From a virus (lineage: Duplodnaviria; Heunggongvirae; Uroviricota; Caudoviricetes), in IMG/VR virus record IMGVR_UViG_2795385844_000002, positions 1 through 64,000 of that record: DNA of 64,000 nt; one strand, 5' to 3'. A program made the translations under genes and the position numbers. The notes beneath the pieces were generated by a model. It did not search any database, was not told the origin of the DNA, and saw only the letters and a program-made list of their open reading frames with translations. Below, piece after piece: positions 1 through 64,000 of the stretch. Within the stretch, counting starts at the first letter, position 1. The number at the start of each line of letters is the position of its first letter.

Positions 1-198
1 ATGGCGATACCAAGAATGACCGACATACCGAATATTACCGAGTCTCGATACCAAGCATCTAACAATGCGGCACTTCCCGAATGGAAAGACTCGCTAATTG
101 TCGAGTGGCCGCATCAAAGGATCGAACTGACGGAACATATGGGCCACTATCTACGCGACGCATTAGATGCATGGCTAGGCCCAACCCATACCAACTAA
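1..198 (+). CDS. hypothetical protein (possibly 5'-truncated at window edge)
   Basis: ORF from nt 1 to TAA at 196-198, followed by an AAGGA RBS for the next gene. Confidence 0.3.
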   Translation: MAIPRMTDIPNITESRYQASNNAALPEWKDSLIVEWPHQRIELTEHMGHYLRDALDAWLGPTHTN

Positions 199-209
199 GG
201 ATAGAAACA

Positions 210-413
210 ATGAATCGCGGACCCAAGCCAAGGGTTGAGTATGGCGGGCGAACCTATACCACGCGGAAGTGGTCGGTAGAGATACCCGATTTGTATGCGA
301 TGGATAGCTTGGCCGCACTCGTCTGGCTCAATCAAAACACGATACCCACAGGTACAGGTATACGTACCGCGTCAGCGCCCAACCTGCGCGGGCTTAATCT
401 CGTTACCAATTAA
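210..413 (+). CDS. hypothetical small protein (67 aa)
   Basis: ATG at 210 preceded by AAGGA RBS; internal start of the 81..413 ORF. Confidence 0.45.
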   Translation: MNRGPKPRVEYGGRTYTTRKWSVEIPDLYAMDSLAALVWLNQNTIPTGTGIRTASAPNLRGLNLVTN

Positions 414-528
414 CCCACATACCAACTAATAGAGAGGCAAGTGAACCCATTGCGTGACTCACGGGAGTAATTCCGTGGGTTGCGTTGTGTGCTCACGACA
501 CACAATCCACACACGGAAGGGATTAGAA

Positions 529-867
529 ATGACACACATTGAGAACGATCGAGACGTCTTGGACGTTCGTGACCTCATCGAGCGCTACGAAGCATTGCGA
601 TCTGAACTCGATGACCTCACCGACCTGCTAGACGAGTTGCGAGGATCAGGGGGGGACCACCAATGGGAGGGCGATTGGTTCCCGGTGACGCTGATTAGAG
701 ACTCGTACTTTCAGGACTACGCGCAAGAGATGGCGGAGGACATCGGGGCAATCAGTGGTGATGCATCGTGGCCTAAGAACCATATCGACTGGGAAAGTGC
801 TGCTCAAGAACTCCAAATTGACTACAGCTCTGTGGAGTTCGACGGAACCACCTACTGGTACCGCTGA
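529..867 (+). CDS. hypothetical protein (113 aa, acidic)
   Basis: ATG at 529 preceded by the conserved ACACGGAAGGGAT upstream motif. Confidence 0.55.
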   Translation: MTHIENDRDVLDVRDLIERYEALRSELDDLTDLLDELRGSGGDHQWEGDWFPVTLIRDSYFQDYAQEMAEDIGAISGDASWPKNHIDWESAAQELQIDYSSVEFDGTTYWYR

Positions 868-1003
868 ATAGTTCTAGATAGGCAAAGTGGGTCGCGAGTC
901 TTTCTCGCGGCCCACTTGGTGCATCTAGCACCAAAACATCCTATGACCTGCATCGATTGGGTGCGTGGTCGGATGGTTTCACCACACGGAAGGGATACAA
1001 ACT

Positions 1004-2044
1004 ATGTCTGCTGAAATCGACAACGCAAACGGTGTCTACATGTACACCGACTCCCGTAATGATGCCTGGCATCAGCTGGGGCAGCAGGTCGGGCGCACTA
1101 TGACAGCTGAGGAGGTTCTCAGCGCGTCGCACCTAGCTGGTTGGGACGTACGGAAGATGCCTATCAACATCCCGCAAGACCCAATCATCAATATGGATGG
1201 GGTTACTACTCCACCTGCGATCGTCGTGCCCGACAGGTATGCAACAGTACGAACCAACCCGATTACCAAGGAGATTGACTACCTCGGGATTGTTGGCGAT
1301 CGGTATGAGCCGGTGCAGAACGAGGCATCATGCGATCTGTTGAACGCCATTGTGGACGAGTCGGGTGCTCATTTCGAGACAGCCGGTGCGCTCTACAACG
1401 GTCGCCAAACGTTCGTAACCATGAAGCTACCCAAGGTGATGGATATCGCTGGTGCGAACGGTGTTACCGACCGTACCGAGTGGTATCTAGCATCGCTCAA
1501 CAGTCACGACGGCTCAAGTTCGGTGCGGGTGATCTTGACGGGTGTACGCATCGTGTGCGCCAATACCCAGCAGTGGGCGTTGAAGAGTGCACGATCATCA
1601 TTCTCTGTGCGCCACACCAAGAATGCTAAGGCGAACATTGCCGAAGCGCGGCGGCTGTTAGGTATCACCTGGCAGTCCATCGACAGTGTGGACGCCGAGT
1701 TCCGGCGCATGGCTGAAGCTGAGATGTCCGTCATCGAAGCGGAGGAGTTTGTTCGTAAGCTGCTCAAGGCTGACGATGTCGAGCCAGGTACGGCTGCGGC
1801 CACTCGTCGTGACAATGTCGCCAACAGCGTTCTCGATCTGTTCACCTCGTCGGAAACCATTACGCCGGTTCGGGGTACGCGCTACGCGTTGTACAACGCA
1901 TTCACTGAGTATCAGGACCACTACGCAGCTGTTCGTGGAGCTGGTGGTCGGGATGCGGATGCGCGCGCACTACGCACCATTCGCGACGCAGAGAGTGAAA
2001 CCTCACTCAAGGCGCGTGCATTCCGTGGCCTACAGCTGGTCTAA
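1004..2044 (+). CDS. DUF932-like phage protein (347 aa)
   Basis: ATG at 1004 after the ACACGGAAGGGATAC motif; product has an NSHDGSS motif that I recall as typical of DUF932. Confidence 0.6.
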   Translation: MSAEIDNANGVYMYTDSRNDAWHQLGQQVGRTMTAEEVLSASHLAGWDVRKMPINIPQDPIINMDGVTTPPAIVVPDRYATVRTNPITKEIDYLGIVGDRYEPVQNEASCDLLNAIVDESGAHFETAGALYNGRQTFVTMKLPKVMDIAGANGVTDRTEWYLASLNSHDGSSSVRVILTGVRIVCANTQQWALKSARSSFSVRHTKNAKANIAEARRLLGITWQSIDSVDAEFRRMAEAEMSVIEAEEFVRKLLKADDVEPGTAAATRRDNVANSVLDLFTSSETITPVRGTRYALYNAFTEYQDHYAAVRGAGGRDADARALRTIRDAESETSLKARAFRGLQLV

Positions 2045-2174
2045 CGGAAATGCATATAGATGCGGGATGGGTGGTCGCGTGGTTTATCTGCGTGGCCATC
2101 TACCTAATCCAGTACAGGAGAGCTAAATAGGGAGGGTGGGACGCGAAGGGGTGCAAGCCTTTTCGCGGCCTGCC

Positions 2175-2192
2175 TGCTGTATTTAGACAGCA
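2175..2192. promoter_or_regulatory. palindromic operator-like site TGCTGTATTTAGACAGCA
   Basis: Perfect 6-bp inverted arms with a 6-bp spacer, immediately upstream of the ACACGGAAGGGATAC/RBS element of the 2211 gene. Confidence 0.45.
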
Positions 2193-2210
2193 CACACGGA
2201 AGGGATACCA

Positions 2211-2453
2211 ATGACAACTATCGCGGCACGACCGTTGAATGTGATCGCGAACGAGATTAAAAGGGATTGGGCCAAACCGTTTTACGGCGCTGCCCCCTAC
2301 TTGGATGCCATGGCTGCGCTCGGTGATATCGATGAGCGCTACGGGTGTTACTCTGCCGAGTTTATCGTTCTAGGCTTCCTGGCCAACTCTGGCAGCTGGC
2401 GCGGTCAAGTGGCTCGCCGGATCAAGAAGGAACTGACAGACATCCTGGGCTGA
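2211..2453 (+). CDS. hypothetical protein (80 aa)
   Basis: ATG at 2211 preceded by the conserved motif and the palindrome TGCTGTATTTAGACAGCA. Confidence 0.55.
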   Translation: MTTIAARPLNVIANEIKRDWAKPFYGAAPYLDAMAALGDIDERYGCYSAEFIVLGFLANSGSWRGQVARRIKKELTDILG

Positions 2454-2473
2454 ACAGGGAGCTGTCGTATGTC

Positions 2474-2491
2474 TGCTGTATTCAGGCAGCA
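2474..2491. promoter_or_regulatory. palindromic operator-like site TGCTGTATTCAGGCAGCA (second copy)
   Basis: Same architecture as 2175..2192; the surrounding 40 bp are conserved between the two copies. Confidence 0.45.
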
Positions 2492-2510
2492 ATACACGGA
2501 AGGGGTACGA

Positions 2511-2717
2511 ATGCATACATCCAGCATTCTGGGGACCAAGGGTGAGGGCGTCATGTGGCAGGGCCCTGGCCGACTGAAGTATGACGAGGCCTATAAGGAA
2601 GCCTCTGACCACGCTCTTTACTGGTTTGGCCGGAAGAGCGGTGAGGTGTCTGTGGACGAAACTAAGATCATCCACAACGGGGTTCACGTTGCAAACATCC
2701 TGGTAGAGAGGGTCTGA
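2511..2717 (+). CDS. hypothetical protein (68 aa)
   Basis: ATG at 2511 preceded by the same motif plus a palindrome; internal start of the 2469..2717 ORF. Confidence 0.55.
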   Translation: MHTSSILGTKGEGVMWQGPGRLKYDEAYKEASDHALYWFGRKSGEVSVDETKIIHNGVHVANILVERV

Positions 2718-2718
2718 G

Positions 2719-2937
2719 GTGGTGGAAAAGGGCGCCAAAGCGCACCTAGTCAATCTGGCTGACGAGTACAGGCCCACCATGGATGGTGAGGTGCTTCATT
2801 CATGGGCCAAGGAGGTCGTCACGGCGATTAGAGAGAGTGATAAGGGGGGGCGCAATGATTCTCGCGGCCCTCCTCATCACTGCTGGAATCACCACTCCTC
2901 CAAGCACTCCCGACTGTGCACGATTCGATGTGTGTAA
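2719..2937 (+). CDS. hypothetical protein; the 3' portion overlaps the next frame and may reflect a frameshift at a G7 tract
   Basis: GTG at 2719 one nt after the previous stop; the C-terminal 25 aa look non-native. Confidence 0.3.
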   Translation: MVEKGAKAHLVNLADEYRPTMDGEVLHSWAKEVVTAIRESDKGGRNDSRGPPHHCWNHHSSKHSRLCTIRCV

Positions 2938-3070
2938 GTACCAGCCGGGATATAACGGGCCCCTCATGCCCACCTGGAACACTCCAGGAACGCATGGGGG
3001 CTGGACAACCAATCAAGTCTTGTGCGACCCGGTCACGTACCAGTGTCGGCAAGTAGTACCAGGGAGTTGA
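2855..3070 (+). CDS. small membrane protein (71 aa, N-terminal TM)
   Basis: ATG at 2855 five nt after a GGGGGGG tract acting as SD; product begins MILAALLITAGITT (hydrophobic). Confidence 0.45.
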   Translation: MILAALLITAGITTPPSTPDCARFDVCKYQPGYNGPLMPTWNTPGTHGGWTTNQVLCDPVTYQCRQVVPGS

Positions 3071-3072
3071 CC

Positions 3073-3165
3073 ATGACTCGGTATTGCATCACTTGTGAGC
3101 GTGAACGGGAAATGAGAGTCGAGAACGGCGAACTGTACTGCTCGGTAGGCACCGGCAATGACTGA
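3073..3165 (+). CDS. small Zn-ribbon-like protein (30 aa, CxxC..C)
   Basis: ATG at 3073; stop overlaps the next start (ATGACTGA). Confidence 0.35.
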   Translation: MTRYCITCEREREMRVENGELYCSVGTGND

Positions 3166-3343
3166 CATCAATGCAGTAATAGAACGGCTAGAGAAAGCCG
3201 AACTTGAACTGGTGGCCATGCACACCGCCGCTAAGTCTAAATCTCTACACCCTGGCGACGTGGATATCGCCGAGGTTCGCAGACTCGGCGGCAAGGTTGA
3301 AGGTGTCCGTCTAGCTCTCTCATACCTAAGGGAAGAACAATGA
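3158..3343 (+). CDS. hypothetical protein (61 aa)
   Basis: ORF track; ATGA-type overlaps at both ends. Confidence 0.5.
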   Translation: MTDINAVIERLEKAELELVAMHTAAKSKSLHPGDVDIAEVRRLGGKVEGVRLALSYLREEQ

Positions 3344-3441
3344 GCACCGAGACCTATGACTTTGATGCCATCTGGGACAGCCTAGACAAGTGCTCTTACT
3401 GCGGGTATCCGACACCATGCACTTGCGAGACATCACTATGA
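3340..3441 (+). CDS. small Cys-rich protein (33 aa)
   Basis: ATG at 3340 overlaps the previous TGA; stop at 3439-3441 overlaps the next ATG. Confidence 0.35.
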   Translation: MSTETYDFDAIWDSLDKCSYCGYPTPCTCETSL

Positions 3442-3695
3442 CCGGGCGTGAGCGTATAGAACAAGCAGCCAAAGAAAATGGGTGGACCCTTGCGCAGCTG
3501 GTCGATGAGACTAGCCGAGTGTATGTACGCGGGCAGCAAGGCGTTTGGGTCTACTACGGCCCACAGGGCACCGCTACAGGCGCAATGTTTGGCACTCATG
3601 AAGTGGCATCCACCGTTACCGGTAAAACCAACGCACCTAAAGACGTGGCCGGTCAGGTTATCGCCTACCTACAGGAACACAAGGAGAATAATTGA
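3438..3695 (+). CDS. hypothetical protein (85 aa)
   Basis: ATG at 3438 (ATGA overlap); internal start of the 3390..3695 ORF. Confidence 0.5.
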   Translation: MTGRERIEQAAKENGWTLAQLVDETSRVYVRGQQGVWVYYGPQGTATGAMFGTHEVASTVTGKTNAPKDVAGQVIAYLQEHKENN

Positions 3696-3913
3696 CCCAG
3701 CAATACCGCATCACGCTAAAGATGGAAGACGGATTCACGAATGAATCCGTGGGGGAAGACCTTTCACAGCTTGTCCGTGACGCCAATGAATTGGCCAAGG
3801 ATCACAACGGTCTAATCTCCCAGGACTACGTCAATAAGATGGGCCTGATCGTCTACACCGCAGAGCAAGCGGGCGCAGCTACGGGATGGGGTTACGTAAC
3901 GCCGGTCATCTAA
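3692..3913 (+). CDS. hypothetical protein (73 aa)
   Basis: TTG start overlapping the previous stop; AAGGAG RBS upstream. Confidence 0.5.
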   Translation: MTQQYRITLKMEDGFTNESVGEDLSQLVRDANELAKDHNGLISQDYVNKMGLIVYTAEQAGAATGWGYVTPVI

Positions 3914-4036
3914 CACACCTGAATACGGAGGAGCCGCAGCGGGAGTCATTCTCGTTGCGGCTCTGCTGTTTTCAGCACTCAGGGCATGGGACTCACGAAC
4001 CCGTGCCCTTTTTCTATGCCCAGAGGAAGGGAACGC

Positions 4037-4504
4037 ATGTTATTGGAAGGTTGGACGTCAACACCGGTTGAATACGAACGGCTCACGCGCGCTGAGGTAG
4101 TCGAGCACGAGCGCTACTGGGCCGAGATGGTTCTCAAGGCGCGAAGCCTACGGCGCAAGTATGACCGCGCGGTATGGCTGAAGGACGTAAAACGGGCTGA
4201 GAGCCTCGCAGAGGCCCTGAGATCCCTTGGCCCATCTATGTTGTACGCCCACGGACGTTGGGAGCGTCACGGGCGCTGGAACCGGTATTACCAAGTACGT
4301 GGTGGCGCTGTACACACCACACTGACATGCCGGTGCATCAACAGGGAGACGGTACTGAACCCGCTCCCCCAATTCGCCGGTAGGTCAAGGAAGTTCATCG
4401 CAGATCGGTACAAGCTGTGCCGACACTGCGGGGACACCCACACGGGCGACATTCCTGCTGATCGAGCTTATCGGTCGTTCAAGGCCTACCTGCTCATTAC
4501 CTAA
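4037..4504 (+). CDS. hypothetical protein (155 aa)
   Basis: ATG at 4037 after a GAGGAAGGGA RBS. Confidence 0.5.
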   Translation: MLLEGWTSTPVEYERLTRAEVVEHERYWAEMVLKARSLRRKYDRAVWLKDVKRAESLAEALRSLGPSMLYAHGRWERHGRWNRYYQVRGGAVHTTLTCRCINRETVLNPLPQFAGRSRKFIADRYKLCRHCGDTHTGDIPADRAYRSFKAYLLIT

Positions 4505-4573
4505 AACGCGGTCTGACCTGCATTAAGTGGGTCGGGTTTACGTTCTGAATACACGAAGGAAGGGATACCCAAA

Positions 4574-4654
4574 ATGTTCGAAGAGGAAGAGATCGATTAC
4601 GGCCCCGAGTGGTGGGGTGACTACCTCCAGGAGTCGGGGAGGTTGGCCCAGTGA
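4574..4654 (+). CDS. tiny acidic peptide (26 aa)
   Basis: ATG at 4574 after the ACACGAAGGAAGGGATAC motif; stop overlaps the next GTG. Confidence 0.3.
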   Translation: MFEEEEIDYGPEWWGDYLQESGRLAQ

Positions 4655-4845
4655 AGTGCTCAATCAGCTACTGCTGGGAGGACTCCGTGTCCAAAGAGAT
4701 GTGCGCACACCACTACCAGCAGAACTACAAGCGGGACACGCGAGGCGATCGACGCAACCGGTCGCGTCTCGCTAAGCGTCTGGAGGCTAAGGGTTTCAAG
4801 GTCTCTCAGGAGTACCTGGAGCAGCGATTGGCTGGCCTACGGTGA
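4651..4845 (+). CDS. small Cys/His-containing protein (64 aa)
   Basis: GTG start (GTGA overlap); ORF track. Confidence 0.45.
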   Translation: MKCSISYCWEDSVSKEMCAHHYQQNYKRDTRGDRRNRSRLAKRLEAKGFKVSQEYLEQRLAGLR

Positions 4846-5117
4846 GCGCGCCAGTCACTCGGGATGTGCGCTACTGGTACGAGCTTGGTAGACGCACGCT
4901 ACTTCCCGGGACAGAGGTGTCCATTAGGGGCAAGACTGGCCGGTTTCGGTTCCAGTACTGGCGGCACACCAGCTCTGGCATGGATGAACTCACATTCGTC
5001 GGTGGGCCGCTACATGGACAGGGAGAGCGTTACGTCTCGGTCTACCCCGAGCGTGTTACACGGGTGCATCGAATCAACAAGACACTGACCAACATTCAGA
5101 AGGAGAAGCGCAAGTGA
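4842..5117 (+). CDS. hypothetical protein (91 aa)
   Basis: GTG start overlapping the previous stop; ORF track. Confidence 0.5.
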   Translation: MSAPVTRDVRYWYELGRRTLLPGTEVSIRGKTGRFRFQYWRHTSSGMDELTFVGGPLHGQGERYVSVYPERVTRVHRINKTLTNIQKEKRK

Positions 5118-5287
5118 GCGCCACGGTACTGGAGGCGCGGTGGCTCACGAAAGGCCACTACCTACCCGTGTATGCGGAATCGGTGGCTGAGGTGGTTCAG
5201 CTGGAGGACTTTGTCGTCGTGACGTTCGCCAGCGACCTGCCAGTGAAGGTCTTCCACGAAACCGACAAGGTCGAGGTGTGGGAATGA
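5114..5287 (+). CDS. hypothetical protein (57 aa)
   Basis: GTG at 5114 (GTGA overlap); stop TGA at 5285-5287 overlaps the next ATG. Confidence 0.4.
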   Translation: MSATVLEARWLTKGHYLPVYAESVAEVVQLEDFVVVTFASDLPVKVFHETDKVEVWE

Positions 5288-5478
5288 GGTACTGCCCCAC
5301 TCCCGACAAGAAGTCATATGTCAACAAAGGCGTAGCACTTCGAGCGGTTACCAGGATCCGCAAGAACAGTAGGACGAGGCACAACAAGAAGCGCTATATA
5401 CCGGTGGAGCCGTACGTCTGCTCGTGCGGCGAATACCACCTTTGCACCGCAGACAAGGCGAAGTTCAAACGCAAGTAG
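5284..5478 (+). CDS. small basic Cys-containing protein (64 aa)
   Basis: ATG at 5284 (ATGA overlap). Confidence 0.45.
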   Translation: MRYCPTPDKKSYVNKGVALRAVTRIRKNSRTRHNKKRYIPVEPYVCSCGEYHLCTADKAKFKRK

Positions 5479-5588
5479 AGAAGAGGGTCTGCCCACATGG
5501 GTTGGCCCTTTTCTTTTACCCAAATCGTTAGCATACCTAACCAAATACCCACCCAATCATTCAGTCTCCTGCGGTATCATCTGTGACT
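5479..5588. promoter_or_regulatory. candidate attP / integrase promoter region
   Basis: 110-bp non-coding gap immediately upstream of the serine integrase, with an imperfect inverted repeat around GCCCACATGGGTTGGCCC. Confidence 0.3.
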
Positions 5589-6983
5589 ATGCGAGCTGCC
5601 GTCTACCTGCGCCAATCAATGGATAGAGAAGGTGACGGACTAGCCGTCGAACGTCAGCGCGAAGACTGCCTGAGGATCTGCCGTGAGCGCGGCTGGGAAC
5701 CCACCCAGTACGTCGATAACGACACTAGCGCCAGCAAGGGCCGTCGACCGTCGTATGAGCGCATGCTCGCTGATATACGCAGTGGCCGCATTGATGCCGT
5801 AGTGGTGTGGGATCTTGACCGACTGCATCGTCAGCCCAAGGAGCTCGAGCAGTTCATTGAGCTGGCCGACGAGAAGCGGCTAGCGCTGGCCACCGTAGGC
5901 GGGGATGCCGATCTCTCCACCGATAACGGTCGGCTGTTCGCGCGCATCAAAGGCGCGGTGGCTAGGGCTGAGGTGGAGCGAAAGTCGGCAAGGCAGAAGC
6001 GCGCATTTCTCCAGATGGCCCAATCTGGTAAAGGCTGGGGCCCGCGCGCATTCGGATACAACGGTGACCATGACAAGCCGAAGATCATCCTCAAGGAGGC
6101 TGAGGCCCTGAGGCGTGGCTACAAGATGCTCCTGTCGGGCGAAACCCTCTATTCAGTTGCAAAACACTGGAATGACGCTGGCCTGAAGACTCCACGGGGG
6201 AACCTGTTCAACGGAACCACGGTGCGCCGGATTCTTCAGAACCCACGCTACGCAGCTGTCCGCACCTACCACGATGAAGTTGTGGGAGAGGGTAAGTGGC
6301 CCGCGATCATTGACGAGACCACCTGGCAGGCTGTGAATGCCCTCCTTAGCGACCCATCACGCCATCAGCCGCGCCAGGTTCGTAAGTACGTCCTCGGCGG
6401 TCTACTCACCTGCAGCGAGTGTGGCCACAAGATGTCTGTGGGCGTACAGCACCGGAAAGAGGGGAATGTCCCCATCTATCGGTGCAAGCACGTCAGCTGC
6501 GGCAAGGTCACCCGACGTGTTGAGCGTATGGATGAATGGGTGAGGGAGATTGTCCTGCGCAGGATGTCGAGTCGGCATTGGGTTCCCGGGAATCAGGACA
6601 ACCGGGAAAGGGCCCTCCAGCTACGGGAAGAGCTGGACACAATCAAGCAGCGAATGGACTCCCTCGCAATCGATTTCGCTGACGGAGAACTCACCGCAAG
6701 CCAGATGCGTATCGCCAATGAGCGAATGCAGGCGAAGCTTGATGACATTGAGGACAAGCTCCGTCGAACCAATGTGCGGCCACTCCCCGATGGGATTCTC
6801 ACCGCGAAGGACCGGGGCAAGTTTTACGACGACCAGATGTCTCTGGATGCGAAACGAGCCCTCATCGAGGCCTTATGCAACTCGATTGTCGTGCATCCCC
6901 TCAACCTCAAGGGCCGCAGTGCTTCCCAGGCTCCGCTCGGGCATAACATCGATGTCCACTGGCACAAGCCCAGTAATGGCTGA
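5589..6983 (+). CDS. int: large serine recombinase (serine integrase)
   Basis: N-terminal resolvase catalytic domain (YLRQS...R), recombinase domain and a Cys-rich zinc-ribbon region; 464 aa. Confidence 0.9.
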   Translation: MRAAVYLRQSMDREGDGLAVERQREDCLRICRERGWEPTQYVDNDTSASKGRRPSYERMLADIRSGRIDAVVVWDLDRLHRQPKELEQFIELADEKRLALATVGGDADLSTDNGRLFARIKGAVARAEVERKSARQKRAFLQMAQSGKGWGPRAFGYNGDHDKPKIILKEAEALRRGYKMLLSGETLYSVAKHWNDAGLKTPRGNLFNGTTVRRILQNPRYAAVRTYHDEVVGEGKWPAIIDETTWQAVNALLSDPSRHQPRQVRKYVLGGLLTCSECGHKMSVGVQHRKEGNVPIYRCKHVSCGKVTRRVERMDEWVREIVLRRMSSRHWVPGNQDNRERALQLREELDTIKQRMDSLAIDFADGELTASQMRIANERMQAKLDDIEDKLRRTNVRPLPDGILTAKDRGKFYDDQMSLDAKRALIEALCNSIVVHPLNLKGRSASQAPLGHNIDVHWHKPSNG

Positions 6984-7070
6984 GATCCGCGACAACTGCG
7001 ACTGAGTGAGTGGCGGTGCATCGTCCAGGATCCTGGCGAAGATCGCCTCGTCTTCGTCTGACCATTTCAT
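6873..7070 (-). CDS. hypothetical ORF antisense to the integrase 3' end (possible RDF candidate)
   Basis: 65-aa ORF with an ATGA overlap to the downstream gene, but it overlaps int by 111 nt on the opposite strand. Confidence 0.2.
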   Translation of the reverse strand: MKWSDEDEAIFARILDDAPPLTQSQLSRISAITGLVPVDIDVMPERSLGSTAALEVEGMHDNRVA

Positions 7071-7324
7071 CGAGGTAGTGCCCCATCCACTCGCTTCATG
7101 ACTTCAGCGACGAGCGCCCATGAGCCATCCGAATATCGGTGGTGCAGTGTGCCTGACGCGCTGGCCTTCGGGATCTTCGTACCGTCCAGTAGCGTTGCCT
7201 CACGCTGCTCCGCATCCCATCGGTAGACGTATGCACTGCCACGGTCGGGGCTGAACATCTCCTGACGGGTGATGAATACTTCACCAATCACTGTGCTGTT
7301 AACCATAATTGGAATGATCAGCAT
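7067..7324 (-). CDS. hypothetical protein (85 aa)
   Basis: ORF track; overlapping stop/start with neighbours. Confidence 0.5.
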   Translation of the reverse strand: MLIIPIMVNSTVIGEVFITRQEMFSPDRGSAYVYRWDAEQREATLLDGTKIPKASASGTLHHRYSDGSWALVAEVMKRVDGALPR

Positions 7325-7920
7325 GGCGCACCCCTCAGAATTACAAGTGCATCATCTGCAGACGCTTTAAGGGCCCGAGCATTGCAGTGGTTCTCTTGGT
7401 CGAGATAGTAAGGCTTTTCATCCATCACGGCAGACGCCATCTTGACATCTGTCTCAGCGCGACTGATTGCCTCCGCTGTGCCATCGCGGTCGACCGAGTC
7501 TGCGTATAACGAAAGGAATGCGCTGCGCAGTTCATGGCGGGAATCTGAGTCTGGGAATAGCTTCGCCAGCCGCGCGTAGTGGTATGCATTCTCGCGTAGT
7601 TTATCGACTATCGGTGCCCTGCGTAATAGCTCTGTGCCCCAGTGTGATTCGATGTCGAGCTCATTTGGCAGGGTCACGGTTGCGAACTTCAGGACGTCAT
7701 CTGAGTCAAGATCGACAGGCTGGTAGTTACCGTACTCTGCGCCTGGTTCGCCATTCATCAGCTTGGAATGCTGGGCGAGCGCACGCATAGCAAGGCGGTC
7801 ATCGCTAATCGACATGCGATCAAACCACCCAAACCAGCTGTTGTCATCCGCCCACATCCACCCGAAGAGAAGTGCGACGAAGGCTAATCCGACCAAGGTT
7901 CCAATGATCCCTGGCATCAT
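7318..7920 (-). CDS. membrane protein (200 aa, N-terminal TM)
   Basis: Hydrophobic N-terminus MMPGIIGTLVGLAFVALLFGW. Confidence 0.55.
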   Translation of the reverse strand: MMPGIIGTLVGLAFVALLFGWMWADDNSWFGWFDRMSISDDRLAMRALAQHSKLMNGEPGAEYGNYQPVDLDSDDVLKFATVTLPNELDIESHWGTELLRRAPIVDKLRENAYHYARLAKLFPDSDSRHELRSAFLSLYADSVDRDGTAEAISRAETDVKMASAVMDEKPYYLDQENHCNARALKASADDALVILRGAPC

Positions 7921-8615
7921 GGCCGATCCTCCAAGCCCTGGATTATCTCGATGATCTGATCAAGCGCCACGGGCTTGTCGTCCCACGCGTCAACACCGAC
8001 GTGAATCTGATTGATACGTGCTGGTTTGTTGCGCAGCGCAGCACCACGCCGCTTGGCCTCCCGGCCACCGATACTCAGCTTCTCCGGGCTATGCGTGTGG
8101 CCATGCAAGATGTAATGCCCATAATCAGGCAGACGCCACTCGGGATAGCGATCCTCATCCGTGTGGTCACCCGTGTACGGAAAATGTGACAGCATCGCGG
8201 TCACGTGACCATCTCTCAGGGGAATTCGAACTTTCGCGGCCAACTGAACACACTCAAATGGTGCAGGCCTGTCGGGTTGATCCTGGCCAAGATAGATGGG
8301 CAACCACTTATGCGAGTCGCGGTGCAAAGGATGTGTGCCACAATGATTTCCCGGAATACCGCGCTTGCGGCCAGGACGAGCCCGCAGCCAATCCAGGGCC
8401 CTCAATTGCGCTGTCTTGGTGCCGGACGAAATGTCACCCAACACCCACACGATATCGTCAGGCGCAACCATGCTGTCCCAGTTACGGGCCAGCTGCGCGT
8501 CATGAGAGTCGATCTCCGCGCCTACGTAGCGTGGTAGCACCCATCCACGAGTGCGTTCCCTGGCCACCTTCTCGTGGCCGATATGTAGGTCAGATGTGAA
8601 CCACACATTGCTCAT
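7917..8615 (-). CDS. calcineurin-like metallophosphoesterase
   Basis: Motifs SDLHIGH, GD, GNH and GHTH typical of Ser/Thr phosphatase-type phosphoesterases. Confidence 0.8.
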   Translation of the reverse strand: MSNVWFTSDLHIGHEKVARERTRGWVLPRYVGAEIDSHDAQLARNWDSMVAPDDIVWVLGDISSGTKTAQLRALDWLRARPGRKRGIPGNHCGTHPLHRDSHKWLPIYLGQDQPDRPAPFECVQLAAKVRIPLRDGHVTAMLSHFPYTGDHTDEDRYPEWRLPDYGHYILHGHTHSPEKLSIGGREAKRRGAALRNKPARINQIHVGVDAWDDKPVALDQIIEIIQGLEDRP

Positions 8616-9448
8616 TCGATCACCTCAGTGAATGGCCCGAATCGCTCTTCGAGCAGACCTATGGAGCGCAAGGTGTACCACTCCTCGTCCCCAACCTTCG
8701 ACTTCCATGAACCCGAGCCGAACCTGTACCGACGCCCTACTAGGTCATCCACGGGACTCCACACGGTGCCGTCTCGGGCCTCTTCGCAATCCAGGCTCGG
8801 AAGTACACGGGGCTCAAGGATTTCGGTGTAAGGAGGCAGCGCGTCAGGTTCATAGGCATCCCCGTACAGATCACCGCCCAGGCCACCGCTCACCCATCGG
8901 GTGCCGTCGTGCCAGAACTCCAGCCCAGCACAGTTCCGCCACCGTGATCCCTGCTCGTCTACCCCTAGACGGTCAACGACACGGGGTTCCCGGTAGGGCT
9001 TGGGACGTCGTTCCTCCCAGTGCTGACGGATTTCGCCGCCCACATCTTCAGCAGTGCGCTCCGGTTCCTGTTGTGCTGTTGGGTCGGGCCGAGGCACAAT
9101 CGGCTCTTCGCCAGGTGGGAACCAATCCAACCCTACTTGTTCGGGCCACTCGTCGGGGCGGATCTGCGGCCAAGAGTCGGCGTCGTATTGGTTCTTTCGG
9201 GCAGGGGCATTCGGGTTCAGCTGGAAGTATTCCCAGAATGGTGCATCAAGACCCACTGTTCGGTGAGCAACCCACCCCCCGTCTGGTCGTCGTGCGATGG
9301 TGCCAACAGGTGCACCCTCGGGGATGCTGTTAGCGGCAGCGATGATCCGGTCTATGTACTCATCGGTGGTGTCCACCCGGCCCTGCCACTCATCAGCGGC
9401 CTCACCCATCGCTTTCCGCTGCGCTTCAGTCGGATTCAACACGTTCAC
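8612..9448 (-). CDS. hypothetical protein (278 aa); C-terminal domain paralogous to the product of 35743..36234
   Basis: Shared C-terminal pattern LDC(D/E)EARDG(T/A)VW...YRF..G.W...EVI. Confidence 0.6.
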   Translation of the reverse strand: MNVLNPTEAQRKAMGEAADEWQGRVDTTDEYIDRIIAAANSIPEGAPVGTIARRPDGGWVAHRTVGLDAPFWEYFQLNPNAPARKNQYDADSWPQIRPDEWPEQVGLDWFPPGEEPIVPRPDPTAQQEPERTAEDVGGEIRQHWEERRPKPYREPRVVDRLGVDEQGSRWRNCAGLEFWHDGTRWVSGGLGGDLYGDAYEPDALPPYTEILEPRVLPSLDCEEARDGTVWSPVDDLVGRRYRFGSGSWKSKVGDEEWYTLRSIGLLEERFGPFTEVIE

Positions 9449-10134
9449 CAGCCAAACTCCCTTGGTACATAGACTTGGTTCTGCGGTCGGATGAAGTCCG
9501 AATCCGCTGGCGGTTGGTCAGATTCTGTGATGCGAATCAGCAGACGCCATCCACGTTCAGTAGCCTGCGACGCCTGGTGGATGTTCCACCAATCCCATGA
9601 ATACCAAACACTCTCTTGCGCAACCAGTTTCCGCAGGGTCGTGCAACCATCAATCCGGCGAGTTAATTCTGAATAAAGCTGTTCGTCTTCGTCGTGCTCA
9701 ATCGGCAGGTGCAGTAATCCATCAATGAACACAGTTGGGCAGTCGTTTCCAACGTGCAGCGTGTGGTAGCGCGGGTAATAGCCCTCAAGGGAACGGTAAT
9801 TCTGCAGCGGGAGGGACGGCGCGCCCCAATTCGCTGGGGTCAAGGTCTCGTCTGCCGCGCTGTAGCGCGGAACCCCATCGGTATGCCACCCGGGAATCGC
9901 AGGCCACCAACCGGGCATCAGCATAGAGACCTTGGTGTCCACGAAGATGTGCTTGTGGTCCCCAACAATTGGGGCTGACTGCAGGAGTCCGCGCAAGAGT
10001 GGACCTCCATAGAGCACAGCATTCGACAGGCTCGCACGGCGCAGGTTCGGTGTCCCCTCGATTAAGCCAGAGGGATCTGAATACGCCTGGGGTCCAATGA
10101 CCACCGGGTTGCGGTTGAACCAATATGTGGTCAC
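9445..10134 (-). CDS. hypothetical protein (229 aa)
   Basis: ORF track; tight overlap with neighbours. Confidence 0.55.
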   Translation of the reverse strand: MTTYWFNRNPVVIGPQAYSDPSGLIEGTPNLRRASLSNAVLYGGPLLRGLLQSAPIVGDHKHIFVDTKVSMLMPGWWPAIPGWHTDGVPRYSAADETLTPANWGAPSLPLQNYRSLEGYYPRYHTLHVGNDCPTVFIDGLLHLPIEHDEDEQLYSELTRRIDGCTTLRKLVAQESVWYSWDWWNIHQASQATERGWRLLIRITESDQPPADSDFIRPQNQVYVPREFGW

Positions 10135-10481
10135 AGTAGCTTCAACTCCCCCGTGATCGGAGCGAGCTCTTCAGCCGTTGCAGGTCCAATAGCGCAACAC
10201 GTGGTCGTCAAGATGCCATGGAATTCGGTCTTCCCGTTATCCGTGATCAGTGCGTTCGGGAGGTTGGCTTTAATTGCCTTGCCCCAAAGGTCAATCAGGG
10301 CGTCTTCGCTCTCCACCCGTACGCAGACCTTCGTGAACGAACCCGCGAGCCACTCGACCACACGTGGGTCGTCGCGGTACTCGAGAACGGCCCCCAGAGA
10401 GGCGTGAGCACCCTGCGAAACCATCTTCCCGGCACGCATGCCGAGATCCTTACGCATGACGATTACCTGCTTCAGTCCCAT
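10131..10481 (-). CDS. pth2: peptidyl-tRNA hydrolase, PTH2 family
   Basis: 116 aa with a QGAHAS motif and PTH2-like fold signature. Confidence 0.8.
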   Translation of the reverse strand: MGLKQVIVMRKDLGMRAGKMVSQGAHASLGAVLEYRDDPRVVEWLAGSFTKVCVRVESEDALIDLWGKAIKANLPNALITDNGKTEFHGILTTTCCAIGPATAEELAPITGELKLL

Positions 10482-10684
10482 GGAATCAGTCCTGCGCTAT
10501 TCAGACGCTTCAGGCATGCGGCCATCTCCCGCAAACTGATGGGTTCCACAATGTCCTTGGCGTCTTCGGTAATGTGGCAGATCTCGCTCTGCTCCTCGAA
10601 GCAGATCAGTAGGATCTCTTCCAGATTGAGCTCCTCCAGATCACTCACTGTCGTACACCTCTCCCATGATCTGAGCGCCGTCAT
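10472..10684 (-). CDS. hypothetical acidic protein (70 aa)
   Basis: ORF track. Confidence 0.45.
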   Translation of the reverse strand: MTALRSWERCTTVSDLEELNLEEILLICFEEQSEICHITEDAKDIVEPISLREMAACLKRLNSAGLIPWD

Positions 10685-10764
10685 AGACGGTCACCGGGTC
10701 GTAGTCGCATGCCGAATCGCGGTACCCCTTGCCTGGGATCACCGGGTACTTCTCAAACCAGAAC

Positions 10765-11277
10765 TCACCGTGCAAGAGCGCACGGTCCAGTGTGTGGGTC
10801 GACGTGGTAACTGGCTGGTGGTGAACATAGCGGGCCGCTGTAGCCGAAATTGGTAACCGAGATCCCCGCGCGCTCTGCTCGCTTCATGCAATCCCAGGTA
10901 CCGCGTGAATCCTTCAACGGGAAGGCGATACACGTATCGGCACCACGGTCGACCATCTCCTGGTTTCGCAGGTGCCCAGCGACCGGGCAATAGCGAGTAC
11001 CGTTCTTCCACCGAACGGCATGAGTGCAGTGCTGGTCGCAGTCTCGGTACCAGTCCGCAGGAACGCCCTCGTTCATTACCGGAAAGCCCTTAGCCATCGC
11101 TTCGTCGGCCCACTGCGATGCGAACAGGTCAGCACCGCTCGGGCACTCCCCCTGCACCACAACGAGATCGCCCTGGCCGCGCTTCCCTGCAATCGCAAGC
11201 TGGGCATTCAGAGCGGAACGTACGAACTTGCGGGACGGCCAGGCCCGACTACCTGTAACCAGAACGCGGCGCGTCAT
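10765..11277 (-). CDS. DUF2493 / SLOG-family (DprA-like Rossmann) protein
   Basis: N-terminal VLVTGSRAW motif typical of DUF2493. Confidence 0.5.
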   Translation of the reverse strand: MTRRVLVTGSRAWPSRKFVRSALNAQLAIAGKRGQGDLVVVQGECPSGADLFASQWADEAMAKGFPVMNEGVPADWYRDCDQHCTHAVRWKNGTRYCPVAGHLRNQEMVDRGADTCIAFPLKDSRGTWDCMKRAERAGISVTNFGYSGPLCSPPASYHVDPHTGPCALAR

Positions 11278-11372
11278 AGCAAGGCACCCACAACTGTCAC
11301 CAATAGGCCGATCACCGCAACGACCATCGCAACCGGCAATAGTGTCAGCGGCAGGTCATAGACCAAACCCAT
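11274..11372 (-). CDS. tiny membrane peptide (32 aa)
   Basis: Internal ATG of a longer low-complexity ORF; hydrophobic; ATGA overlap with the 10765..11277 start. Confidence 0.3.
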   Translation of the reverse strand: MGLVYDLPLTLLPVAMVVAVIGLLVTVVGALL

Positions 11373-11431
11373 GACGCACATTCCTGACGGAACCCCTACG
11401 AGTACGCCCGACCAGTATGGAACGAGAGGGT

Positions 11432-11542
11432 TCAATGCCCCCACCTCAGCTCCATCAGAGTCGGGAAGATTAGGACCAGGATGACCACGAGCCCACCCAT
11501 CGCCAGTGACACGTACCAAGCCCAATCGTCCAGGCGCTTCAT
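11432..11542 (-). CDS. tiny membrane peptide (36 aa)
   Basis: MKRLDDWAWYVSLAMGGLVVILVLIFP...; ATGA overlap with the upstream gene. Confidence 0.3.
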   Translation of the reverse strand: MKRLDDWAWYVSLAMGGLVVILVLIFPTLMELRWGH

Positions 11543-11838
11543 AGCTTCTCCAGCTTGTAGGTTGAAAGAACCTTCCTGATCGCGCCTGGATAAGTCCACC
11601 CCTGTCCGGTCTCCTCTTCCACGGCGGCAATGAAGGCCTTCTCGACAGCCTCCTGCTCCTCAAGTGCCTGGTAAGTCTCAGCACGCTCTCCGAGCCATAG
11701 CGCGACCTCTCGGATTCGGTCCGTGCCTGGACTAGATGGGCCGGAAGAAATCCCGCGCCATATAATGTCGCGCGCGAACAAAATCATTTCCGGCGTGACA
11801 GTCGGAATCCTCTCGAAGTCATAGGGATTCGATGTCAT
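11539..11838 (-). CDS. hypothetical protein (99 aa)
   Basis: ORF track. Confidence 0.5.
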   Translation of the reverse strand: MTSNPYDFERIPTVTPEMILFARDIIWRGISSGPSSPGTDRIREVALWLGERAETYQALEEQEAVEKAFIAAVEEETGQGWTYPGAIRKVLSTYKLEKL

Positions 11839-11948
11839 GCCTGACGCTCCAGCTTGATGTTCTCAATCAGCTCCGCTACCGACGCTACGAAGTCAACGAC
11901 GCTCAGGGCGACGATTGTGATGCTCAAGTACTTTCTGAATTCCTTCAT
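11835..11948 (-). CDS. tiny membrane peptide (37 aa)
   Basis: MKEFRKYLSITIVALSVVDFVASV...; ATGA overlaps on both sides. Confidence 0.3.
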   Translation of the reverse strand: MKEFRKYLSITIVALSVVDFVASVAELIENIKLERQA

Positions 11949-11988
11949 ATACCAATGCTATTGAGCGATTCTGGGTTCATGTGGGTAC

Positions 11989-12017
11989 GAAAAAAGCCCC
12001 CAGCTTTCGCTGAGGGC
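11989..12017 (-). terminator. rho-independent terminator (minus strand) at the downstream end of the tRNA array
   Basis: GC hairpin GCCCCCAGC/GCTGAGGGC followed on the minus strand by UUUUUU. Confidence 0.5.
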
Positions 12018-12025
12018 TCTTCGAG

Positions 12026-12099
12026 TAGTCCATGCGGGAATCAAACCCGCACCAACACCTTGAAAAGAGGGTGGTGTGCTCTCACTACACCAATGGACC
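12026..12099 (-). tRNA. tRNA-like element, non-canonical (T-loop TTTGATT, anticodon arm does not fold)
   Basis: Acceptor GGTCCAT/ATGGACT, D-arm GTGT..GCAC and a perfect T-stem GCGGG/CCCGC, but no 5-bp anticodon stem; contains TTTTCAA. Confidence 0.3.
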
Positions 12100-12105
12100 T
12101 TAGGG

Positions 12106-12444
12106 CTATTGCTCAACCCACTTGCCGGATTCGCGAACCTCAGTCTTGAGGTTCACCGGCCACATATCGCGCTCAACCTGGGCCCGCTGCAGCTCCTCAC
12201 GACCGACCTGACGCTTCACCCATAGTTGGAACTTCGGTGAGTTCGCCATACGCCTGAATGCAGACTGCTTGTTCTGCAGCTGGCTACGCTCCTCGCGCGA
12301 CTCACCCACCGCGCCAGAAGGCTCATGCGTGATCCGCACACCCGTCTCGCGCTTGTTCTGGTTTTGACCGCCCTTGCCCCCGGCTCGGAACGTGTCTACG
12401 CGACAATCCGAGAGGGTGACGGACAGTACTCGTTCTCTACTCAC
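12106..12444 (-). CDS. arfB: ArfB/ICT1-like GGQ-domain peptidyl-tRNA hydrolase (class I release factor domain)
   Basis: RAGGKGGQNQNKRETGVRITHEPSG matches the GGQ motif region of RF1-domain proteins; basic C-terminal tail. Confidence 0.75.
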   Translation of the reverse strand: MSRERVLSVTLSDCRVDTFRAGGKGGQNQNKRETGVRITHEPSGAVGESREERSQLQNKQSAFRRMANSPKFQLWVKRQVGREELQRAQVERDMWPVNLKTEVRESGKWVEQ

Positions 12445-12445
12445 G

Positions 12446-12519
12446 TCAAGTCGACCGGATTTGAACCGGCGTCCCCCGCCGTGACAGGGCGGTGCTTTAG
12501 ACCTCTAAGCTACGACTCG
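12446..12519 (-). tRNA. tRNA-Asp (GTC)
   Basis: Full cloverleaf: acceptor CGAGTCG/CGACTTG, D GCTT/AAGC, anticodon stem CCGCC/GGCGG with loop CTGTCAC, T-arm GCCGG-TTCAAAT-CCGGT. Confidence 0.8.
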
Positions 12520-12630
12520 ATAAGCCGTTTTCCGCGCGCCGGTTTTCGAGTCCGACGCGCCAGGGTGGACGGCACCCTGAGCCAACTTTCTGGGAATCAA
12601 ACCCTGGAGCTGCTTGGCCAAAACTCCCGT

Positions 12631-12703
12631 GGAGACGGTGCGAATTGAACGCGACCACACCAATCTTGCAAGGATCGGTCGCCACCTTGGAACATGCGCC
12701 CCC
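12631..12703 (-). pseudogene. degenerate tRNA-like sequence (anticodon arm resembles tRNA-Ala TGC)
   Basis: Good anticodon arm CGATC-CTTGCAA-GATTG but the T-stem and acceptor do not pair. Confidence 0.25.
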
Positions 12704-12704
12704 A

Positions 12705-12781
12705 TGGGGCCTCATCGAGGTCTCGAACCCCGCGCCTCTTCGTTACTAAGGAAGTGCTCTAGCCAGATGAGCTAATGAGGC
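12705..12781 (-). tRNA. tRNA with encoded CCA, anticodon loop TTAGTAA (AGT, Thr-like; isotype uncertain)
   Basis: Acceptor GCCTCAT/ATGAGGC then C-CCA; D GCTC/GAGC; T-arm CGGGG-TTCGAGA-CCTCG; 31:39 C.C mismatch. Confidence 0.6.
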
Positions 12782-12782
12782 C

Positions 12783-12856
12783 TGGTACCTTGCGAGAGAA
12801 TTGAACTCCCATCCTCGGGGTGTAAACCCGGTGCCCTTCCGTTGGACGAGCAAGGC
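12783..12856 (-). tRNA. tRNA-Val (TAC), CCA encoded
   Basis: Acceptor GCCTTGC/GCAAGGT then A-CCA; anticodon loop TTTACAC; T-arm GGGAG-TTCAATT-CTCTC. Confidence 0.7.
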
Positions 12857-12981
12857 ATATTGAGCTTTTGGTTGAGGGTGCCAATGCTGCAGCGAGAGGT
12901 CCCTGGCGGATGCTCTATCCGCGCCATACTTCCGGCGACAACCGAAGTCTCCACCGTAGGGTCGCCCATCCCAGGGCGTCG

Positions 12982-13056
12982 AACGAGTGACCAGATTCGA
13001 ACTGGCACGACCTGTTTGGAAGACAGGGATGCTAAACCGTTAAACATCACACTCGC
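12982..13056 (-). tRNA. tRNA-Gly (TCC)
   Basis: Acceptor GCGAGTG/CACTCGT; anticodon arm CCTGT-CTTCCAA-ACAGG; T-arm GCCAG-TTCGAAT-CTGGT. Confidence 0.75.
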
Positions 13057-13104
13057 TTGAGTATGCAGATCGTAGGCTTCAAGGGTACGAAATGCGTACT
13101 GTTG

Positions 13105-13175
13105 CACGACCGACAGGAGTTGAACCTGCTTCCACGCGGCTTAGGAGGCCGTTGGTCTGTCCGAGTTACAGTCGT
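13105..13175 (-). tRNA. tRNA-Arg (CCT), short D-arm
   Basis: Acceptor ACGACTG/CGGTCGT; anticodon loop CTCCTAA; T-arm GCAGG-TTCAACT-CCTGT. Confidence 0.45.
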
Positions 13176-13182
13176 AAGTTGG

Positions 13183-13254
13183 TAAGCCCGCAGTGAGTTG
13201 AACACTGGTTTCCGCCTTATCAGAGCGGTGTCCTAACCATTGGACGACGAGCTA
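13183..13254 (-). tRNA. tRNA-Ile (GAT)
   Basis: D GTCC/GGAC; anticodon arm CCGCT-CTGATAA-GGCGG; T-arm CAGTG-TTCAACT-CACTG; 1:72 mismatch. Confidence 0.6.
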
Positions 13255-13255
13255 G

Positions 13256-13327
13256 TGGGTCTGGTAGGACTCGAACCTACGTCTCCGACTTAAGAGGACG
13301 GAGCTAAACCATCTCAGCTACAAACCC
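13256..13327 (-). tRNA. tRNA-Lys (CTT)
   Basis: Acceptor GGGTTTG/CAGACCC; anticodon loop CTCTTAA; T-arm GTAGG-TTCGAGT-CCTAC. Confidence 0.55.
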
Positions 13328-13335
13328 ATTGTTGG

Positions 13336-13407
13336 TAGGGCGCAAGGGATTCGAACCCTCAACACGCGAGGTAAAAGCTCGGGGTGATTCCGTTTCACCA
13401 ACGCCCA
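13336..13407 (-). tRNA. tRNA-Lys (TTT)
   Basis: D GTGA/TCAC; anticodon arm CCGAG-CTTTTAC-CTCGC; T-arm GAGGG-TTCGAAT-CCCTT. Confidence 0.6.
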
Positions 13408-13410
13408 ATA

Positions 13411-13647
13411 TCAATTCATTGCCGGAAACGCCTCCCACACATGCGGATAAGCAGCGCGGTATGCGTCGCGACTGGAGCGGGTAAGAATTGTCGTCGGCTT
13501 ACACCCGATAACCACCAGCCCTTCCCTGCGCACCCTCTCCACCGCGAGCTCAGGAGTCATCCTCCTGCCGTACACAAACATCGTGCCGGTGGTCGTCTCG
13601 ACATCGAATACTTTCACGTAGTCGGCGCGAGGATCGAACTCGCACAC
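13411..13647 (-). CDS. hypothetical protein (78 aa) embedded in the tRNA array
   Basis: ORF track; GTG start; no strong RBS. Confidence 0.3.
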   Translation of the reverse strand: MCEFDPRADYVKVFDVETTTGTMFVYGRRMTPELAVERVRREGLVVIGCKPTTILTRSSRDAYRAAYPHVWEAFPAMN

Positions 13648-13751
13648 ACCGAGGTTTGAGCTCGGCGGCTTTGCCAGGTTTGCCTAGCCGACCATGCTCA
13701 GCATTTAACCGACCCGAGGCGGTCGGCACCCGTGAGGGCTGTTTGAACCGG

Positions 13752-13825
13752 TACTCCAAGAGGGATTCGAACCCACAACCTCCAGGGTCTAAGCCTGTCG
13801 CCTCTGCCAGTTGGGCTATTGGAGC
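13752..13825 (-). tRNA. type-I tRNA with anticodon TAG (Leu-codon CUA reader, short variable loop)
   Basis: Acceptor GCTCCAA/TTGGAGT, A73; anticodon loop CTTAGAC; T-arm GTGGG-TTCGAAT-CCCTC. Confidence 0.5.
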
Positions 13826-13882
13826 TTGGTGCCGATATTGCCGCGTCGGCTTTACGGTGACTCCTACTCACCGAGCGCGTCG

Positions 13883-13954
13883 AGACGAAGGCCGGGATCG
13901 AACCGGCGTGGGCCAGGGTTGCAGCCTGCCAGCTAGCCACTCACTCACTTCGCC
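13883..13954 (-). tRNA. tRNA-Cys (GCA)
   Basis: Acceptor GGCGAAG/CTTCGTC; anticodon arm GCAGG-CTGCAAC-CCTGG; perfect T-arm GCCGG-TTCGATC-CCGGC. Confidence 0.6.
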
Positions 13955-13962
13955 TTAAGCCG

Positions 13963-14127
13963 CTATTCTGCGGCGGGTGCTGCCTTCTTCGCTGGTGCCT
14001 TCTTGGCTACCGGCTTTTCTTCCACTGCGTAGTGGAAGTCCTCAAGGGTATCCATACGATCAATCAGGTCGTTTACCGCCTTGACGATGTCGATATGGGC
14101 GATGCCCGTGCGCAGCTTGTCAGTCAT
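13963..14127 (-). CDS. small hypothetical protein (54 aa) within the tRNA array
   Basis: ATG at 14127; product MTDKLRTGIAHIDIVKAVNDL...KKAPAKKAAPAAE. Confidence 0.4.
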   Translation of the reverse strand: MTDKLRTGIAHIDIVKAVNDLIDRMDTLEDFHYAVEEKPVAKKAPAKKAAPAAE

Positions 14128-14150
14128 ATTGGCCTTTCGGTGTCTGTACG

Positions 14151-14221
14151 TCCCCGTGCGCGGAGTTGAACCGCGATAACCTCGGTCACAGCGAGGGGCT
14201 CTGCCATTGAGCTACACAAGG
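14151..14221 (-). tRNA. tRNA-His (GTG)
   Basis: Acceptor CCTTGTG/CACGGGG; D GCTC/GAGC; anticodon arm CCTCG-CTGTGAC-CGAGG; T-arm CGCGG-TTCAACT-CCGCG. Confidence 0.8.
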
Positions 14222-14285
14222 TATGGCGCTGGCCAGAGCAGCATGGCATCTCTGTTTCTTCGGGCTTTGTACCGGCAGCGCTAAG

Positions 14286-14360
14286 ACCCGTTGACAGGAT
14301 TCGAACCTGCATGCGTTGCGCCTTCGTAGGGCGGTGGGCGCTCCATTGCCCAACAACGGG
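14286..14360 (-). tRNA. tRNA-Arg (ACG)
   Basis: Acceptor CCCGTTG/CAACGGG; D GGGC/GCCC; anticodon loop CTACGAA; T-arm GCAGG-TTCGAAT-CCTGT. Confidence 0.65.
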
Positions 14361-14372
14361 AGCAGGCGGTTT

Positions 14373-14388
14373 AACGTGGAGTGCCCAG
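14373..14388. repeat. 16-bp direct repeat ACGTGGAGTGCCCAGC, copy 1 (inside tRNA array)
   Basis: Identical 16-mer again at 14644..14659. Confidence 0.6.
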
Positions 14389-14498
14389 CACGGAGCAGTT
14401 TTTCGTGATGTCTCAACACGGATGGTTCTTCCAGTTGTGAACCAACAACATTCATGAGCCAGTTTCTACCTCAGCCGTGTACTGGCAACCCTCGTCCG

Positions 14499-14573
14499 TG
14501 GCGGGTACCGGATTTGAACCGGTGGTCTCAAGGTTATGAGCCTTGCGAGATGGCCGAGCTTCTCTAACCCGCT
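14499..14573 (-). tRNA. tRNA-Met (CAT)
   Basis: D GAGA/TCTC; anticodon arm CAAGG-CTCATAA-CCTTG; perfect T-arm ACCGG-TTCAAAT-CCGGT; 1:72 A.C mismatch. Confidence 0.7.
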
Positions 14574-14643
14574 ATGTATGGTGACTCATTCCGACAGGAC
14601 AGTTCGTCGCCTACCGTATCCGCGCGAGTCAACGCGACCTTTT

Positions 14644-14659
14644 ACGTGGAGTGCCCAGC
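14644..14659. repeat. 16-bp direct repeat ACGTGGAGTGCCCAGC, copy 2
   Basis: Identical to 14373..14388. Confidence 0.6.
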
Positions 14660-14698
14660 TTTTCACCAGTAGCTGCGGAACCTGGTTTCCCTTACACG

Positions 14699-14772
14699 CC
14701 GACTCTCCCCGAATCGAACGGGGGCGCACCGGGCTTCAACCGGTCGCTCTTACCTAACTGAGCTAAGAGTCG
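14699..14772 (-). tRNA. tRNA-Phe (GAA)
   Basis: Acceptor CGACTCT/AGAGTCG; D GCTC/GAGC; anticodon arm ACCGG-TTGAAGC-CCGGT; T-arm CCCCG-TTCGATT-CGGGG. Confidence 0.85.
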
Positions 14773-15066
14773 ATTGTTAGAGGCTGAGAGTACACCCGCT
14801 ATCGAGAACCTTTCGCAGCATTATGGATTCGCTGCTTCTCCAGGCCATCCCTGACCTAGTTCTCACGCCTGGTCCGTTACCGTGAACCACTCGTTATGCC
14901 GAAAGCTACTCTGCGGCTTTCCCTTCGCGATGAGATGGCCGTCTCACTGCTGCAGTACTTGCCTACAAACCGCACTCACCTTGCGGGACTATTGTGCGGC
15001 CCAGATTCCCGAGGGTCTGGGATTAAGGCGCTTTTGCTCCTCGGCAGGGGAAGGACTTTTGCTTTT

Positions 15067-15138
15067 AATTGACGACGGGACTTGAACCCGCACATCCAGT
15101 TTCCAATAACTGGTGACCTACCGTTGGTCTACGTCATT
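15067..15138 (-). tRNA. tRNA with 8-nt anticodon loop TATTGGAA (Gln-TTG or Pro-TGG-like; possible quadruplet or frameshift decoder)
   Basis: Good D (GACC/GGTC) and T arms; anticodon arm CCAGT-TATTGGAA-ACTGG is 18 nt instead of the usual 17. Confidence 0.5.
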
Positions 15139-15592
15139 CTCACAGCGGAGAATGATTTGACTAGAGACGTGCTTCCCCATGAAGTTCCGAACCCTTTTGG
15201 GGCACAGAATGCTTCACGCCTCTCGTGCTTTCGCCTGGCGGGGCTAATTACACTCTCTCTCAACCACATTGCGAGCCGTCGCCCGACGCGAGATCGATCA
15301 TGGAACACGCCCTTGCTTGCGAGGCTCGGACTCAGTTCCTTCCGTTCCACAGGGCGCTCGTTCAATAGCCTTTTCACACGCACGTACGTGATGGTGTCCT
15401 CAGCACTTTGCCGTTGGACGGGGCGTAACTCGCAACCTGGCAGCCATCTCTGACTGCTCAAGGATTGGATTGCATGGATTGCCCTTGCGGGTGGTGGGTT
15501 GTCACCCCACCTTTCACCACCTTGCGGTGGCTTATGGGCCATACCCCGAATGTCTTAACTATATCTCCCACAACAGAGTTCGTGTGGGTGAG

Positions 15593-15675
15593 CGGAGAGG
15601 CAGGTATTCGAAACCTACTGCGAACAGCGCTCCGGTTAGCAACCGGGCCTAGTCACCTAACTAGTTGCGCTCTCC
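15593..15675 (-). tRNA. tRNA-Ser (GCT), type II
   Basis: 83 nt; anticodon loop TTGCTAA; long variable arm GCGCTGTTCGCAG; T-arm TAGGT-TTCGAAT-ACCTG. Confidence 0.6.
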
Positions 15676-15754
15676 ATGGTCCACCATTTCAGCACTGACG
15701 CGATCTTCAGTGCACCTGTTCAGCCACCGTTCAGGCAGGTGGAAGTCTTTAGAG

Positions 15755-15839
15755 CGGAAAGTCGAGGAATCGAACCCCCAGGACGCACTGCCTGCCCCGG
15801 TATTCGACGCCGGTTGCCGACCATTCAGCGGGACCTTCC
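15755..15839 (-). tRNA. putative type-II tRNA (Ser-CGA-like), low confidence
   Basis: 85 nt; acceptor GGAAGGT/ACTTTCC; T-loop TTCGATT; anticodon region GTCGAAT; imperfect stems. Confidence 0.35.
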
Positions 15840-15921
15840 ATCGCCCCAGAATTCATGACGCAGCCTGGCGCACACTGCGGACAGCCAACTCGTGGCAGGT
15901 ACCTACCGGTTGACCCTAAAG

Positions 15922-15993
15922 CTGAAGACCCTGGATTCGAACCAAGAACTGCGACGTTCAGAGCGTCGTGTGTTGCCGTTACACCAATCTTCA
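15922..15993 (-). tRNA. tRNA-Gln (CTG)
   Basis: D GTGT/ACAC; anticodon arm CGACG-CTCTGAA-CGTCG; T-arm CTTGG-TTCGAAT-CCAGG. Confidence 0.75.
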
Positions 15994-16072
15994 ATGCTGA
16001 GACTGGCCTTGCGGGCGGGGGAACGTTTCTGCTTGCCGCAAGCCTTCAGTTCGTTCCACACCAGTCTCATTG

Positions 16073-16150
16073 TCTCGCCGTCAGGAGTCGAACCTGCACA
16101 CCCGAAGGAGCAGATTTACAGTCTGCGTTGATCGCCTATTCGCGACGAGA
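16073..16150 (-). tRNA. tRNA-Tyr (GTA), type II
   Basis: Anticodon arm GCAGA-CTGTAAA-TCTGC; variable arm TCCTTCGGGTGT; acceptor CTCGTCG/CGGCGAG. Confidence 0.6.
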
Positions 16151-16201
16151 TTGGAGCCAGTGCTCGGCTTCTCGCCGATTCGCATGCACACACTGACATG
16201 G

Positions 16202-16274
16202 CTGGCTTGGAAGGATTCGAACCTACACCTCGCGAGTTAACAGCTCGCTGCTCTACCAATTGAGCTACAGGCCA
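16202..16274 (-). tRNA. tRNA-Asn (GTT)
   Basis: Canonical TAGCTCAATTGGTAGAGC D-arm; anticodon arm GCGAG-CTGTTAA-CTCGC; T-arm GTAGG-TTCGAAT-CCTTC. Confidence 0.8.
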
Positions 16275-16393
16275 AGGGCGAGGGTGGCCAGTGTCAGCGC
16301 GCTTTCTGACCTGTGCGACCCTCTTGCCCGTCCTGCTTAGAGATGAGACGGAGCCGAAAACACCCGTACGGTCATCGTACGTGATGACGAACG

Positions 16394-16469
16394 TCTGCCA
16401 GGCGCGATTTGAACACGCGATCTCCTGGACCCAAACCAGGCGGGATGGCCAAACTTCCCTACAAGCAGA
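16394..16469 (-). tRNA. tRNA-Pro (TGG)
   Basis: D GGGA/TCCC; anticodon arm CCTGG-TTTGGGT-CCAGG; T-arm GCGTG-TTCAAAT-CGCGC. Confidence 0.75.
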
Positions 16470-16711
16470 TGATGGACGACACGGCCCAGGTACGGCACCT
16501 CAGGTCGGATCCTTTTTGTCGGAACCTACTGCGGGATTACCCTGCCATCCATGTGACCATCAGCATCCCGATGGCCGCGCGGAGATGTCTCTCCACATTC
16601 CCCGTACGACCGACGCTTTCCTGGAGCTACCTGTACTTGCGTATATGGTCTGACAGCCGGGGCCACACTGACTAACGAGGATGTTCTCCCTTTGCACTAC
16701 CGGCAGCCTAC

Positions 16712-16736
16712 GCCGCCAGTCGGGGCTCGAACCCGA
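16712..16736 (-). other. orphan T-arm/acceptor-like hairpin immediately 3' of the tmRNA (possible processing signal, terminator or tRNA remnant)
   Basis: Perfect TCGGG-TTCGAGC-CCCGA hairpin plus CTGGCGG, but no upstream tRNA body. Confidence 0.3.
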
Positions 16737-16748
16737 ATCTTCCTCTCG

Positions 16749-17102
16749 TGGAGCTGCCCGGAATTGAACCGGGATGTTACGTGACTTGTCACAGTCTTCT
16801 ACGTGCGTAGTCCACCGATTGGGTCGGTTGGGGTGGACGCCTGTCCGAATCGAGACCTCAGACTCTCGACCGATCTTCCAGCACAGTTTGTCGCCTGAGA
16901 GCTGGTCATTGCGAGTTCCCCGTATTCGCGACGGTGGATTGGTACACGGAACGGGTAAACCGTTGTACCCCACCGGACTACGCAGCTAGGGCGTAGTCGG
17001 ACTGAGCAGAAGCTGCAGTTATTGTGGTTGCACTGTTACGGGCGTTGCATGCCCGGCACGCTTCTCAGTAAGTTGACACGCAATCGAATACCTGTCAGCC
17101 CC
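16749..17102 (-). ncRNA. ssrA: tmRNA (ssrA), about 354 nt, tag peptide AASAQSDYALAA
   Basis: 5' GGGGCUGACAGGUAUUCGAUUG (compare E. coli GGGGCUGAUUCUGGAUUCGAC); 3' CCCGG-UUCAAUU-CCGGG-CAGCUCCA with a G3:U70 and A73 Ala-identity acceptor; internal ORF GCA GCU UCU GCU CAG UCC GAC UAC GCC CUA GCU GCG UAG. Confidence 0.85.
16978..17016 (-). other. tmRNA tag-peptide reading frame (AASAQSDYALAA, stop UAG)
   Basis: Preceded by AAUAACU (compare E. coli AAUAGUC); ends in the classic ...YALAA degron. Confidence 0.75.
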
Positions 17103-17159
17103 ATTGAAGTATCTATATCTCTATGGAGTTTTCAAATGTCATGCCACACAAAGGCATTG

Positions 17160-17230
17160 CCCGGATGGAGAGAATCGAACTCCCGTTGGCGGGTTTGGAA
17201 GCCGCTGTCCTGCCACTGGACCACATCCGA
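17160..17230 (-). tRNA. tRNA-Trp (CCA)
   Basis: D GTCC/GGAC; anticodon loop TTCCAAA; T-arm GGGAG-TTCGATT-CTCTC; acceptor TCGGATG/CATCCGG. Confidence 0.65.
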
Positions 17231-17304
17231 ATTTCCAGATTTTCAGGCCCTGGTAGCCCCTCTTGCTGAACTAAGTCTACGACCCACCCACATGAACCCC
17301 TAGC

Positions 17305-17344
17305 GAATAAAAACGGGCCCCGATCCATTGAGGAACCGGGGCCC
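17305..17344 (-). terminator. rho-independent terminator (minus strand) upstream of the tRNA/tmRNA array
   Basis: 7-bp GC stem GGGCCCC/GGGGCCC followed on the minus strand by GUUUUUAUU. Confidence 0.55.
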
Positions 17345-17364
17345 AACGTCGAGAAAGCCTACGC

Positions 17365-17544
17365 TTACTGCTTGGTTGGGAAGGTTCCGTCATCAGCCGG
17401 AATGGTGCCGTTCCACCATCCGTGAGCCTTCGCCTGTGACCACTTGTCGCGGTCAGCCGACCCATAGATGGCCTCGACCACCTGCGAGCGGAACAGGTCA
17501 GCCTGTGGAGTTCCCGCTACGGGCTTGTTGTTCTGATTCGCCAT
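17365..17544 (-). CDS. hypothetical protein (59 aa)
   Basis: ATG at 17544 with an AAGGA RBS 9 nt upstream; not in the ORF track (shorter than 60 aa). Confidence 0.45.
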   Translation of the reverse strand: MANQNNKPVAGTPQADLFRSQVVEAIYGSADRDKWSQAKAHGWWNGTIPADDGTFPTKQ

Positions 17545-17622
17545 GTGGTGAGTCCTTGCCTGAAAGTCTTTGATGCACAGACACTGTGCTTACATCTTTA
17601 TTCTAGCACGCGTTTGCTGTGA

Positions 17623-17985
17623 CTATTCCCGCCAGTTCCTTGACGTGGGATGTTTGACCTTCTTCTTCGCCTTCCCGCCTCGACGCTGATTGCAAACCAG
17701 GTGGCAGGGAACGAGATTCGAAACGTCGTAGCAGAGTGGGTCATCCCAGGCGAGATCTTTCACGGGGATGATGTGGTCTACGGTCGCGCTCATCGGGTCA
17801 GGCCATTTGAGGTTCAGGTCAATGAACTCGTGACACTGGTCGCAGATCTGACTGGCTCGCAAAACACGCGCCTTTGCCTTCTCGAACCTTACCCCGGTTC
17901 GCCCCAGGGAGCGAGGGCCTTTCGTTGAGCTGGTGGGCAAGTAAGTAGTCCTTCGCGCGCGTGAGCATTTCGACAGAGTCGTCAA
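17623..17985 (-). CDS. HNH endonuclease
   Basis: CDQC...DHIIPV...N...H HNH motif; the N-terminus overlaps the upstream EndoVII gene, so the start is uncertain. Confidence 0.55.
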   Translation of the reverse strand: MTTLSKCSRARRTTYLPTSSTKGPRSLGRTGVRFEKAKARVLRASQICDQCHEFIDLNLKWPDPMSATVDHIIPVKDLAWDDPLCYDVSNLVPCHLVCNQRRGGKAKKKVKHPTSRNWRE

Positions 17986-18412
17986 ACAGACCTAATGCCG
18001 TGTTGCAGGTCTTGCATAGAAGGCCACGGATGCATCTGCCGCAGCTCTTATTTGCTGCGCAGCAGGTGTGATCATGATCAACGCAGATCTTCCCATCCAG
18101 CAGCTCGTCTGCGCATATAGCGCATCGCCCGCCCTGGTTGGACCTCATCTGCGTGAGATCATCTGGCGTTAGTCCAAACCGATAGAAGTAGGCGCGCGCC
18201 CGCATGCACCTCTTGCAGTGAGTTCGACGCTGACGCCCGTTGTGTCCGTGGTTGCCATAAAACTCAGAAACGGGTAGATGCTGCTTGCACCAATTGCACT
18301 GTCGGACCTCTGATACATCTGTCTCTAAATTCATTATCTCACTAATTTGGCCACGCTCACTGCGGCAACCCGGCCCATCCCTCAAGACGTACCAGACGGC
18401 GCTCAAGTTCAT
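17819..18412 (-). CDS. endonuclease VII-like (Endonuclease_7 domain) protein
   Basis: CAICAD...CVDHDHTCC...GRCIRGLLCKTCNTALG Zn-binding EndoVII signature. Confidence 0.6.
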   Translation of the reverse strand: MNLSAVWYVLRDGPGCRSERGQISEIMNLETDVSEVRQCNWCKQHLPVSEFYGNHGHNGRQRRTHCKRCMRARAYFYRFGLTPDDLTQMRSNQGGRCAICADELLDGKICVDHDHTCCAANKSCGRCIRGLLCKTCNTALGLFDDSVEMLTRAKDYLLAHQLNERPSLPGANRGKVREGKGACFASQSDLRPVSRVH

Positions 18413-18585
18413 CCAGGCGCGCGTTCTGAGCCTTGTCCGTATCGTCCGGTCATCAAGCGGAAACCCGCCTCATACAGCGCCTCTGCGGCCTTCAGGGCTC
18501 CACCCTCGTTCGGATAGACGTCAGTCCAGTCGTAGAAGCGTCCATTGACGCGGGCCTTTGCATGCTGCTTGATGAGCGCGGTCAT
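18409..18585 (-). CDS. hypothetical protein (58 aa; internal start of the 94-aa ORF)
   Basis: The start at 18585 avoids overlap with the upstream SPFH gene, which ends at 18612. Confidence 0.35.
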   Translation of the reverse strand: MTALIKQHAKARVNGRFYDWTDVYPNEGGALKAAEALYEAGFRLMTGRYGQGSERAPG

Positions 18586-18611
18586 CAAACTGACGTCGGA
18601 CACGTCCCCAC

Positions 18612-19472
18612 CTACTTGGTGGGGACAGTCAGCATGACCGGCGTCGGCCAGCAGAGGAGCGCAATGCCCTTGTCCTTGGCGATGTCCAGACACTTGGAGA
18701 CCAGCACGTTGGGGTCGCGTGATACGGAGCTCGACAGAATCTCATTTGCGCGGGCCTGGGCCTCGGCAGTCTTCTGGTCCTGCAGGGCCACCGAGGTGGC
18801 AGCGCGGGACTGGTTGATTTGATTGATCTTCTGTTCGGTGCCCTCGTCGTAGTCGATCGTCGGGACAGCTACGTCCAAGATTTCGACTTGGGTGCCCACC
18901 TTGCTTGCAAGGATTTTGCGGGCCTGCTCCGACAGCTCTGGCAGTGGAGACTGGTCGAGATTCTTCGGGGCCAAAGGGTCGAACGTTGCGAACACCTCGT
19001 TCAATGCAACCTGCAGGTTTCGGGTGACCAGGTTGGTTCGAACGTTGTCGAATGTCTTGTACTGGACGAACAGCTCTGGCGTGGCTTCCTGCTTAATCTG
19101 CCAACGAACTGACACATCCGCGTCTGCAGTGGAAGAGTTACCTAGACGAACCTTGATGCGGTTATCACCCTTGTGCTGGTCGATCTGGATCGCCCCGTCC
19201 ATCTCAGTGACGTTCGCCCACGGGGCCTTGAAGTGTAGGCCGTTGGACAGCGTTGAGCCATTCGGTCGCCCGAACGTGGTCTCGATACCAATCTGGCGAG
19301 TACCAACGGTGGTAATCGAAGCGAAGATACCGAAGATCAGCGCGAATACACCGGCACCGGCAGCGGTGAGGAGTGGGATGTATCGATCTTTGTGGGGCGC
19401 GATCGGAGTTGCAATAACGGCAATTCCGGCAACGATGAGCAGGATCAGGGTGATCCACATTGTGGGCGGCAT
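18612..19472 (-). CDS. SPFH/band-7 (prohibitin/HflK-like) membrane protein
   Basis: N-terminal TM helices followed by a band-7 domain pattern; 286 aa. Confidence 0.7.
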   Translation of the reverse strand: MPPTMWITLILLIVAGIAVIATPIAPHKDRYIPLLTAAGAGVFALIFGIFASITTVGTRQIGIETTFGRPNGSTLSNGLHFKAPWANVTEMDGAIQIDQHKGDNRIKVRLGNSSTADADVSVRWQIKQEATPELFVQYKTFDNVRTNLVTRNLQVALNEVFATFDPLAPKNLDQSPLPELSEQARKILASKVGTQVEILDVAVPTIDYDEGTEQKINQINQSRAATSVALQDQKTAEAQARANEILSSSVSRDPNVLVSKCLDIAKDKGIALLCWPTPVMLTVPTK

Positions 19473-19576
19473 AGACGGCTCCTAGATTTCGGTGGTGAGT
19501 AATTCGGCTACGGTCGCGGGCCGCTGAGACCCACGTCTGAAGTGAAATAGCCTGTGGTAGAAGTAGATGAGCTGCT

Positions 19577-20089
19577 TCACGCGACGTTTCCGAACAGGCG
19601 CTCCATCACGTTGTCGGTGGAGGCCCGGAACTCGGCAAGGTTCTTCGAGTGGTTGTCCACATCGCCTGGCTGAGTGCTGAGACGTGAACGCCACTCGAGG
19701 TTTTCGGCGTCGCAGTTGTGTGGATCCCCGTCAATATGGTGAACGCGCCACTTCTGCACTTCACGTTGATCAGCTCGGTTGTACGGCACGCCATGGAATG
19801 CAGAAGCGACTAGGGTGTCTACCCGTAAGAGCAGACTCCAACTCGCAGTACGCCCGGATCCACGATGAATCGACACGTATAGATGGTCATCAGCTGGTCG
19901 GTTCTTACTGGTGTTCCGGCCAATTCGCCGCGACAGGTAGTAGCCGTTGTAGTTGCGTTTCCATGTCGTGCCGTCCTTGCGGGTGAATTCCCGGGTGAAC
20001 GGCAACGATCGAACGATACCTGTGTTGGACACTTCATACCGCTGGTCCAGGAAAGGGATTGGCTTCCAGATCAGCTCAGGTGTCTCCAT
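19577..20089 (-). CDS. HNH homing endonuclease with NUMOD4 motif
   Basis: WKPI...YEVSNTGIVRS (NUMOD4-like) and HHIDGDPHNCDAENLEW (HNH_3). Confidence 0.7.
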   Translation of the reverse strand: METPELIWKPIPFLDQRYEVSNTGIVRSLPFTREFTRKDGTTWKRNYNGYYLSRRIGRNTSKNRPADDHLYVSIHRGSGRTASWSLLLRVDTLVASAFHGVPYNRADQREVQKWRVHHIDGDPHNCDAENLEWRSRLSTQPGDVDNHSKNLAEFRASTDNVMERLFGNVA

Positions 20090-20304
20090 CAGCGTCCCTC
20101 CTCGGCCCAGTAAGCCTCCATCACCTTCGTTACGGCCTTGTACCAGTCGGGGCGTCCACTCAGCTCGCCGTCAACGGCATCGAAATAGACCTCGCCCGTT
20201 GCGGTTTCTTCGATCTCGCCGTCCAGATGCTGGCGGTCAAGCTCGCTGATGAGAACCTCTTCGAGCTGGCGGACAAGCACTGTGTCATCGGGGCGCAGGC
20301 TCAC
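20089..20304 (-). CDS. hypothetical acidic protein (71 aa)
   Basis: ORF track; GTG start. Confidence 0.45.
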   Translation of the reverse strand: MSLRPDDTVLVRQLEEVLISELDRQHLDGEIEETATGEVYFDAVDGELSGRPDWYKAVTKVMEAYWAEEGR

Positions 20305-20517
20305 CTAGATCTGCTCCAGGACCTTGATTACCTCATCTGGAAATACGCCAGATTCCTTGACCGCCGCGATGAAAGAGTTTGTGAGGGCTATGAGCCCCGC
20401 AGCGGTGCCCAGCCATGCGAAGAACTCGCCTACCTGATCGATGGGAATGCCGTTGAAACCAATGTCAACGGTGTCGTTGCTGTTGATATTGAAAGTGTTT
20501 TCGATTTGGTTCTTCAT
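20305..20517 (-). CDS. small membrane protein (70 aa)
   Basis: Internal ATG at 20517, two nt after the exonuclease stop; product MKNQIEN...FAWLGTAAGLIALTNSFIAAV. Confidence 0.4.
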   Translation of the reverse strand: MKNQIENTFNINSNDTVDIGFNGIPIDQVGEFFAWLGTAAGLIALTNSFIAAVKESGVFPDEVIKVLEQI

Positions 20518-20519
20518 AG

Positions 20520-21326
20520 TCAGATTCCTGTCACGTTGGTGGATGCAATGCAATGGGTGTCTTTCAGCCACTTGCCGCAGTCCTGGCACTGGAAGCGCGT
20601 GTAAACACGAGTGGCGTTCTTTCGAGTGCCCTGCTTGGTGATGTGCGTGGAATTGCAATTTGGACAATGCATCTCGCCGTCCTCGGTCCACAACCCGAGG
20701 TTCATGCCACGCAGCCACGGACGGGTGTCGTAGTAGAGCTCCACCGTCTGATCGACGTCGCGCATGTTGTAGCTCTTCATTGACCGACGAGCACGGCGTA
20801 GCACATCGCCCTGGCCGAAGCGCAGTGTGCGCCAAAGGCCATTCTCAGTGTTCTCCTTGCCCTCCATCGCCTTTGCCTTTGCGACATAGCGCATTGACTT
20901 GGCGTATGGGTTGAAGTTTCGCGAGATTTCCTTCATGAGGTCAATGTCCACATGAGGAGCTGGCGGCGTTAGGTCGTAATACCAGAACGCAGTATTGAGG
21001 TGCTTGACGTCGAAGTTCTTGCTGTTGTACCCAACGACGTAGTCCGCTGCCGACAGGAGGTCCCAAGCCTGCTCCACCATGTTCTGATGTCCACCACCCG
21101 GGGTGTGAGACTGGTTGTCCTGCGGGAGGTTCCCATCCCATTCGGCAACGAACTTGGTCTTGTGGTTGGGGTCGTCAATCCACCGGTAGGCGAAGCAGAT
21201 GGTGCGAGGAGGCTCGATAACGCGTTCGGGGGCAATCCAACTGCCGTACTGCTTGCCTTCCCACACCCCGTCAACCAGAGCCGACTGGCGCTCGATATCG
21301 ATTGCCAGGATCTTCGCATCCGTCAT
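20520..21326 (-). CDS. DnaQ-like (DEDD) 3'-5' exonuclease with C-terminal zinc ribbon
   Basis: ILAIDIE exo I motif, YNSKNFD exo II; C-terminal CPNC...CQDC. Confidence 0.7.
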   Translation of the reverse strand: MTDAKILAIDIERQSALVDGVWEGKQYGSWIAPERVIEPPRTICFAYRWIDDPNHKTKFVAEWDGNLPQDNQSHTPGGGHQNMVEQAWDLLSAADYVVGYNSKNFDVKHLNTAFWYYDLTPPAPHVDIDLMKEISRNFNPYAKSMRYVAKAKAMEGKENTENGLWRTLRFGQGDVLRRARRSMKSYNMRDVDQTVELYYDTRPWLRGMNLGLWTEDGEMHCPNCNSTHITKQGTRKNATRVYTRFQCQDCGKWLKDTHCIASTNVTGI

Positions 21327-21339
21327 ATGTCTGCCTATC

Positions 21340-21573
21340 TCAGTTCTGGAACTGTTCTTCGAGCTTCGCGGTGGTGAGCTTGTCCCAATGGGCGATGAAT
21401 TCTTCTGTCATGACATGCAATTGCTCACCGGACACGAGAAAGGCATGTGGCTCACCGCTCTTATGGGTAAGCACCTGAATGAAGATGTTCTCAGTGACCC
21501 GGATGGTCACGCCCATGTCTGTCTCAATGGCTTCGAGCTGACCGAGATGCTCGAACTCGCCCGTAGCGCTCAC
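21340..21573 (-). CDS. hypothetical protein (77 aa)
   Basis: ORF track. Confidence 0.45.
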   Translation of the reverse strand: MSATGEFEHLGQLEAIETDMGVTIRVTENIFIQVLTHKSGEPHAFLVSGEQLHVMTEEFIAHWDKLTTAKLEEQFQN

Positions 21574-21839
21574 TCGGGGGCCGCGAAGCAGTCGAGGGTC
21601 GTACCAGCGAGAAAGGCCTCGAACAGCATGTTAGTCATCTCGCCGCGCTCTTCTACGGTCTGCACCCAGACGCTCTTTGGAGGCGCTACGAGTGTGTCGG
21701 GGCCTGCGACGATTAGGAGGTAGCGCCCATCCTCCAGTGCGACAGTGAGGTGTCCGTTGGAGTAGTGGAATGGGAGCCGCGTCCCAGGTGTTTTCAAAGT
21801 TTCCATGTGTCCCAGTCTATTTCGGTAAAATGGGATCAT
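21570..21839 (-). CDS. hypothetical protein (89 aa) starting MIPFY at a motif-embedded ATG
   Basis: ATG at 21839 lies within TACCCACATGATCCC; longer upstream extensions look non-coding. Confidence 0.45.
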   Translation of the reverse strand: MIPFYRNRLGHMETLKTPGTRLPFHYSNGHLTVALEDGRYLLIVAGPDTLVAPPKSVWVQTVEERGEMTNMLFEAFLAGTTLDCFAAPE

Positions 21840-21847
21840 GTGGGTAG

Positions 21848-22069
21848 CTATTTTCGACCGAAACCCGTGTACGGATCGACCTTCTCGCTCAGGTAGTTCA
21901 GGAGATGGAGCCCCGTAATAGCCACGGCGGCATGACAAATAGCCCAACCAAGACGAGAGCTCAGCCACCTATCAAACTGGTGACTGAGCTTCTCATCTTC
22001 GGGCGCAAAGTATTCAACGGCGGCGATGTACGCCACCAGGCCGATCCAGCCCTTTTCGGAGTAACGCAT
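21848..22069 (-). CDS. small membrane-like protein (73 aa)
   Basis: ATGA overlap with the upstream gene at 22069. Confidence 0.4.
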   Translation of the reverse strand: MRYSEKGWIGLVAYIAAVEYFAPEDEKLSHQFDRWLSSRLGWAICHAAVAITGLHLLNYLSEKVDPYTGFGRK

Positions 22070-22440
22070 TAGTCGCGGAACTTTTCCAACCCCTTCGGGC
22101 CCTTGAAGCGATCATCGAACTCGGGGAAGTGCTTGCGGAAATACATCAATGCCAGGGCGTGGAAGATCACGGCGGTGAGGTGCTCCAGGCCGGTTCCACC
22201 CTCGCCGTTGTCAAACTCTTCGCCATTCCACCACGCCATAGCGTGACGCATCATCGCGTCGTACGACTTGGACCACTCATAGCCCTTGGCCCAGTTATGG
22301 TCTGAGTACTTCTTCGCGCCCTTGCCGTACAGCTCCGCAACCTCTAGGAGCTCACGCACTGGCAGCAGGGACATGCGGACGTCGTTGCCCGCCTTCTGCC
22401 CTCCCGTTGAGGAGGTGGTCATCACTTCCCCGACACTCAC
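22069..22440 (-). CDS. hypothetical protein (123 aa); weak resemblance to a dNTP pyrophosphohydrolase N-terminal domain
   Basis: ORF track; KYSDHNWAKGYEWSKSYDAMMRHAMAWWNGE. Confidence 0.5.
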   Translation of the reverse strand: MSVGEVMTTSSTGGQKAGNDVRMSLLPVRELLEVAELYGKGAKKYSDHNWAKGYEWSKSYDAMMRHAMAWWNGEEFDNGEGGTGLEHLTAVIFHALALMYFRKHFPEFDDRFKGPKGLEKFRD

Positions 22441-22622
22441 GCGCCAAGCTCCCTTGCTGCTTCGTTCAGAAAATCGTTGGCCTGGTCGTGGATCCCACGT
22501 AGGACGTCCTCGTCAACCTCAATAAGTTCATCGCGCTCATACACAGAGCTGAACTCGATTCCGTCTTCGAGGTGTTCGATCGCGATCCGGCGCGCGACCT
22601 CAGTGATCGCTTCTGGGGTCAC
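22437..22622 (-). CDS. hypothetical acidic protein (61 aa)
   Basis: GTG start at 22622 (GTGA overlap with the paralog-1 stop). Confidence 0.4.
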   Translation of the reverse strand: MTPEAITEVARRIAIEHLEDGIEFSSVYERDELIEVDEDVLRGIHDQANDFLNEAARELGA

Positions 22623-23047
22623 TTCTTCACCCACACTGTGATGGTCTTCTCCTGTGAGACAACCTCTTCGGTGGGTCCGTCGTAGTAGCCACCATTGAAG
22701 GAGGCATACCACCCATCACGACGGAAGTAGCGAACCTCGCCATTATCGTCGGTAATCTTGAAGACAAACCAGTACTGGTCGCCTTGACCTTCGCCTCCGA
22801 AGGTGTCCTCAAGCTCGATACGCCCGAAGCCTTCGAAGTACTTGTAATCAATCTCCGACTCGGGGATCGGATCGAATTTGCGGGTGTCAGGGTTCCACCG
22901 CTCCTTGTTCACCCCGATGTATTCCTCGAACTCGTGCCAGCCGGTGATGTGCTCGGTCTTCGGCTCAGTCTCTTTGTACGGGGTGTACGTCACATCCCAG
23001 CCGGTATCCTGTACCAGCTCTTCGATATCCTCGACGGTGTAGCTCAC
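22619..23047 (-). CDS. MSYT-family paralog 1 (142 aa)
   Basis: Shares the GGEG.GDQYWFVFK..GEVRYFRRDGWYASFNGGYYDGPT core with the two adjacent genes. Confidence 0.6.
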   Translation of the reverse strand: MSYTVEDIEELVQDTGWDVTYTPYKETEPKTEHITGWHEFEEYIGVNKERWNPDTRKFDPIPESEIDYKYFEGFGRIELEDTFGGEGQGDQYWFVFKITDDNGEVRYFRRDGWYASFNGGYYDGPTEEVVSQEKTITVWVKK

Positions 23048-23379
23048 TTGATCTCCTCATATACGTTCATAACCTTCTGCGTGACCCTTACTTCTCTCGT
23101 CGGGCCGTCATAGTCACCGCCAACGAAGGATGCGTAGTAGCCACTGCGTCGGAAGTACCGCTCAGTCCCATCAAGGCCGGTGACCTTGAAGACCATCCAA
23201 AGGTCTTCACCCTTTCCTTCGCCGCCGTACTGATCGATAAAGGTCGCTCGCCCGATACCAGGGATGACTACCTCTTCATCCCCGTACTCGAGCAGGTCTT
23301 CGAACTCGAACCAGCTACCGGACCACTCGTTTTCTTCGTCTTCGATCGCCTTGTTGAGTGCCTTGATTGTGTAGCTCAT
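23044..23379 (-). CDS. MSYT-family paralog 2 (111 aa)
   Basis: Tandem paralog; ATGA overlaps. Confidence 0.6.
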   Translation of the reverse strand: MSYTIKALNKAIEDEENEWSGSWFEFEDLLEYGDEEVVIPGIGRATFIDQYGGEGKGEDLWMVFKVTGLDGTERYFRRSGYYASFVGGDYDGPTREVRVTQKVMNVYEEIK

Positions 23380-23756
23380 CAGATAGACCTCCAGTCAGCC
23401 TTCTTTACGTGCGCGGCCTCTACCTCGAATGTGTCTCCACCCCAGTGGATTCCGTCATAGGAAGTGGCATAGCCACTGTGCTTGAAATGGCGAATGCCCG
23501 AGAAACTCCTCACCTCGAAAACGAAGTACACCTGTGTACTCACGCCCTGTTCCTTCTCTGGGGTGTGGGCCTCAACAAGGGTGGCTATGCCGATGCCCGG
23601 AAGACCAACAGAGGCACCCATCTGCAGAAGGTTGTAGAGCCCTTCCCAGGCGATCCCAGGTGCTACGAAGGTCCTAGCGAGGTCGGTGATGTCGTCAACG
23701 GTGTAGCTCATACGGTTTCCAATCGCTTCAGAAAGTGGCTGTTGTCTTTGTGCCAC
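23379..23756 (-). CDS. MSYT-family paralog 3 (125 aa, more divergent)
   Basis: N-terminal MSYTVDDI and C-terminal HFKHSGYATSYDGIHWGGDTFEV conserved with paralogs 1 and 2. Confidence 0.55.
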   Translation of the reverse strand: MAQRQQPLSEAIGNRMSYTVDDITDLARTFVAPGIAWEGLYNLLQMGASVGLPGIGIATLVEAHTPEKEQGVSTQVYFVFEVRSFSGIRHFKHSGYATSYDGIHWGGDTFEVEAAHVKKADWRSI

Positions 23757-24508
23757 TGCACGTAATCGAGATCCGGCTTACGGAACTCGTCAAAGTGGCT
23801 GACGATGAACTGAGCGCTCCTCCCCTTCGTCAGGGAGGTGATCGTGCGGCGCAGGGCCCACTGGTATGCCGCACCCGGTGAGTACTTGTAGTCGTTGGGG
23901 ATCACCAACCGCTCCAGTGCGGTCACGTAGATCTCCTCGCGGAACATCTGCACAATGCGCTCGTGAGGCATTGCCCAGACCTTCGCCATGTCCATCTGGA
24001 CCGTCTTGCCGTCCTTCAGGCACTCGTCATAGATGGGCTTCCCGGGTGTGTAGGCCACGGAGTGGTGGATGGAGTCATGGTCATAGATGCGCTTCACCGC
24101 GTCGGTGAAGAACTCGTCCGACTCCTGGGTGAGATCTACCTGCTTCTTGCCATGGAGGTCTTCCCACAACTTGTAGAGCACGTCATGCCATTCGGGGATG
24201 AGCTTGGCTCCTCTGCGCTTGAGGTCAAGCAGGTCGGCCATGTGCTTACCCCAGGAGTTGTTCTTCAGCTCCCAGTAGGCGTGCGAGTGCTTGATTGTGT
24301 ACAGCTGATCTGGGCTTGCGAATACGGACGTCTTGTCCGTCAACTCCAGAATCTCGTACAGCCGGGGATCCCAAAATGCGTCCCCTCGTATGGATGGGTC
24401 CGCGAGCGAGGTGTTTGGCTCGTTCGTGAAGAGGTCCACATCCTTCGGTTCCCGCCAGTCGGGAAACCAGTGCTTCGCGGCTACCGAGCCGACGATGAGC
24501 GTGGTCAA
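23708..24508 (-). CDS. hypothetical protein (about 267 aa; TTG start chosen to avoid overlap)
   Basis: The long ORF extends to 24631, but a TTGA overlap at 24505-24508 gives compact packing. Confidence 0.45.
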   Translation of the reverse strand: MTTLIVGSVAAKHWFPDWREPKDVDLFTNEPNTSLADPSIRGDAFWDPRLYEILELTDKTSVFASPDQLYTIKHSHAYWELKNNSWGKHMADLLDLKRRGAKLIPEWHDVLYKLWEDLHGKKQVDLTQESDEFFTDAVKRIYDHDSIHHSVAYTPGKPIYDECLKDGKTVQMDMAKVWAMPHERIVQMFREEIYVTALERLVIPNDYKYSPGAAYQWALRRTITSLTKGRSAQFIVSHFDEFRKPDLDYVQWHKDNSHFLKRLETV

Positions 24509-24738
24509 ATCCAGGCCTTCTGTCGGCGGATGCGGTGGATGCGACGGCGCACACGCGGGCGAAGCGGGTTGTACTCGCCATAGCCCTTCGCAAGGCTGCG
24601 CTTGAGTGCGCGGCCCGGAATTCGAGACCAACGCTCGGGGGCACCATCCGAGTCGGCGGGAACCATTGGGTTCTCATCCGCCACATGTACGTGGTCCTCG
24701 TGATCAGTCATTTTCACGCCCGCTTCGAGCTTGCTCAT
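24505..24738 (-). CDS. hypothetical protein (77 aa)
   Basis: ATG at 24738 (ATGA overlap with the upstream stop). Confidence 0.4.
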   Translation of the reverse strand: MSKLEAGVKMTDHEDHVHVADENPMVPADSDGAPERWSRIPGRALKRSLAKGYGEYNPLRPRVRRRIHRIRRQKAWI

Positions 24739-25172
24739 ATCTCTCCACATCCGTTGTGATTGATGAACTTTCGCCAGTGCTTCCAACCGTTTGGACAGTG
24801 GAAACCCCAGTCACGAGTCACGCGGCCAGTGATGATCAGGGTGGTGGCTGGCTTCTCGTACCACCGGTCGTGTTCGAAGCTCCATATCGGCAGAGGCACC
24901 AGCTCCACACGATGGGCCACGGTCGCTCGGCGGAACGCGATACTCGGGGCCTTGCGCAGATTCCGTGATCCGTCCGCGCGATGCTCCCAGTAGGAGCCCT
25001 TCAACAAGATCGACACGAACCACCACGGATGGTCGTGAAGTGCGCGATCGTCATCCGACCCGAGGAACTTGTGAAGGTAAATGTTGAAGTGCTTATTGCG
25101 CGGAATGACGTGCCACCGCAATAGGTATGGGGTTCCATCCTGGCGGTTAAGAGTGACGTCGGGAGCCCTCAT
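24735..25172 (-). CDS. hypothetical protein (145 aa)
   Basis: ORF track. Confidence 0.5.
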   Translation of the reverse strand: MRAPDVTLNRQDGTPYLLRWHVIPRNKHFNIYLHKFLGSDDDRALHDHPWWFVSILLKGSYWEHRADGSRNLRKAPSIAFRRATVAHRVELVPLPIWSFEHDRWYEKPATTLIITGRVTRDWGFHCPNGWKHWRKFINHNGCGEI

Positions 25173-25456
25173 GCGCGAAGCTCCTCCAAGCAGCGACTAG
25201 CCATTGCTTGAACGCGGGCAAGTTGATCCACCAGATTCACGCCTCCCATGAGGCGATGCCCAACCTCATATGTTTCGAAGCGGATATCTGACAAGGCACT
25301 TCTTACTTTGTCTAGTCGGCTAGACAAAAGGTGGATCGTAGTCTGCTGTGTCGCAATGATTTCCGCCATCGTCTGAATGCTGCCATTCAGCGATGCCGTT
25401 GCGCCCCAGTCGTTTCCATCCATGGAAATAATCGTATCGACGGGATTTGGGTTCAT
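25169..25456 (-). CDS. hypothetical protein (95 aa) starting MNPNP at a motif-embedded ATG
   Basis: The ATG at 25456 lies inside GGGTTCATGTGGGTG. Confidence 0.5.
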   Translation of the reverse strand: MNPNPVDTIISMDGNDWGATASLNGSIQTMAEIIATQQTTIHLLSSRLDKVRSALSDIRFETYEVGHRLMGGVNLVDQLARVQAMASRCLEELRA

Positions 25457-25592
25457 GTGGGTGAGAAAAAGTAGAGCCCCGGTCGGCGGCGCGTGAGAGG
25501 GCGTCTAGATACATCGACCGGGGCGACTACTGGAGCGTAGCTCTACAGCAGCTACTTACATTATATAGCTATGGCGTGCAAGCCTGGGTTTG

Positions 25593-26234
25593 CTACAGAC
25601 CCAGTTCGCGGCATACCAAGCTAAAGAGCTGGCTGAAGAAGTTCGATGACTTCCCAATGCGTGCAGCCAGATCCGTGGTTGGAACGGAAGGGTTGGCAAT
25701 GATCGCGTTCAACACATCCAGGCATGCTGCGCGACTCTGATGCCCAACACGACGATGGAATACAGCGAAGTCTGTGCGAGCCGTCACCAGCTCGTGAGCC
25801 GCACGTGCCTTTTCCAGGCGGTTGCGGTAGCGGGTATCCACACCGTTGTGAGCGTGGAGAGCTTCGCCAGTCAGGGCCTCTACCGGCATGGTGATCTGCT
25901 TGATGTCAGGCCACTCGGGGCGCATCGCTGCGCGTTCAGCTGGAGTGGTCCCACCCCAGATGCCGAATTCCTCGCCATTATCCAAAGCCCAGGTACGGCA
26001 CATGTCCAGAACGGGGCAGCGTGAGCACGTGGCCTTTGCGCGTTGCTCGGCGTAGGCCACCATTTCGGTAGCCAACTCCTGAGTGACTCCATCCTCGACC
26101 AGCTCTTCCACGGTGAGAAAGTGCGACTCCTGGTCGTCAGGATCGCATACAGCTTTGCTGCGCCAATCAAGATCCAGGTCGCTGGCCGTAGGTGGGCGCT
26201 CGATCATAGCGGTCATTTGGTTGTATCCCTTCAA
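25593..26234 (-). CDS. whiB: WhiB-family transcription factor with C-terminal extension
   Basis: Four-Cys WhiB pattern AVCDPDD...ATCSRCPVLDMC. Confidence 0.7.
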   Translation of the reverse strand: MKGYNQMTAMIERPPTASDLDLDWRSKAVCDPDDQESHFLTVEELVEDGVTQELATEMVAYAEQRAKATCSRCPVLDMCRTWALDNGEEFGIWGGTTPAERAAMRPEWPDIKQITMPVEALTGEALHAHNGVDTRYRNRLEKARAAHELVTARTDFAVFHRRVGHQSRAACLDVLNAIIANPSVPTTDLAARIGKSSNFFSQLFSLVCRELGL

Positions 26235-26693
26235 TCAGTCCCGGTCGTGTACCGGAACTTTTGTTGCAAGTGCGACAAGTTCGGCCAGGGTGCAGCTAAC
26301 CCACTGTTTCATGGGATCAGTTGTGCCCTTGCGCTTGTGAACGAAGAACCCGGCAAGAGCTCCCGCGTTCTTGGCCTCTACTTTAGCCTCCCCAACCCCT
26401 TCGGGAAGGCTTAATGCAGCTACGTCCTTAGTTTCGATAACGATGTCGTGCCCGTCAATACGGAAGTTGACAACATCGCCCTTGTCAACACTCCCCCAGC
26501 TCGGTGCAACCTGAATGTTGGGGTCCTGCAATGCTTCTCGCAGCCCATCAACAATGAGGCGATTGAAGTTCGCCCCTGCGGCTTTCGCCGACTTCCGGTT
26601 CCTACTCAACGACCCGCTACCTTTACGTCCGAACCTGTTTACGCGACAGACCCTCAACCTCACCGGCTGACTGTCCGTCAGTGGAATGACCAT
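26235..26693 (-). CDS. Hjc-like Holliday junction resolvase / PD-(D/E)XK nuclease
   Basis: GRKGSGSLSRNRKSAKAAGANFNRLIVDGL resembles the archaeal Hjc N-terminus; D...IETK catalytic motif; start chosen at an internal ATG. Confidence 0.5.
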   Translation of the reverse strand: MVIPLTDSQPVRLRVCRVNRFGRKGSGSLSRNRKSAKAAGANFNRLIVDGLREALQDPNIQVAPSWGSVDKGDVVNFRIDGHDIVIETKDVAALSLPEGVGEAKVEAKNAGALAGFFVHKRKGTTDPMKQWVSCTLAELVALATKVPVHDRD

Positions 26694-26857
26694 ACAGAGA
26701 GGGTATGACAACCGGCACCCACATGAACTGCAAACGCCTCCCCGCCGATGCACAGATACCCTCCCAAGTCTCGTTTGGCAGACTGTAACCCTGGTCACAC
26801 GGGGTCTACATCTGGGGACTCGGCTTTACCAGACAACTGACTGGTTGGGTTTGCCGC

Positions 26858-27181
26858 CTAGCGGATGAAGTCGGGCCGGTCATCCTCTTCCTCGGGGATC
26901 CTGCGAGCCATAGCCGCATAGAACTCCGCGCGCCGCGCCTTCGCCTTGGGGGTCTTCCCGAACATCTCGGGAATCCATTCACCAGCCACCCACACCGTAC
27001 TCTCCTGGCGGTCAACGCAATTCGCCTTCAAGCACTCAGGACGTACCGGACATTCACCACAGATGCTCTGGACCTCGGCAGTATCCTTCTCGCCAAGCTC
27101 GTTGGGGTCCTTGATGAAACGGATATCTCCACCACACTGGATGTACTGATACCACTCTTGGTTTGAATTCCAGAGCTTCAT
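26858..27181 (-). CDS. WhiB-like protein
   Basis: C..C(GGD)...CGECPVRPEC...C Cys pattern. Confidence 0.6.
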   Translation of the reverse strand: MKLWNSNQEWYQYIQCGGDIRFIKDPNELGEKDTAEVQSICGECPVRPECLKANCVDRQESTVWVAGEWIPEMFGKTPKAKARRAEFYAAMARRIPEEEDDRPDFIR

Positions 27182-28473
27182 GCCGCGAACCGCATCTGGT
27201 CGAAACGCTCAGCAAGGATCACGACATCCTCAGGGCCCTGGCGATTCTTCACGAAGCACGCGTTCATCAGTGGCACGCCCTGGTCTTCGTCATCTCCATG
27301 GGACGTAGGTGGACGGGACAGGATGACAGCGACATCAGCCGTCTGCTCAATGCCGCCCGATTCGCGAAAGTCCGACTTGTTCGGAAGGCGAGGCTTGCCG
27401 TTGTGCTGCTCGAGGCTGCGATTCAACTGTGCCGCAACAAGAACCGCACAGTCCAGCCGCCGCGCAATGCTGCGAGCCATGGTCGCGATGTAGTCGACCT
27501 CCAGCACACGTGAGTCAAATCGCTTGGCAGACTTGACCAGCTGCAGGTAGTCAATGAATACGAAGTCCAGACCGAACCGCTGCTTGTGCACCCGGCACCT
27601 CTGCGCGATTTCCTCAATGGTGAGGTCTGGCTCATCATCGATCGTGAAACGGATCTCCGCATTTTCAGCAGCCCATCGGCTGATCTTCTCCTGCTGAGAC
27701 GGATCCATCTTGCGCCGGAAGATCGGCTTATAGGGGGTCTCGGTGCCGCACGCAGCAAGACGGCCCATCAGGTCGTCCTTGGAGAGCTCCAGCGAGAACA
27801 CCAGCGTCTCGTACCCCTGCTTGGCGATATGCCACGACACCTGCGTGCCGAAGATCGTCTTGCCGCAGCCAGGGCGTGCGCCCGTCACATAGAGGCGCTG
27901 ACTCTGATAGCCCCCACCGAGCTGGTCATTGACATTCATCCAGGGTGTTGGCAAGAACGGGCGATCATCCTCCTGCGCTGTAGACCACTGGTCATACAGG
28001 TCGCGGAACCCTAGGGAGTATATCTCCTGCATGTCATCCAGCTGGTCAAGGAAGGATCGCGCGGCCTCCAGTGCCTCGGGAATCTCGCCCGGATCGTCGT
28101 GCAGCGCCTGGAACCTCTGCCCCAGGCTGTTGACGGTGCGAATCTTCCACTGCTCTGTGACGATCTGTGCGTAGTAACCGACGTTCCCCGGCACATTGCA
28201 GTGCTCCATGCAGGTCTGCAGGTAGGGGGCTCCACCAGACTTGCGCAGATCCTTACTTCGGCGCAAGCGGTCGAACACCGTCATGGCGTCAATAGGCACA
28301 GCCTCCGCATACATGCCCTGAATGCACGTGAAGAGGAGCTCGTTGGTTGGGTGGTAGAAGTGATCAGCCCTCAGGCCCTCCAGCTTGGAGAACACGTCAG
28401 GGTTCAGGAGGAGCGCTCCGATTACACCTTGCTCGGCTCGGAGGTCGTGGGCTGGCTCTCGGTCTCCTGACAC
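27178..28473 (-). CDS. dnaB: DnaB-like replicative helicase
   Basis: Walker A GARPGCGKT, DnaB C-terminal RecA fold motifs and the N-terminal AEQGVIGALLL helix. Confidence 0.9.
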   Translation of the reverse strand: MSGDREPAHDLRAEQGVIGALLLNPDVFSKLEGLRADHFYHPTNELLFTCIQGMYAEAVPIDAMTVFDRLRRSKDLRKSGGAPYLQTCMEHCNVPGNVGYYAQIVTEQWKIRTVNSLGQRFQALHDDPGEIPEALEAARSFLDQLDDMQEIYSLGFRDLYDQWSTAQEDDRPFLPTPWMNVNDQLGGGYQSQRLYVTGARPGCGKTIFGTQVSWHIAKQGYETLVFSLELSKDDLMGRLAACGTETPYKPIFRRKMDPSQQEKISRWAAENAEIRFTIDDEPDLTIEEIAQRCRVHKQRFGLDFVFIDYLQLVKSAKRFDSRVLEVDYIATMARSIARRLDCAVLVAAQLNRSLEQHNGKPRLPNKSDFRESGGIEQTADVAVILSRPPTSHGDDEDQGVPLMNACFVKNRQGPEDVVILAERFDQMRFAA

Positions 28474-28943
28474 TCGACCCTCTCTCTATAAATCTGGGTG
28501 ATCCATGCCCGCGAAATCTCCCTGTGCCAGAAGCGGATAGCTTCTGGGTCGGTCATATCGTCGGGTGGATACTGCTTGGGCATCTTGATGCCGAATCGGT
28601 TCTCCACAGCTTTTACGTTCGTGGTCTTCCACTGCTGCTTCATCCAATTCCGTTGGGCTGCACGCTCGTCTGCGAAAAGATCGACGTCGTCGTACCGGCC
28701 CTGCTTTAGCCAGGAATGCGCTGCTGGAACGTAGGTCAAGTCGTCCGGGTCACATGACATCGCAAAGTTGCGCGCGGACTCAATGAGCTTGGCCGGATCT
28801 TGCCCCTTGTTTTCGACCAGGTCAGCGAAAACACGCTCGGCCTCACTGATGGCAGTGTGTTTGGGATAGGCATCCCAAAACTGCCTGAAAGACCGAGCGT
28901 GTTTCTTACGCGCCTCGCCGGGGGTTAGCTTTTCGCTCACCAA
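28422..28943 (-). CDS. hypothetical protein (173 aa), possible replication accessory protein
   Basis: ORF track; overlaps the dnaB start by 52 nt. Confidence 0.4.
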   Translation of the reverse strand: MVSEKLTPGEARKKHARSFRQFWDAYPKHTAISEAERVFADLVENKGQDPAKLIESARNFAMSCDPDDLTYVPAAHSWLKQGRYDDVDLFADERAAQRNWMKQQWKTTNVKAVENRFGIKMPKQYPPDDMTDPEAIRFWHREISRAWITQIYRERVECQETESQPTTSEPSKV

Positions 28944-29371
28944 TCCGGTTCATCGTTGTTGGCGTCGCCGCCCCATGCATCTTCAGCGGGCTTCTGACGT
29001 GCACCTCCACCGCCCTTCTGCGGAGCTGCAGTGGCAAAGCGAAGGTCGGGGCCGAAGGAATCGAACTCAACTTCCAACACAGAGCGCTTCTCGCCCTCGC
29101 GGGTCTCGAAGGAGCGCTGCTTGATCTGGCCGTGGCCGATAACGCGGTCTCCGCGCGATAGGCTCTCGGCTACGTTCTCCGCGAACACATCCCAGATGGT
29201 TCCGTTCAGGAACGTGGTGTCACCGTCGACCCAGTTGCCACCCGGGTCCTTCTTCCGGGTGTTCGTCGCTACCGACACATTGACCACGGCCTTACCGCCG
29301 CCAGTAAAACGGACCTCGGGATCACGAGTCAGGGTGCCAACAACAGTGACTTCAGGAAGGGTGATGCTCAT
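28937..29371 (-). CDS. ssb: single-stranded DNA-binding protein
   Basis: OB-fold SSB signature, Gly-rich linker and acidic C-terminal tail DEPDW. Confidence 0.85.
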   Translation of the reverse strand: MSITLPEVTVVGTLTRDPEVRFTGGGKAVVNVSVATNTRKKDPGGNWVDGDTTFLNGTIWDVFAENVAESLSRGDRVIGHGQIKQRSFETREGEKRSVLEVEFDSFGPDLRFATAAPQKGGGGARQKPAEDAWGGDANNDEPDW

Positions 29372-29392
29372 ATGCTCTCAATTCGTTCGGGA

Positions 29393-29746
29393 TCAGTTGC
29401 TGGACCATGGGTCTCGTAGATCGATGTCTCTATGATATTCGGCTCCCAGTAGGTTCATGTGGGTGAACTTCCCCAGGTGGTGCTGGTATATCGGGATGGA
29501 AGCTGGCTCTTCCCAAGGCCTTACGTGATAGCCCTCAGAGTGTGCTGCGTTGGGGTTGTGTTCAATCCACCCATGGCAACCGACCGTTCCGTGTCCGCAC
29601 ACGTGGACGATGTTGTCGAGGCTCCACAGGCCTCCCTGAGACCTCTTCTTGCGGTGGTGCATAGACAGTCCACCACCGATGCCGCAACGCTCGCATAGGC
29701 CACCTGAGCGGCGTGAGACCTCTACGCGGCACTGCTTCTCGGTCAT
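29393..29746 (-). CDS. HNH endonuclease
   Basis: CERCG...HHRKKRSQGG...CHGWIEHN HNH motif; start at MTEKQ (29746), one nt overlap with the upstream stop. Confidence 0.6.
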   Translation of the reverse strand: MTEKQCRVEVSRRSGGLCERCGIGGGLSMHHRKKRSQGGLWSLDNIVHVCGHGTVGCHGWIEHNPNAAHSEGYHVRPWEEPASIPIYQHHLGKFTHMNLLGAEYHRDIDLRDPWSSN

Positions 29747-29901
29747 CAAATGGGGAGGAGGATCCGCGCAAGCTGACGAAGCAACTCCCGCTGCCACGGA
29801 ATGACGATCTCACCGAGCATCGCCTCAAGCTGCTGAATGAAATTGGGGTCAGGCCTTACAAACTCGCGCAGCTCAGCGTCCAATGCGTCAAAGTCAGCCA
29901 T
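29746..29901 (-). CDS. hypothetical protein (51 aa)
   Basis: ATG at 29901; not in the ORF track (shorter than 60 aa). Confidence 0.35.
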   Translation of the reverse strand: MADFDALDAELREFVRPDPNFIQQLEAMLGEIVIPWQRELLRQLARILLPI

Positions 29902-30073
29902 TGCGTGTCCTTCTCTTCAGTTCCTCGCGCTGGTGGGTCTGCAAGCTCTTCAAAACCTTCGTGAACGGCCACGTCTTGCCATCGTGAATCAGCGTGCCGT
30001 CGCGGTCATACGCGGGCCGCTGGTCAGGGAGCTTGTTCGGCAACGCGGGGGCGTGAAAATGCGATGGGCGCAT
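29894..30073 (-). CDS. hypothetical protein (59 aa)
   Basis: ATG at 30073; 8-nt overlap with the downstream start. Confidence 0.35.
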   Translation of the reverse strand: MRPSHFHAPALPNKLPDQRPAYDRDGTLIHDGKTWPFTKVLKSLQTHQREELKRRTRNG

Positions 30074-30378
30074 CAGGATCCGAGTCCTCTCATCTGTACG
30101 TCAGTCCCAGCTAGAGAGCTATACAGCGTCCAGCGGGATGGGAAGTTGAAACCGAGATCCTCGAACCAGTCGCGGTCCCATTCGGGAGTCTCTGTAGCCC
30201 AGATGAATTCACCATTGGATAGCTCAATGACTGCTGATCTCACCGTCTTCTCTTCGGGGTGTGCGAAGAGGTAGTCGCCCATGTAGTAGCACAGCCAAGC
30301 GCCCGGGGTAAGGTCTGGCTCCTTCAGTTCGCCGGGGAAATTCTGGAAAAGCCGACGCAACGAGTTGAGCAGCTTCAC
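30073..30378 (-). CDS. hypothetical protein (101 aa)
   Basis: ORF track. Confidence 0.5.
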   Translation of the reverse strand: MKLLNSLRRLFQNFPGELKEPDLTPGAWLCYYMGDYLFAHPEEKTVRSAVIELSNGEFIWATETPEWDRDWFEDLGFNFPSRWTLYSSLAGTDVQMRGLGS

Positions 30379-30578
30379 AGCACGTTCTCCTTGAATTCCA
30401 AAGTGAGCCAGAGGCCATCAGGTTCGTTTGTGATTCGCACTGAATGCGCATCCCCACCAGGGATTGTCAGTAACGCAGCACCGTGAGTGAGGGTGAGGGC
30501 GACCTGATAATCGGTGCGGGGGTGGTTGCGGATGGCCTGCGCGATGCGGCTCTCTAGTCGAACGCGAACCGAGTTCAC
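30375..30578 (-). CDS. hypothetical protein (67 aa)
   Basis: ORF track; ATGA overlaps. Confidence 0.45.
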   Translation of the reverse strand: MNSVRVRLESRIAQAIRNHPRTDYQVALTLTHGAALLTIPGGDAHSVRITNEPDGLWLTLEFKENVL

Positions 30579-31078
30579 ATCTCCCCCAGGTACTTTGTTT
30601 CGGTGTAGCTTTGGGACTGACTGGGCGGATCCATAACGGCTTCCCAGTCGTGGAAGTTCCTCACGCAGAAGCGAAGGTTCGTCTCCTCACCCGGCTTGTC
30701 CCACCAGATGACGTTGTCATCGAGAACGCGATACTCGACATAGCCGTTGGCAGCATCACACCGCAGGATGGTGAAGCCGAAGGGCGACTGAAGTTTGGTA
30801 ATCCGATCCTTTTGGCAGCTAGTGGGATCCAGCTCTTTGGCGATCAATGTAAACTCATCAGCCGCAGTAATCACTGGGCGGTCAGAAGCGTCGCGATCGA
30901 TGCGGAATCGTCCAACCTCGCCGTGTCCTTCAGCGATTAGCGTGGAGTTGAAGAACTCCTCTCCGGTCTCCGGGTCCTGCCATCCCTCATCGGGATACTT
31001 TCCGACAAGCCGAAGTACGATCTCACTCAAGGCCCAACTCCCTCGCCCACTCCTGGAAGTGCTCTGTCGAGTTCTCAT
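30575..31078 (-). CDS. hypothetical protein (167 aa)
   Basis: ORF track; start may be an internal GTG at 31018. Confidence 0.45.
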   Translation of the reverse strand: MRTRQSTSRSGRGSWALSEIVLRLVGKYPDEGWQDPETGEEFFNSTLIAEGHGEVGRFRIDRDASDRPVITAADEFTLIAKELDPTSCQKDRITKLQSPFGFTILRCDAANGYVEYRVLDDNVIWWDKPGEETNLRFCVRNFHDWEAVMDPPSQSQSYTETKYLGEM

Positions 31079-31370
31079 CCCGCAACGCCTTGCTGTCGAG
31101 CCACTTTGCGAGGCCTTCCGCTGACTGCGCTGTGTAGCGCTTCACTGCAACCTCCGAGATGCCGCGCGACTGAAGAAGCTTTGTGCGGTCATGGTCATAG
31201 GAGGCGAGCACTACACGGATGTTCGCAGCCATACCATGCGGGTATTCACCGTGCTCCTCGAGATAGTCGAGGACGTGCGAAAGTGCTACGTACAGAACCT
31301 CTCCGTAGGAGATGGGGATCTGGGCGCTACTCATCGCGCATCTCGTCTTCAAGCCGGTTGAAGAACTCAC
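31023..31370 (-). CDS. hypothetical protein (115 aa)
   Basis: ORF track. Confidence 0.45.
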   Translation of the reverse strand: MSSSTGLKTRCAMSSAQIPISYGEVLYVALSHVLDYLEEHGEYPHGMAANIRVVLASYDHDRTKLLQSRGISEVAVKRYTAQSAEGLAKWLDSKALRDENSTEHFQEWARELGLE

Positions 31371-31686
31371 CTTCAGCCTCTTTGTACTGCTCGGTGATTG
31401 CCGCCAGGAAGTGTTCGCCTACCTCACGAGCGATAGCGTCTCCAGCCACCAAACCAGCAGGACCGTAGTTGGCGTGAAGATACTCTGCGACTAGCTCGTT
31501 GTATCCGAGCAGCCAGTCCGCGATCTTGTCGCGGTACGCCTTTGGGATATTCGTATGCAAGGCTAGGAAGTTGATAAACGTACGCGGTGCCTCCGCGATG
31601 GTGAACGGCAGCGAGAGGTTCATTGAATCGACCCGCTTGGGCTGGGCAGGAAGCTTGATGGGGTCAGGGATTGGCTTACGGGCCAT
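31327..31686 (-). CDS. hypothetical protein (119 aa)
   Basis: ORF track. Confidence 0.5.
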   Translation of the reverse strand: MARKPIPDPIKLPAQPKRVDSMNLSLPFTIAEAPRTFINFLALHTNIPKAYRDKIADWLLGYNELVAEYLHANYGPAGLVAGDAIAREVGEHFLAAITEQYKEAEGEFFNRLEDEMRDE

Positions 31687-32078
31687 CAGAAGTTTCCTCC
31701 ACCAGTTCCGAATACTTGTGCCAGCAGTTTGGAGCGCATACCGATCGCAATCAGCTCTTTCTCAAGCGCTGACAACCGGCGTTCGCAGAGACCAAGCTGG
31801 GCATTGGCGATATCGAGGTCAATGCGCTCCTGCTCAGTCTCCTTGGCCGCGTGAGCCTTTGCCTTGCCAACAGCGCCAGTGAACGCCATCATCTGACGGG
31901 CCTCGGCTACGGCGAATCGAGTTGCGCGCCAATCCTTCTGTGCCCTATGCCAGGCAAGAATCTTGTTCCACTTCGTGATAAGGAAGTTGACCTTATCTAA
32001 CTCGCGGTCGATATGGTCGGGCGTGAGATCCGTGTATGTGTAGTCAACCAGCTCGTCGCTCATTCGACCTCGTACCAC
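31686..32078 (-). CDS. hypothetical protein (130 aa)
   Basis: ORF track. Confidence 0.5.
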   Translation of the reverse strand: MVRGRMSDELVDYTYTDLTPDHIDRELDKVNFLITKWNKILAWHRAQKDWRATRFAVAEARQMMAFTGAVGKAKAHAAKETEQERIDLDIANAQLGLCERRLSALEKELIAIGMRSKLLAQVFGTGGGNF

Positions 32079-32269
32079 TCAGTGACGGTGCGCTGCAGCA
32101 ATTTCAGCTCGGGATCCTTACCTACATAAGCACGCGCCTGGGCCTCAGTGAGCTCGCCAACCTCGTCGCGGCAGGCAACCTCTCCGCATGGGTACGAAAA
32201 GCTCCACTCTACGTAGCACTTCGGCAGCGGCTTGTTCTGCGCTTCGAGCTGCTCCTGCACGCTACTCAT
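32060..32269 (-). CDS. hypothetical protein (69 aa)
   Basis: ORF track. Confidence 0.45.
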   Translation of the reverse strand: MSSVQEQLEAQNKPLPKCYVEWSFSYPCGEVACRDEVGELTEAQARAYVGKDPELKLLQRTVTEWYEVE

Positions 32270-32784
32270 CCGATGCCGTCCACAATGCCAAGGGCAACAG
32301 CTTCATCCATCGCCAAATACCATTCCTTGTCCCGCATGCGCTCACGGAACTCGTTGTAAGGCAGCTTGCAACGGGTGTGGGCTTTGATGTAGCGCGCGAC
32401 CCATTTCTCGCTGAACTCAAGCTCATTGCGCACCTGAGCCATCGTCTGGTCGTGAAATGTCAGTAGCGGCTCGTGGATGTAGATGTAGCCCATCTGACCA
32501 CCTAGACGTACATCGCCAGCCTGGAGGATCAATGAGGCTGCAGAAGCGGCACGCCCGCGCACACGAGTGGTGATGTGGTGTCCCCCGCCACCGGCCTCAG
32601 ACATTCGCACGAGCTCGTCATAGATGGCGTCCCCGTGCTCCATAGATCCGCCTGGTGAGTTGATGATCAACTCAATTGGACGCCCTGGCTGGTCAACACC
32701 AATGTCACGCAGGAGGTTGAGGGTCTTGCGTGCGCCCTTCTCGTCAATCTCGCCATGTAGCCCCAGCTCTGCCGGTTCCATCAT
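32266..32784 (-). CDS. ClpP-like serine protease (S14 family)
   Basis: INSPGGS active-site region and downstream AAS.ASLIL ClpP-like motif. Confidence 0.7.
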   Translation of the reverse strand: MMEPAELGLHGEIDEKGARKTLNLLRDIGVDQPGRPIELIINSPGGSMEHGDAIYDELVRMSEAGGGGHHITTRVRGRAASAASLILQAGDVRLGGQMGYIYIHEPLLTFHDQTMAQVRNELEFSEKWVARYIKAHTRCKLPYNEFRERMRDKEWYLAMDEAVALGIVDGIG

Positions 32785-33638
32785 GCAACTCGCTTCAGTT
32801 CAGGGACGACACGCAGCTTGCGGGCCCACTGTCCACCACGAACAATGTCGCGGCCACGCGCTAGGGGAACCTCGTAGATCCCCCACCTCCATTTCCCGCG
32901 CTTATCGGGAGTCTGGGGACAATGGAACATCAACGCCGTCTCGGTATCGCAGTCATGGTCAGCGAATTCTGCGGTGCCATCGCCGTTCGGCCAGAAGTCG
33001 GCCCATGGGATGTCTTGCTGGACAACTGAATCCTGATACAGCTGACCCATCACGTAAAGCGCCAACTGAGCACAGACACCCATGCGGTACTGGTCGTCCT
33101 TGCCGGTCTTGATGTCCACCATGTAGCGGACTCCATTCCATTCGACAATGCGGTCAGCAGAACCGGCAGCGCGTAGCGTAGACACTCGGCCATCGGGCAG
33201 CTCCATACGATCGTTCGCCTGTAGGAAGACCTCCCGGGCCAAGAACGTCATCCCGGGAATGGATGCGATGCACTCGTGATACCCATCCAGAATGGGCTTC
33301 ATATCCTCATCGACCAGCGACCAGTCGAGGTTCCCCTCTTCCAGGACTCCGGTGAAGTCGTGAATCGAGGTTCCACGCGATGACTTATTCATCGCACCGC
33401 CGATAGTCTCGGCCTGGTTAATGACTTCCTTGATCTCGCCCTTGCTCGAGTCCCAGCTACCGCCCTTGGCGATGATCGCCTTCATGCGGTTGAGCAACTG
33501 AGGGTTCTGCGCGAGACCGAACATGGCGTTGGCCTGATGCCAGGCAAACAACCCGTCCCCCGGCTTGTCCAAATCCTTAGCGAGAGTTGAGCAACGCGAG
33601 TATGCGACCCTTCGTCCCCCATCGGGGGTGTACAGCAT
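32781..33638 (-). CDS. Cas4/RecB-family PD-(D/E)XK exonuclease
   Basis: MVDIKTGKDD...QLALY nuclease motifs; C-terminal Cys cluster CDTETALMFHCP. Confidence 0.6.
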   Translation of the reverse strand: MLYTPDGGRRVAYSRCSTLAKDLDKPGDGLFAWHQANAMFGLAQNPQLLNRMKAIIAKGGSWDSSKGEIKEVINQAETIGGAMNKSSRGTSIHDFTGVLEEGNLDWSLVDEDMKPILDGYHECIASIPGMTFLAREVFLQANDRMELPDGRVSTLRAAGSADRIVEWNGVRYMVDIKTGKDDQYRMGVCAQLALYVMGQLYQDSVVQQDIPWADFWPNGDGTAEFADHDCDTETALMFHCPQTPDKRGKWRWGIYEVPLARGRDIVRGGQWARKLRVVPELKRVA

Positions 33639-33679
33639 GGGTCGCTGGTACCGGTCCCGGGGGATTGCCCAGTCAGTAA

Positions 33680-34303
33680 TTAGGCACTCGCAAGCAGCTC
33701 GAAGTGGGCGGCAGTCGCAGTCAGAGCGTCCACATCCGTGGAGCTCACCACGGCACCGCCATCTGGGTACTGCTCGGCGAACCAGACCTGCACGTCCTTC
33801 GACGCCACACCGGCAGCCTTGGCTGCAGCCTTCACGCGCGCCAGCGCCTCTGCGGCCTCAGGGTTGGCGTTCGTCTTCGGGGCAGCCTTGCGTGGCGCGG
33901 CCTTGGCGGAAGCAGCGTTGCCATCATCATCGACGTCGGCCACCAAGCCGAGTGCTGCCATGTAGGCGTAGCGGCGTGCGTAGGTGATCGCGGAGCCGTG
34001 AGCCTGTGGGTCGTTCTTCACTGGGTGAAGGACCATCGTGGAAGAGATCTGCTCGCCGCTCTCGTGGATGACAACAGTCTTGAGCGTGTCGTAAACCTTG
34101 CCATCGGCGTTGACATAGGAGGGCTGCTGGGAGACAGCAAGACCATGCTTAGCCAGCACCGGCTGAGCCTCACGCATCACCGCCGGAAGGTCGGCATACT
34201 TGGACTTGAAGAACGGGTTCGCCGTGTCCTTGGCGATCACCCCGAACTCGGACTGTGCAGCAACGAGGGCCTCTGCGAGGGTTGAGTGCTTGAATTCGCT
34301 CAC
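33680..34303 (-). CDS. erf: ERF-family single-strand annealing protein
   Basis: PFFKSKYADL ERF signature; Ala/Lys-rich C-terminus. Confidence 0.8.
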   Translation of the reverse strand: MSEFKHSTLAEALVAAQSEFGVIAKDTANPFFKSKYADLPAVMREAQPVLAKHGLAVSQQPSYVNADGKVYDTLKTVVIHESGEQISSTMVLHPVKNDPQAHGSAITYARRYAYMAALGLVADVDDDGNAASAKAAPRKAAPKTNANPEAAEALARVKAAAKAAGVASKDVQVWFAEQYPDGGAVVSSTDVDALTATAAHFELLASA

Positions 34304-34370
34304 CAGTCAGTAGCTCCTATGTAGAGAAAAACGAACAGAACGACTCCCCATGGCCACCATGGGATTTGAA

Positions 34371-34598
34371 TCACTTAGAGACAGCTTCAAAGGACTTGGC
34401 GACTAGCCAGACCATCCCAGCAACGAGCCCGATCGCCACGGCGAGCGCAATCGGGCCCCAGAGGGGGGCAGTGACCCACCACCACGACCAATCCTGAACC
34501 GGGTTCTCCCAAGGGCAGATTTTCATCATGGCGAGAATGCCGAAGAGAATCATTCCGGCTAGACCCGAAATCGCCTGAGAATTACCAGAATCACTCAC
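34371..34598 (-). CDS. small membrane protein
   Basis: C-terminal TM helices; start uncertain (GTG at 34598 or ATG at 34553). Confidence 0.35.
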   Translation of the reverse strand: MSDSGNSQAISGLAGMILFGILAMMKICPWENPVQDWSWWWVTAPLWGPIALAVAIGLVAGMVWLVAKSFEAVSK

Positions 34599-35053
34599 GC
34601 TGGTGTCACTTTCTTCTGAGCCTGTAGGACTGTGCCGTGACTCCGGGCAACCCCTCGGATAAGTTCGACAACCTGTCCCTGAGTGCGGCTCGGGTCGTCG
34701 TTGTAGGCCGACACATCCCCGCCGAATCCAGCCGGGATGGCGCGCGAGATCAACCGGTGGGCACCCCACCAGGCGCGCATATCGTCCCGAGCAGCCGACT
34801 TACCCACCGCAGCGTCCAATGCCCCAAGGATGTCGTAGCGCACAGCGTCACCGACACGCTCGTGTCGCACACCCTGTGTCCAACCATTTGCTAGCAGACG
34901 CGCTGCAATCTGGAGAGTTGCCGCTACAGCCTCAGGATCATCCAGCACCACAACGTTGTTCTTGCGGGCGAGACGGCGCAGCCAGTTAGCAGTAGACATA
35001 GCTGCAATTTTATCAACTACCCACATGATGCAGTTTGCTGGCGAACCATCCAA
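34595..35053 (-). CDS. hypothetical protein (152 aa)
   Basis: ORF track. Confidence 0.45.
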   Translation of the reverse strand: MDGSPANCIMWVVDKIAAMSTANWLRRLARKNNVVVLDDPEAVAATLQIAARLLANGWTQGVRHERVGDAVRYDILGALDAAVGKSAARDDMRAWWGAHRLISRAIPAGFGGDVSAYNDDPSRTQGQVVELIRGVARSHGTVLQAQKKVTPA

Positions 35054-35346
35054 CTATTGTCACGAGCCTTGTCTAGATCCCATGGTTCAGCACCCATATT
35101 CCGTAGCTCACGACACACCCTGGTGCGCTGAATCTTGAGTGTCAGCACGGCGTCAGCGTCAGATTCCCTGTGCCGCTCACGAATTGACTCATCAAGCAGG
35201 AAGAGGTCGAGAAGCTTCTCGTTCCTACTCTCCAGAAACTTGGCTGCGGATTCACTCACGCATACCAGGCTGAACCCATACACCGACTTGTTCGTGTGGG
35301 TATGAGCGCCGAGGGACACGACCCCCTCGGCGGCGCGACTGCGCAC
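35017..35346 (-). CDS. hypothetical protein adjacent to the divergent regulatory region
   Basis: ORF track; start uncertain (GTG at 35259 possible). Confidence 0.35.
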   Translation of the reverse strand: MRSRAAEGVVSLGAHTHTNKSVYGFSLVCVSESAAKFLESRNEKLLDLFLLDESIRERHRESDADAVLTLKIQRTRVCRELRNMGAEPWDLDKARDNSWMVRQQTASCG

Positions 35347-35742
35347 TCAGGTCGACAGGAAGGGATACTACTTTGCTCGGCCTCCCTGAGTCTCGAAACC
35401 CATTCTACTGATCCTGGCTTAGATGGAATCGCACAACGGAAATAATGAACCATTTCCGCAGGTCAGGATCTTTCACCCACATGAACCCCTGCGCCATGTC
35501 GTAGCCTCCTAAAAGGAGAGTGCGAACGCAGTGAGCACGCACCTCCCGCTAGGGAGGCCCACGCCGGATTGGCGTGGCTGCCCGAAGGGCATCAACCTCC
35601 AGACCGCAGCGTCCCCACTTGAGCATGGTTCTCGGTGAAATGAATAACCCTTGCAGTCAAGGTATCTCACGTTGAGGTGGAGGTAGTCGTTACGTAAGTC
35701 GGGAACGGTACTAGAGCGCGTGCGCGCGAGCCCGCTACCCAC
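35347..35742. promoter_or_regulatory. divergent intergenic regulatory region containing two copies of the ACCCACATGAACCC motif
   Basis: About 400 bp non-coding between minus- and plus-strand gene blocks; motif copies at 35474..35482 and 35737..35745. Confidence 0.5.
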
Positions 35743-36234
35743 ATGAACCCGAAATGCGCTGCAAGACTTTGTGACATGGGAATTGAAGTACAGAAGGCTC
35801 GCGGGAATGAGATCATCTACCGCACTCCGAACGGCCCTATCCATATCAAGGCTTGGGACGACAACGCGGGAATCTGGTGCCTATCGCTCAATGCTCCCGA
35901 CCGATACCCGAACGGATCGCGCAAGCAAACTACCCGCACTCTGAACATCGGGCCCCAGAGCCACGCGGATATTGAGGCGTTCGTCCAGGCTTTCGCCGTG
36001 ATCTACGAAGCCGCGGGCAGATCGAAAGCCCCTCGCAAGCTCGGCGGTCTGGACTGCGATGAAGCGCGTGATGGCGCGGTGTGGGCTGACTCGGATGAGG
36101 GATTCCCTTTTCACTACCGATTCCGTGGTGGTAACTGGGAATACCTCGCTCTCGCTGGGGAGAGTAGCTGGAAGGTACTGGACGACCCGTACTCGCTTAT
36201 CGGCTACGGCCCCTATGTCGAGGTGATCGCGTGA
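35743..36234 (+). CDS. hypothetical protein (163 aa) starting MNPK; C-terminal domain paralogous to the product of 8612..9448
   Basis: ATG embedded in the conserved motif; C-terminal LDCDEARDGAVW...YRFRGGNWEYL...PYVEVI. Confidence 0.6.
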   Translation: MNPKCAARLCDMGIEVQKARGNEIIYRTPNGPIHIKAWDDNAGIWCLSLNAPDRYPNGSRKQTTRTLNIGPQSHADIEAFVQAFAVIYEAAGRSKAPRKLGGLDCDEARDGAVWADSDEGFPFHYRFRGGNWEYLALAGESSWKVLDDPYSLIGYGPYVEVIA

Positions 36235-37034
36235 GCCATCACTCCCCTCGCCACAAGGAGATCGCCGCGAAAGGACTAATCCTCCTCACTGAGGTTGGAT
36301 CCGGCCTCCACGGTGTGACCCTGGAGGGCACTGACGACCATGACGAGATGGGTATCTGCATTCCCCCACCGGAATGCGTTCTGGGCCTGGAGAAGTTCGA
36401 GCAGTACGCCGATCGTTGGCGCTCAGACGGGACACGCATTCCTGACGGAGTGCGCAGTCAGCATGGCGATACCGATCACACGACGTATGCATTGAACAAG
36501 TGGGCTCGCCTTGCAGCGCAGGGGAACCCGACCGTTCTACTCCCGTTGTTCGCACCCAAGGGAAAGATCTATAAGCAGACGCTGGAGGGCACTCAACTTC
36601 TTAGGGCCCGGAGTCTGTTCCTCTCGAGGGACGCTGGGTGGCGGTTCCACGGTTATCTGAAAGCGCAGCGTGCGCGCATGATTGGCGAAAAGGGTGTGTC
36701 GAAACACAAGAATCGCCGCGAGCTGGTGGAGCAGTTAGGTTTCGACACGAAGATGGCCTACCACGCTCTGCGCCTAGCCGTCCAGGGTTCAGAACTGATG
36801 ACTCACCAAACCATCACAGTTCCCATGGCTGCATCGAACGTGAATTGGCTTCGGTACGTGCGCAATGGCGGCGCATCACTCGAATACGTGACACGGTGGC
36901 TGGATCAACTTACCGCTGCGCTTGAAATCGACATCGCGGCGTCGAGCCTCCCCGATCACGTTGACCACGACCAACTGAACGACTTCCTAATTGGCCTGCA
37001 CTACGGCTACTGGAAACGCACCGGTCAACTCTAA
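36231..37034 (+). CDS. Pol-beta superfamily nucleotidyltransferase
   Basis: GSGLHG-x7-DDHD NTase core motif; ATGA overlap with the upstream gene. Confidence 0.65.
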   Translation: MSHHSPRHKEIAAKGLILLTEVGSGLHGVTLEGTDDHDEMGICIPPPECVLGLEKFEQYADRWRSDGTRIPDGVRSQHGDTDHTTYALNKWARLAAQGNPTVLLPLFAPKGKIYKQTLEGTQLLRARSLFLSRDAGWRFHGYLKAQRARMIGEKGVSKHKNRRELVEQLGFDTKMAYHALRLAVQGSELMTHQTITVPMAASNVNWLRYVRNGGASLEYVTRWLDQLTAALEIDIAASSLPDHVDHDQLNDFLIGLHYGYWKRTGQL

Positions 37035-37052
37035 ACACGAAGGGATACGCAT

Positions 37053-37412
37053 ATGAGCAACAAGCGCAAGGACAGCATCGGAGTTCTCTCCAAGACTCAG
37101 GGAATGGTCAAGCTCGCGAAGCCGGGACCACCTGTCGCGGTTGGCACTCGCGTCACTGGGCACAACCTGGGCGCAGTGACGCACATTGTCTCGATCGAAG
37201 CTGAGCGCGTAGGTGAGAAGCGCGCCATCGGCATCACTTTCAATGAGGATGGCAGCCTTCACGCTGTGACCGTCCACTCCGCCGATGGTCCGCTCGCGGA
37301 ATTCAAGCCAGGCACCCATCTGAGCATTGGTGATAGTGGTGACCTTGTCGTGTTCGATGAGGAGCACTTCTACGACCCCGTCAGCGGTGCTGAGGTGGTT
37401 GAGGTTCACTAA
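37053..37412 (+). CDS. hypothetical protein (119 aa)
   Basis: ATG after the ACACGAAGGGATAC upstream motif. Confidence 0.55.
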   Translation: MSNKRKDSIGVLSKTQGMVKLAKPGPPVAVGTRVTGHNLGAVTHIVSIEAERVGEKRAIGITFNEDGSLHAVTVHSADGPLAEFKPGTHLSIGDSGDLVVFDEEHFYDPVSGAEVVEVH

Positions 37413-37681
37413 TGAAGACCTATGTCCACAACCCCACCGAGGTTGAGGCTATCCAGGTAGTGCGGCCATGGAAGGGCGTTCAAGACGCTGTCCCATTCGC
37501 TCACATGGTGAAGAAAGCCTCTGGCGCGTTCGACTACTTCAAGGTTTCATTTCCAGGCATCTCAGAGGTTGAGCGCGCGTACGAAGGTGACTGGATCGTG
37601 AAGGACCACGGTTACTACGAAGTGCTCACGAATGTTCAGTTCCAGTACTACTACGGAGACGCCAATGGTAACGGCGATTAG
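37412..37681 (+). CDS. hypothetical protein (89 aa)
   Basis: ORF track; ATGA overlap. Confidence 0.5.
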   Translation: MKTYVHNPTEVEAIQVVRPWKGVQDAVPFAHMVKKASGAFDYFKVSFPGISEVERAYEGDWIVKDHGYYEVLTNVQFQYYYGDANGNGD

Positions 37682-37955
37682 TGCTGGCATCTCCGAGATG
37701 GTGAATTCGGCGTTCGATGAATCTCGGTGTGAGGCTGAGCATACTGAGGTGAAGCACGAAGGAAAGATCGCTGCCCTCTGGGTTGGTCACACTTGCGCGG
37801 AACAGCTGTTATGTGAGGCCCACTTCAAATGCGCTGTTGATGTATGGATCCCACGCCACAAGCACACAGTCGCGACGATCGGCTACATCATCTGCGCGGA
37901 CTGCAATCGAAAGTTCCTCACCGCAGAGGAGTTCGTGACGGTGTATCCACTATGA
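37665..37955 (+). CDS. Cys/His-rich small protein (96 aa)
   Basis: Internal ATG at 37665; CEAEH...GHTCAEQLLCEAHFKC...CADC pattern. Confidence 0.4.
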   Translation: MVTAISAGISEMVNSAFDESRCEAEHTEVKHEGKIAALWVGHTCAEQLLCEAHFKCAVDVWIPRHKHTVATIGYIICADCNRKFLTAEEFVTVYPL

Positions 37956-38371
37956 CCATCACACTCCCCGACCTTGATGATCTCGACATGGAGTCCGTAC
38001 TGGAGAACTCCTACAAGGACTTCCATTGCAAGGGGTTCGACTACCTCTGCCTCTACCGCTCACCCGAGCTCACGCTGAAGGCCTACTTCTTCGAAGGTGA
38101 CGCCCAGGACGCGAGTGAGGTGGTGAACCCGCACAACCATCGCTACGACTTCCACACCACATGTCTGTCCGGCGCGGTGGAGAATCGCTGGTACCGGTCC
38201 TACCCATTCACCTTCGATACTGAGTCGAAGCCACAGAGCTACAACATGTTTGATTGGCACACGCCTCTGAACGGTGGTGGAGGCTTCACTATCAGTGGTG
38301 AGATCACACTGCAGAACTACAAGTCGATCCAACGCACCCCCGGTGCGTGGATACGGGATGGCTGCAGATGA
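37952..38371 (+). CDS. hypothetical protein (139 aa)
   Basis: ATG at 37952 (ATGA overlap); internal start of the 37844..38371 ORF. Confidence 0.5.
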   Translation: MTITLPDLDDLDMESVLENSYKDFHCKGFDYLCLYRSPELTLKAYFFEGDAQDASEVVNPHNHRYDFHTTCLSGAVENRWYRSYPFTFDTESKPQSYNMFDWHTPLNGGGGFTISGEITLQNYKSIQRTPGAWIRDGCR

Positions 38372-38567
38372 GCTGCACACCATCAAGATTCTGAAGCCAG
38401 ACACAGTTCTGTTTCTCGTGCAGTACGAAGACGTGGTGCCGTTGAATCAGCCAACGCAGACATTTACTCAGTCTGTCCAGCCACCTGACCTGTCAGGCTT
38501 GTACAACAAGTTCACCGCCGACCAGGCGGTGAAGAGGATCAAGCAACTGCAGGAGCTGATCGATTAG
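38358..38567 (+). CDS. hypothetical protein (69 aa)
   Basis: ATG at 38358. Confidence 0.4.
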   Translation: MAADELHTIKILKPDTVLFLVQYEDVVPLNQPTQTFTQSVQPPDLSGLYNKFTADQAVKRIKQLQELID

Positions 38568-38688
38568 GCGAGTGGAGCCACACCACGCGGCTACCTTTCC
38601 GCAGGTCGCGACCACTCAGGCCGCAAACTTTGACGGAGTTTTCTGATTCCAGTTTACGTGCAGGTCGTAATGCTCTACGTTGTTCCCT

Positions 38689-39930
38689 ATGTCTCGTGAC
38701 AAGACCTCTCGCAACCAGTACAAGACGTACTGGTGCCGGAATCTGCAACGCTGGCCAGATGTGCAGAAGGCCCGCCGTCGGGTCACGCCCGCTACTCGCA
38801 GAACGCTAGCGGCCCTCACCATCACAGCCGTCATGATCGGGGGCGCGAAGATCGTTAGCGACGAGACTATGCCAGGCAGCGGATTTTCGCCCGTGCAGAC
38901 CGCAGCAGCGGAGCCAACTGGTCCTCCCGCGCCAACCGGAGGCATGACCGATGGTGGCGGGCAAGGCTTTCAACCTCCGCAAATGCCTAGCTCAATGCCT
39001 GATTACCAGGGCGGCAACAACCAGCCGCCACTAGATCAGAACTCCGGAATTAGCATATACAATTCCGGCAATCCGCAAGCACCGCAACAGGTTCCGGGCC
39101 AGCAAGGCGGTCAGCAGCCCCAGCAGAGCTGGGATCAACCCGCACACGGGACGCAAATACCCGACTACTCCACCGCGCCCGGATACACCCAAGGCCCCGG
39201 CAAGCCAAACCCGGACTACCAAGCACCGCAACAGCAGTCGCCGCAACAGGGCCAACAACCCCAGCAGCAGCCTCAACAGCAGCAGCCAAGCCAGGCCCCC
39301 ACACAGACTCAACAGCCCGAGCAGCCGCAGAACAAGCAAGACGACACCACGCAGCAGCTCAACGAGCGCCAACAACAATGCCAGGCCGTCGCCCAGTCCT
39401 TTGGGAACCCCGCCGAAGAAGTGCTAAATGAGATAGTCGGTGAAATCCCCGATGCTCTCCGCAGCATGCTACCCAACGGCGGGCTACCCCGGCAGGGCGG
39501 GCCATCTCGGTCATGGAGCAAAGAGCCCTCCCCGGTGCCGGTTCCAAGCGGCGGCTGCAACGGACAATGCCCACCCCCAGAAGTGAAGGCTCAATGGGGC
39601 GTTATACGCACTGACTATACGGGTGGATTCAGGTCGCAAATCAACTCGATTGACGATATGAAAAGGATCGCACGAGACCTAGAAGACGCTCAGTCATCGA
39701 TGGCCGACATATGCAGTTATTCTTGGATACTAGCCTTCGCTAACGCAGTACCCTTTCTTGGCAAGGTGGTGGTTGGATCGGCTTCCTGGGGCTGCGCCCA
39801 GTACAACAACGCGGTAGGTGGTATGAAGACGGCTATATCTCGGGCGGCGGAGGAAGGTTTCTGCGGAACCATGGATTTTCATTATAACTTTTGGTGGAAC
39901 TTCACCAGACAAAAGTGCTTATTCGCCTAA
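38689..39930 (+). CDS. membrane-anchored Pro/Gln-rich protein with Cys-rich C-terminal domain
   Basis: TM LAALTITAVMIGGAKIV, long P/Q/G low-complexity region and a conserved Cys-containing C-terminal domain. Confidence 0.55.
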   Translation: MSRDKTSRNQYKTYWCRNLQRWPDVQKARRRVTPATRRTLAALTITAVMIGGAKIVSDETMPGSGFSPVQTAAAEPTGPPAPTGGMTDGGGQGFQPPQMPSSMPDYQGGNNQPPLDQNSGISIYNSGNPQAPQQVPGQQGGQQPQQSWDQPAHGTQIPDYSTAPGYTQGPGKPNPDYQAPQQQSPQQGQQPQQQPQQQQPSQAPTQTQQPEQPQNKQDDTTQQLNERQQQCQAVAQSFGNPAEEVLNEIVGEIPDALRSMLPNGGLPRQGGPSRSWSKEPSPVPVPSGGCNGQCPPPEVKAQWGVIRTDYTGGFRSQINSIDDMKRIARDLEDAQSSMADICSYSWILAFANAVPFLGKVVVGSASWGCAQYNNAVGGMKTAISRAAEEGFCGTMDFHYNFWWNFTRQKCLFA

Positions 39931-39950
39931 GACCCTGAGGTTAAAAGCCA

Positions 39951-40721
39951 GTGGATAAAAATTCTGTAAACAAAGCGCTCCGCATCACTCGGATAGTTCT
40001 AATTGTTGCGGGCCTAATCGGATTAACGCTTACGCTGTTCACTGACCTGCCAATGTCCCAGGTAGCGCTGTACCTCGTAGCCGCATATGGGATATGGGTG
40101 GTAGTCGATGCCATCGTGAACACCAGCAGCCGAAAACAGCTTTACCTAAAGCTAGCTGGAGTGGTAGCCGCTGTCGGTATTGCGTGGCTGGTTGTCGTAT
40201 TGCTAATACGCGGCATATTTGCTGGAGGAAATACTAGCTCGGTTGACCAGCAAGAAACTGAGCAGACTTCATTCTCGCCAATAGCGGGGCAATTCCCGCC
40301 AGACACGAAAACGATCAATCCTGACTTTCCCGCTGGAACATGTGTGAATCTTCACGGGTCTCGCACCAACGCCCAAGTCGACAAAGCCGGATGCGGTTCA
40401 CCAGAGAACAACTTCATCGTTGTGCAGCAGGTCCAGAAACCGAGCGAATGCGTTGGCGACGTAGACCAGAAGTACTACACCAACACAGCCGGTCGCGGCG
40501 AGTGGACAGTCTGCATGGATTACTACTGGGTCCAAGGCAGCTGCCTAAGCATGAACGGCTTCGAAATCAAACGGGTTAAATGCGATGACCGCACAAAACC
40601 CGCCCGTGAGAAGCCGGTACGACTAGCTCTCAACAGCACCAACATATCTAGCTGCCCATCAGGCGGCTACGCACATCCCGTACGTAGGTTCGTCGTCTGC
40701 ACTGAGACTCAAACTAGTTAA
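39951..40721 (+). CDS. membrane protein with Cys-rich extracellular domain
   Basis: Three predicted N-terminal TM helices; GTG start. Confidence 0.5.
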   Translation: MDKNSVNKALRITRIVLIVAGLIGLTLTLFTDLPMSQVALYLVAAYGIWVVVDAIVNTSSRKQLYLKLAGVVAAVGIAWLVVVLLIRGIFAGGNTSSVDQQETEQTSFSPIAGQFPPDTKTINPDFPAGTCVNLHGSRTNAQVDKAGCGSPENNFIVVQQVQKPSECVGDVDQKYYTNTAGRGEWTVCMDYYWVQGSCLSMNGFEIKRVKCDDRTKPAREKPVRLALNSTNISSCPSGGYAHPVRRFVVCTETQTS

Positions 40722-40722
40722 A

Positions 40723-41112
40723 GTGGTAGATCAGAACCTGCTTTCGGCTATATGCCTAGTGCTCACCGCGTTGGGAATTCGGGTAGTCCTGGCTGTTGTG
40801 TTTTATGTTGCTGGCGCGCTGCTCGGCCAGCGTTGGGCCACTTATGGCAACGTCGACATCGCGCTCAACCGGCTATTCAGGGTGCTACCCCGATGGGGTC
40901 AAGTGCTCGTCTCATTGGCAGTTGTTGCGGCCCTACTTGCCCTGTCCATACTTGCCACCGGCTCAGCAACCGGAGTTGGGCTCGGCATCATGATCTACCT
41001 GATAACCACCGCCACAGTCACACTGCCCACACCCGCGAACGCCACAGATCGCATCACAAGGTTCCCCCTACGGGAACTCGCGGGAGTGCCTTGTCGACGG
41101 CGGAATAACTGA
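40723..41112 (+). CDS. polytopic small membrane protein
   Basis: Multiple hydrophobic helices; GTG start. Confidence 0.5.
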   Translation: MVDQNLLSAICLVLTALGIRVVLAVVFYVAGALLGQRWATYGNVDIALNRLFRVLPRWGQVLVSLAVVAALLALSILATGSATGVGLGIMIYLITTATVTLPTPANATDRITRFPLRELAGVPCRRRNN

Positions 41113-41144
41113 ATTGCCCTCTGAGATCCCCTGTAACGAAAGAA

Positions 41145-41176
41145 CCCCGGCTCCACTACGGAGTCGGGGTTTTCTC
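41145..41176. terminator. rho-independent terminator between convergent gene blocks
   Basis: CCCCGGCTCC-ACTA-CGGAGTCGGGG hairpin followed by TTTTCTCTTG. Confidence 0.6.
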
Positions 41177-41200
41177 TTGCCTGCAGCCAGCTGAGGGCGA

Positions 41201-41452
41201 CTACACCACCAATGCGTGGTAGTCCGCAATCAGCTCCTTCAGCTCCTCGGAAGCGAAGCCCTCCCATACATTGTCGTCATCGATCAGCACAACAGGTGCG
41301 TTCATGAACCCGTGAGATGTCACGCGCTCATGCCATGTCGCGTCCTCGTCCAGGCGGATCTCCTCGAAAGGGATCTCGTTCTTCTTCAGCTGGTTCTTCA
41401 CCAACGTGCAGCGGTGGCAGGACGGTCCGGTTGAAAAGACAGTGATGGTCAA
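41201..41452 (-). CDS. nrdH: NrdH-like glutaredoxin
   Basis: CHRC redox-active site near the N-terminus; 83 aa. Confidence 0.7.
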   Translation of the reverse strand: MTITVFSTGPSCHRCTLVKNQLKKNEIPFEEIRLDEDATWHERVTSHGFMNAPVVLIDDDNVWEGFASEELKELIADYHALVV

Positions 41453-41460
41453 GAGATTCC

Positions 41461-42426
41461 TTACAGAGAACGCAGGTATGCCACTGCGGGTTCGATGTCG
41501 TAATTGATATGAGGAAGGGTCGGTGGCGACTGCGCGATGAACTGCCCACCGTAGATGATTGCCCGGAACACTGCGAAGATCTCCACAGGTGGATTGCGGA
41601 TGATCTGCCCGACCTGCTCCAGAAGAGAGTCGGCCCCGATGAAGGCGTTCTTCAACTCCTGAACCACGCGGTAGACGGCGGTCATCATCTCGCCGGTTTT
41701 ATCGTCCGGGGTGTCGGTGTAGATATCGCGGCCCCACACGCTGTTGGCCCCGTGGGCGTAGTCGTACCACCATGCCGGGGTGTTGACCAGGCGATCGTCG
41801 CCAATTCCGCGGCCTGCCGGAACGGGCCAACCTGCGGCGCGGTTTCCGTTCGCCACGCCGACTTCACGACATGGGTTGCCATAAGTGACTGCACCGATGA
41901 TGCGATCCTCGAGGTCAGTGCCCACGATGTAGCGCTTCCACACCATCGAGGTGACAATAGCTCCCTGCGAGTAGCCGACCAGGACGAACTTCGCGGCCGG
42001 GAATCGGTCCAACAGCCGCTTCATCTGCCTCAGCAGTTCCGTGATACCAGCGTCCACCGAAGACCCCATCGGGAATGCAGCAGCGGGATAGCCAATCCCC
42101 TGCCAGCGGAACAAGTCGAGAACTTCACGCGCCAGGTCAGCCGGATAGCCCGCGTCCCAGCCCGCTCCCGTGCCAGCGACAGTGAACAGCCACGGCTTCA
42201 ACGCCTCTGGAACACCCAGGGCCTTCTGAGTGGCGAAGTCTAGAATGCCATCAGTACGCAAACCACCCTTGTTGCGCTGGAACGCTTTCACGGCAGCTGT
42301 GAGCTCAGGAGTGAACTTTTCAGTCAGCGCGAGCGACTTACCGTATGAGAACTTCGCGCGCAGCTCACCAACAGCTGCGAGAACAGGTAGGCCTTCCATG
42401 CCTTCCTGCCAGCCAATCCATGCCAT
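41461..42426 (-). CDS. lysB: lysin B (mycolylarabinogalactan esterase) with N-terminal peptidoglycan-binding domain
   Basis: GYSQGA serine esterase motif; PG_binding_1-like N-terminus. Confidence 0.8.
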   Translation of the reverse strand: MAWIGWQEGMEGLPVLAAVGELRAKFSYGKSLALTEKFTPELTAAVKAFQRNKGGLRTDGILDFATQKALGVPEALKPWLFTVAGTGAGWDAGYPADLAREVLDLFRWQGIGYPAAAFPMGSSVDAGITELLRQMKRLLDRFPAAKFVLVGYSQGAIVTSMVWKRYIVGTDLEDRIIGAVTYGNPCREVGVANGNRAAGWPVPAGRGIGDDRLVNTPAWWYDYAHGANSVWGRDIYTDTPDDKTGEMMTAVYRVVQELKNAFIGADSLLEQVGQIIRNPPVEIFAVFRAIIYGGQFIAQSPPTLPHINYDIEPAVAYLRSL

Positions 42427-42489
42427 GAGTACTTCTTTCGGAGATGACGAACGGACCCACCAATAGCGGTGGGCCCGTCGTGTTGTGAG

Positions 42490-42804
42490 TTAGTGAGAGG
42501 TGCGGTACTGGTCGATCAATTCCTGAACCAACTCTGGGTTGGCCTTCACCACAGCCTCGACGTGAACGGGGTCAGTCGAGCCCTCATGGAGGATCTTCTC
42601 CACCAAGTCCACGGCGGTCTTGTTCTTCTTCAGGAACGTCAAAACCGCAGTAACGCCTGCAAATCCGACCATGAGTCCATGAACCCAGTTGGGCGGCAGG
42701 CCATCAGCGATGGCAAGAACAGTTCCTTCCTGAGCGGCGAGCGCGCCGAGGAAGGCTACAAGGGCCTTGTAGATCTCAGGTAGGCGACGTAGGAGATCCA
42801 TCAC
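42490..42804 (-). CDS. putative holin
   Basis: Small protein with two TM helices located in the lysis cassette. Confidence 0.5.
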   Translation of the reverse strand: MMDLLRRLPEIYKALVAFLGALAAQEGTVLAIADGLPPNWVHGLMVGFAGVTAVLTFLKKNKTAVDLVEKILHEGSTDPVHVEAVVKANPELVQELIDQYRTSH

Positions 42805-43010
42805 TTACCTCCGAACAACTTTCCAATCGGTCCGAGAATCTGCTCTACCGCGTTCCCAACCGTCTTCTCGATGCAGTCGGGAAGCATCTCCCAGGCTTCG
42901 TTCTTGGCCTGCTGGATCTCCTCGCGAATGACCTTCTCGACCACCGGCTTGAACTCGCGAACAATCGGCGAAACAAACGCCTGTCCAACAAACTTCGCTA
43001 CGGCACTCAC
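42801..43010 (-). CDS. hypothetical protein in lysis cassette (69 aa)
   Basis: ORF track. Confidence 0.45.
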   Translation of the reverse strand: MSAVAKFVGQAFVSPIVREFKPVVEKVIREEIQQAKNEAWEMLPDCIEKTVGNAVEQILGPIGKLFGGK

Positions 43011-44353
43011 TTCGCGGCCTCCTTGTAGGCCTCGAGAATCTCCTTCGGCACACTGGCGAGAATCTTCTTGGCACGTGCGATGTTGCCCTTGTCGGTAACA
43101 GCGCCTTCGCCTGCAGCAGTGCGGATTACGCGCTGCAGTGCATCCTCATCCCCCAGAACCGCAAGTCGCTCGATGAGCTCGGCGTGCTCCATGCCATCGT
43201 CGTTCAACAGCATTCCGGCCAACGTATCCACGGGGCCCTCACCCGGGGTGCGGTAAATCGAACGAGACTCCCAGCGATTGGTCAGCTCGAAGTAGATGCG
43301 GTTCAGCTTCAGCCGATCGTCATCAGTGAACATGTCATCCTCTCCAGCCTGAGCTGAGAATTCGAGTAGGTAGTTGTTGAAGACGTCCCACGGAAAGTTC
43401 GGCCCCACGTCGGTGTGGTTGCCGATACCAAGGCCGACAGTGATTCCGTTGTGGTCGGTAATTCCGTCAGTGGTAGGAAGCTGCGAATACTTGTTTCCCA
43501 CAAGGACCTGGACCGGAATCCCGTACTTCACACAGTCCTGCACAGCCAGGTAAGCGGAGACTCGAATTGCTTTGTCGTACTTCTGAAGCCATTCGATGCG
43601 GCTCATTGAGGCGTAAGATCCTGCGAACACCTGATTGATCGTGTATCCATTGGCATCCAACACGGACCACGAAGCGTCGTCGGTGTCAACGAGATCCAAC
43701 GTCTTCCCGTCTGGATCAATCACGTAGTGGTAAGAGACACTCGCACCGGCCATATAGTTGACCAGGTCCATACCAAGTGCGTTGCCCTCTTCGGTGTGGA
43801 GAACGATCAGGCGCGGCTTTCGACCATTGCGCGACTGCCAATTTGGAGCCCACTGCCCGATTATGTTCTCTTCTTCAAAGAACCTCGGCGGCAGAACAAT
43901 CCCAGTGGTCAGTCGGTTGAAGTACTCAACAGCCACTCCCATCGCCTGGTCATAACGATCGGGGAACGCGGAGCGCTGTACCTTCTGGGCACACTGGCCC
44001 GGGGTAAGCCCAGGATCGTTGTAATCGAACGCTTTAAGCCCAAACTTGCGAGGGTTCGCCAGATGGTCATAAAACATGGCAGCAGCCTTGTAAGGGTCCA
44101 TGCGATCATCGAGCGAACCCCACTCAGGAAAGTTCTGCTGCTGAAACTCATTAACGGACGTACCGTCCGATCCCACCGCGTCATACTTGAACCTCTTATC
44201 AAGGGACTCTGGGTAATTCGAGTTTGCGTACATCACGAACTTCGACTCCACCCACGCGGTGGCCAGCGCAATGTGGATACCGCGTGAAGTGATGCCGAGA
44301 TCCTGCCCGCAGCGAATGACGATCCGTGCGATGTCGTCCTTGGTGTAGAACAT
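43007..44353 (-). CDS. lysA: lysin A (endolysin) with amidase_2/PGRP domain
   Basis: SYHYVIDPDGKT...DDASWSV amidase motifs; start at MFYTKDD (alternative 44401). Confidence 0.75.
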   Translation of the reverse strand: MFYTKDDIARIVIRCGQDLGITSRGIHIALATAWVESKFVMYANSNYPESLDKRFKYDAVGSDGTSVNEFQQQNFPEWGSLDDRMDPYKAAAMFYDHLANPRKFGLKAFDYNDPGLTPGQCAQKVQRSAFPDRYDQAMGVAVEYFNRLTTGIVLPPRFFEEENIIGQWAPNWQSRNGRKPRLIVLHTEEGNALGMDLVNYMAGASVSYHYVIDPDGKTLDLVDTDDASWSVLDANGYTINQVFAGSYASMSRIEWLQKYDKAIRVSAYLAVQDCVKYGIPVQVLVGNKYSQLPTTDGITDHNGITVGLGIGNHTDVGPNFPWDVFNNYLLEFSAQAGEDDMFTDDDRLKLNRIYFELTNRWESRSIYRTPGEGPVDTLAGMLLNDDGMEHAELIERLAVLGDEDALQRVIRTAAGEGAVTDKGNIARAKKILASVPKEILEAYKEAAK

Positions 44354-44360
44354 GAAGCCC

Positions 44361-45365
44361 TTAAGGGGTGTCAGCGATGATGATGTCGGAGATCTCCACA
44401 CCTGGTGTCAGGAGGTCTGACTTAAATCCGAGGCCGAAATAGCGCTCGCCCTCACCGTGGTTCACGAGCTGTGTTGTGTCTGTCCAGCTGACAATCGGCG
44501 TCAACGAGGTACCGACGTACAGTGAGTACGCATTGGTGAGTGGGTTGTATTCGGCGGTGTAGTTCTGGTTGGTGGCAGTGGTGTACTGCACCGGAGTGAC
44601 GCGACTCTGCGTGGTAACTGGGCCCGTTCCGGTAACAACCTCGACAGTGTCGTGCTGCCACAAGCCATTCAGAAAGACGCCGTTGTGCTTCAGCGCCGCG
44701 TAGTTGGTCATGTCGTAGTTCGAACAGATCGCAATCCACGCGGTGCCAGAACCGAATCGAATCGTGTTGTAGGTCAGGCGAATCGCATCGGTTTTCAATG
44801 GTGCGTAGTACAGCATTGCCACGTCGTCAAACAACGTAGGTCCACCACCAGCGCCATCGGTAATCGATGCTGCTGCAACCGCGTTCGGAAGGCTGCGGTA
44901 CGCGTTGTCGTAGACACGCGGCTTGCCATTCATGATGCGCCATGCAGGATCCACCACGAAGCCGGGAGTGCCAAAGCTATAGCGGTACTGCACGCCGTCG
45001 AACTCACCAGACTGAGGCGGCGCATCGGGAAATGGAGCTTCGCTTCGAATCACGGTGCCCTGTAGTTCGAGCCGGGGTTCATCCAAGTCTGGGGTCTGAA
45101 TGTGCAGAGTCCACGAAGCGCCGCGCGGCAGGGCATTCGAAATAGCCTTGGCCTCAAGGAAGGTCACAGTAGGGCCAGTGACAATACCTTCAAATGTTGC
45201 GAGTGTCTGGCTATAAGTGTTCTTGATAGTCAAGAATGCAGTAGTCCCAGATGGGAACCTCTTACCACCACTGAGCGTGTACTTATAGTGAAGCGGATTG
45301 TCGCGATTCAGCTCAAGAGGCTGGTTGCTGAGAACCCGAGTCGAAGGCGTCCAAATCGCCATCAA
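44361..45365 (-). CDS. minor tail protein
   Basis: Position in the tail block; beta-rich 334-aa product. Confidence 0.55.
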   Translation of the reverse strand: MMAIWTPSTRVLSNQPLELNRDNPLHYKYTLSGGKRFPSGTTAFLTIKNTYSQTLATFEGIVTGPTVTFLEAKAISNALPRGASWTLHIQTPDLDEPRLELQGTVIRSEAPFPDAPPQSGEFDGVQYRYSFGTPGFVVDPAWRIMNGKPRVYDNAYRSLPNAVAAASITDGAGGGPTLFDDVAMLYYAPLKTDAIRLTYNTIRFGSGTAWIAICSNYDMTNYAALKHNGVFLNGLWQHDTVEVVTGTGPVTTQSRVTPVQYTTATNQNYTAEYNPLTNAYSLYVGTSLTPIVSWTDTTQLVNHGEGERYFGLGFKSDLLTPGVEISDIIIADTP

Positions 45366-45384
45366 AACTCTCTCTTTCAGTGTA

Positions 45385-45741
45385 TCAGGAGACGCGCTTC
45401 GCGAGATTTATCTTGCGGCGCAATGCGATACGCTCTTCTTCGTTCAGTCCGGTAATCTTCGGGAACAGGTCATCCAGGATGTCCGTAAGTCCGGTGACCG
45501 CGCCCACCAGCTGATCCAGCCGGTCGCGAAGTTCCGCATTCTCCTTGCGCACTTCCTCGCGGATTGCTGTCGAGATGGCCGAAAGTACCTGCGCCTCATC
45601 AACCTTGCGCTTACGTCGACCTGTTGTGAACTCAATGATCTTGCTCAGCACACCACCAGCTGCCAGGGCCCCAAACAGGGAGGCCACAGTCTCGGCGTCC
45701 AGATCAATGAGTTCGTCCACCAGGCTCACAACTCGGCCCAA
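45385..45741 (-). CDS. hypothetical structural-region protein (118 aa)
   Basis: TTG start. Confidence 0.4.
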   Translation of the reverse strand: MGRVVSLVDELIDLDAETVASLFGALAAGGVLSKIIEFTTGRRKRKVDEAQVLSAISTAIREEVRKENAELRDRLDQLVGAVTGLTDILDDLFPKITGLNEEERIALRRKINLAKRVS

Positions 45742-45886
45742 TCTGCTACCTCAGCTTCGGGGGCGTAGTGCCCACCTACTTCTGAGTGCATCACCGCCCA
45801 CTTGCCATCGGTGCGCTGAATGGCTACGGCCAGTCGGTCCGGGGACACGCGAATCTCGGGATTCGTGTTGTCAGTCAATGTGTTTC

Positions 45887-47473
45887 CTATACAGATGCGG
45901 TGTTGTCGTGTCCTGGGACATCGACATCACGTGCCGCCTCAACAACGGAGAGCCCTCTGTCCTCCGGGGGAACGACACCAAGACGATCAACCGCAGCGAT
46001 ATTCATAGCCCGCTCGGTCTCACCCACAGTTGCGCTGCGTTCGCTTTCATTTACCGCGATATCGCGTTCAGTTTGAGGAACATTGACGGATCGATCGACT
46101 GGATCGATGTATACGATCTCGCGGATGGATCCGAACCATGCCCACATCGATGCGTTTACCGACAAGTCGGCATCGGCGGTGAACTTCGCCCCGACCGTTC
46201 CGGCTCCAAGAACCTCCACCGCCAAGCTGGCAGCAGCCGCGTAGTTCACCTGCGCTGCTGCGGTCACGGCTGCGACCAGGTCTAGGTTGGTATCTGCGAC
46301 ATTGCCACCGGTCGAATCTGGAGTGCTGTCGAACTCAATACCCAGCGTCGCTTGTGCGCTGACAGTTTTATGTGCCTCTGCGGTGATAAAGGCCATCGCC
46401 ACTAGGTTCGCGGCCAGGCTTCCCTGATACTTCAGTCCAGCTTCAAGGCCAGCACCAATGCCGAGTGCGCCCCCAATGGCTTGCCCGCGTGCTGCCACTG
46501 CAGTGACGGCGGTAACCATATTCAGGGCGCTCGTGACACCGAGGTCTACATTCGCACCTGCCAGCAACGACGCCGCCAGGGCGAGGCTCACGTCCGCCAC
46601 CCCATACTCGGTTGCCGCAGCTGAGGTGGAGGTGTTTACCGCCAGCGAGGCTGCGCCGTTCAGTACCTTGACGATCGCACCGATCGGTGAGGCCGAGAGA
46701 AACAGGCTCGACTGAACCTTGGCGTCATACCGATTGATACCAACGGGTGTGGCCGCAGCGGAAAGATTCGCACCCATGGACTGGCCCCGAGAGCCGGTCA
46801 CGGATGACGTGGCGGTTACTGCCAAGGCTGCACCCACGACAGCGCTGTTAGTCAGTCGTGCGGTGGGCGACGCGATAGCCGATAGATTGGCGTCAGCTGT
46901 CCAGGCGACTGGCTCGTACCAGGCGAAGAACCAGATCTGACCAGCACCACCGGGCCGTCCCGGTTTCACACCGATCGTGAAGAATCCGCCCGTGCCTGGA
47001 CCACCACCGCCACCCGGGGCTACGCCATCATTGTTGGCAGCGGCTGTACCGCCACCAGCGTAGGCATTGCCGTTGTAGGTGATACTTCCGGGCGACTCAC
47101 CAGGAGTGTTCTTGCCGTTTCCCGCGTAGGCACCAGCACCGCCAGCGCCACCGGCAGCAGTCGTGGTTGAGCCATTGAATGTCGCGGATGATCCGCCCCC
47201 AGCTCCACCGGCCTTCTCAATCGGGCCTGCGGAGCCGCTGGCTCCAACCGACCAATCAACATTGGGCGCAGCCCAAGGAGCCCCTGGTGGACGAGTAAGC
47301 GTGAAGGTCTGCCATGACCCCTTCTTGCCACCCTCGCCAGTGGTGTTCTGGCCACCATCGCCACCACCACCGCCCCCGCCAGCTCCAAGGAGGATTACAT
47401 CCACCCGGTTCGCTTCGGGTGGCAGCACGTAAGAACCGGAGCCTGACGTATATGTAGTCGACCCCAGCGCCAT
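45887..47473 (-). CDS. glycine-rich minor tail protein
   Basis: GGAGG/GGxGG collagen-like Gly-rich N-terminal half typical of actinophage minor tail proteins. Confidence 0.7.
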   Translation of the reverse strand: MALGSTTYTSGSGSYVLPPEANRVDVILLGAGGGGGGGDGGQNTTGEGGKKGSWQTFTLTRPPGAPWAAPNVDWSVGASGSAGPIEKAGGAGGGSSATFNGSTTTAAGGAGGAGAYAGNGKNTPGESPGSITYNGNAYAGGGTAAANNDGVAPGGGGGPGTGGFFTIGVKPGRPGGAGQIWFFAWYEPVAWTADANLSAIASPTARLTNSAVVGAALAVTATSSVTGSRGQSMGANLSAAATPVGINRYDAKVQSSLFLSASPIGAIVKVLNGAASLAVNTSTSAAATEYGVADVSLALAASLLAGANVDLGVTSALNMVTAVTAVAARGQAIGGALGIGAGLEAGLKYQGSLAANLVAMAFITAEAHKTVSAQATLGIEFDSTPDSTGGNVADTNLDLVAAVTAAAQVNYAAAASLAVEVLGAGTVGAKFTADADLSVNASMWAWFGSIREIVYIDPVDRSVNVPQTERDIAVNESERSATVGETERAMNIAAVDRLGVVPPEDRGLSVVEAARDVDVPGHDNTASV

Positions 47474-47863
47474 TTACGCCGCCAGAGGACCCAGGGACAA
47501 GCCGCAGTTAGTCAGGGTCAAGGTGTCGCCAGACTGAACACTCTTCGGGACGGACAGAACAGCCGACCACAGAAAGTTGCCACCAGTTGACGCGTCCCAG
47601 ATCGAGATATGGGTGATCGTCTCAGTGGCGGTCATCGCCCAGGACGGGTTCGTTCCGGTCAGCGCGATTGCACCAGATGCAGCCGCAGCGAACGCAGCCT
47701 GACTCCTCGCCGTCACAGCCGATCCTGCTGCAGTGCCAGCAGCGCCAGGGTCTGCGGTGTGAAGGCGTACCCACAGGCCACCAGGCTGAGCCCAGGCGGT
47801 TCCACCTCGTAGGTGGTCAAGAATCTTGTTGGCGAGGTTGGCAGTGTGAAGACCAACGGTCAT
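47474..47863 (-). CDS. minor tail protein
   Basis: ORF track; tail block. Confidence 0.5.
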   Translation of the reverse strand: MTVGLHTANLANKILDHLRGGTAWAQPGGLWVRLHTADPGAAGTAAGSAVTARSQAAFAAAASGAIALTGTNPSWAMTATETITHISIWDASTGGNFLWSAVLSVPKSVQSGDTLTLTNCGLSLGPLAA

Positions 47864-47949
47864 TCGGAATCCTTTGAATCACTTGGTCGCTCTACCTCAG
47901 CGTCTGCCCACGCCGTTAGAGCGAAAACGCTCCCAGTAGGTTCGTTCAC

Positions 47950-48231
47950 CTACATCTCCTTGATTTCGACCGTGAAAGTTCGGTCATCTTCACGACCACC
48001 GTTGGTAATGACATGAACGGTGACGTCGTACTTACTTCCGGCTGCACCGGCAGAGACCCAAACAGTCAATGCGTCAACCGTGTTAGAGACAGTTCCGACA
48101 GTCAGGCCACCAGTTGGGGACACCGTCGCCGTTGCCGACGTGATCGTGTCGCCAGGGGCAAGCCAGTCAGCCCAATTCAGGGTGTAGTCGAGAACCGCGT
48201 CAGGATCCTGCTTAAATGTCCTGAGCGACAA
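47950..48231 (-). CDS. hypothetical tail-block protein (93 aa)
   Basis: ORF track. Confidence 0.45.
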   Translation of the reverse strand: MSLRTFKQDPDAVLDYTLNWADWLAPGDTITSATATVSPTGGLTVGTVSNTVDALTVWVSAGAAGSKYDVTVHVITNGGREDDRTFTVEIKEM

Positions 48232-48240
48232 GGTAACTCC

Positions 48241-48591
48241 CTAAGACTTATGAATGGATTCGTAACCCATTGCCGAAAGCGCCGCATCATGTGACGAGCA
48301 CTCCTCAATCCGGCACAGCGGAGTCAGCCCATTGGCTGGGTTGAAGTCCGCGTCGAGAACTACCGCGTTCTCGTCCGACAGGAAGACGTCAACTGTCTTC
48401 GGCAGGTGGAGCATGTTCACCGGGATACCAAGCAGATTGCCCAGGGACTCGGCAGACGCAACAGTGATCAGTAGGTACCACGTTGTGTCACCATCCGAGC
48501 AGCGGTAGTGATTGGTCTTCGGGCAGAACTGCGGTAGAAATTCCGAAATCAGTTCAGCTGTATGCATTAACCCTCTTTCCAGAAGACCCAC
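48241..48591 (-). CDS. hypothetical tail-block protein (116 aa)
   Basis: ORF track. Confidence 0.45.
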   Translation of the reverse strand: MGLLERGLMHTAELISEFLPQFCPKTNHYRCSDGDTTWYLLITVASAESLGNLLGIPVNMLHLPKTVDVFLSDENAVVLDADFNPANGLTPLCRIEECSSHDAALSAMGYESIHKS

Positions 48592-50237
48592 AGCACACCA
48601 CTAGCCCCGGGCCCCCCTGTACCGCCCGATCCTTTACTTCCGGTGTCGTAGCCAGCGCCACCACCACCGCCGCCACCGCCACCACCGGGGTATCCGCCAG
48701 CGCCGCCATTGCCGCCCTTGGCCTGAGCCAAAGTGCCGGTCGGGTTTCCGCCTCCGCCACCACCACCGCCGCCACCGCCACATTTAGTGTCAGCGCCAGC
48801 GGAGACCGACTCTCCAGCCGTCCCATTTGTTGCCGGTAGTGCGCTAGGCGATCCACCAGTTCCGCCTCCCGCAGACGCGGACGCAACTCCGGTTCGACCT
48901 GTGGTTCCATAGTTGGCTGACGTTCCGGCTTTGTAGCCACCGGTACCACCGGCCCCACCACTTCCAGGTGTGGACGACGTTGCCAGGAAGGCGAATTCGC
49001 TCCTGCTTTGGATACCGCCAGCACCAGCGACAGTTGTTAGATATGACCCAAACGATGTGTCATTGCCATTCGTTCCGATTGTTACGTCAACCGGCCAAGT
49101 AATGGCAGATGGATCCAAGCTTAGCTTCAGGAACCCACCGTTCAGACCGCCAGAACCGGCAGCCCCACCGGCTGATGTAGTGCCACTAGATCCACCAAAC
49201 CCGTTGCTACCAGAGCCAATTCCGATAACGATAACTTCGCTAAGATTTGCAGCCGGTTTCCCGTAGGACTGCGATGAAACGATTGTGTCCACGGTGTAGC
49301 CGTTGATTACGGCTTGCTTGATCGCCTCGATAGTCGTCTTGACTTCAGCTGGCGAGCCAGTCGCGGACGATCCGCCGAACCAGCCATTAGTGATCGCCTG
49401 GAAGCCCCCGACAACGACGTTCCCGAGATCTACCAGGCCCTCAACGGCACTCTTCGCCACCTCACCAACCAGCTTTGAGGCGTCGTAGCCACCTTCGCCA
49501 TTCAGGTGCGATGTCTTGCCAGTGATGGCATTCCACCAGTCCTTGACATCCTGGAGAGCCTGGTTGATTGGCGTGACCAAAACACCACGGAAGATGTCAA
49601 TGACCTGGTTGATCATGGAGTTGATGCCGTTAAGCACTCCCCCAAGGCCCGCGATCATGTCCTGCGCAAACTGGCCAGAAACGATCTTCGAAGCATCAAG
49701 CCCGGGAATAACGCTGCCCGACAGCAGGCCACCGATCAGTGTGGCGAGCTTCCCCACAGGGGCGAGGATCATGTCAATGAAGTCAGCCGCTGCCGCAAGT
49801 GGATTGAATGACGGCGAGTTGAAGTCTATATGCGCGAGGAACTTCTTTAGATTGTCGAACCAGAGCTTCAGCTCAGCGATTCCGCCATCAGCGATGCCGG
49901 TGATCCACTTGACGATGTCACCGAGAAGTGGAACTTCCTTGAGGCTGTTGAGGAATGCCTCCATTCCCTCGTCCAGATTGATATTCAACCCAGGGAACAG
50001 GCGATTTACCAACGCCTCGAGGATCGCAAGAGGCAATCCCAGTGCCGCATTCAATCCATGGAAGATCGCATCAGAGGCGTTATTCAGTGAACTGTTGTTC
50101 TGAACGCGCTGCTTGAGCATCTCCTCAATGGGACCACGCGTTCGGCCAGCTAGATTGCCAAGTCCCGCACCAACAACGCCACCGTCATGTCCAGATAGGT
50201 CATACCCACTCGGATCGCTGCCAGTTGGCATCGTCAT
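48567..50237 (-). CDS. minor tail protein with poly-Gly C-terminus
   Basis: C-terminal GGGGGGGGGGNPTG...GGGGGGGGGG; 556 aa. Confidence 0.65.
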   Translation of the reverse strand: MTMPTGSDPSGYDLSGHDGGVVGAGLGNLAGRTRGPIEEMLKQRVQNNSSLNNASDAIFHGLNAALGLPLAILEALVNRLFPGLNINLDEGMEAFLNSLKEVPLLGDIVKWITGIADGGIAELKLWFDNLKKFLAHIDFNSPSFNPLAAAADFIDMILAPVGKLATLIGGLLSGSVIPGLDASKIVSGQFAQDMIAGLGGVLNGINSMINQVIDIFRGVLVTPINQALQDVKDWWNAITGKTSHLNGEGGYDASKLVGEVAKSAVEGLVDLGNVVVGGFQAITNGWFGGSSATGSPAEVKTTIEAIKQAVINGYTVDTIVSSQSYGKPAANLSEVIVIGIGSGSNGFGGSSGTTSAGGAAGSGGLNGGFLKLSLDPSAITWPVDVTIGTNGNDTSFGSYLTTVAGAGGIQSRSEFAFLATSSTPGSGGAGGTGGYKAGTSANYGTTGRTGVASASAGGGTGGSPSALPATNGTAGESVSAGADTKCGGGGGGGGGGGNPTGTLAQAKGGNGGAGGYPGGGGGGGGGGAGYDTGSKGSGGTGGPGASGVLWVFWKEG

Positions 50238-50240
50238 GGG

Positions 50241-50696
50241 TTACTCCTTGGATTTGATGTACTCAGTGAGCAGGATCAATTTCTTGATCTCGGACTCGAA
50301 CTGCTTGGAGATCTTGGCGCGCTCCTCATCGGAACCAGCTGCCTTGATCTTCTTGAGAAGTTCCGCATACTCGGGATGTTCTTCAGCGATATACCCAAGA
50401 ACCTCTTCGGCTTTCGCCTTCAGGTCATTGGACTTACCGAAGTCTTCTGGCTTCTCATTCACAATGTCCGCGACCGCGAACTGGCCCCCACCTACAGCCC
50501 ACTTCGTGGCGAGCTCGGGGTGCCAACGCAATCCGAGTTCCCACCACAGTTCAGAAGTGGGTTCCCAAGACTGAACGATCGCCATAACCTGGTTCGGATT
50601 CGCACCTGGTCGCGGATCAACCATGCCTACGCCAAGGACCCAGGCCATTCCCTTAGGGTGCTCTGGATCGGGCGGATGAACATTAACCGGAGGCAT
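50241..50696 (-). CDS. tail-block protein (151 aa)
   Basis: ORF track. Confidence 0.5.
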   Translation of the reverse strand: MPPVNVHPPDPEHPKGMAWVLGVGMVDPRPGANPNQVMAIVQSWEPTSELWWELGLRWHPELATKWAVGGGQFAVADIVNEKPEDFGKSNDLKAKAEEVLGYIAEEHPEYAELLKKIKAAGSDEERAKISKQFESEIKKLILLTEYIKSKE

Positions 50697-50741
50697 CTGC
50701 TCCTACCTCTATTGTCTCACGAATAAGCCTGCAGGCCAGCA

Positions 50742-52472
50742 CTAACTAATGAGGTGGACACCGATGTTCTGGAGGATGTCCTTGATCTTCTTAGTTAGCC
50801 GAGCAAGACGTTCACCGACCGACATTGCGGCCTTGTTCTGCCCGATCTTCACCTGGACGCTGAGTGGCGTATTGGACGCGTTATCCCACGAAGGAATGAT
50901 CTCCTCGACCTGGGAAACGAAAATTCGGTCACCGTATCCACGGCTAGTGGAACCGACACGGGAACCAATTGCGAAGTGTGCACCCGGAATAATCCACGAG
51001 TTACCCCTCAATGACAGTGTATGCGAGGTCTCAGACTTCGACGCCAGAAAACCACCACGTAGAGCGGCCAGCGCAGACAGCGACCACGAGTTGTTTTCGG
51101 CACCCTGCTGGTACAGCTCCCAAAGGTGAACCCACCCAAGGTTCTTCGCGCGGCCAGTGTTCTTCCACTCCAACCACGCGGCGATCGTGCCCACCAGGAA
51201 TGGCATGATCACATCAGCTGCGATGGTTCCCGCCGACGAGAATCCACCAAGTAGGAAGTAGCCCAGGATATTTCCGGTGGTCTCGATGATCAAACGTGCA
51301 ATGGCATCCGCTGCCGGGTTGTCACCACCAACCACCACAGACACTGCAGTGGCAGGGCTCCACGTGAGCTCGCTGGTCTCGACTGGAGACCAGCTCGAAT
51401 CTCTGATGACCAACCACGGCATTTGCGCCAAGGTGGCAAGCCACCCACTCCCGTAGTACTCGTCAGGGTGGTAAGTCTCATCATCTGCGATGACTGACGC
51501 GGTGTCCTCAATGAAGCCACCGACATACTGCACGACCGAACGGACCATGCCATCTGCGATCGTTCCGCCGAGGAAGGTTCCGCCAAGGATTGGGTTGTAA
51601 TAACCGCTGTCGTCAACGATCTCGAAGATCAAAGCGCCATTCGCGGGCGTTTCAACGAACAGAATGCCATTCTCAGTCTCACCCTCATCGGAGAAGCAGC
51701 GCCTCCACCTGATGGTCAGCTGTGCATCCTCCAAGGCGTCCGCGATTACCGAATCGATCGGGTTCATGCGGGTACCGAGGACGGTCCACAGGGACGAATC
51801 ATCAAGCGGCAGTGGATTGGCCTTGATGTGACACTGCCAGTTTTCCCACTCGGTAGGCAGTAGCCCTAGCCACTGACTCAAATCGAATGGATCGTCTGGC
51901 AGGTGGTAGATCGGTGCCTGCACCCGAATCAGGTTGATCAGGATCATGATCGAGCAGGCCCATTTCGCGGGGCCCAGGATGGGCAGCACCCTTGGCCACT
52001 GGAAAACTGGGATGGGCAGGGCCGGATTCGGTGGGCCCAAAAGGAACTGGAGGAACTGGAGGTCGTCGTTGAACGTCAGCTCCATGTACGCCATGCCATC
52101 TCGCATCTTCTTGGCATGGTGGTGAAGCAATCCCGTCCAACGGAGCTTGCCGCCGAAGAAGTCGATGCGGATGACAACGTTCTTGCGCGCGTGAGGATCA
52201 TCAGGAATGGAGCGCATCCACTCCGAGATGTAGTGATCGAAACGCAGCTCAAGCACGCCCTGAGTGGAGGTGTTCTTCTTGAACGGGAACGAGGCCTTGA
52301 TAGTGTCGCGGTAATCGACACGTCCGTAGTACTCCAGGCCTGGCGATCCGTCTTCCTTGTTGCGCCAGAAGGAGATCACCGGCTTTGCCATGCGAAGCCA
52401 CATCAGCTCCTGGCGATAGGCCTCGACAGACTCATTGATGCCCGAGATCTCCTCGAGCGTCCTTAGACTCAT
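50742..52472 (-). CDS. minor tail protein (large, about 576 aa)
   Basis: Immediately downstream of the TMP-adjacent minor tail gene; start at MSLRTLEE. Confidence 0.6.
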   Translation of the reverse strand: MSLRTLEEISGINESVEAYRQELMWLRMAKPVISFWRNKEDGSPGLEYYGRVDYRDTIKASFPFKKNTSTQGVLELRFDHYISEWMRSIPDDPHARKNVVIRIDFFGGKLRWTGLLHHHAKKMRDGMAYMELTFNDDLQFLQFLLGPPNPALPIPVFQWPRVLPILGPAKWACSIMILINLIRVQAPIYHLPDDPFDLSQWLGLLPTEWENWQCHIKANPLPLDDSSLWTVLGTRMNPIDSVIADALEDAQLTIRWRRCFSDEGETENGILFVETPANGALIFEIVDDSGYYNPILGGTFLGGTIADGMVRSVVQYVGGFIEDTASVIADDETYHPDEYYGSGWLATLAQMPWLVIRDSSWSPVETSELTWSPATAVSVVVGGDNPAADAIARLIIETTGNILGYFLLGGFSSAGTIAADVIMPFLVGTIAAWLEWKNTGRAKNLGWVHLWELYQQGAENNSWSLSALAALRGGFLASKSETSHTLSLRGNSWIIPGAHFAIGSRVGSTSRGYGDRIFVSQVEEIIPSWDNASNTPLSVQVKIGQNKAAMSVGERLARLTKKIKDILQNIGVHLIS

Positions 52473-53383
52473 ACAGCCCCCACTGGACGGCTCCAGGGGC
52501 GCGAGTACCACTTGGGCACCTCAAGCTGGAGGCGATAGCCACCAACGGCGTCCTTTACCTGAACCGGAAGGCGGCTATAAGTTCCTCCAGCAATCGGGTA
52601 CAGAAGATCCTTACCCTTCCAAAGTCCCTGAAGGTGAATGCGGTTGGCTGCCATAAGGGTTTGCACTCGCGGGTCTGAGTTAGCAACACAGCCAGCACCC
52701 TTTGGCAGGTACGGGAGTTCGACTGTTCTACCCGAGTCCTGGATGCCTCGCCCATACTCTTCGTTGCCAAAGGAGAAGTCGGGTAGACGCCAGCGCGCCT
52801 GATCGGTGAGAGTCCACTTAGGCCAGACGGGAACGTCACAGTCGACGTCAAGCTTGAAAGTGGTTCGACCACTGGCAGTGTCGCCGTCCCACTCGTAGAA
52901 GTCCGAGGGCCCCACAAAGAACGGCAACTCAGCGGCAACCGTCATCACGACAGTGCTGCAGGCATACAGCGCGGGGTCCTTACCCTCCCAGGGACCGTCT
53001 TCGTATGCCCGAGGCTCTTCGAGTAGACGAACCCTCAAATCCCGGTAGCCATCCGAGGTGGTGAATCGGATGATCGCTTCCTTCACGTAGTCAAATGCGA
53101 AGCGCCACTTGGAATCGACTGTGCGCCAAACCTCAGGGTCTCCCCCGTCATCAAAGATGTTGACGGTGAATACGACGTCCCTTCGCTCCCATCGGAAGTC
53201 AACGAACGTCTGTCCATACGCACCCGGAAGCCACATCGACTTGACCGGGGCATCGATCATCCCCTTGAGCTTGGGCATGAGTTCCACACCCTGCTCGCCC
53301 TTACCGGGCCCGGAGATACAGAAGTACTCTCCGTGCACGCCGAAGATCTCAATCTTCGCGGTGTAATCGATTGTGTCCATCAC
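52469..53383 (-). CDS. minor tail protein (distal tail protein candidate)
   Basis: First gene after the tape measure protein; 304 aa. Confidence 0.6.
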   Translation of the reverse strand: MMDTIDYTAKIEIFGVHGEYFCISGPGKGEQGVELMPKLKGMIDAPVKSMWLPGAYGQTFVDFRWERRDVVFTVNIFDDGGDPEVWRTVDSKWRFAFDYVKEAIIRFTTSDGYRDLRVRLLEEPRAYEDGPWEGKDPALYACSTVVMTVAAELPFFVGPSDFYEWDGDTASGRTTFKLDVDCDVPVWPKWTLTDQARWRLPDFSFGNEEYGRGIQDSGRTVELPYLPKGAGCVANSDPRVQTLMAANRIHLQGLWKGKDLLYPIAGGTYSRLPVQVKDAVGGYRLQLEVPKWYSRPWSRPVGAV

Positions 53384-53428
53384 AAGTTTCCGTAGAGTGG
53401 AAATGAAACGCGGAGCGGCAGCGTGTGT

Positions 53429-56400
53429 TTAGCCGTACTTGGAGATGTATGGCATCGCTGCCTGCGCATCCGAGGTCGCCTGAACCCTCTTGAATTCATC
53501 AAGGTTCGTGACGTGGTACTGACGGTTGTCGTTGACCAACTTCGGAACGCCGGTCTGCTGCGGCTGACGCGAAGGCAGCATTGGGATACCCGAGGCAGAC
53601 TGGGTGGATCCACCAGTGGCGGTACCAACCAATAGCGACGAGAGGATGTTCACGGCACCGGAGATGGCCTGGCCACCCATCTGGAAACCGGCCTGAATAC
53701 CCTGCCCTGCAGCTCCACCAGCGCCAGGTGCGGCGGTGTTGATACCCATAGAGGCAGCCATCGCGGCTAGGCCACCAATGGCTCCTGCAGCGCCCTTGAT
53801 CGCTCCCGAGACACTGGGGTTGTTGTGCTCCTGTGAGGTGGGTGCAGCACCCAGAGTCGCGCGCATGTCTGGCTGATCGGTAGGAGATGCGCCAGGCTGT
53901 GCACCTGGATCACCTGCCTGTGGACCGGCACCCATAGCGGCACCGGCACCACCAATCTCAGTCAATGCGTCATTGACCTGGGGAAGAGCGCCAGGGTCAG
54001 GAGCGGGAGCAGTCGCCCCGGGCCCCGGCGCGCCTCCGGTCGAAGGGACCGCACCCGCTGCGCCAATAGATGGCACCTGAACAGCGGGAGCAGGCTGCTG
54101 CTCGGGCTGATCTAGGTCTAGCGGTCCAGGAGTCTGGCCACCAGCTCCAGGTGCAGGAGGAGGCGGAATGAAGAGCGGGAATCCACCGTCAGCGAATCCC
54201 TTGGCGACGTTGCGGGGGATCTTCTTGCTGTTGAGCGCATCGAACAGCGCGGGCCCATAGAACTGGGTCGCATCCCCACTAGTGCGGTATTCACCTGTCG
54301 ACAGCCATGCCAAGTCGTTGGCCCAGCCACCATCGGCAAAACCGACACCACGTCCGATCTGGTTTGGCGATCCGTCCTTGTTAACGCCCCATCGCTTGAT
54401 GGTGTAGTTGATGGCAGCGGCGATCTGGGATACCGGGTCGTTGATACTTCCCGACCCGATGTTTTCGACCTTGTAGGAGTCGAAAGTGGTTGGCAGGAAG
54501 TTAAATAGACCCTGGACGGTTTGCCTTCCACCCTTGCCATCCGTGTCGTTAGGGTTGATCGAGAACGGATCACCCTTCGACTCGGTCCAGATCTGCTCCT
54601 CAAGGGGCTTCTGCCACAAGGAGGGGTCCACACCCATGGCCGCACAGATTTGTGCGATGAGCGCTCCATAGCGCGCGTGGATCTGCTCCTTCGTGGTCGA
54701 CTGCCCGAGACCACTCGTAGGAGCCCCACCCTTGCCCGAGCTGTATGCACTCGGATCGAATGACATCCCGTTGGCCGCTAGTTTCTGCTGCAGCTGAGGG
54801 CTCAAGCCTGCGACACCGCTTGAGTAGTCAGACATCGCCTGGTCGGCAATATCAGCGCCCGAGTTGGATCCGTTGAGTGCGCTCATGAACTTGTCGAGCG
54901 GGTTTGAGTTCTTCCTAGGCTCGTCGCTCAGGTAGTAGTTGCCGATCTGCTGAGCTGCCTGGACATACGACAAGTCAAGGCCGAAGATTCCGGCCAACGC
55001 CTGAAGACCGACCTGGCCGACCTGCTTTGCGATCGACACTGGCTGAATGTTGTCAGGCAGAGTCTTCAAGGCTGCCAAAAGGTTTGGCGTACCCGATCCA
55101 CCGCCCTGCTGGTAGATATTCGGCAGCATCGATCGCCCACCAGGCAAAGGAATAGACCAGCTCTGACGGGTATGAACGTGGTCGGTGTGCCCACTCCAGT
55201 CGTCGCGGTAGTAGTCCTCAATCGACTGGTTAGCGCCACGGTCGCCTGGATCAACGCCGATCTTGGTTCCGTCACGAGGATCCATGAAGATGACCTGCTC
55301 CATGCCAGGAACAGACTTCACGTACTCCGCGAAAGCACGAAGGTTCTCGGGCGGACCAGTCCAGTCAATGCCCTTGTTCAGTCCACTCTTTTCCTGGTGC
55401 CCCGGATATGTGGATGCCTTCAGTCCGAAGGCTGAGCCGAGCTGGTTGACCCAGTCGGGGAACTTGACTCCCTGTCCGCCGAATCCTTCACTATTAGATC
55501 CGACCGCAATGCCATATGGCTCGCGGATATCAGGTACCCCGCCACCAAGTGCAATGTCCGCACCCGGGACGCTGAAATCAGCTCCAGGGCCCGGTGTTAC
55601 AGGTGTATCGCCAAGATGCGGGGCTGGCTTACCGATCGAAGGCGCTGCGCCACCAGGGTTTAGCGTCTGCTTCGGGCCAATCGGCGGAAGGTCAGGCGCA
55701 GGCGCAGGTCGCGGTGGAGGTGCAGGAAGGGGTGCTGGCGCGGGTGCAGGTGCTGGAGCGGGTGCCACTGGCTCGGGCATGAATCCAGGCGCGACAGCTG
55801 GCATCGGCGCGATACCACCACCGCCGATAGGGCCGATAGGGCTTGGCACCGGCATAGGAGGCTGCTGTGGGATATCGAACGGGAATCCACCGCCGAAGTG
55901 GCGAGGAATCCTCTTATTGTTCAGGTCATCAAACAGCTTGACGCCGTAGTAACTAACGGCATCCGCATTGGTGATGTGCTCGTATGGCGAGACGCGAACC
56001 AGGTTCATGTCGTCGCGCGGGCCACCGATTCCCCGAACGAGACCGCCGTCCTTGAACTTCTGGACATCTAGAAGCTGAGCAGTGGCATCAGCAGTCAGGT
56101 GAGTCTCGTACTGGCCGTCGCGAACCTTGGTGGTCGAACCGATCGTCTCGTCAACGTTCGGATCGCGGTCGGTGGTGATGACACCATTACCGTCCTGACC
56201 GATCGCAATGTGCGACGAGTCATTCAGTCCGCCAAAAGGCCCGAAGATCGCAACACCACGGCCACCAGGCTTGAAGCGCCCCTGTCCGTTCGATGCCTCG
56301 TTGACCTGGCGCTTGTCCGCACCATGCTGGCCCAGCGAGCTCGGGATGTCACTAAGACCGATCAGCGGGGCCGCGAGATCGATGGTCCCAGTGGACTTCA

Positions 56401-59167
56401 GTACCGAAGTGAAATCGTGCGGGATAGCTCCAGTGGCCTGTCCAGCAGAGATGCGAGGCGTGTTAACAGCGGCAGGCATCCACGGAAAGATGTTGTGGCT
56501 CTGTAGAATATCGTTATATGCCTTGTCGACCTTCTCCTTGGCCTTCTGGTCACCACGCAGACCGGCCACGAAAGTGTCAAGGTCAATGCCGCGCTCGTTC
56601 CACAGCTCAGCGTCACCACGCCAGACATCGCTCGAACCGATGATCGACTTCAGCTGCTCCTGGCCAGCGCCAAGAAGCTGATTGCGCTGTACGTCGTTGC
56701 CAGGGAGCATCGCCGCAAGAAGCTGGGCATCGCTCTGAACCAACTTTGAGCGGCGAGCGTCCTCAAAGAGGTTCCTATCCCCCAGGCCGGGGATGGCGTA
56801 CTTCTGGGCGCTCTTCGCGGTCTCGGTTACACCCTGCGCGTTGAGGTTGCCAGTGACGTCGTCAATAGCACCCTTCAGTCCATCGAGGGCAACCCTCTGC
56901 CTATCAGCGTCTTCGGCAGCCTTGCGGTGAGACTCTCCGAGCTTGTCGATGGCGATGATCGCGCTGCCCACGGCAGCAGTAAGCGCCAATGGTCCGAACA
57001 GGGCCCCGGCTAGCGCGCCAACACGGGTGAGCATCGAAGCCCTACCGGCCCCACCGATCTTCTCCCCAGCACGTGTGGCCGCGTCACCAATATCGTTGAT
57101 GCCCTTGCGAGCATTGCCTGCCGCAGTAGTAGTCGCGGTGAGCTTGGGCTCAACCTCTTTAACCTTGCGACCGAAAGCGTCGTACCGGTTACCTGCGCGG
57201 TCTACAGCTTCACCGAAACGCAGGGCCTCCTCACGCGCCTGACGGCTCGAGAGACCAGGAAGCTCCTCGCCCTTGGCAACACGAAGGTTGCGCGCCGTAG
57301 CCTGAACGCCAGGGATGTTGCGAGTCCCCTCGAAACGTGCAGCGGCCTCAACAACCTTGTTGTAGTTCTTCCATGCCCCAGTGAGCCCCTCAAGAATGGG
57401 CTTGACCGTGCGGTACGTCAGATAGACCTTCAGCAGGGTGGAGAGCGCATGCGTGTGCTGCTCAATCCACCTCGCGGAGCTGATGAATACACCGAGGGTT
57501 CCTAGCATCGCTGCCGACCATTCGCGTGCAGCCTCTACCGCATCACCGATACCACCCTTGACACGCTTCAACGCATCCCAGAGGCGATCAATGAAGTCGC
57601 GAGCCTCACCGAAGTACTTCGCCAGCATGTTCTGGCCACGCGTGGACTTCAGGAAGTCGTCAAGCTTCTTCGTTCCATCGGCCAACGAGGAGATGAATCC
57701 GCCCTTGTGACCGGAAGCCTTGTCGAAGGCAGCGGCCACCGAGGAGACGATCCCGCCGATATTCAACAGCGAGTTGCCGAGGTCACCGATAGCCTTCAGA
57801 CCTGAGTCAATCCAGCGGTCTAGCGAACCGTCAGTGGAAACTCGCTTGGTGAACCGATCGAAGCGATCGAAGACCGAAGAGAACGCATTACCAATGCGTG
57901 GCAGGAAGTCCGAGGACTCCTTGGTCAACCGGGTGAAGCCACTGATCAGTGGGTCCATTCCCCGGGCCATGTTGCGCCAGAAGATGTCAGTGTTGCCGAA
58001 GATCGCGGACATCAATCCCTGGTTGGCGTTGCCGCCGACAGAGGACAGCGCGCTCCTCAGGGCAGCGTTGATTCCGCTTGCGGTGCGACGGATTCCGATG
58101 GACAGTCCCGGCAGGGCCTTCTGACCTAGCTCCGTAATCGCTACGTCAAGGCCCTCGCTAAGCGCGTCCTGAGAGCTCTGCTGAAGTTCATGCCATGCAC
58201 CGGATAGCCCATGGACCGCCTCGACGGTCTTGCGCATGTTTGGCGACAGCTGGCCGAGCGCCTTGTCTACCTCTGAGATCTTCGAGGCGCTGAGAGCCTC
58301 TGTGTTCTTTGCAATCTGGTCGAGGGCATCAAGTACCCGATCCGCACCTTCTACGCCCTGAGCGTTCGCGTCAGCGGCATCCTGCGCAGTCCTCTGCGCC
58401 CTGGTCTGGACCTCCTGTAGGTGATCCAGTGCCTGAAGGTACGAAAGCTGGTCACGCTTCAACTCGGTAAGCGAACGCTGACCACCCTCACGAATGCGGT
58501 CAGCAGCCTCCTGTACGGACAGAACAGCATCCGCCACGTTCAGGGACGAACGACGGTTCTCCGCATTCAGGTCCTGAATCTCGCGGATAGTGTCGCGAAC
58601 AGCCATGCGATACGAGCGATACGAGCTCTCCACATTGCGGTTCGCAGTGGCGATCTCACGCGCACGTGTCGTTGCGTCCTTGGAGTCTGCCGAGTATGCC
58701 TTGAATGCAGCGCCAACACCATTGAGACCAACGGCAAGTGCGCCAACCGATGCCAGTGCGCCGCCAAGTAGGCCAGGAAGCGCGAAGGCGCTCTTAGCCA
58801 ACGCGTCTAGGCCCGACGTTGCGCTACCAGCCGCATACGCGAGAGCCGGTAGGGCGTCGAGCCCAATTACCTTGATGTTTAGGCGAAGTGCCTTAGAAAG
58901 AGAGTTCCGCTTGAAGATGTGCTCAACCTGCGAAAGGTCGCGACGGAACGTCTGGAGATCTGCCCGAACGGGGATCGAAACCGCATTCAGTTCCTGGCGC
59001 TGACGCCAAGCCTGTACTTCTGCTTCGGCCTTGCCGAGCTGCGGGTCAAATTCGATCTTGATGTGATCGAACTTCATCGCGTTGAGGCGGCGATCCGCCT
59101 CAGTCTTGAACCCACGCAGAGTAGGGACAATGCGGATTGCGGCCTCACCCACTAGGGTGGCAGCCAT
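53429..59167 (-). CDS. tape measure protein (1912 aa)
   Basis: Very long alpha-helical/Ala-rich protein with an internal Pro-rich segment and hydrolase-like motifs, downstream of the tail chaperones. Confidence 0.9.
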   Translation of the reverse strand: MAATLVGEAAIRIVPTLRGFKTEADRRLNAMKFDHIKIEFDPQLGKAEAEVQAWRQRQELNAVSIPVRADLQTFRRDLSQVEHIFKRNSLSKALRLNIKVIGLDALPALAYAAGSATSGLDALAKSAFALPGLLGGALASVGALAVGLNGVGAAFKAYSADSKDATTRAREIATANRNVESSYRSYRMAVRDTIREIQDLNAENRRSSLNVADAVLSVQEAADRIREGGQRSLTELKRDQLSYLQALDHLQEVQTRAQRTAQDAADANAQGVEGADRVLDALDQIAKNTEALSASKISEVDKALGQLSPNMRKTVEAVHGLSGAWHELQQSSQDALSEGLDVAITELGQKALPGLSIGIRRTASGINAALRSALSSVGGNANQGLMSAIFGNTDIFWRNMARGMDPLISGFTRLTKESSDFLPRIGNAFSSVFDRFDRFTKRVSTDGSLDRWIDSGLKAIGDLGNSLLNIGGIVSSVAAAFDKASGHKGGFISSLADGTKKLDDFLKSTRGQNMLAKYFGEARDFIDRLWDALKRVKGGIGDAVEAAREWSAAMLGTLGVFISSARWIEQHTHALSTLLKVYLTYRTVKPILEGLTGAWKNYNKVVEAAARFEGTRNIPGVQATARNLRVAKGEELPGLSSRQAREEALRFGEAVDRAGNRYDAFGRKVKEVEPKLTATTTAAGNARKGINDIGDAATRAGEKIGGAGRASMLTRVGALAGALFGPLALTAAVGSAIIAIDKLGESHRKAAEDADRQRVALDGLKGAIDDVTGNLNAQGVTETAKSAQKYAIPGLGDRNLFEDARRSKLVQSDAQLLAAMLPGNDVQRNQLLGAGQEQLKSIIGSSDVWRGDAELWNERGIDLDTFVAGLRGDQKAKEKVDKAYNDILQSHNIFPWMPAAVNTPRISAGQATGAIPHDFTSVLKSTGTIDLAAPLIGLSDIPSSLGQHGADKRQVNEASNGQGRFKPGGRGVAIFGPFGGLNDSSHIAIGQDGNGVITTDRDPNVDETIGSTTKVRDGQYETHLTADATAQLLDVQKFKDGGLVRGIGGPRDDMNLVRVSPYEHITNADAVSYYGVKLFDDLNNKRIPRHFGGGFPFDIPQQPPMPVPSPIGPIGGGGIAPMPAVAPGFMPEPVAPAPAPAPAPAPLPAPPPRPAPAPDLPPIGPKQTLNPGGAAPSIGKPAPHLGDTPVTPGPGADFSVPGADIALGGGVPDIREPYGIAVGSNSEGFGGQGVKFPDWVNQLGSAFGLKASTYPGHQEKSGLNKGIDWTGPPENLRAFAEYVKSVPGMEQVIFMDPRDGTKIGVDPGDRGANQSIEDYYRDDWSGHTDHVHTRQSWSIPLPGGRSMLPNIYQQGGGSGTPNLLAALKTLPDNIQPVSIAKQVGQVGLQALAGIFGLDLSYVQAAQQIGNYYLSDEPRKNSNPLDKFMSALNGSNSGADIADQAMSDYSSGVAGLSPQLQQKLAANGMSFDPSAYSSGKGGAPTSGLGQSTTKEQIHARYGALIAQICAAMGVDPSLWQKPLEEQIWTESKGDPFSINPNDTDGKGGRQTVQGLFNFLPTTFDSYKVENIGSGSINDPVSQIAAAINYTIKRWGVNKDGSPNQIGRGVGFADGGWANDLAWLSTGEYRTSGDATQFYGPALFDALNSKKIPRNVAKGFADGGFPLFIPPPPAPGAGGQTPGPLDLDQPEQQPAPAVQVPSIGAAGAVPSTGGAPGPGATAPAPDPGALPQVNDALTEIGGAGAAMGAGPQAGDPGAQPGASPTDQPDMRATLGAAPTSQEHNNPSVSGAIKGAAGAIGGLAAMAASMGINTAAPGAGGAAGQGIQAGFQMGGQAISGAVNILSSLLVGTATGGSTQSASGIPMLPSRQPQQTGVPKLVNDNRQYHVTNLDEFKRVQATSDAQAAMPYISKYG
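55690..55775. repeat. GC-rich short tandem repeat (GGTGCAGG/GGTGCTGG units) encoding a poly(Pro-Ala) segment of the TMP
   Basis: Visible hexamer-like periodicity gcaggtgc / ggtgctgg. Confidence 0.4.
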
Positions 59168-59180
59168 TTAGTCTCCTGGA

Positions 59181-59647
59181 CTATTGACGCTGTGTCCGTT
59201 CGCGATTGCGCTGCTGCGCGCGCTCGACAGCGTTCTTGGTTTTGATCAACTTCCGCTGGAGACGCAATTCGAGGCCCGGAATGACAGGACCCGGCAAGGA
59301 CTTACCGATCTGCACCTCAACGAGGCGCTTCAACCACGCGATATCTTCGGTATGCCCGAAGATGCGTACCTTGTGGGGACCGTCATCACTGTCCTTACGA
59401 GACCCCATCCATTCGATAGTTTCCGGGTCGTTGAGAACAGCCTCATTGGTCAGAGTGCCCTGGATATTCATCAGGGTGTCAAAGAATCCGAGTAGCTCAT
59501 CAATGGGCCGCTTGCGTCGCCATCGGCCATCGCCAACCGGCTCCCACTGGAAGTACTCGTATGCAGAGAAATGAAGAAGGTGCTGGCAATCCCAGCAGAT
59601 CGCTGACCAGTAACGGTCAACGATCGTGATTAGTCTTTTAGGCCCTC
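59181..59647 (-). CDS. tail assembly chaperone, -1 frame T-extension (expressed as G-T fusion by programmed frameshift)
   Basis: The -1 frame relative to G is open from 59645 through 59181 and overlaps the last 5 codons of G; slip site CCUAAAAG. Confidence 0.55.
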
Positions 59648-59920
59648 ATCACCCGGCGCTCCGAAGAAGTGGCGCAGGTAGAGGGTGTTGAAGTTCTCCC
59701 ACACGTGCTTTGGCAGCGGGTCGAACAGCTCATGGACGGCGTCGTACAGATCACCGAACAAGGCGCGCTCACCGGCCTCAATCGTCGGGGCGGAACGCCA
59801 CGCGTTCACCTGCGCCTGAGTTGGCTCAAGGAACTTTAGTCCCTGGAACTCCAGCGGAGGGATAGCATTTTCAGTCTGGAGCTTCTCCCAGACTGAATCG
59901 GTGTTCTTTGCAGTAGCCAC
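59630..59920 (-). CDS. tail assembly chaperone (G)
   Basis: 96-aa ORF immediately upstream of the TMP; GTG start. Confidence 0.65.
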   Translation of the reverse strand: MATAKNTDSVWEKLQTENAIPPLEFQGLKFLEPTQAQVNAWRSAPTIEAGERALFGDLYDAVHELFDPLPKHVWENFNTLYLRHFFGAPGDEGLKD

Positions 59921-60014
59921 TTGATCTGCTCCTATCGAAAGTGGTTGTTACAGAGGTAATCCCCAGCCCCGCAGCGCTGCCGCAGGGCCGGGGAAAGTCA
60001 TTGAATTGCCAGGA

Positions 60015-60908
60015 TCAGCTGACGGTGATAGTTACCGTCGAGGCCTTGCCCTGGTAGGTCGCGGTAATAGTCGCGCTACCGGTTGCGACACCAGTGACCT
60101 TGCCGTGCTTATCAACCGACGCCTTGGTAGGTGCCGAGCTGGTGTACTTGGCGATCGGGGTGTAGTTGATCCCATTGTCACCGGTCACGGTGATCTGCGA
60201 GGAAGCCGCCACGGCCACGGTCGCAGTCGTAGGAGTCGCGGTGATCGAAGCGATCGGAGCCACGAAGCCGGTCTTGTCGACCAGGCGTAGCCAGCCAGGT
60301 CCGCACCAACCCTGTAGGACCGAGAAGCCCATTTCCTTGTCGCGGAAGGCCTGGAACGTCATCTTGTAGGTGACCGCTCCGTCGTCCTTGCTGTCCTGGT
60401 TATCGACCTTCACCAGCTTGGTACGCGGCATGATGTAGTAGGCGAAGAGATCCTCACCGTTCACGTCATCGCTGGCCACCAGGTAGGCGCGGTAGAAGAT
60501 GTTGCGCGGCAGAGTGGGAGCCTTCAGGGTCACACCACCACCGGGCGAAACCTCGAGGTTGGTGCTATCGAAGACAGTTCCCCAGAACTTCTCCAGCACA
60601 ACCTTCTTGGTCTCAAGGAACTCAGCCTCGAACTGAACGGTGCGCTTGGAGATGATGGTGCGCGCAGGCTCCGCGTCACCGTAGGACTCGATGTCAGTCG
60701 AATCGATGTTGTGGGTGATCGAGACACCGGCCTTCTTCTCGATCATGCCTGCAGACTCGGCGGTCGCGGGCACGTCAAGGTCGCCGGTAACTAGATCCTC
60801 GAGAGTCGCGACAGCGGGGTTATCCATGTCATCGAACAGGATCGCGAAGTGCATGTTCGCACGGATGAGATCGTTGTTCGCGTCGCGAATGGTCTCAAAA
60901 TCAGCCAT
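60015..60908 (-). CDS. major tail protein with C-terminal Ig-like (Big_2) domain
   Basis: C-terminal ...VTGVATGSATITATYQGKASTVTITVS Big_2 pattern; position upstream of the chaperones. Confidence 0.75.
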   Translation of the reverse strand: MADFETIRDANNDLIRANMHFAILFDDMDNPAVATLEDLVTGDLDVPATAESAGMIEKKAGVSITHNIDSTDIESYGDAEPARTIISKRTVQFEAEFLETKKVVLEKFWGTVFDSTNLEVSPGGGVTLKAPTLPRNIFYRAYLVASDDVNGEDLFAYYIMPRTKLVKVDNQDSKDDGAVTYKMTFQAFRDKEMGFSVLQGWCGPGWLRLVDKTGFVAPIASITATPTTATVAVAASSQITVTGDNGINYTPIAKYTSSAPTKASVDKHGKVTGVATGSATITATYQGKASTVTITVS

Positions 60909-60926
60909 GAGCTAGAGATGTCCTTG

Positions 60927-61436
60927 TTAGGGAAGCGATTTGATGATCTGCCGGTACTTCGGCAGCCCTTCGGGCTCGCGGAGCGAGATCTTGAAGGAGA
61001 TGGGGATGAATTTCTCGTCCACGTAGTTCTCAGGTACGAGCTGTGGACCGAGCCACTCCTCCGACTTGCGGATCGTGGTTGTATCGCCATCTGGCAGGGT
61101 GATCGGAAGTCCCGTCACCACTTCGTCATCCATCATTCGACGGACGAAACGGATTAGTTTCCAAGACTCTTTGCGAGTCGGCGTAATAGCGGCGATCTGG
61201 ATTACTGCCTGATCCATGCGGAGTGAGGGATCAAACCGTCCAGGCTGTCGCCATACCCGCAGAGTGGGCTGCGTACCACCAACTTCCTCACCTGGAGAAA
61301 GGCTGTACCAACCTGGCGGAAGCCAAGTGCATACCTTGACCTTGTCTCCAAGGAGCCGCGAAAGATAGCTCATAACAAGCTCTTCCGCGTCGGTATCATC
61401 GTCCTCGTACCAGTCGGGAAGTTCCAACATGGTCAT
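60927..61436 (-). CDS. tail terminator / head-tail joining protein
   Basis: Position between connector genes and the major tail protein. Confidence 0.5.
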   Translation of the reverse strand: MTMLELPDWYEDDDTDAEELVMSYLSRLLGDKVKVCTWLPPGWYSLSPGEEVGGTQPTLRVWRQPGRFDPSLRMDQAVIQIAAITPTRKESWKLIRFVRRMMDDEVVTGLPITLPDGDTTTIRKSEEWLGPQLVPENYVDEKFIPISFKISLREPEGLPKYRQIIKSLP

Positions 61437-61855
61437 AGAGGCGGCAATTCTGCGTAGAGGGCTGAGCGAAGCGCTCCCGAACCCTGGTAAATGGATCCGT
61501 GCTGGCCCTCAGATGGGTTCTTGCGTCCCATCTCATCTGCGAGTGCGTAACGCACTCCAACAGTGATTTGGCCAATCCAGCGATCAGTTTTGTATCCACC
61601 GATGAACACTTCGGCAGAAACCGCACCGGCCATAGCGCCCGGGTGACGGTCGCTCTGCTGCTTGGGTCGAGCCTCAAGGCTGGTCACGTAATTGACTGCG
61701 ACCTTGGCGGTGTACTCGCCAGTTAGCGCATGAAGTCGTGTCCCTACAAGGATTTGCGCGAGAGCCGGGTTCGGATCCTTGTAAAAGTAGGCAAGCCCAC
61801 CCTCGGCGTGACGTTCGAGCGGATAGCCCTTGTCAGCGTCAGTTGATGGTGGCAT
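61433..61855 (-). CDS. head-tail connector complex protein
   Basis: ORF track; position. Confidence 0.5.
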   Translation of the reverse strand: MPPSTDADKGYPLERHAEGGLAYFYKDPNPALAQILVGTRLHALTGEYTAKVAVNYVTSLEARPKQQSDRHPGAMAGAVSAEVFIGGYKTDRWIGQITVGVRYALADEMGRKNPSEGQHGSIYQGSGALRSALYAELPPL

Positions 61856-62246
61856 CTACGGTTACCCAGTGATATTCAGGTGGAGTACCGGTCATCAACT
61901 GGGGGTAGTCCCACATGCCAGTCGAAGTGACCTTGTACTTCACTTCATTGATGACTAGACGGTCACCGAACTTCACCTTGATGGCGTTCTTGTTCGGGAT
62001 CCCAATCTGGCCAGTGGTATTCGAGGACTCTTGGCGATCCAGAGAGGAAAACGGAGCCTGTCCACCCATGATCAATCCATAGACGGTTCCGACACACCCA
62101 ACGCCACCTTCGAGGCGAATAACGTTGCCGTGCTCGTCAATCGGGTCTCCGTGCTCATCCCGGCTATGCACTGCCCGGTAGACCTTCGCTGACAGCGAGC
62201 CGCGCCTAATCACAGATGCTCGCTCTCCATCCACCCCGGATCCCAT
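61839..62246 (-). CDS. head-tail connector complex protein
   Basis: ORF track; position. Confidence 0.5.
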   Translation of the reverse strand: MGSGVDGERASVIRRGSLSAKVYRAVHSRDEHGDPIDEHGNVIRLEGGVGCVGTVYGLIMGGQAPFSSLDRQESSNTTGQIGIPNKNAIKVKFGDRLVINEVKYKVTSTGMWDYPQLMTGTPPEYHWVTVDATIN

Positions 62247-62689
62247 GGGTTGAAATACGGAAGTGGCTTGTCGAACCCGAGGATTCGCACGTAGCCGAGA
62301 ACCATGTCCATGTCATCTCGACAAGTCCCCTGCACCCAGAGCTGTCCGCTAGGGCGGTACTTCTGGAGAAAGGCCTTCTCAGCGTCTGTAAAGAACCCGT
62401 TCGGGTATGCAAGACGGTCGTACGAAGCGGACTCGGGGCCCTTGACCTCGTAGGTGACGTGGCGGGGGTTTTCGAACTCCCTGCGCGCAGCTGCGGCGAC
62501 AATGCCGCGAACTGTGACAGAAACCGTGTCACGATCCGGCCAGAGCTTGCCCGAGATCATTCGAGCCCACCCGGAGGCCACGCGGAGAATGAACCTCGCG
62601 CGGGCCTTGTCGTCGTCATCGAAGACGACGCCCATCCAGGTGGCTAGCTCATCTGCAGTGGCAAGCTGGTCGGGAAAATCGTCGGCCAT
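62210..62689 (-). CDS. head-to-tail adaptor protein
   Basis: First gene after the MCP; acidic N-terminus MADDFPDQLATADELATW. Confidence 0.55.
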   Translation of the reverse strand: MADDFPDQLATADELATWMGVVFDDDDKARARFILRVASGWARMISGKLWPDRDTVSVTVRGIVAAAARREFENPRHVTYEVKGPESASYDRLAYPNGFFTDAEKAFLQKYRPSGQLWVQGTCRDDMDMVLGYVRILGFDKPLPYFNPWDPGWMESEHL

Positions 62690-62701
62690 CTTGCCTCCCG
62701 A

Positions 62702-63844
62702 TCAGGCGACAGTGATGGTGTAGTTGTCCGTAACCGAACCGATAGTCGCGGTGATCTTGGCGGTACCTGCGGCCACACCGGTCACGACGCCGTTCGCGTC
62801 AACGGTCGCCTTGGCAGGGGTGTCCGAGACCCAAGTGACCATCGAGTCACCGGCACGGTTGTCTAGGTTGGAATCAACCAACGAGAGCGCGCGAGTCGCA
62901 CCTACAGCCACATCGCCCTTGTTGCCGATGGCAACCGACGTTGCGGCGAGCTGGATACGAGCTGCGCGGACAAACCCGGGATCGGGATCAACCACGGCCT
63001 TGTATCCGGCCCAGGTGTCGACCAACGAACGGTCAGTAGTGATCTGCGAGTCGTAGTCACCCAGCCAACGCAGGCCAATTCCATTCTCGGAACCAACAGT
63101 CGACACAGCGACGTTGTTGGAGAACGGCTTACCAGGTGCGCGGGTAACCAGCACGAAGGCAGTTGGGTGGAACAGGAACGCCGCACCGTGAGGGATGGTG
63201 TCCACCACAACCACGTCATATCCGGCCAGACGACCGATACGGGCGTTGGTCAGGCGGTCAGCACCGGCCTGTCCTGCCGAGTCGTAGCGCACGAAACGGT
63301 CATCAAGAAGCAGGGCCTCTTCGACAGCCGATCCGACAAGAAGGACGCGTCCCTCACGGGGAACGAAAGCGTCATTGAGCTGACGACGGGCGTGGATCAC
63401 CGCGTTGTAGATCGCATCCGCCGCAGCGGTGTGCACCTGCTGGTACGGAGCGTCAACAATGGTGGTCGCGACACCGGCCTCGAGCTTCTCGCTGACAGAG
63501 CGAACCTGACGCGGAAGAACATCCACAGCGAAGCTGCGAACGTCAAGCTCGCGCTCCTCATCGGTCAGAGCGATCAGGTTGTACACCACGTCGTTCAGAC
63601 GGACGTCGACCGAGGTCTCAGTCAGGTCGCTGACCTGCATAAGACGGTCCTGCCCAGTCGCGCGCAGCTTGCGCGTGTGAGCGATGGTTGGCTGCGGGAT
63701 GCGGATGGTGATGGTGTCGTTGTACTTGCCACCGAAGTCACCAAGGCCGTCCTTCCACACAAAGTGTGGGAGAACAAGATCCGACTGCAGCATGCCGAGG
63801 ATCGTGTTAATGATCACGGTCGGCTTCAGGAATGCGTTAGCCAT
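62702..63844 (-). CDS. major capsid protein (HK97 fold) with C-terminal Ig-like (Big_2) domain
   Basis: MANAFLKPTVIINTILG...; C-terminal ...VTGVAAGTAKITATIGSVTDNYTITVA Big_2 repeat. Confidence 0.85.
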   Translation of the reverse strand: MANAFLKPTVIINTILGMLQSDLVLPHFVWKDGLGDFGGKYNDTITIRIPQPTIAHTRKLRATGQDRLMQVSDLTETSVDVRLNDVVYNLIALTDEERELDVRSFAVDVLPRQVRSVSEKLEAGVATTIVDAPYQQVHTAAADAIYNAVIHARRQLNDAFVPREGRVLLVGSAVEEALLLDDRFVRYDSAGQAGADRLTNARIGRLAGYDVVVVDTIPHGAAFLFHPTAFVLVTRAPGKPFSNNVAVSTVGSENGIGLRWLGDYDSQITTDRSLVDTWAGYKAVVDPDPGFVRAARIQLAATSVAIGNKGDVAVGATRALSLVDSNLDNRAGDSMVTWVSDTPAKATVDANGVVTGVAAGTAKITATIGSVTDNYTITVA

Positions 63845-63881
63845 AAGCTACGAAATGTCCTTGGATTAAAGGGAAACCGGG

Positions 63882-64000
63882 TTAGCGTCGAGTGGTGAGC
63901 CCACCGCGCTCGCGGTCCTGCTTGATCTGATCGAGGATCGATGCGGTCATCGCCTCGTCCGAGTCCTCACTGGACCCGCCTCCACCACTCTGACCCTTAC
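63882..64000 (-). CDS. scaffolding protein, C-terminal fragment (continues beyond window)
   Basis: Open frame ending ...GQSGGGGSSEDSDEAMTASILDQIKQDRERGGLTTRR* just upstream of the MCP. Confidence 0.45.
   Translation of the reverse strand, partial: KGQSGGGGSSEDSDEAMTASILDQIKQDRERGGLTTRR

What the first reader, a model, noticed from the sequence alone, without database searches (positions are those of the whole stretch)
16749..17102. Phage-encoded tmRNA (ssrA) with a complete tag ORF, located inside the tRNA array
The minus-strand RNA starts GGGGCUGACAGGUAUUCGAUUG, close to the E. coli tmRNA 5' end GGGGCUGAUUCUGGAUUCGAC. It ends CCCGG-UUCAAUU-CCGGG-CAGCUCCA. Its 7-bp acceptor pairs perfectly with G3:U70 and A73 (alanine identity). 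An internal frame after AAUAACU reads GCA GCU UCU GCU CAG UCC GAC UAC GCC CUA GCU GCG UAG, giving AASAQSDYALAA, a typical ssrA degron ending in YALAA. tmRNA genes in phages are known but rare, for example in large tRNA-rich mycobacteriophages. This one could redirect or saturate host trans-translation or tag proteins for ClpXP; a ClpP-like gene is also present in the window at 32266..32784.
Basis: partly seen in the sequence, partly recalled or inferred. Interest (0 to 1): 0.85.

Follow-up and report, generated by a model that had tools for sequence, protein, structure and literature searches.

The report
Prophage tmRNA gene, already known
The region is a genuine, structurally intact ribosome-rescue RNA (tmRNA) carried by a Mycobacterium abscessus prophage, but a 99.4% identical copy with the same tag is already annotated in GenBank and reported in published work, so it is real but not new.

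Summary
ARAGORN calls a tmRNA at 16748..17102 (-) with tag AASAQSDYALAA*. Rfam RF00023 scores 85.7 bits (threshold 47, E 7.7e-32) over the full model. It lies inside an array of 21 tRNA calls.

The window is a cluster MabI prophage of M. abscessus (Mclasvirinae). Its tmRNA is 99.4% identical to gene 110 of prophiT49-2 (OQ417962), which is annotated with the same tag. MabI tmRNAs are reported in Dedrick 2021 and Amarh 2023. tmRNAs in mycobacterial tRNA arrays are reported in Morgado 2018.

Comparison with about 20 related phage tmRNAs shows:
- an invariant acceptor stem with G3:U;
- compensatory changes in the T-arm, helix 5, PK1 and PK2;
- a 12-codon tag frame conserved in register in the 12 aligned phages.

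The PK3-PK4 zone is a swapped, hypervariable cassette and is only partly testable. No SmpB is encoded and CCA is not templated, so the RNA must rely on host SmpB, AlaRS, RNase P and the CCA-adding enzyme.

The most likely role is a working trans-translation RNA. It would form part of a phage translation-maintenance module with the tRNAs, a stand-alone GGQ release-factor domain and Pth2. The ClpP-like gene exists, but nothing links it to the tag.

Novelty: already known. Interest: low.

The parts
16749..17102 (-). tmRNA (ssrA) gene, mature RNA from G1 (17102) to discriminator A354 (16749); the next three bases (16746-16748) read CGA, not CCA
   Evidence: ARAGORN; Rfam RF00023 85.7 bits, E 7.7e-32, full model; 99.4% identical to the annotated tmRNA of prophiT49-2
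17096..17102 (-). Acceptor stem 5' strand GGGGCUG (RNA 1-7), containing G3 of the G3:U alanine identity pair
   Evidence: Pairs 1-7 with 347-353; invariant in 12 of 12 and 11 of 11 distinct sequences
16750..16756 (-). Acceptor stem 3' strand CAGCUCC (RNA 347-353), followed by discriminator A at 16749
16757..16773 (-). T-arm: stem CCCGG/CCGGG, loop UUCAAUU (RNA 330-346)
   Evidence: 3 of 5 pairs show double-sided compensatory changes across 11 distinct tRNA-like domains (CG/GC/UA); 2 of 5 in the 12-sequence set
17056..17083 (-). 5' strand of long helix P2 (P2a RNA 20-24; P2c RNA 42-47) joining the tRNA-like domain to the pseudoknot ring
   Evidence: P2a and P2c 100% paired in 12 sequences, mostly invariant; also found by alifold
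16777..16806 (-). 3' strand of helix P2 (RNA 297-302 and 322-326), including the invariant UACGCACGUAGAAG
17029..17055 (-). Pseudoknot PK1 (stem 1 RNA 48-51/61-64; stem 2 RNA 54-57/71-74)
   Evidence: Stem 1 invariant. Stem 2 has one pair switching C-G to A-U on both sides, but only 62.5% of its cells pair
16978..17016 (-). Tag reading frame: resume codon GCA (17014-17016) after AAUAACU, 12 codons AASAQSDYALAA, stop UAG (16978-16980)
   Evidence: ARAGORN coding part 87-125. The same 12-codon register occurs in 12 of 12 aligned phage tmRNAs, with synonymous changes
16976..16998 (-). Helix 5 (RNA 105-112/120-127), holding the stop codon in its 3' strand
   Evidence: 100% paired. The synonymous Asp codon change GAC to GAU compensates the stop change UAG to UGA
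16919..16975 (-). Pseudoknot PK2 (stems RNA 128-133/166-171, 135-138/158-161, 140-143/154-157; pseudoknot stem 148-152/180-184)
   Evidence: 3 pairs with double-sided changes. The pseudoknot stem is invariant on both strands
16811..16916 (-). Hypervariable middle cassette (RNA 187-292), where PK3 and PK4 lie. Hand-drawn candidates: PK3 189-192/209-212 plus 198-202/221-225; PK4 255-258/276-279 plus 265-271/287-293
   Evidence: Replaced en bloc between otherwise 95-98% identical tmRNAs. The nested fold is no better than shuffles, z = -0.06. A helix ending just before UACGCACG is kept with differing sequences in most cassette types, but it is reached by 21% of shuffles in the window itself
17108..17135 (-). 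Promoter-like element TTGAAA-16 nt-GATACT ending 5 nt before the tmRNA 5' G. It overlaps the conserved motif TTGAnAACTnnATAG (17121-17135)
   Evidence: The only sigma-70-like hit in 11800-18500, not significant alone. The motif is conserved upstream of the tmRNA in relatives and is unique in the window
17159..17230 (-). tRNA-Trp(cca), the first gene of the array and always the immediate upstream neighbour of the tmRNA
12025..17230 (-). tRNA array (21 tRNA calls, one of them inside the GOLLD RNA) that contains the tmRNA
12106..12444 (-). Stand-alone GGQ (RF-1) domain protein, 112 aa, inside the array between tRNA-Asp and tRNA-Glu; candidate codon-independent peptidyl-tRNA hydrolase
   Evidence: Pfam RF-1 67.5 bits. 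NCBIfam hits cover the GGQ domain only: prfB 68.9, PrfH 54.3, ArfB 25.5 bits, all below cut-offs. PDB alignment shows GGQ
10131..10481 (-). Peptidyl-tRNA hydrolase of the Pth2 type, 116 aa
   Evidence: Pfam PTH2 106.8 bits; NCBIfam arch_pth2 94.7 bits, above its cut-off of 82

Best explanation
This is a functional one-piece tmRNA gene carried by a temperate mycobacteriophage. The phage is a cluster MabI prophage (subfamily Mclasvirinae), integrated in a sequenced bacterial isolate, most likely Mycobacterium abscessus.

Shown here:
- The RNA has a complete tRNA-like domain: a 7-bp acceptor stem with G3:U, discriminator A, and a T-arm.
- It has helix P2 and PK1.
- It has an Ala resume codon behind the AUA motif, and a 12-codon tag ending in the host-type degron DYALAA.
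- The stop codon sits in helix 5, followed by PK2.
- All of these are kept by compensatory or synonymous change across related phages.

Inferred:
- The RNA is transcribed with the tRNA array, or from its own promoter-like element, during lytic growth.
- RNase P trims the 5' end. Because CCA is not templated, host enzymes finish the 3' end.
- Host AlaRS charges it with alanine. Host SmpB binds it, since no phage SmpB exists, and EF-Tu delivers it.
- It enters ribosomes stalled on broken or stop-less mRNAs, adds AASAQSDYALAA, and releases the ribosome. The tagged peptide then goes to the host Clp proteases.

Together with about 20 tRNAs, a stand-alone GGQ release-factor domain and Pth2, it would keep the ribosome pool working while infection, or host RNA-cleaving defences, damage mRNAs and tRNAs.
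For: Identity:
- ARAGORN and Rfam both call it.
- It is 99.4% identical to the annotated tmRNA of prophiT49-2, with the identical tag.

Structure under selection:
- 95.7% of pair cells are paired, against 33-53% when partners are slid.
- 7 pairs show double-sided changes, and 0 of 500 shuffles reach the observed covariation.
- The T-arm has three pair types at one position.
- G3:U and A73 are invariant.

Coding frame under selection:
- 12 of 12 aligned phages keep a 12-codon frame in register with GCN resume codons.
- Synonymous changes occur, and a synonymous GAC to GAU change compensates the stop codon change inside helix 5.
- The AUA at -6 to -4 is kept.

Tag:
- The tag matches the host tag ADSNQRDYALAA (PMC6133939) at 9 of 12 positions, including the whole C-terminal DYALAA.

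Dependence on the host:
- No SmpB in the window (tblastn best E 2.9).
- None is annotated in the closest relative.

Synteny:
- The order tRNA-Trp then tmRNA is conserved in all MabI prophages, cluster M phages and M. palauense examined.

Neighbouring rescue-type genes:
- GGQ domain protein and Pth2.

Precedent:
- Dedrick 2021 reads the MabI array, tmRNA and release factor as translational reprogramming in lytic growth.
Against: - No expression, alanylation, SmpB-binding or tagging data exist for this RNA or for any MabI or cluster M tmRNA.
- The PK3-PK4 zone is not conserved. In the window it folds no better than shuffled sequence, and its pseudoknots are hand-drawn.
- PK1 stem 2 pairs in only 62.5% of cells.
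- CCA is not encoded.
- The promoter-like match is not statistically significant on its own.
- The benefit to the phage is inferred only.
- I could not obtain the host M. abscessus ssrA sequence, so the comparison with the host rests on the published M. smegmatis and M. tuberculosis tags.
Confidence: 0.85

Rival explanations
1. Decoy or inhibitor. The RNA mainly titrates host SmpB, AlaRS or EF-Tu, or outcompetes the host tmRNA, and so shuts down or redirects host trans-translation rather than rescuing ribosomes for the phage.
For: - The phage encodes no SmpB, so it must draw on the host pool.
- Phage tmRNA can be extremely abundant; in Wildcat it gives 15 times the signal of structural genes.
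- Phage DS6A carries a tRNA-like-domain-only molecule. Molecules of that kind inhibit tmRNA, perhaps by titrating SmpB (PMC4131195).
Against: - A pure decoy needs no reading frame, yet the 12-codon frame, the resume context and helix 5 are all kept by synonymous and compensatory change in the 12 aligned relatives.
- The tag ends in the canonical host degron.
- Competition with the host tmRNA is compatible with normal function and need not be the purpose.
Confidence: 0.07
2. Dedicated tagging for a phage protease. The tag directs proteins to the phage's own ClpP-like protease (32266..32784) rather than to the host Clp machinery.
For: - A ClpP-family protein is encoded in the same transcriptional direction.
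- Its Ser/His/Asp triad aligns with that of ClpP.
- The homologous gene is annotated in the MabI relative prophiT49-2.
Against: - The gene is 15 kb away, beside ERF and Cas4-type recombination genes.
- The protein starts at about ClpP residue 30, so it lacks the N-terminal axial loops that dock the unfoldase.
- NCBIfam scores it equally as a ClpP subfamily member (64.4 bits) and as a ClpP-related head-maturation protease (63.5 bits), both far below cut-offs.
- No ClpX-like unfoldase is annotated in the closest relative, and ssrA tags are recognised by the unfoldase, not by ClpP (general knowledge).
Confidence: 0.05
3. Inactive relic. The gene was copied from a host long ago, travels with the tRNA array, and no longer works.
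For: - The middle third is hypervariable and not detectably structured in the window.
- CCA is not templated.
- ARAGORN fails to recognise several relatives.
Against: - The functional parts (acceptor stem, T-arm, P2, PK1, resume context, tag, helix 5, PK2) are 73-100% conserved and covary across phages whose genomes are otherwise only about 78% identical or unalignable.
- All relatives score 80-118 bits in Rfam over the full model.
- From general knowledge of E. coli tmRNA mutagenesis, PK2-PK4 can be replaced without loss of function.
Confidence: 0.03

Closest known systems
tmRNA of Mycobacterium phage prophiT49-2 (GenBank OQ417962, gene 110; cluster MabI; Amarh et al. 2023, PMC9934374)
   Same: 99.4% identical over 357 nt, with the identical tag AASAQSDYALAA*. 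It has the same position between tRNA-Trp(cca) and tRNA-Pro(tgg), and the same prophage type.
   Different: - Two base substitutions.
- The surrounding array differs: the window lacks RtcB, tRNA-Glu(ctc), tRNA-Ala(tgc) and one HNH gene. In place of RtcB it has a SLOG/YspA-family gene.
tmRNAs of prophi86-1 and prophiGD54-2 (cluster MabI; Dedrick et al. 2021, PMC8092301)
   Same: Same lineage and synteny. The tags are AASAQSDYALAA or ANAHQSDYALAA, and the tRNA-like domain, PK1, helix 5 and PK2 are the same.
   Different: The middle PK3-PK4 cassette is unrelated: 57-63% in a global alignment, against 88-98% in the flanks.
tmRNAs of cluster M mycobacteriophages (Bongo gene 92, Rey gene 105, Aziz gene 103, and unannotated copies in MrMagoo, Nanosmite, Reindeer, Estes, SlimJimmy)
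   Same: Same subfamily (Mclasvirinae) and same synteny after tRNA-Trp. They share the same architecture and a 12-codon tag in the same register. Rfam scores are 93-112 bits.
   Different: - The tags are AAFVAADYAVGA, AAFVAADYAVGV or AAFVDADYAVAA, which do not end in LAA.
- The stop codon is UGA.
- The T-stem is GCGGG/CCCGC.
- The hosts are M. smegmatis, and the middle cassettes differ.
Host mycobacterial tmRNA (M. smegmatis ssrA, tag ADSNQRDYALAA, PMC6133939; M. tuberculosis ADSHQRDYALAA, PMC4416901)
   Same: One-piece tmRNA with a tRNA-like domain, helices 2 and 5 and pseudoknots. The tag is 12 residues long and 9 of 12 residues are identical, including DYALAA.
   Different: - The window's copy is carried by a prophage inside a tRNA array.
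- The charged residues D2 and R6 of the host tag are replaced by A and S.
Other phage tmRNAs: Wildcat (cluster V), the Bxz1 group (cluster C1), Bacillus phage G, and the DS6A tRNA-like-domain-only RNA (Hudson et al. 2014, PMC4131195)
   Same: Phage-borne ssrA in tRNA-rich genomes. The Wildcat tmRNA is very highly expressed in lytic growth.
   Different: - Only the first ~64 nt resemble Wildcat (78% identity), and the Bxz1-group tmRNAs gave no match in the same search.
- Tags are longer in cluster V phage EniyanLRS (22 aa), in Kumao (31 aa) and in M. palauense (30 aa).
- DS6A lacks the reading frame.

Membership tests
tmRNA (ssrA; Rfam RF00023, one-piece type) | Covariance-model score above the curated gathering threshold over the full model | tested here: met
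   85.7 bits against 47, E 7.7e-32, model positions 1-374. ARAGORN calls it independently.
tmRNA (ssrA; Rfam RF00023, one-piece type) | tRNA-like domain formed by the 5' and 3' ends: a 7-bp acceptor stem with the G3:U70 alanine identity pair, discriminator A, and a T-arm with a 5-bp stem and 7-nt loop | tested here: met
   All 7 acceptor pairs, including G3:U, are invariant. The T-arm is fully paired, with 2-3 doubly compensated pairs.
tmRNA (ssrA; Rfam RF00023, one-piece type) | 3'-terminal CCA for aminoacylation | tested here: not met
   The DNA reads CGA after the discriminator. Relatives read CGA, CTA, CTG, CCT or CCA. From general knowledge, CCA is not templated in many bacterial tRNA and tmRNA genes and is added after transcription, so this does not exclude membership. 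It does mean maturation depends on a CCA-adding enzyme.
tmRNA (ssrA; Rfam RF00023, one-piece type) | Long helix (P2) connecting the tRNA-like domain to the pseudoknot ring | tested here: met
   P2a (5 bp) and P2c (6 bp) are 100% paired in 12 sequences. They are mostly invariant, so conservation rather than covariation supports them. The middle part, P2b, is irregular and was not resolved.
tmRNA (ssrA; Rfam RF00023, one-piece type) | Pseudoknot PK1 immediately upstream of the reading frame | tested here: met
   Stem 1 is invariant (4 bp). Stem 2 has one doubly compensated pair (C-G to A-U), but only 62.5% of its cells pair across the family. In the window all 4 pairs form.
tmRNA (ssrA; Rfam RF00023, one-piece type) | mRNA-like domain: an Ala resume codon with a conserved upstream A-rich context, a short frame encoding a degradation tag, and a stop codon in or next to helix 5 | tested here: met
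   GCA follows AAUAACU. The tag is AASAQSDYALAA and the stop UAG lies in the 3' strand of helix 5. The frame is conserved in 12 of 12 aligned phages, and helix 5 is 100% paired with a compensated stop-codon change.
tmRNA (ssrA; Rfam RF00023, one-piece type) | Pseudoknots PK2, PK3 and PK4 downstream of the frame | tested here: inconclusive
   PK2 is met, with 3 doubly compensated pairs and an invariant pseudoknot stem. PK3 and PK4 lie in a cassette that is swapped between relatives. The window's version has hand-drawn H-type candidates only, and its nested fold has z = -0.06. A PK4-closing helix recurs with differing sequences in most cassette types but is weak against shuffles.
tmRNA (ssrA; Rfam RF00023, one-piece type) | Alanylation by AlaRS, binding of SmpB and EF-Tu, and tagging activity on stalled ribosomes | not testable with these tools
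   Biochemical properties. Only the sequence determinants (G3:U, A73, the tRNA-like domain) could be checked.
Cluster MabI prophages of M. abscessus (Vilmaviridae, Mclasvirinae) | Nucleotide similarity across the genome to the named MabI prophages, with a tRNA array plus tmRNA, a release-factor gene and a serine integrase | tested here: met
   Window 1-25000 is 96.0% identical to prophiT49-2 over 86% and 95.3% identical to prophi86-1 over 84%. The serine integrase is among the matched features. The array, tmRNA and RF-1 gene are present.
   The Pfam superfamily hit is clear (67.7 bits) and the Ser/His/Asp triad aligns. However, every NCBIfam ClpP equivalog or subfamily model scores far below its cut-off (at most 64 bits against 228-361). 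A ClpP-related head-maturation protease model scores the same (63.5 bits). The alignment starts at about ClpP residue 30.

The most novel reading that the evidence does not exclude
Phage tmRNAs of this lineage may be modular. The reading-frame segment and the PK3-PK4 segment are exchanged as cassettes between phages, and the tag appears tuned to the host.

- Prophages of M. abscessus carry the host-type degron DYALAA, but with the charged N-terminal residues of the host tag removed.
- M. smegmatis phages carry DYAVGA, DYAVGV or DYAVAA.
- Other members of the lineage carry 30-31-residue tags.

If this reflects selection, the phage would be using its own tmRNA to control the fate of proteins tagged during infection: how fast, or by which protease or adaptor, they are destroyed. 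That goes beyond simply adding rescue capacity. It could work together with the stand-alone GGQ protein, Pth2 and perhaps the ClpP-like protein.
Probability: 0.1. Interest if true: 0.5.

Novelty: already known. Interest (0 to 1): 0.15.

Why it matters
Why some phages carry their own tmRNA has not been settled experimentally. I found no functional study beyond the expression data for phage Wildcat. This window adds no new kind of object.

A near-identical RNA with the same tag is already annotated in GenBank. The MabI prophage tmRNAs, and tmRNAs in mycobacterial tRNA arrays, are published. Culturable relatives on M. smegmatis (Bongo, Rey, Aziz) are better experimental systems.

The modest value added here is comparative:
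- The lineage's tmRNA is present in every Mclasvirinae genome examined, including several GenBank records that do not annotate it.
- Its functional core is under clear purifying and compensatory selection.
- Its middle third and its tag are mosaic.
- It must work with host SmpB.

Tried and rejected
1. SmpB in the window. tblastn with E. coli SmpB gave only noise (best E 2.9), and none is annotated in prophiT49-2. The query is a distant homologue, so a very divergent phage SmpB cannot be fully excluded.

2. Host M. abscessus ssrA for a nucleotide-level comparison. This was not obtained. The single genome-contig scan went on the phage-type signature, so the host comparison rests on published tags.

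3. A CCA-adding enzyme in the phage. The 'nucleotidyltransferase' homologue (36231..37034) is an RlaP-family RNA-repair nucleotidyltransferase, not a recognisable CCA-adding enzyme.

4. RtcB next to the RF-1 gene, as in prophiT49-2. It is absent from this window.

5. Plasmid copies of this tmRNA. None found in PLSDB.

6. A structured element or tRNA remnant in the 278-nt spacer downstream of the tmRNA. No Rfam hit at E <= 1.

7. Evidence for PK3 and PK4 from folding energy. The middle cassette folds no better than shuffles. An anchored-helix test shows a recurring PK4-closing helix, but each case is weak on its own; 21% of shuffles reach it in the window.

8. The sigma-70-like promoter. The single hit lies just upstream of the tmRNA, but 2.2 hits are expected by chance in the scanned region. 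The conserved motif sits at a variable distance from +1, so its role is unresolved.

9. Pope et al. 2014, the cluster M paper. It is not held in the library.
Full report
**Observation.**

- On the minus strand the RNA begins GGGGCUGACAGGUAUUCGAUUG at 17102.
- It ends CCCGG-UUCAAUU-CCGGG-CAGCUCCA, with the discriminator A at 16749.
- ARAGORN reports a tmRNA at 16748..17102 (-) with tag AASAQSDYALAA*.
- Rfam RF00023 matches 16746..17102 (-) at 85.7 bits (gathering 47, E 7.7e-32) over the complete model.
- The gene lies inside a minus-strand array of 21 tRNA calls spanning 12025..17230. tRNA-Trp(cca) is 56 nt upstream.

The only correction concerns the 3' end. The three bases after the discriminator are CGA, so CCA is not templated.

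**What the window is.**

- The first 25 kb are 96.0% identical (86% coverage) to Mycobacterium phage prophiT49-2 and 95.3% identical to prophi86-1. Both are cluster MabI prophages of M. abscessus (Vilmaviridae; Mclasvirinae).
- Window 6106..18444 is 100% identical to contig FVIS01000007.1 of NCBI assembly GCA_900134015.1 (352 kb) and to a Logan assembly of ERR351976. It is therefore an integrated prophage in a sequenced isolate.
- The tmRNA itself is 99.4% identical to gene 110 of prophiT49-2, which GenBank annotates as 'tmRNA, tag peptide AASAQSDYALAA*'.

The literature already covers this.
- Dedrick et al. [quoted passage not shown]
- Amarh et al. 2023 list prophiT49-2 with 24 tRNAs and a tmRNA (PMC9934374).
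- Morgado and Vicente 2018 reported tmRNA, RF-1 and Pth genes inside mycobacterial and mycobacteriophage tRNA arrays (PMC5966550).
- Hudson et al. 2014 list phage ssrA genes (PMC4131195).

**Anatomy and selection.**

I collected the syntenic region from three MabI prophages and eight cluster M phages.
- Rfam finds a full-length tmRNA in all of them (85.9-111.5 bits), always just downstream of tRNA-Trp.
- ARAGORN calls only four.
- A signature search found one species-representative genome (Mycolicibacterium palauense) and 13 IMG/VR contigs. All nine that were not duplicates of phages already examined have the tmRNA.

In a 12-sequence alignment the 5' 186 nt and the 3' 65 nt are conserved, while the middle is not alignable. 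I wrote an explicit structure in window-RNA coordinates and counted it on that alignment.
- 95.7% of cells pair, against 33-53% when partners are slid.
- 7 pairs have changes on both sides.
- No shuffle of 500 reaches the observed covariation score.
- The acceptor stem, including G3:U, is invariant.
- Across 11 distinct tRNA-like domains, the T-arm has three doubly compensated pairs.

All 12 sequences keep a 12-codon frame in the same register, starting with GCN behind AUAA. The synonymous Asp codon change GAC to GAU pairs with the stop-codon change UAG to UGA inside helix 5. That change satisfies coding and structure at once. PK1 stem 1 and the PK2 pseudoknot stem are invariant on both strands. 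PK1 stem 2 has one compensated pair, and the PK2 hairpin stems have three.

**The middle third.**

RNA positions 187-292 (window 16811..16916) behave as a swapped cassette.
- prophi86-1 is 98%, 63% and 95% identical to the window in the 5', middle and 3' segments.
- Some cassette halves are shared across clusters, for example between GD54-2 and Reindeer.

In the window this segment folds no better than shuffled sequence (z = -0.06). The whole RNA has z = -3.13. H-type pseudoknots can be drawn by hand. A helix ending just before the invariant UACGCACG recurs with differing sequences in most cassette types. Each single case is weak against shuffles, however. I therefore rate PK3 and PK4 as inconclusive for this sequence. 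From general knowledge of E. coli tmRNA, PK2-PK4 tolerate replacement, so this does not argue against function.

**Dependence on the host.**

- There is no SmpB in the window (tblastn best E 2.9). None is annotated in prophiT49-2.
- CCA is not templated.
- The annotated 'nucleotidyltransferase' homologue is an RlaP-family RNA-repair enzyme.
- The RNA must therefore use host SmpB, AlaRS, EF-Tu, RNase P and the CCA-adding enzyme. This is inference.

**Transcription signals.**

- A strong terminator-like hairpin (17345..17314, -) precedes tRNA-Trp.
- The only sigma-70-like match in 11800..18500 ends 5 nt before the tmRNA 5' G. It is not significant alone.
- The motif TTGAnAACTnnATAG is conserved upstream of the tmRNA in the MabI prophages, most cluster M phages and M. 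palauense. It is unique in the window.
- Its distance to +1 varies, so its role is unresolved.

**Tag.**

The published host tags are ADSNQRDYALAA (M. smegmatis, PMC6133939) and ADSHQRDYALAA (M. tuberculosis, PMC4416901).
- The window's tag has the same length and matches the M. smegmatis tag at 9 of 12 residues, including the whole DYALAA end.
- It replaces D2, N4 and R6 with A, A and S.
- Cluster M phages of M. smegmatis instead end in YAVGA, YAVGV or YAVAA.
- Other members of the lineage have 30-31-residue tags.

**Neighbours.**

- A 112-aa protein consisting only of the GGQ (RF-1) domain lies at 12106..12444.
- A Pth2-type peptidyl-tRNA hydrolase lies at 10131..10481.
- Morgado and Vicente 2018 already classed these array genes with the tmRNA as ribosome-rescue and translation genes.
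- RtcB, present in prophiT49-2, is absent here.

The ClpP-like gene at 32266..32784 is real, and its Ser/His/Asp triad aligns. Three things weigh against a link to the tag.
- It sits beside ERF and Cas4-type genes.
- It lacks the first ~30 residues of ClpP.
- It scores the same against ClpP-related head-maturation proteases as against ClpP.

**Mechanism.**

The best explanation is an ordinary, working tmRNA that adds ribosome-rescue capacity during phage growth, as part of a phage translation-maintenance module (confidence 0.85).
- The identity and the selection on structure and frame are shown.
- Expression, charging, SmpB use, tagging and the benefit to the phage are inferred.

The rivals are a decoy that titrates SmpB, dedicated tagging for the phage ClpP-like protein, and an inactive relic. 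Each is disfavoured by the conserved frame, by the features of the ClpP-like protein, or by the covariation.

**Verdict.**

The finding is correct and well described, but it is already known. A near-identical gene with the same tag is annotated and published. Interest is low (0.15). The reading that would raise it is that cassette exchange and host-specific tags reflect selection on the fate of tagged proteins. That is possible but unsupported (probability about 0.1).

Noticed in passing
window 14781..15224 (-): GOLLD RNA (Rfam RF02032, 196.1 bits, gathering 150, full model), with a tRNA-like insert (ARAGORN 15066..15139, 'anticodon tg'), sits in the same array about 1.5 kb downstream of the tmRNA. 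The same tmRNA-GOLLD pairing occurs in 5 cluster M phages, 4 MabI-type viral contigs and M. palauense. GenBank annotates only the inner 'tRNA-OTHER' in prophiT49-2. GOLLD in Mycobacterium tRNA arrays is already published (Morgado et al. 2020, cited in PMC12286853; Behra 2019, PMC6582537).
   Followed up: yes
L004 399-742, L005 399-751, L006 399-769, L010 399-762, L011 375-786 (all minus); also L016 2505-2945, L026 777-1170: Full-length tmRNAs (Rfam 95-112 bits) in cluster M phages MrMagoo, Nanosmite, Reindeer, Estes and SlimJimmy carry no tmRNA feature in GenBank. ARAGORN does not call them, nor those of Bongo, M. palauense and one viral contig. The genome announcement states a tmRNA for Aziz but not for Estes (PMC7953290). 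This looks like systematic under-annotation.
   Followed up: partly
window 16811..16916 (-); compare L002, L003, L006: The middle third of the tmRNA is exchanged as a block between otherwise 95-98% identical genes (98/63/95% for prophi86-1). Cassette halves are shared across phage clusters. Two viral contigs combine a window-like 5' half with a different 3' tRNA-like-domain half. This is mosaicism inside a single RNA gene, and its cause is unknown.
   Followed up: partly
window 17121..17135 (-): The motif TTGAnAACTnnATAG is conserved upstream of the tmRNA in the MabI prophages, most cluster M phages and M. palauense. It is unique in the 64-kb window and lies at a variable distance (about 22-43 nt) from the mature 5' end. 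It overlaps the only sigma-70-like promoter match in the array region.
   Followed up: partly
window 12106..12444 (-) and 10131..10481 (-): A 112-aa protein consists of just the GGQ peptidyl-tRNA hydrolase domain of class I release factors, with no codon-recognition domains and no strongly basic ArfB-like tail. A Pth2-type peptidyl-tRNA hydrolase lies nearby. In prophiT49-2 an RtcB ligase sits next to the GGQ gene, which resembles the PrfH-RtcB pairing. In this window a SLOG/YspA-family gene (10765..11277) lies there instead of RtcB.
   Followed up: partly
window 32266..32784 (-): A ClpP-superfamily protein (172 aa) has an aligned Ser/His/Asp triad but no N-terminal axial-loop region. It is encoded among early recombination genes (ERF, Cas4-type exonuclease) rather than with the capsid genes. 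NCBIfam cannot decide between ClpP and a ClpP-related head-maturation protease. No prohead protease is annotated in the structural operon of prophiT49-2.
   Followed up: partly
window 36231..37034 (+): An RlaP-family 'RNA repair pathway' nucleotidyltransferase (Pfam PF10127, 108.7 bits). It is another RNA-maintenance gene in this prophage.
   Followed up: no
window 17314..17345 (-): A strong intrinsic-terminator-like hairpin (13-bp stem, 9 G-C pairs, followed by UUUUUAUU) lies just upstream of tRNA-Trp. This suggests the tRNA/tmRNA array is a transcription unit separate from the genes before it.
   Followed up: no
L016 2505-2945 (-) (Mycolicibacterium palauense) and L028 439-847 (+) (phage Kumao): Members of the same tmRNA lineage, sharing the P2c/PK1 signature, carry much longer tags: AVDTDADFAAWEAELDFSVEDIEAEFLVAA* by hand translation and ADYNDADSMLQASASLLAEAVLTERGALVAA*. 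The reading-frame segment therefore varies as a module too.
   Followed up: partly

Follow-up and report, generated by a model that had tools for sequence, protein, structure and literature searches.

Locus organization

The window, that is, the whole 64,000-nt stretch analysed here (IMG/VR virus record IMGVR_UViG_2795385844_000002, positions 1 to 64,000; Caudoviricetes), contains a pair of same-strand genes, gene 1 and gene 2, preceded by a conserved non-coding leader and followed by four further genes (Table 1). The phage is a cluster-M-like (Mclasvirinae) temperate mycobacteriophage or prophage of Mycobacterium abscessus, and the window shares 93-96% identity with prophiT49-2. The locus is flanked by the lysis cassette on one side and by divergently transcribed recombination/replication genes on the other. 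Elsewhere, the same phage encodes about 21 tRNAs, tmRNA, PTH2 and an RF-1-domain protein. RtcB was not found in the window by tblastn, and a YAcAr/SLOG gene takes the place of the prophiT49-2 RtcB, which in that prophage lies about 25 kb from the nucleotidyltransferase (NTase) gene in a separate operon. Because the window holds no RNA ligase of any kind, there is no sign of a full repair pathway encoded by the phage.

Table 1. Features of the locus and of the paralogue-bearing gene (positions in the window)
Feature	Position	Strand	Remarks
14-nt motif ACCCACATGAACCC, copy 1	35475..35488	+	5' edge of conserved non-coding element
248-nt conserved non-coding element	35489..35736	+	hairpin-rich leader or candidate ncRNA; between motif copies, upstream of operon
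14-nt motif, copy 2	35737..35750	+	contains ATG 35743
Gene 1, two-domain protein of unknown function	35776..36234	+	152 aa (most likely extent)
Gene 1 N-domain	35776-36024	+	aa 1-83; hypervariable, beta-sheet plus helix
Gene 1 C-terminal module	36025-36231	+	aa 84-152; conserved, acidic, Trp-rich
Translational-coupling junction	36220..36234	+	SD-like GAGGTG 5 nt before NTase GTG start; read from sequence
Gene 2, RlaP-family (PF10127) Pol-beta nucleotidyltransferase	36231..37034	+	267 aa
Rest of operon	37053..38567	+	tblastn of prophiT49-2 gp59-gp62
119-aa gene	37053-37412	+	
89-aa gene	37412-37681	+	homologue of prophiT49-2 gene annotated 'PGDYG protein'
96-aa gene	37665-37955	+	Cys-rich
Homologue of prophiT49-2 gp59 'oxidoreductase'	37952-38567	+	frameshifted here
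Paralogue-bearing gene	8612..9448	-	278 aa; two tandem module copies
Paralogue module copy, weak	8816-8989	-	aa 154-211; domain i-E 0.16
Paralogue module copy, strong	8615-8824	-	aa 209-278; domain i-E 2.2e-31

Both open reading frames of the initial annotation, 35743..36234 (+, 163 aa) and 36231..37034 (+, 267 aa, with a GTG start and containing VGSGLHGVTLEGTDDHDEMG), are present, and the NTase is translationally coupled to the upstream gene, as had been proposed, through a stop/start overlap and an SD formed by the last codons of gene 1. The four overlapping bases (36231-36234), previously read as ATGA, are GTGA. The SD-like GAGGTG corresponds to the codons for the terminal '...EV' of the gene 1 module, and the paralogous gene ends likewise (GAGGTGATCGAATGA) onto a metallophosphatase gene. 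Such an overlap had been regarded as a toxin-antitoxin-like hallmark; it is more frequent in this phage type than any other kind of gene junction, measuring exactly 4 nt at 32 of the 76 same-strand junctions in the prophiT49-2 annotation. Nor do the two genes form an operon by themselves: they head a six-gene operon in which four further tightly packed same-strand genes extend to 38567. None of these four has a Pfam match, and their PHROG matches are all of unknown function.

Assignment of gene 2 to the RlaP family

The identification of the gene 2 product as a Pol-beta-fold NTase is borne out by a full-length match to Pfam RlaP (E 5.1e-31, 108.7 bits against a cut-off of 23; residues 15-254 on profile positions 19-248 of 249) and by the invariance of its catalytic motifs. 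It also matched phrog_388 'nucleotidyltransferase' (E 1.7e-62) and is 96.6% identical to prophiT49-2 gp63 'nucleotidyltransferase', and PF10127 was detected in 120/120 of its NTase homologues among the matches listed (195 found). The Pol-beta signature is present, namely hG[GS] (as GS), DxD and a third Asp, and an alignment of 62 sequences (mean column identity 45%) shows no variation at G23, S24, D35, D36, D38, D80 and D82. The full-length Pfam match and the GS/DxD/third-Asp set are shared with RlaP of Pseudomonas fluorescens and P. aeruginosa and with T4 NrdC.11. Other models gave nothing: DUF1814/AbiEii, KNTase, ANT and NTP_transf_2 of Pfam were without a match at E <= 1, as were the PADLOC models, and no NCBIfam signal was seen. 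On these sequence grounds, gene 2 is a genuine member of the RlaP family of Pol-beta NTases.

The predicted structure is consistent with this assignment. The AF2 model (pLDDT 92.8, pTM 0.89) places an NTase core (strands within residues 16-116) before a helical domain (helices within 118-264, the terminal one at 246-264). An N-terminal NTase domain followed by a C-terminal helical domain, the last helix of which packs back, is described for the PfRlaP crystal structure (PMC12776372), with which the model was set side by side by description only. Neither search of the PDB with gene 2, by sequence or by Foldseek, brought up an RlaP structure; by phmmer, gene 2 is too distant from the solved chains, none of which, the Pseudomonas RlaPs included, matched at E <= 10.

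The same gene is annotated 'nucleotidyltransferase/NrdC-like' in 445 phage records, widely among actinophages. The family takes its name from an RNA-ligase gene neighbourhood, which holds for some members only. A candidate fusion of RlaP with the gene 1 module (a Rosetta-stone link) was rejected; the N-terminal extension of the longer P0164 protein is an Acb2/Tad1-hairpin-like ORF, not the module.

Gene 1 and its C-terminal module

Gene 1 had been given a start at 35743 ('MNP'), which is probably wrong. In prophiT49-2 an in-frame TGA separates the equivalent ATG from the next one, and in prophiGD54-2 and a Mycobacterium chelonae prophage a 1-nt deletion shifts it out of frame. Furthermore, all homologues, several of them 152 aa long, start 'MGI...' at the position of ATG 35776, and ATG 35743 is itself part of a non-coding 14-mer that occurs repeatedly in the window (ACCCAC-ATG-AAC-CC). 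Gene 1 therefore most likely comprises 35776..36234 and encodes 152 aa.

The N-domain is only about 25% identical to the prophiT49-2 allele, while the flanks are 96-100% identical, and the allele swap is confined to gene 1. No match was obtained for the gene 1 product in Pfam, NCBIfam or PADLOC, and no HTH or antitoxin-like domain was found. Its structure was predicted with moderate confidence (pLDDT 77, pTM 0.48), and the model had no informative structural neighbour. An alignment (MAFFT) of the N-domain with the N-terminus of the family of the 278-aa paralogue proved on inspection to be forced and was discarded. Gene 1 is most probably no antitoxin but a modular protein whose N-domain is diversifying rapidly.

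The C-terminal part of about 70 aa is paralogous to the C-terminus of the 8612..9448 (-) product, as first noted in the initial annotation (BLASTP E = 1e-11, 41% identity over 71 aa). Since the two copies differ at many synonymous positions, the paralogy is at the protein level rather than the result of recent gene conversion. The 8612..9448 gene has 4-nt overlaps with a calcineurin-like phosphoesterase gene downstream and with a 229-aa gene upstream, the latter preceded by PTH2. Its product belongs to a family of 228 proteins (E <= 1e-3), nearly all from Mycobacteroides prophages. The module of about 69 aa, usually in tandem, forms the C-terminus of >100 Mycobacteroides prophage proteins that otherwise differ in architecture, and is fused to HTH_XRE, WDGH and dATP/dGTP pyrophosphohydrolase domains. 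Its distribution is narrow, with 42 cluster representatives among 1.84 billion. Neither module protein of the window matches DUF7183 (PF23811), itself an uncharacterised family, at E <= 1. It is matched weakly, over the module region, by close homologues of the 278-aa paralogue (24-28 bits): P0010 and P0014, at 24-26 bits, stay below the cut-off of 27, and P0083 reaches 27.7 bits.

A DNA- or RNA-binding role had been suggested for the shared module. This idea finds no support, the module being acidic (pI 4.5; median 4.7 across 93 copies). Our best guess, by inference, is that it is a protein-protein interaction handle for a common partner. Its use as a marker of RNA-repair neighbourhoods was also considered and is weakened by other M. 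abscessus prophages, which place module proteins among replication/recombination genes.

Conserved leader and 14-nt motif

The 248-nt element upstream of the operon is 92-98% identical in prophiGD54-2 and the M. chelonae prophage, the flanking genes of which are about 75-88% identical. Its folding energy is lower than expected (MFE z-score -2.35 on the plus and -2.86 on the minus strand), and variation is located in the predicted hairpin loops. Among 10 variants, 0 of the 76 predicted pairs show compensatory change, so that an RNA structure in the leader is putative. Rfam gave no match for the leader, nor for unrelated contigs that carry its 17-mer core; these low-GC contigs are probably chance matches. 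On the minus strand, the leader also contains a small ORF that has a strong SD; this was dismissed, as its ATG is not kept in prophiGD54-2 or L009.

The 14-nt motif bordering the leader occurs 10 times in the window with up to two mismatches (0.71 expected; no shuffle gave 10), and its orientation matches the local direction of transcription. ATG 35776 lies 25 nt past copy 2, and start codons are spaced by 24-25 nt at the copies at 11973, 21832 and 25449. The motif is thus a candidate promoter- or start-associated element.

Proposed function

Characterized RlaP enzymes add one or two NMPs to RNA 3'-OH ends, including those of tRNA, in a Mn2+-dependent reaction that needs three strictly conserved Asp residues; they label RNA, not protein or DNA, are active alone in vitro and also label intact tRNA and rRNA (PMC12776372). 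Given the homology of gene 2 to the characterized Pseudomonas RlaP enzymes, we infer a similar activity and substrate: gene 2 would most likely extend RNA 3'-OH ends, preferably those of broken tRNA, by one or two NMPs in a template-independent manner. Such addition could restore nucleotides lost to host anticodon nucleases, and gene 2 would then serve as a counter-defence or RNA-repair enzyme in a tRNA-rich phage. The repair rationale is also drawn from PMC7824862. The products of RlaP carry a 3'-OH and are not direct RtcB substrates (preprint PMC12776372).

The setting resembles that of known RlaPs in several respects: gene 2 is modelled with the same order of NTase and helical domains, the phage is rich in tRNA and translation-rescue genes, and its close relatives carry RtcB. 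It differs in that gene 2 stands outside any rtcB/rtcA or ligase operon, in a window that lacks an RNA ligase, and is preceded by a lineage-specific modular gene. As RlaP labels intact tRNA and rRNA in vitro, gene 2 may have a non-repair role.

Overall, we favour, with some confidence, an RlaP RNA-repair NTase at the head of an accessory operon together with a modular, non-antitoxin gene 1. Gene 1 would be co-expressed with RlaP through the GTGA overlap and the SD in its own last codons. As a best guess, its module would bind a common protein partner, and its variable N-domain would meet a diversifying target, which could be a component of the host or of a defence system, or else a type of damaged substrate. 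That gene 1 has a host-interaction role independent of RlaP is nearly an even proposition.

Relationship between the two genes

It is less likely, though still worth weighing, that gene 1 serves RlaP as a dedicated partner, that is, a specificity or regulatory subunit whose module docks on RNA-end-processing enzymes and whose swappable N-domain picks damaged tRNA or senses a nuclease. Its upstream position is conserved: gene 1 precedes RlaP throughout Mclasvirinae, even where NTase identity falls to 55%, and mostly with a stop/start overlap, which is of 4 nt in the window, prophiT49-2, prophiGD54-2, the M. chelonae prophage and Rey. The cluster M phages Rey (gp55/gp56) and Bongo (gp47/gp49) have the same gene pair at the same genomic position, with NTases 55-56% identical to gene 2, and a large conserved divergent intergenic region upstream, as here. 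Their upstream proteins combine a beta-sheet/helix N-domain like that of gene 1 with two (Rey) or one (Bongo) module copies; however, the N-domains are very diverged from that of gene 1, and the leader-flanking repeat is of the CCTGTAATC type rather than the ACCCACATGAACCC of the window. In addition, both module genes of the window are translationally coupled to possible RNA-end enzymes, RlaP in one case and, in the other, the calcineurin-like phosphoesterase, whose gene lies close to the tRNA array, PTH2 and RF-1.

Several observations nevertheless speak for looser ties. RlaP works unaided in vitro (PMC12776372), and its genes in cluster C1, L, Wildcat-like and Gordonia phages have no module gene upstream. 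An extra small ORF is tolerated between the two genes in Bongo (55 aa) and L014, and the N-domain allele was swapped with no change in RlaP. Elsewhere, most module proteins are found amid replication/recombination genes, with no adjoining repair enzyme. A bolder version of the partnership appears improbable: the module would be a docking handle bringing swappable recognition domains to RNA-end-repair enzymes, with gene 1 as a quickly evolving specificity adaptor directing RlaP to particular damaged tRNAs or attacking host nucleases, and the 248-nt element could be a co-evolving regulatory or substrate RNA.

The initial annotation had instead read the pair as a toxin-antitoxin or abortive infection system, in which a MenT/AbiEii-like NTase toxin blocks tRNA acceptor ends and gene 1 is the antitoxin. 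Some resemblance is real. A small gene comes first and the NTase second, with a 4-nt overlap, as in MenT/AbiEii (DUF1814) with MenA/AbiEi; both NTases belong to the Pol-beta superfamily and add nucleotides to RNA 3' ends independently of a template. The general chemistry that had been proposed, nucleotides added to tRNA ends, therefore stands, since RlaP acts on RNA and tRNA 3'-OH ends, those of intact tRNA in vitro included, formally as MenT toxins do (PMC12776372). However, gene 2 belongs to another family, being a full-length PF10127 protein with none of the DUF1814/AbiEii or PADLOC matches expected of such a toxin, and no MenT or AbiEii structure is among its best 50 Foldseek PDB matches. 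Assignment to a CBASS-type enzyme was discarded as well, since Pfam, PADLOC, NCBIfam and the Foldseek matches gave nothing of that kind. Membership in a benign family had been named beforehand as evidence against a toxin, and on the family side (RlaP/PF10127) this is what was found. The supposed antitoxin lacks a wHTH or any other antitoxin domain and has been replaced by a 25%-identical allele beside a 96.6%-identical NTase, whereas a cognate toxin and antitoxin would be expected to co-vary. The junction is of an ordinary type, and the pair lies within a longer operon in the lytic part of the genome and is not a self-contained two-gene unit. Hundreds of lytic and temperate phages carry the same NTase with no gene 1 beside it. 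We consider the toxin-antitoxin reading very improbable.

An aminoglycoside nucleotidyltransferase-like resistance enzyme, proposed from structural similarity for cluster M and C phage proteins in a study that itself calls a resistance role uncertain (PMC12363180), is equally hard to credit: the nearest solved folds by Foldseek are indeed ANT(4')/kanamycin NTase, AadA and AAD(9) (E 2e-5 to 1e-3), but the similarity is distant (TM 0.3-0.45 and 10-14% identity overall; TM 0.37-0.41 and 10-11% identity at E 2e-5) and stems from a Pol-beta NTase core and helical C-terminal domain common to all of them. Hailong HalB reaches scores just as good. By sequence, gene 2 is a clear PF10127 member without a KNTase or NTP_transf_2 match, and characterized RlaPs act on RNA. 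The enzymes with these folds serve different ends, ANT acting on antibiotics and HalB synthesizing oligo-dA.

Implications

The NTase is an ordinary known enzyme and gene 1 an uncharacterised modular neighbour. An NTase toxin-antitoxin pair, if true, would have been a new phage-borne tRNA-modifying toxin. Since hundreds of actinophages already carry annotated RlaP genes and the biochemistry of the family was recently described, the main value of this analysis lies in the corrected annotation, that is, the family, start codon, operon extent and junction; the open reading frames, the Pol-beta assignment, the coupling, the paralogy and the general chemistry of the initial annotation are retained, its ATGA overlap, start and two-gene operon are replaced, and its toxin-antitoxin reading and nucleic acid-binding module find no support.

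The presence of RlaP in a tRNA-rich temperate phage that has lost RtcB bears on whether RlaP needs a phage ligase. Gene 1 offers a clear example of allele swapping limited to one domain and carries a narrowly distributed, uncharacterised module that is reused across Mycobacteroides prophage proteins, and the conserved leader and 14-nt motif probably define promoters or starts of this phage group. As M. abscessus phages are in therapeutic use, knowledge of their counter-defence genes is of some practical relevance.

Gene boundaries and genomic setting

Over positions 35000-38000 the window resembles Mclasvirinae (cluster-M-like) prophages of M. abscessus, namely prophiT49-2 (93%), prophi86-1 (93%) and prophiGD54-2 (81%), and prophiT49-2 also matches its first 25 kb at 96%. 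On its minus strand lie 21 tRNA genes together with a tmRNA, and a PTH2 peptidyl-tRNA hydrolase, an RF-1-domain protein and a calcineurin-like phosphoesterase are also encoded. One tRNA called by ARAGORN (15066-15139, minus strand) has an irregular anticodon loop (tRNA-???, anticodon 'tg'), and its prophiT49-2 homologue is annotated tRNA-OTHER.

The initial annotation, which described a two-gene operon, is largely correct, with the start codon, the overlap sequence and the operon extent to be amended. Both reading frames, gene 1 and the nucleotidyltransferase (NTase) gene, lie where it placed them; in the annotation of prophiT49-2 the pair (gp64 'hypothetical protein' and gp63 'nucleotidyltransferase') heads a same-strand block of six genes, with the lysis cassette on one side and the divergently transcribed ERF/Cas4/ClpP genes on the other. 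A gene 1 start at ATG 35743, giving an 'MNP' protein, is very unlikely from comparison with relatives. Between this position and that of ATG 35776, prophiT49-2 has an in-frame TGA, and one nucleotide is deleted in prophiGD54-2 and an M. chelonae prophage; all gene 1 homologues start MGI... at the equivalent of 35776 (of six close ones, three have a length of exactly 152 aa), and ATG 35743 falls inside a repeated 14-mer, ACCCACATGAACCC. The NTase motif GSGLHG...DDHD is present as proposed. The overlap between the two genes reads GTGA (36231-36234) instead of ATGA, and the NTase start codon is GTG. A toxin-antitoxin-like architecture had been read from this overlap, but in phages of this type genes on the same strand meet more often through a 4-nt stop/start overlap than in any other way (32 of 76 such junctions in prophiT49-2), and the overlap is therefore uninformative on that point.

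Further downstream, the homologue of prophiT49-2 gp59 ('oxidoreductase', 205 aa, phrog_8313) occupies two reading frames at 37952-38567, with a break near 38340-38347, which may reflect a pseudogene, a frameshift or an error in sequencing. Between it and NrdH, about 2.6 kb (~38600-41200) without a counterpart in prophiT49-2 codes for a Q/P-rich protein of 416 aa together with two proteins, of 256 and 129 aa, that appear to be membrane proteins; this stretch resembles a moron and may be a secreted toxin-immunity-type cassette.

Coordinates of features in the window and of one open reading frame in cluster M mycobacteriophage Bongo
Feature	Position	Strand	Remark
Gene 1	35776-36234	+	152 aa, from the most likely start
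NTase (RlaP) gene	36231-37034	+	267 aa
278-aa protein gene	8612-9448	-	tandem module copies at aa 154-211 and 209-278
YAcAr/SLOG-domain protein gene	10765-11277	-	PF10686, E 1.7e-10
14-mer copy	11973-11986	-
14-mer copy	15576-15589	-
14-mer copy	17286-17299	+
14-mer copy	21832-21845	-
14-mer copy	25449-25462	-
14-mer copy	26717-26730	+
14-mer copy	29451-29464	-
14-mer copy	35475-35488	+
14-mer copy	35737-35750	+	holds ATG 35743
14-mer copy	51760-51773	-
Bongo gp48	L010 1755-1922		small ORF between module gene and RlaP

The nucleotidyltransferase and the RlaP family

By its sequence, the NTase is assigned to the known RlaP family of RNA-repair nucleotidyltransferases. PF10127 (RlaP, 'RNA repair pathway DNA polymerase beta family') covers it over the whole Pfam profile (E 5.1e-31; 108.7 bits against a cut-off of 23) and is found in 120/120 homologues among the matches listed (195 found). 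It also matches phrog_388 'nucleotidyltransferase' (E 1.7e-62), while NCBIfam and PADLOC returned no match and a sequence search of solved-structure chains found none. Residues G23, S24, D35, D36, D38, D80 and D82, which form the Pol-beta GS motif and acidic triad, are invariant in a 62-sequence alignment. In the AF2 model, which is confident (pLDDT 92.8, pTM 0.89), the NTase core leads into a helical domain whose last element is a long C-terminal helix, consistent with the domain layout described for the PfRlaP crystal structure (PMC12776372). The nearest solved folds are remote (E 2e-5 to 1e-3, TM 0.3-0.45) and comprise ANT(4')/KNTase, a structural-genomics NTase, Hailong HalB and AadA; the top 50 structural matches include no MenT or AbiEii chain. 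An AbiEii/MenT-like toxin-antitoxin reading of the pair is thus not supported, given the full-profile PF10127 match, these structural matches and the swapping of gene 1 alone.

The gene is found by tblastn in 445 phage records, mostly mycobacteriophages (clusters M, C1 and others) as well as Gordonia and Bacillus phages, where it is usually labelled 'nucleotidyltransferase' or 'NrdC-like'. It is not new as an annotation, as near-identical prophages already carry the former label.

Allelic replacement of gene 1

A sliding comparison with prophiT49-2 reveals a sharp island of divergence over exactly gene 1, with 96-100% identity on either side. Identity falls to 30-48% in the N-domain, 65-82% in the C-terminal module and 82% in the first ~50 nt of RlaP, and the RlaP protein is 96.6% identical overall. 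The two N-domain classes, 'MGIEVQ...' and 'MGIAYT...', are homologous (hhalign 95%, E 2.4e-8, 25% identity) and both recur in related prophages, independently of variants of the upstream element. The divergence is an allele swap of a fast-evolving domain. It is compatible with selection by an interaction partner that varies, but not with co-evolution of a toxin and its antitoxin. Gene 1 is a hotspot of allelic replacement. The 278-aa gene mirrors this behaviour, being the most diverged of its neighbourhood against prophiT49-2: its amino acid identity is 68%, whereas the phosphoesterase reaches 99% and the 229-aa gene upstream 86%.

A second, smaller island against prophiT49-2 (37480-37660; 62-71%, between flanks of 95-100%) lies over the C-terminal portion of an 89-aa gene, the homologue of which is named 'PGDYG protein' in prophiT49-2.

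A shared acidic C-terminal module

The proposed C-terminal paralogy of gene 1 and the 278-aa product is confirmed (BLASTP E 1e-11, 41% identity over 71 aa), and because the two DNAs differ at many synonymous sites, the similarity is kept at the protein level. The claim can be extended to a narrowly distributed, uncharacterised, acidic module that, by its HMM, is C-terminal in 101 of the 126 proteins retrieved. Most carriers have a second, weaker copy just upstream of the C-terminal one, and their middles vary, with HTH_XRE, WDGH and dATP/dGTP pyrophosphohydrolase domains among them; matches to DUF7183 are weak. When 1.84 billion cluster representatives were searched exhaustively with a profile, 42 matched at E <= 1e-3. 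The module was suggested to bind DNA or RNA; however, its acidity (pI 4.5, with a median of 4.7 across 93 copies) and its richness in Trp speak against this and favour a role in protein-protein contacts. Elsewhere among M. abscessus prophages, the neighbours of module proteins are genes of early replication and recombination rather than of repair.

The dATP/dGTP pyrophosphohydrolase domain is fused to the module in some Mycobacteroides proteins (P0047). Gordonia phage Dmitri gp55 (L011 1288-1995), which overlaps RlaP upstream, also looks by eye to be of this type, possibly by coincidence.

Repeated 14-mer and conserved upstream element

Ten copies of ACCCACATGAACCC (<=2 mismatches) occur in the window against 0.71 expected. 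They are mostly intergenic, some directly 3' of terminator-like hairpins; at most copies the internal ATG starts no more than a short ORF, and a real start codon follows 24-25 nt past the motif at four. The 14-mer may be a phage promoter or a start-associated sequence; at equivalent positions in Bongo, Rey and Reindeer its place is taken by a different repeated motif, of the CCTGTAATC type.

Plus-strand copies at 35475 and 35737 flank a 248-nt non-coding element (35489-35736; also 35320-35414) that is 92-98% identical in relatives whose genes are ~75-88% identical. It is rich in hairpins (z -2.35 and -2.86 for the two strands) and varies in the loops, with compensatory changes at 0 of 76 predicted pairs across 10 variants and no match in Rfam. 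The equivalent intergenic region retains a 26-nt core in Bongo and longer, looser stretches (48-53 nt, 77% identity) in Rey and L014, a 79.6-kb contig. The element may be a conserved leader, an operator/regulatory region or a small RNA. Its 17-mer core, GTGCGAACGCAGTGAGC, occurs once each in four unrelated IMG/VR contigs (L017, L019, L024 and L028; at least two visibly AT-rich), which gave no Rfam matches; this is probably chance at this database size.

Possible role in RNA repair and anti-defence

Pseudomonas RlaPs attach one or two NMPs to RNA 3'-OH ends, do not use DNA or protein, and work best with Mn2+ and on the broken end of a tRNA mimic that carries a nick; on tRNA short of one nucleotide, RlaP acting before ligation can restore aminoacylation, and T4 NrdC.11 belongs to the same family (2025 preprint, PMC12776372). 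Comparative genomics has predicted a phage counter-defence function against anticodon nucleases such as RloC (PMC7824862). Given this activity and prediction, the NTase would, by homology, most likely extend damaged tRNA 3' ends without a template. A caveat on this repair mechanism is that the RtcB of prophiT49-2 is missing from the window, replaced at ~10765-12100 (minus strand) by the YAcAr/SLOG gene and small ORFs, so that RlaP, PTH2, RF-1 and tRNAs are present but the ligase is absent. The 3'-OH product of RlaP is no direct RtcB substrate (PMC12776372).

A gene with the architecture of gene 1 lies directly 5' of RlaP with a 4-nt overlap in prophiT49-2, prophiGD54-2, the M. chelonae prophage and Rey, whose gp56 has two module copies. 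No module gene was found upstream of RlaP in Chaser (cluster L), MaryV (Wildcat-like), Dmitri or prophage CCUG48898T-2, and the link is thus lineage-wide within Mclasvirinae, not family-wide. In Bongo and L014 a small extra ORF separates the gene 1-like gene from RlaP. At L014 5001-6017 (contig ERR473314_60), a 67-aa Acb2/Tad1-hairpin-like sequence (PF24729, 28.8 bits, cut-off 27) is in frame with RlaP without a stop. The slot beside RlaP may collect anti-defence genes.
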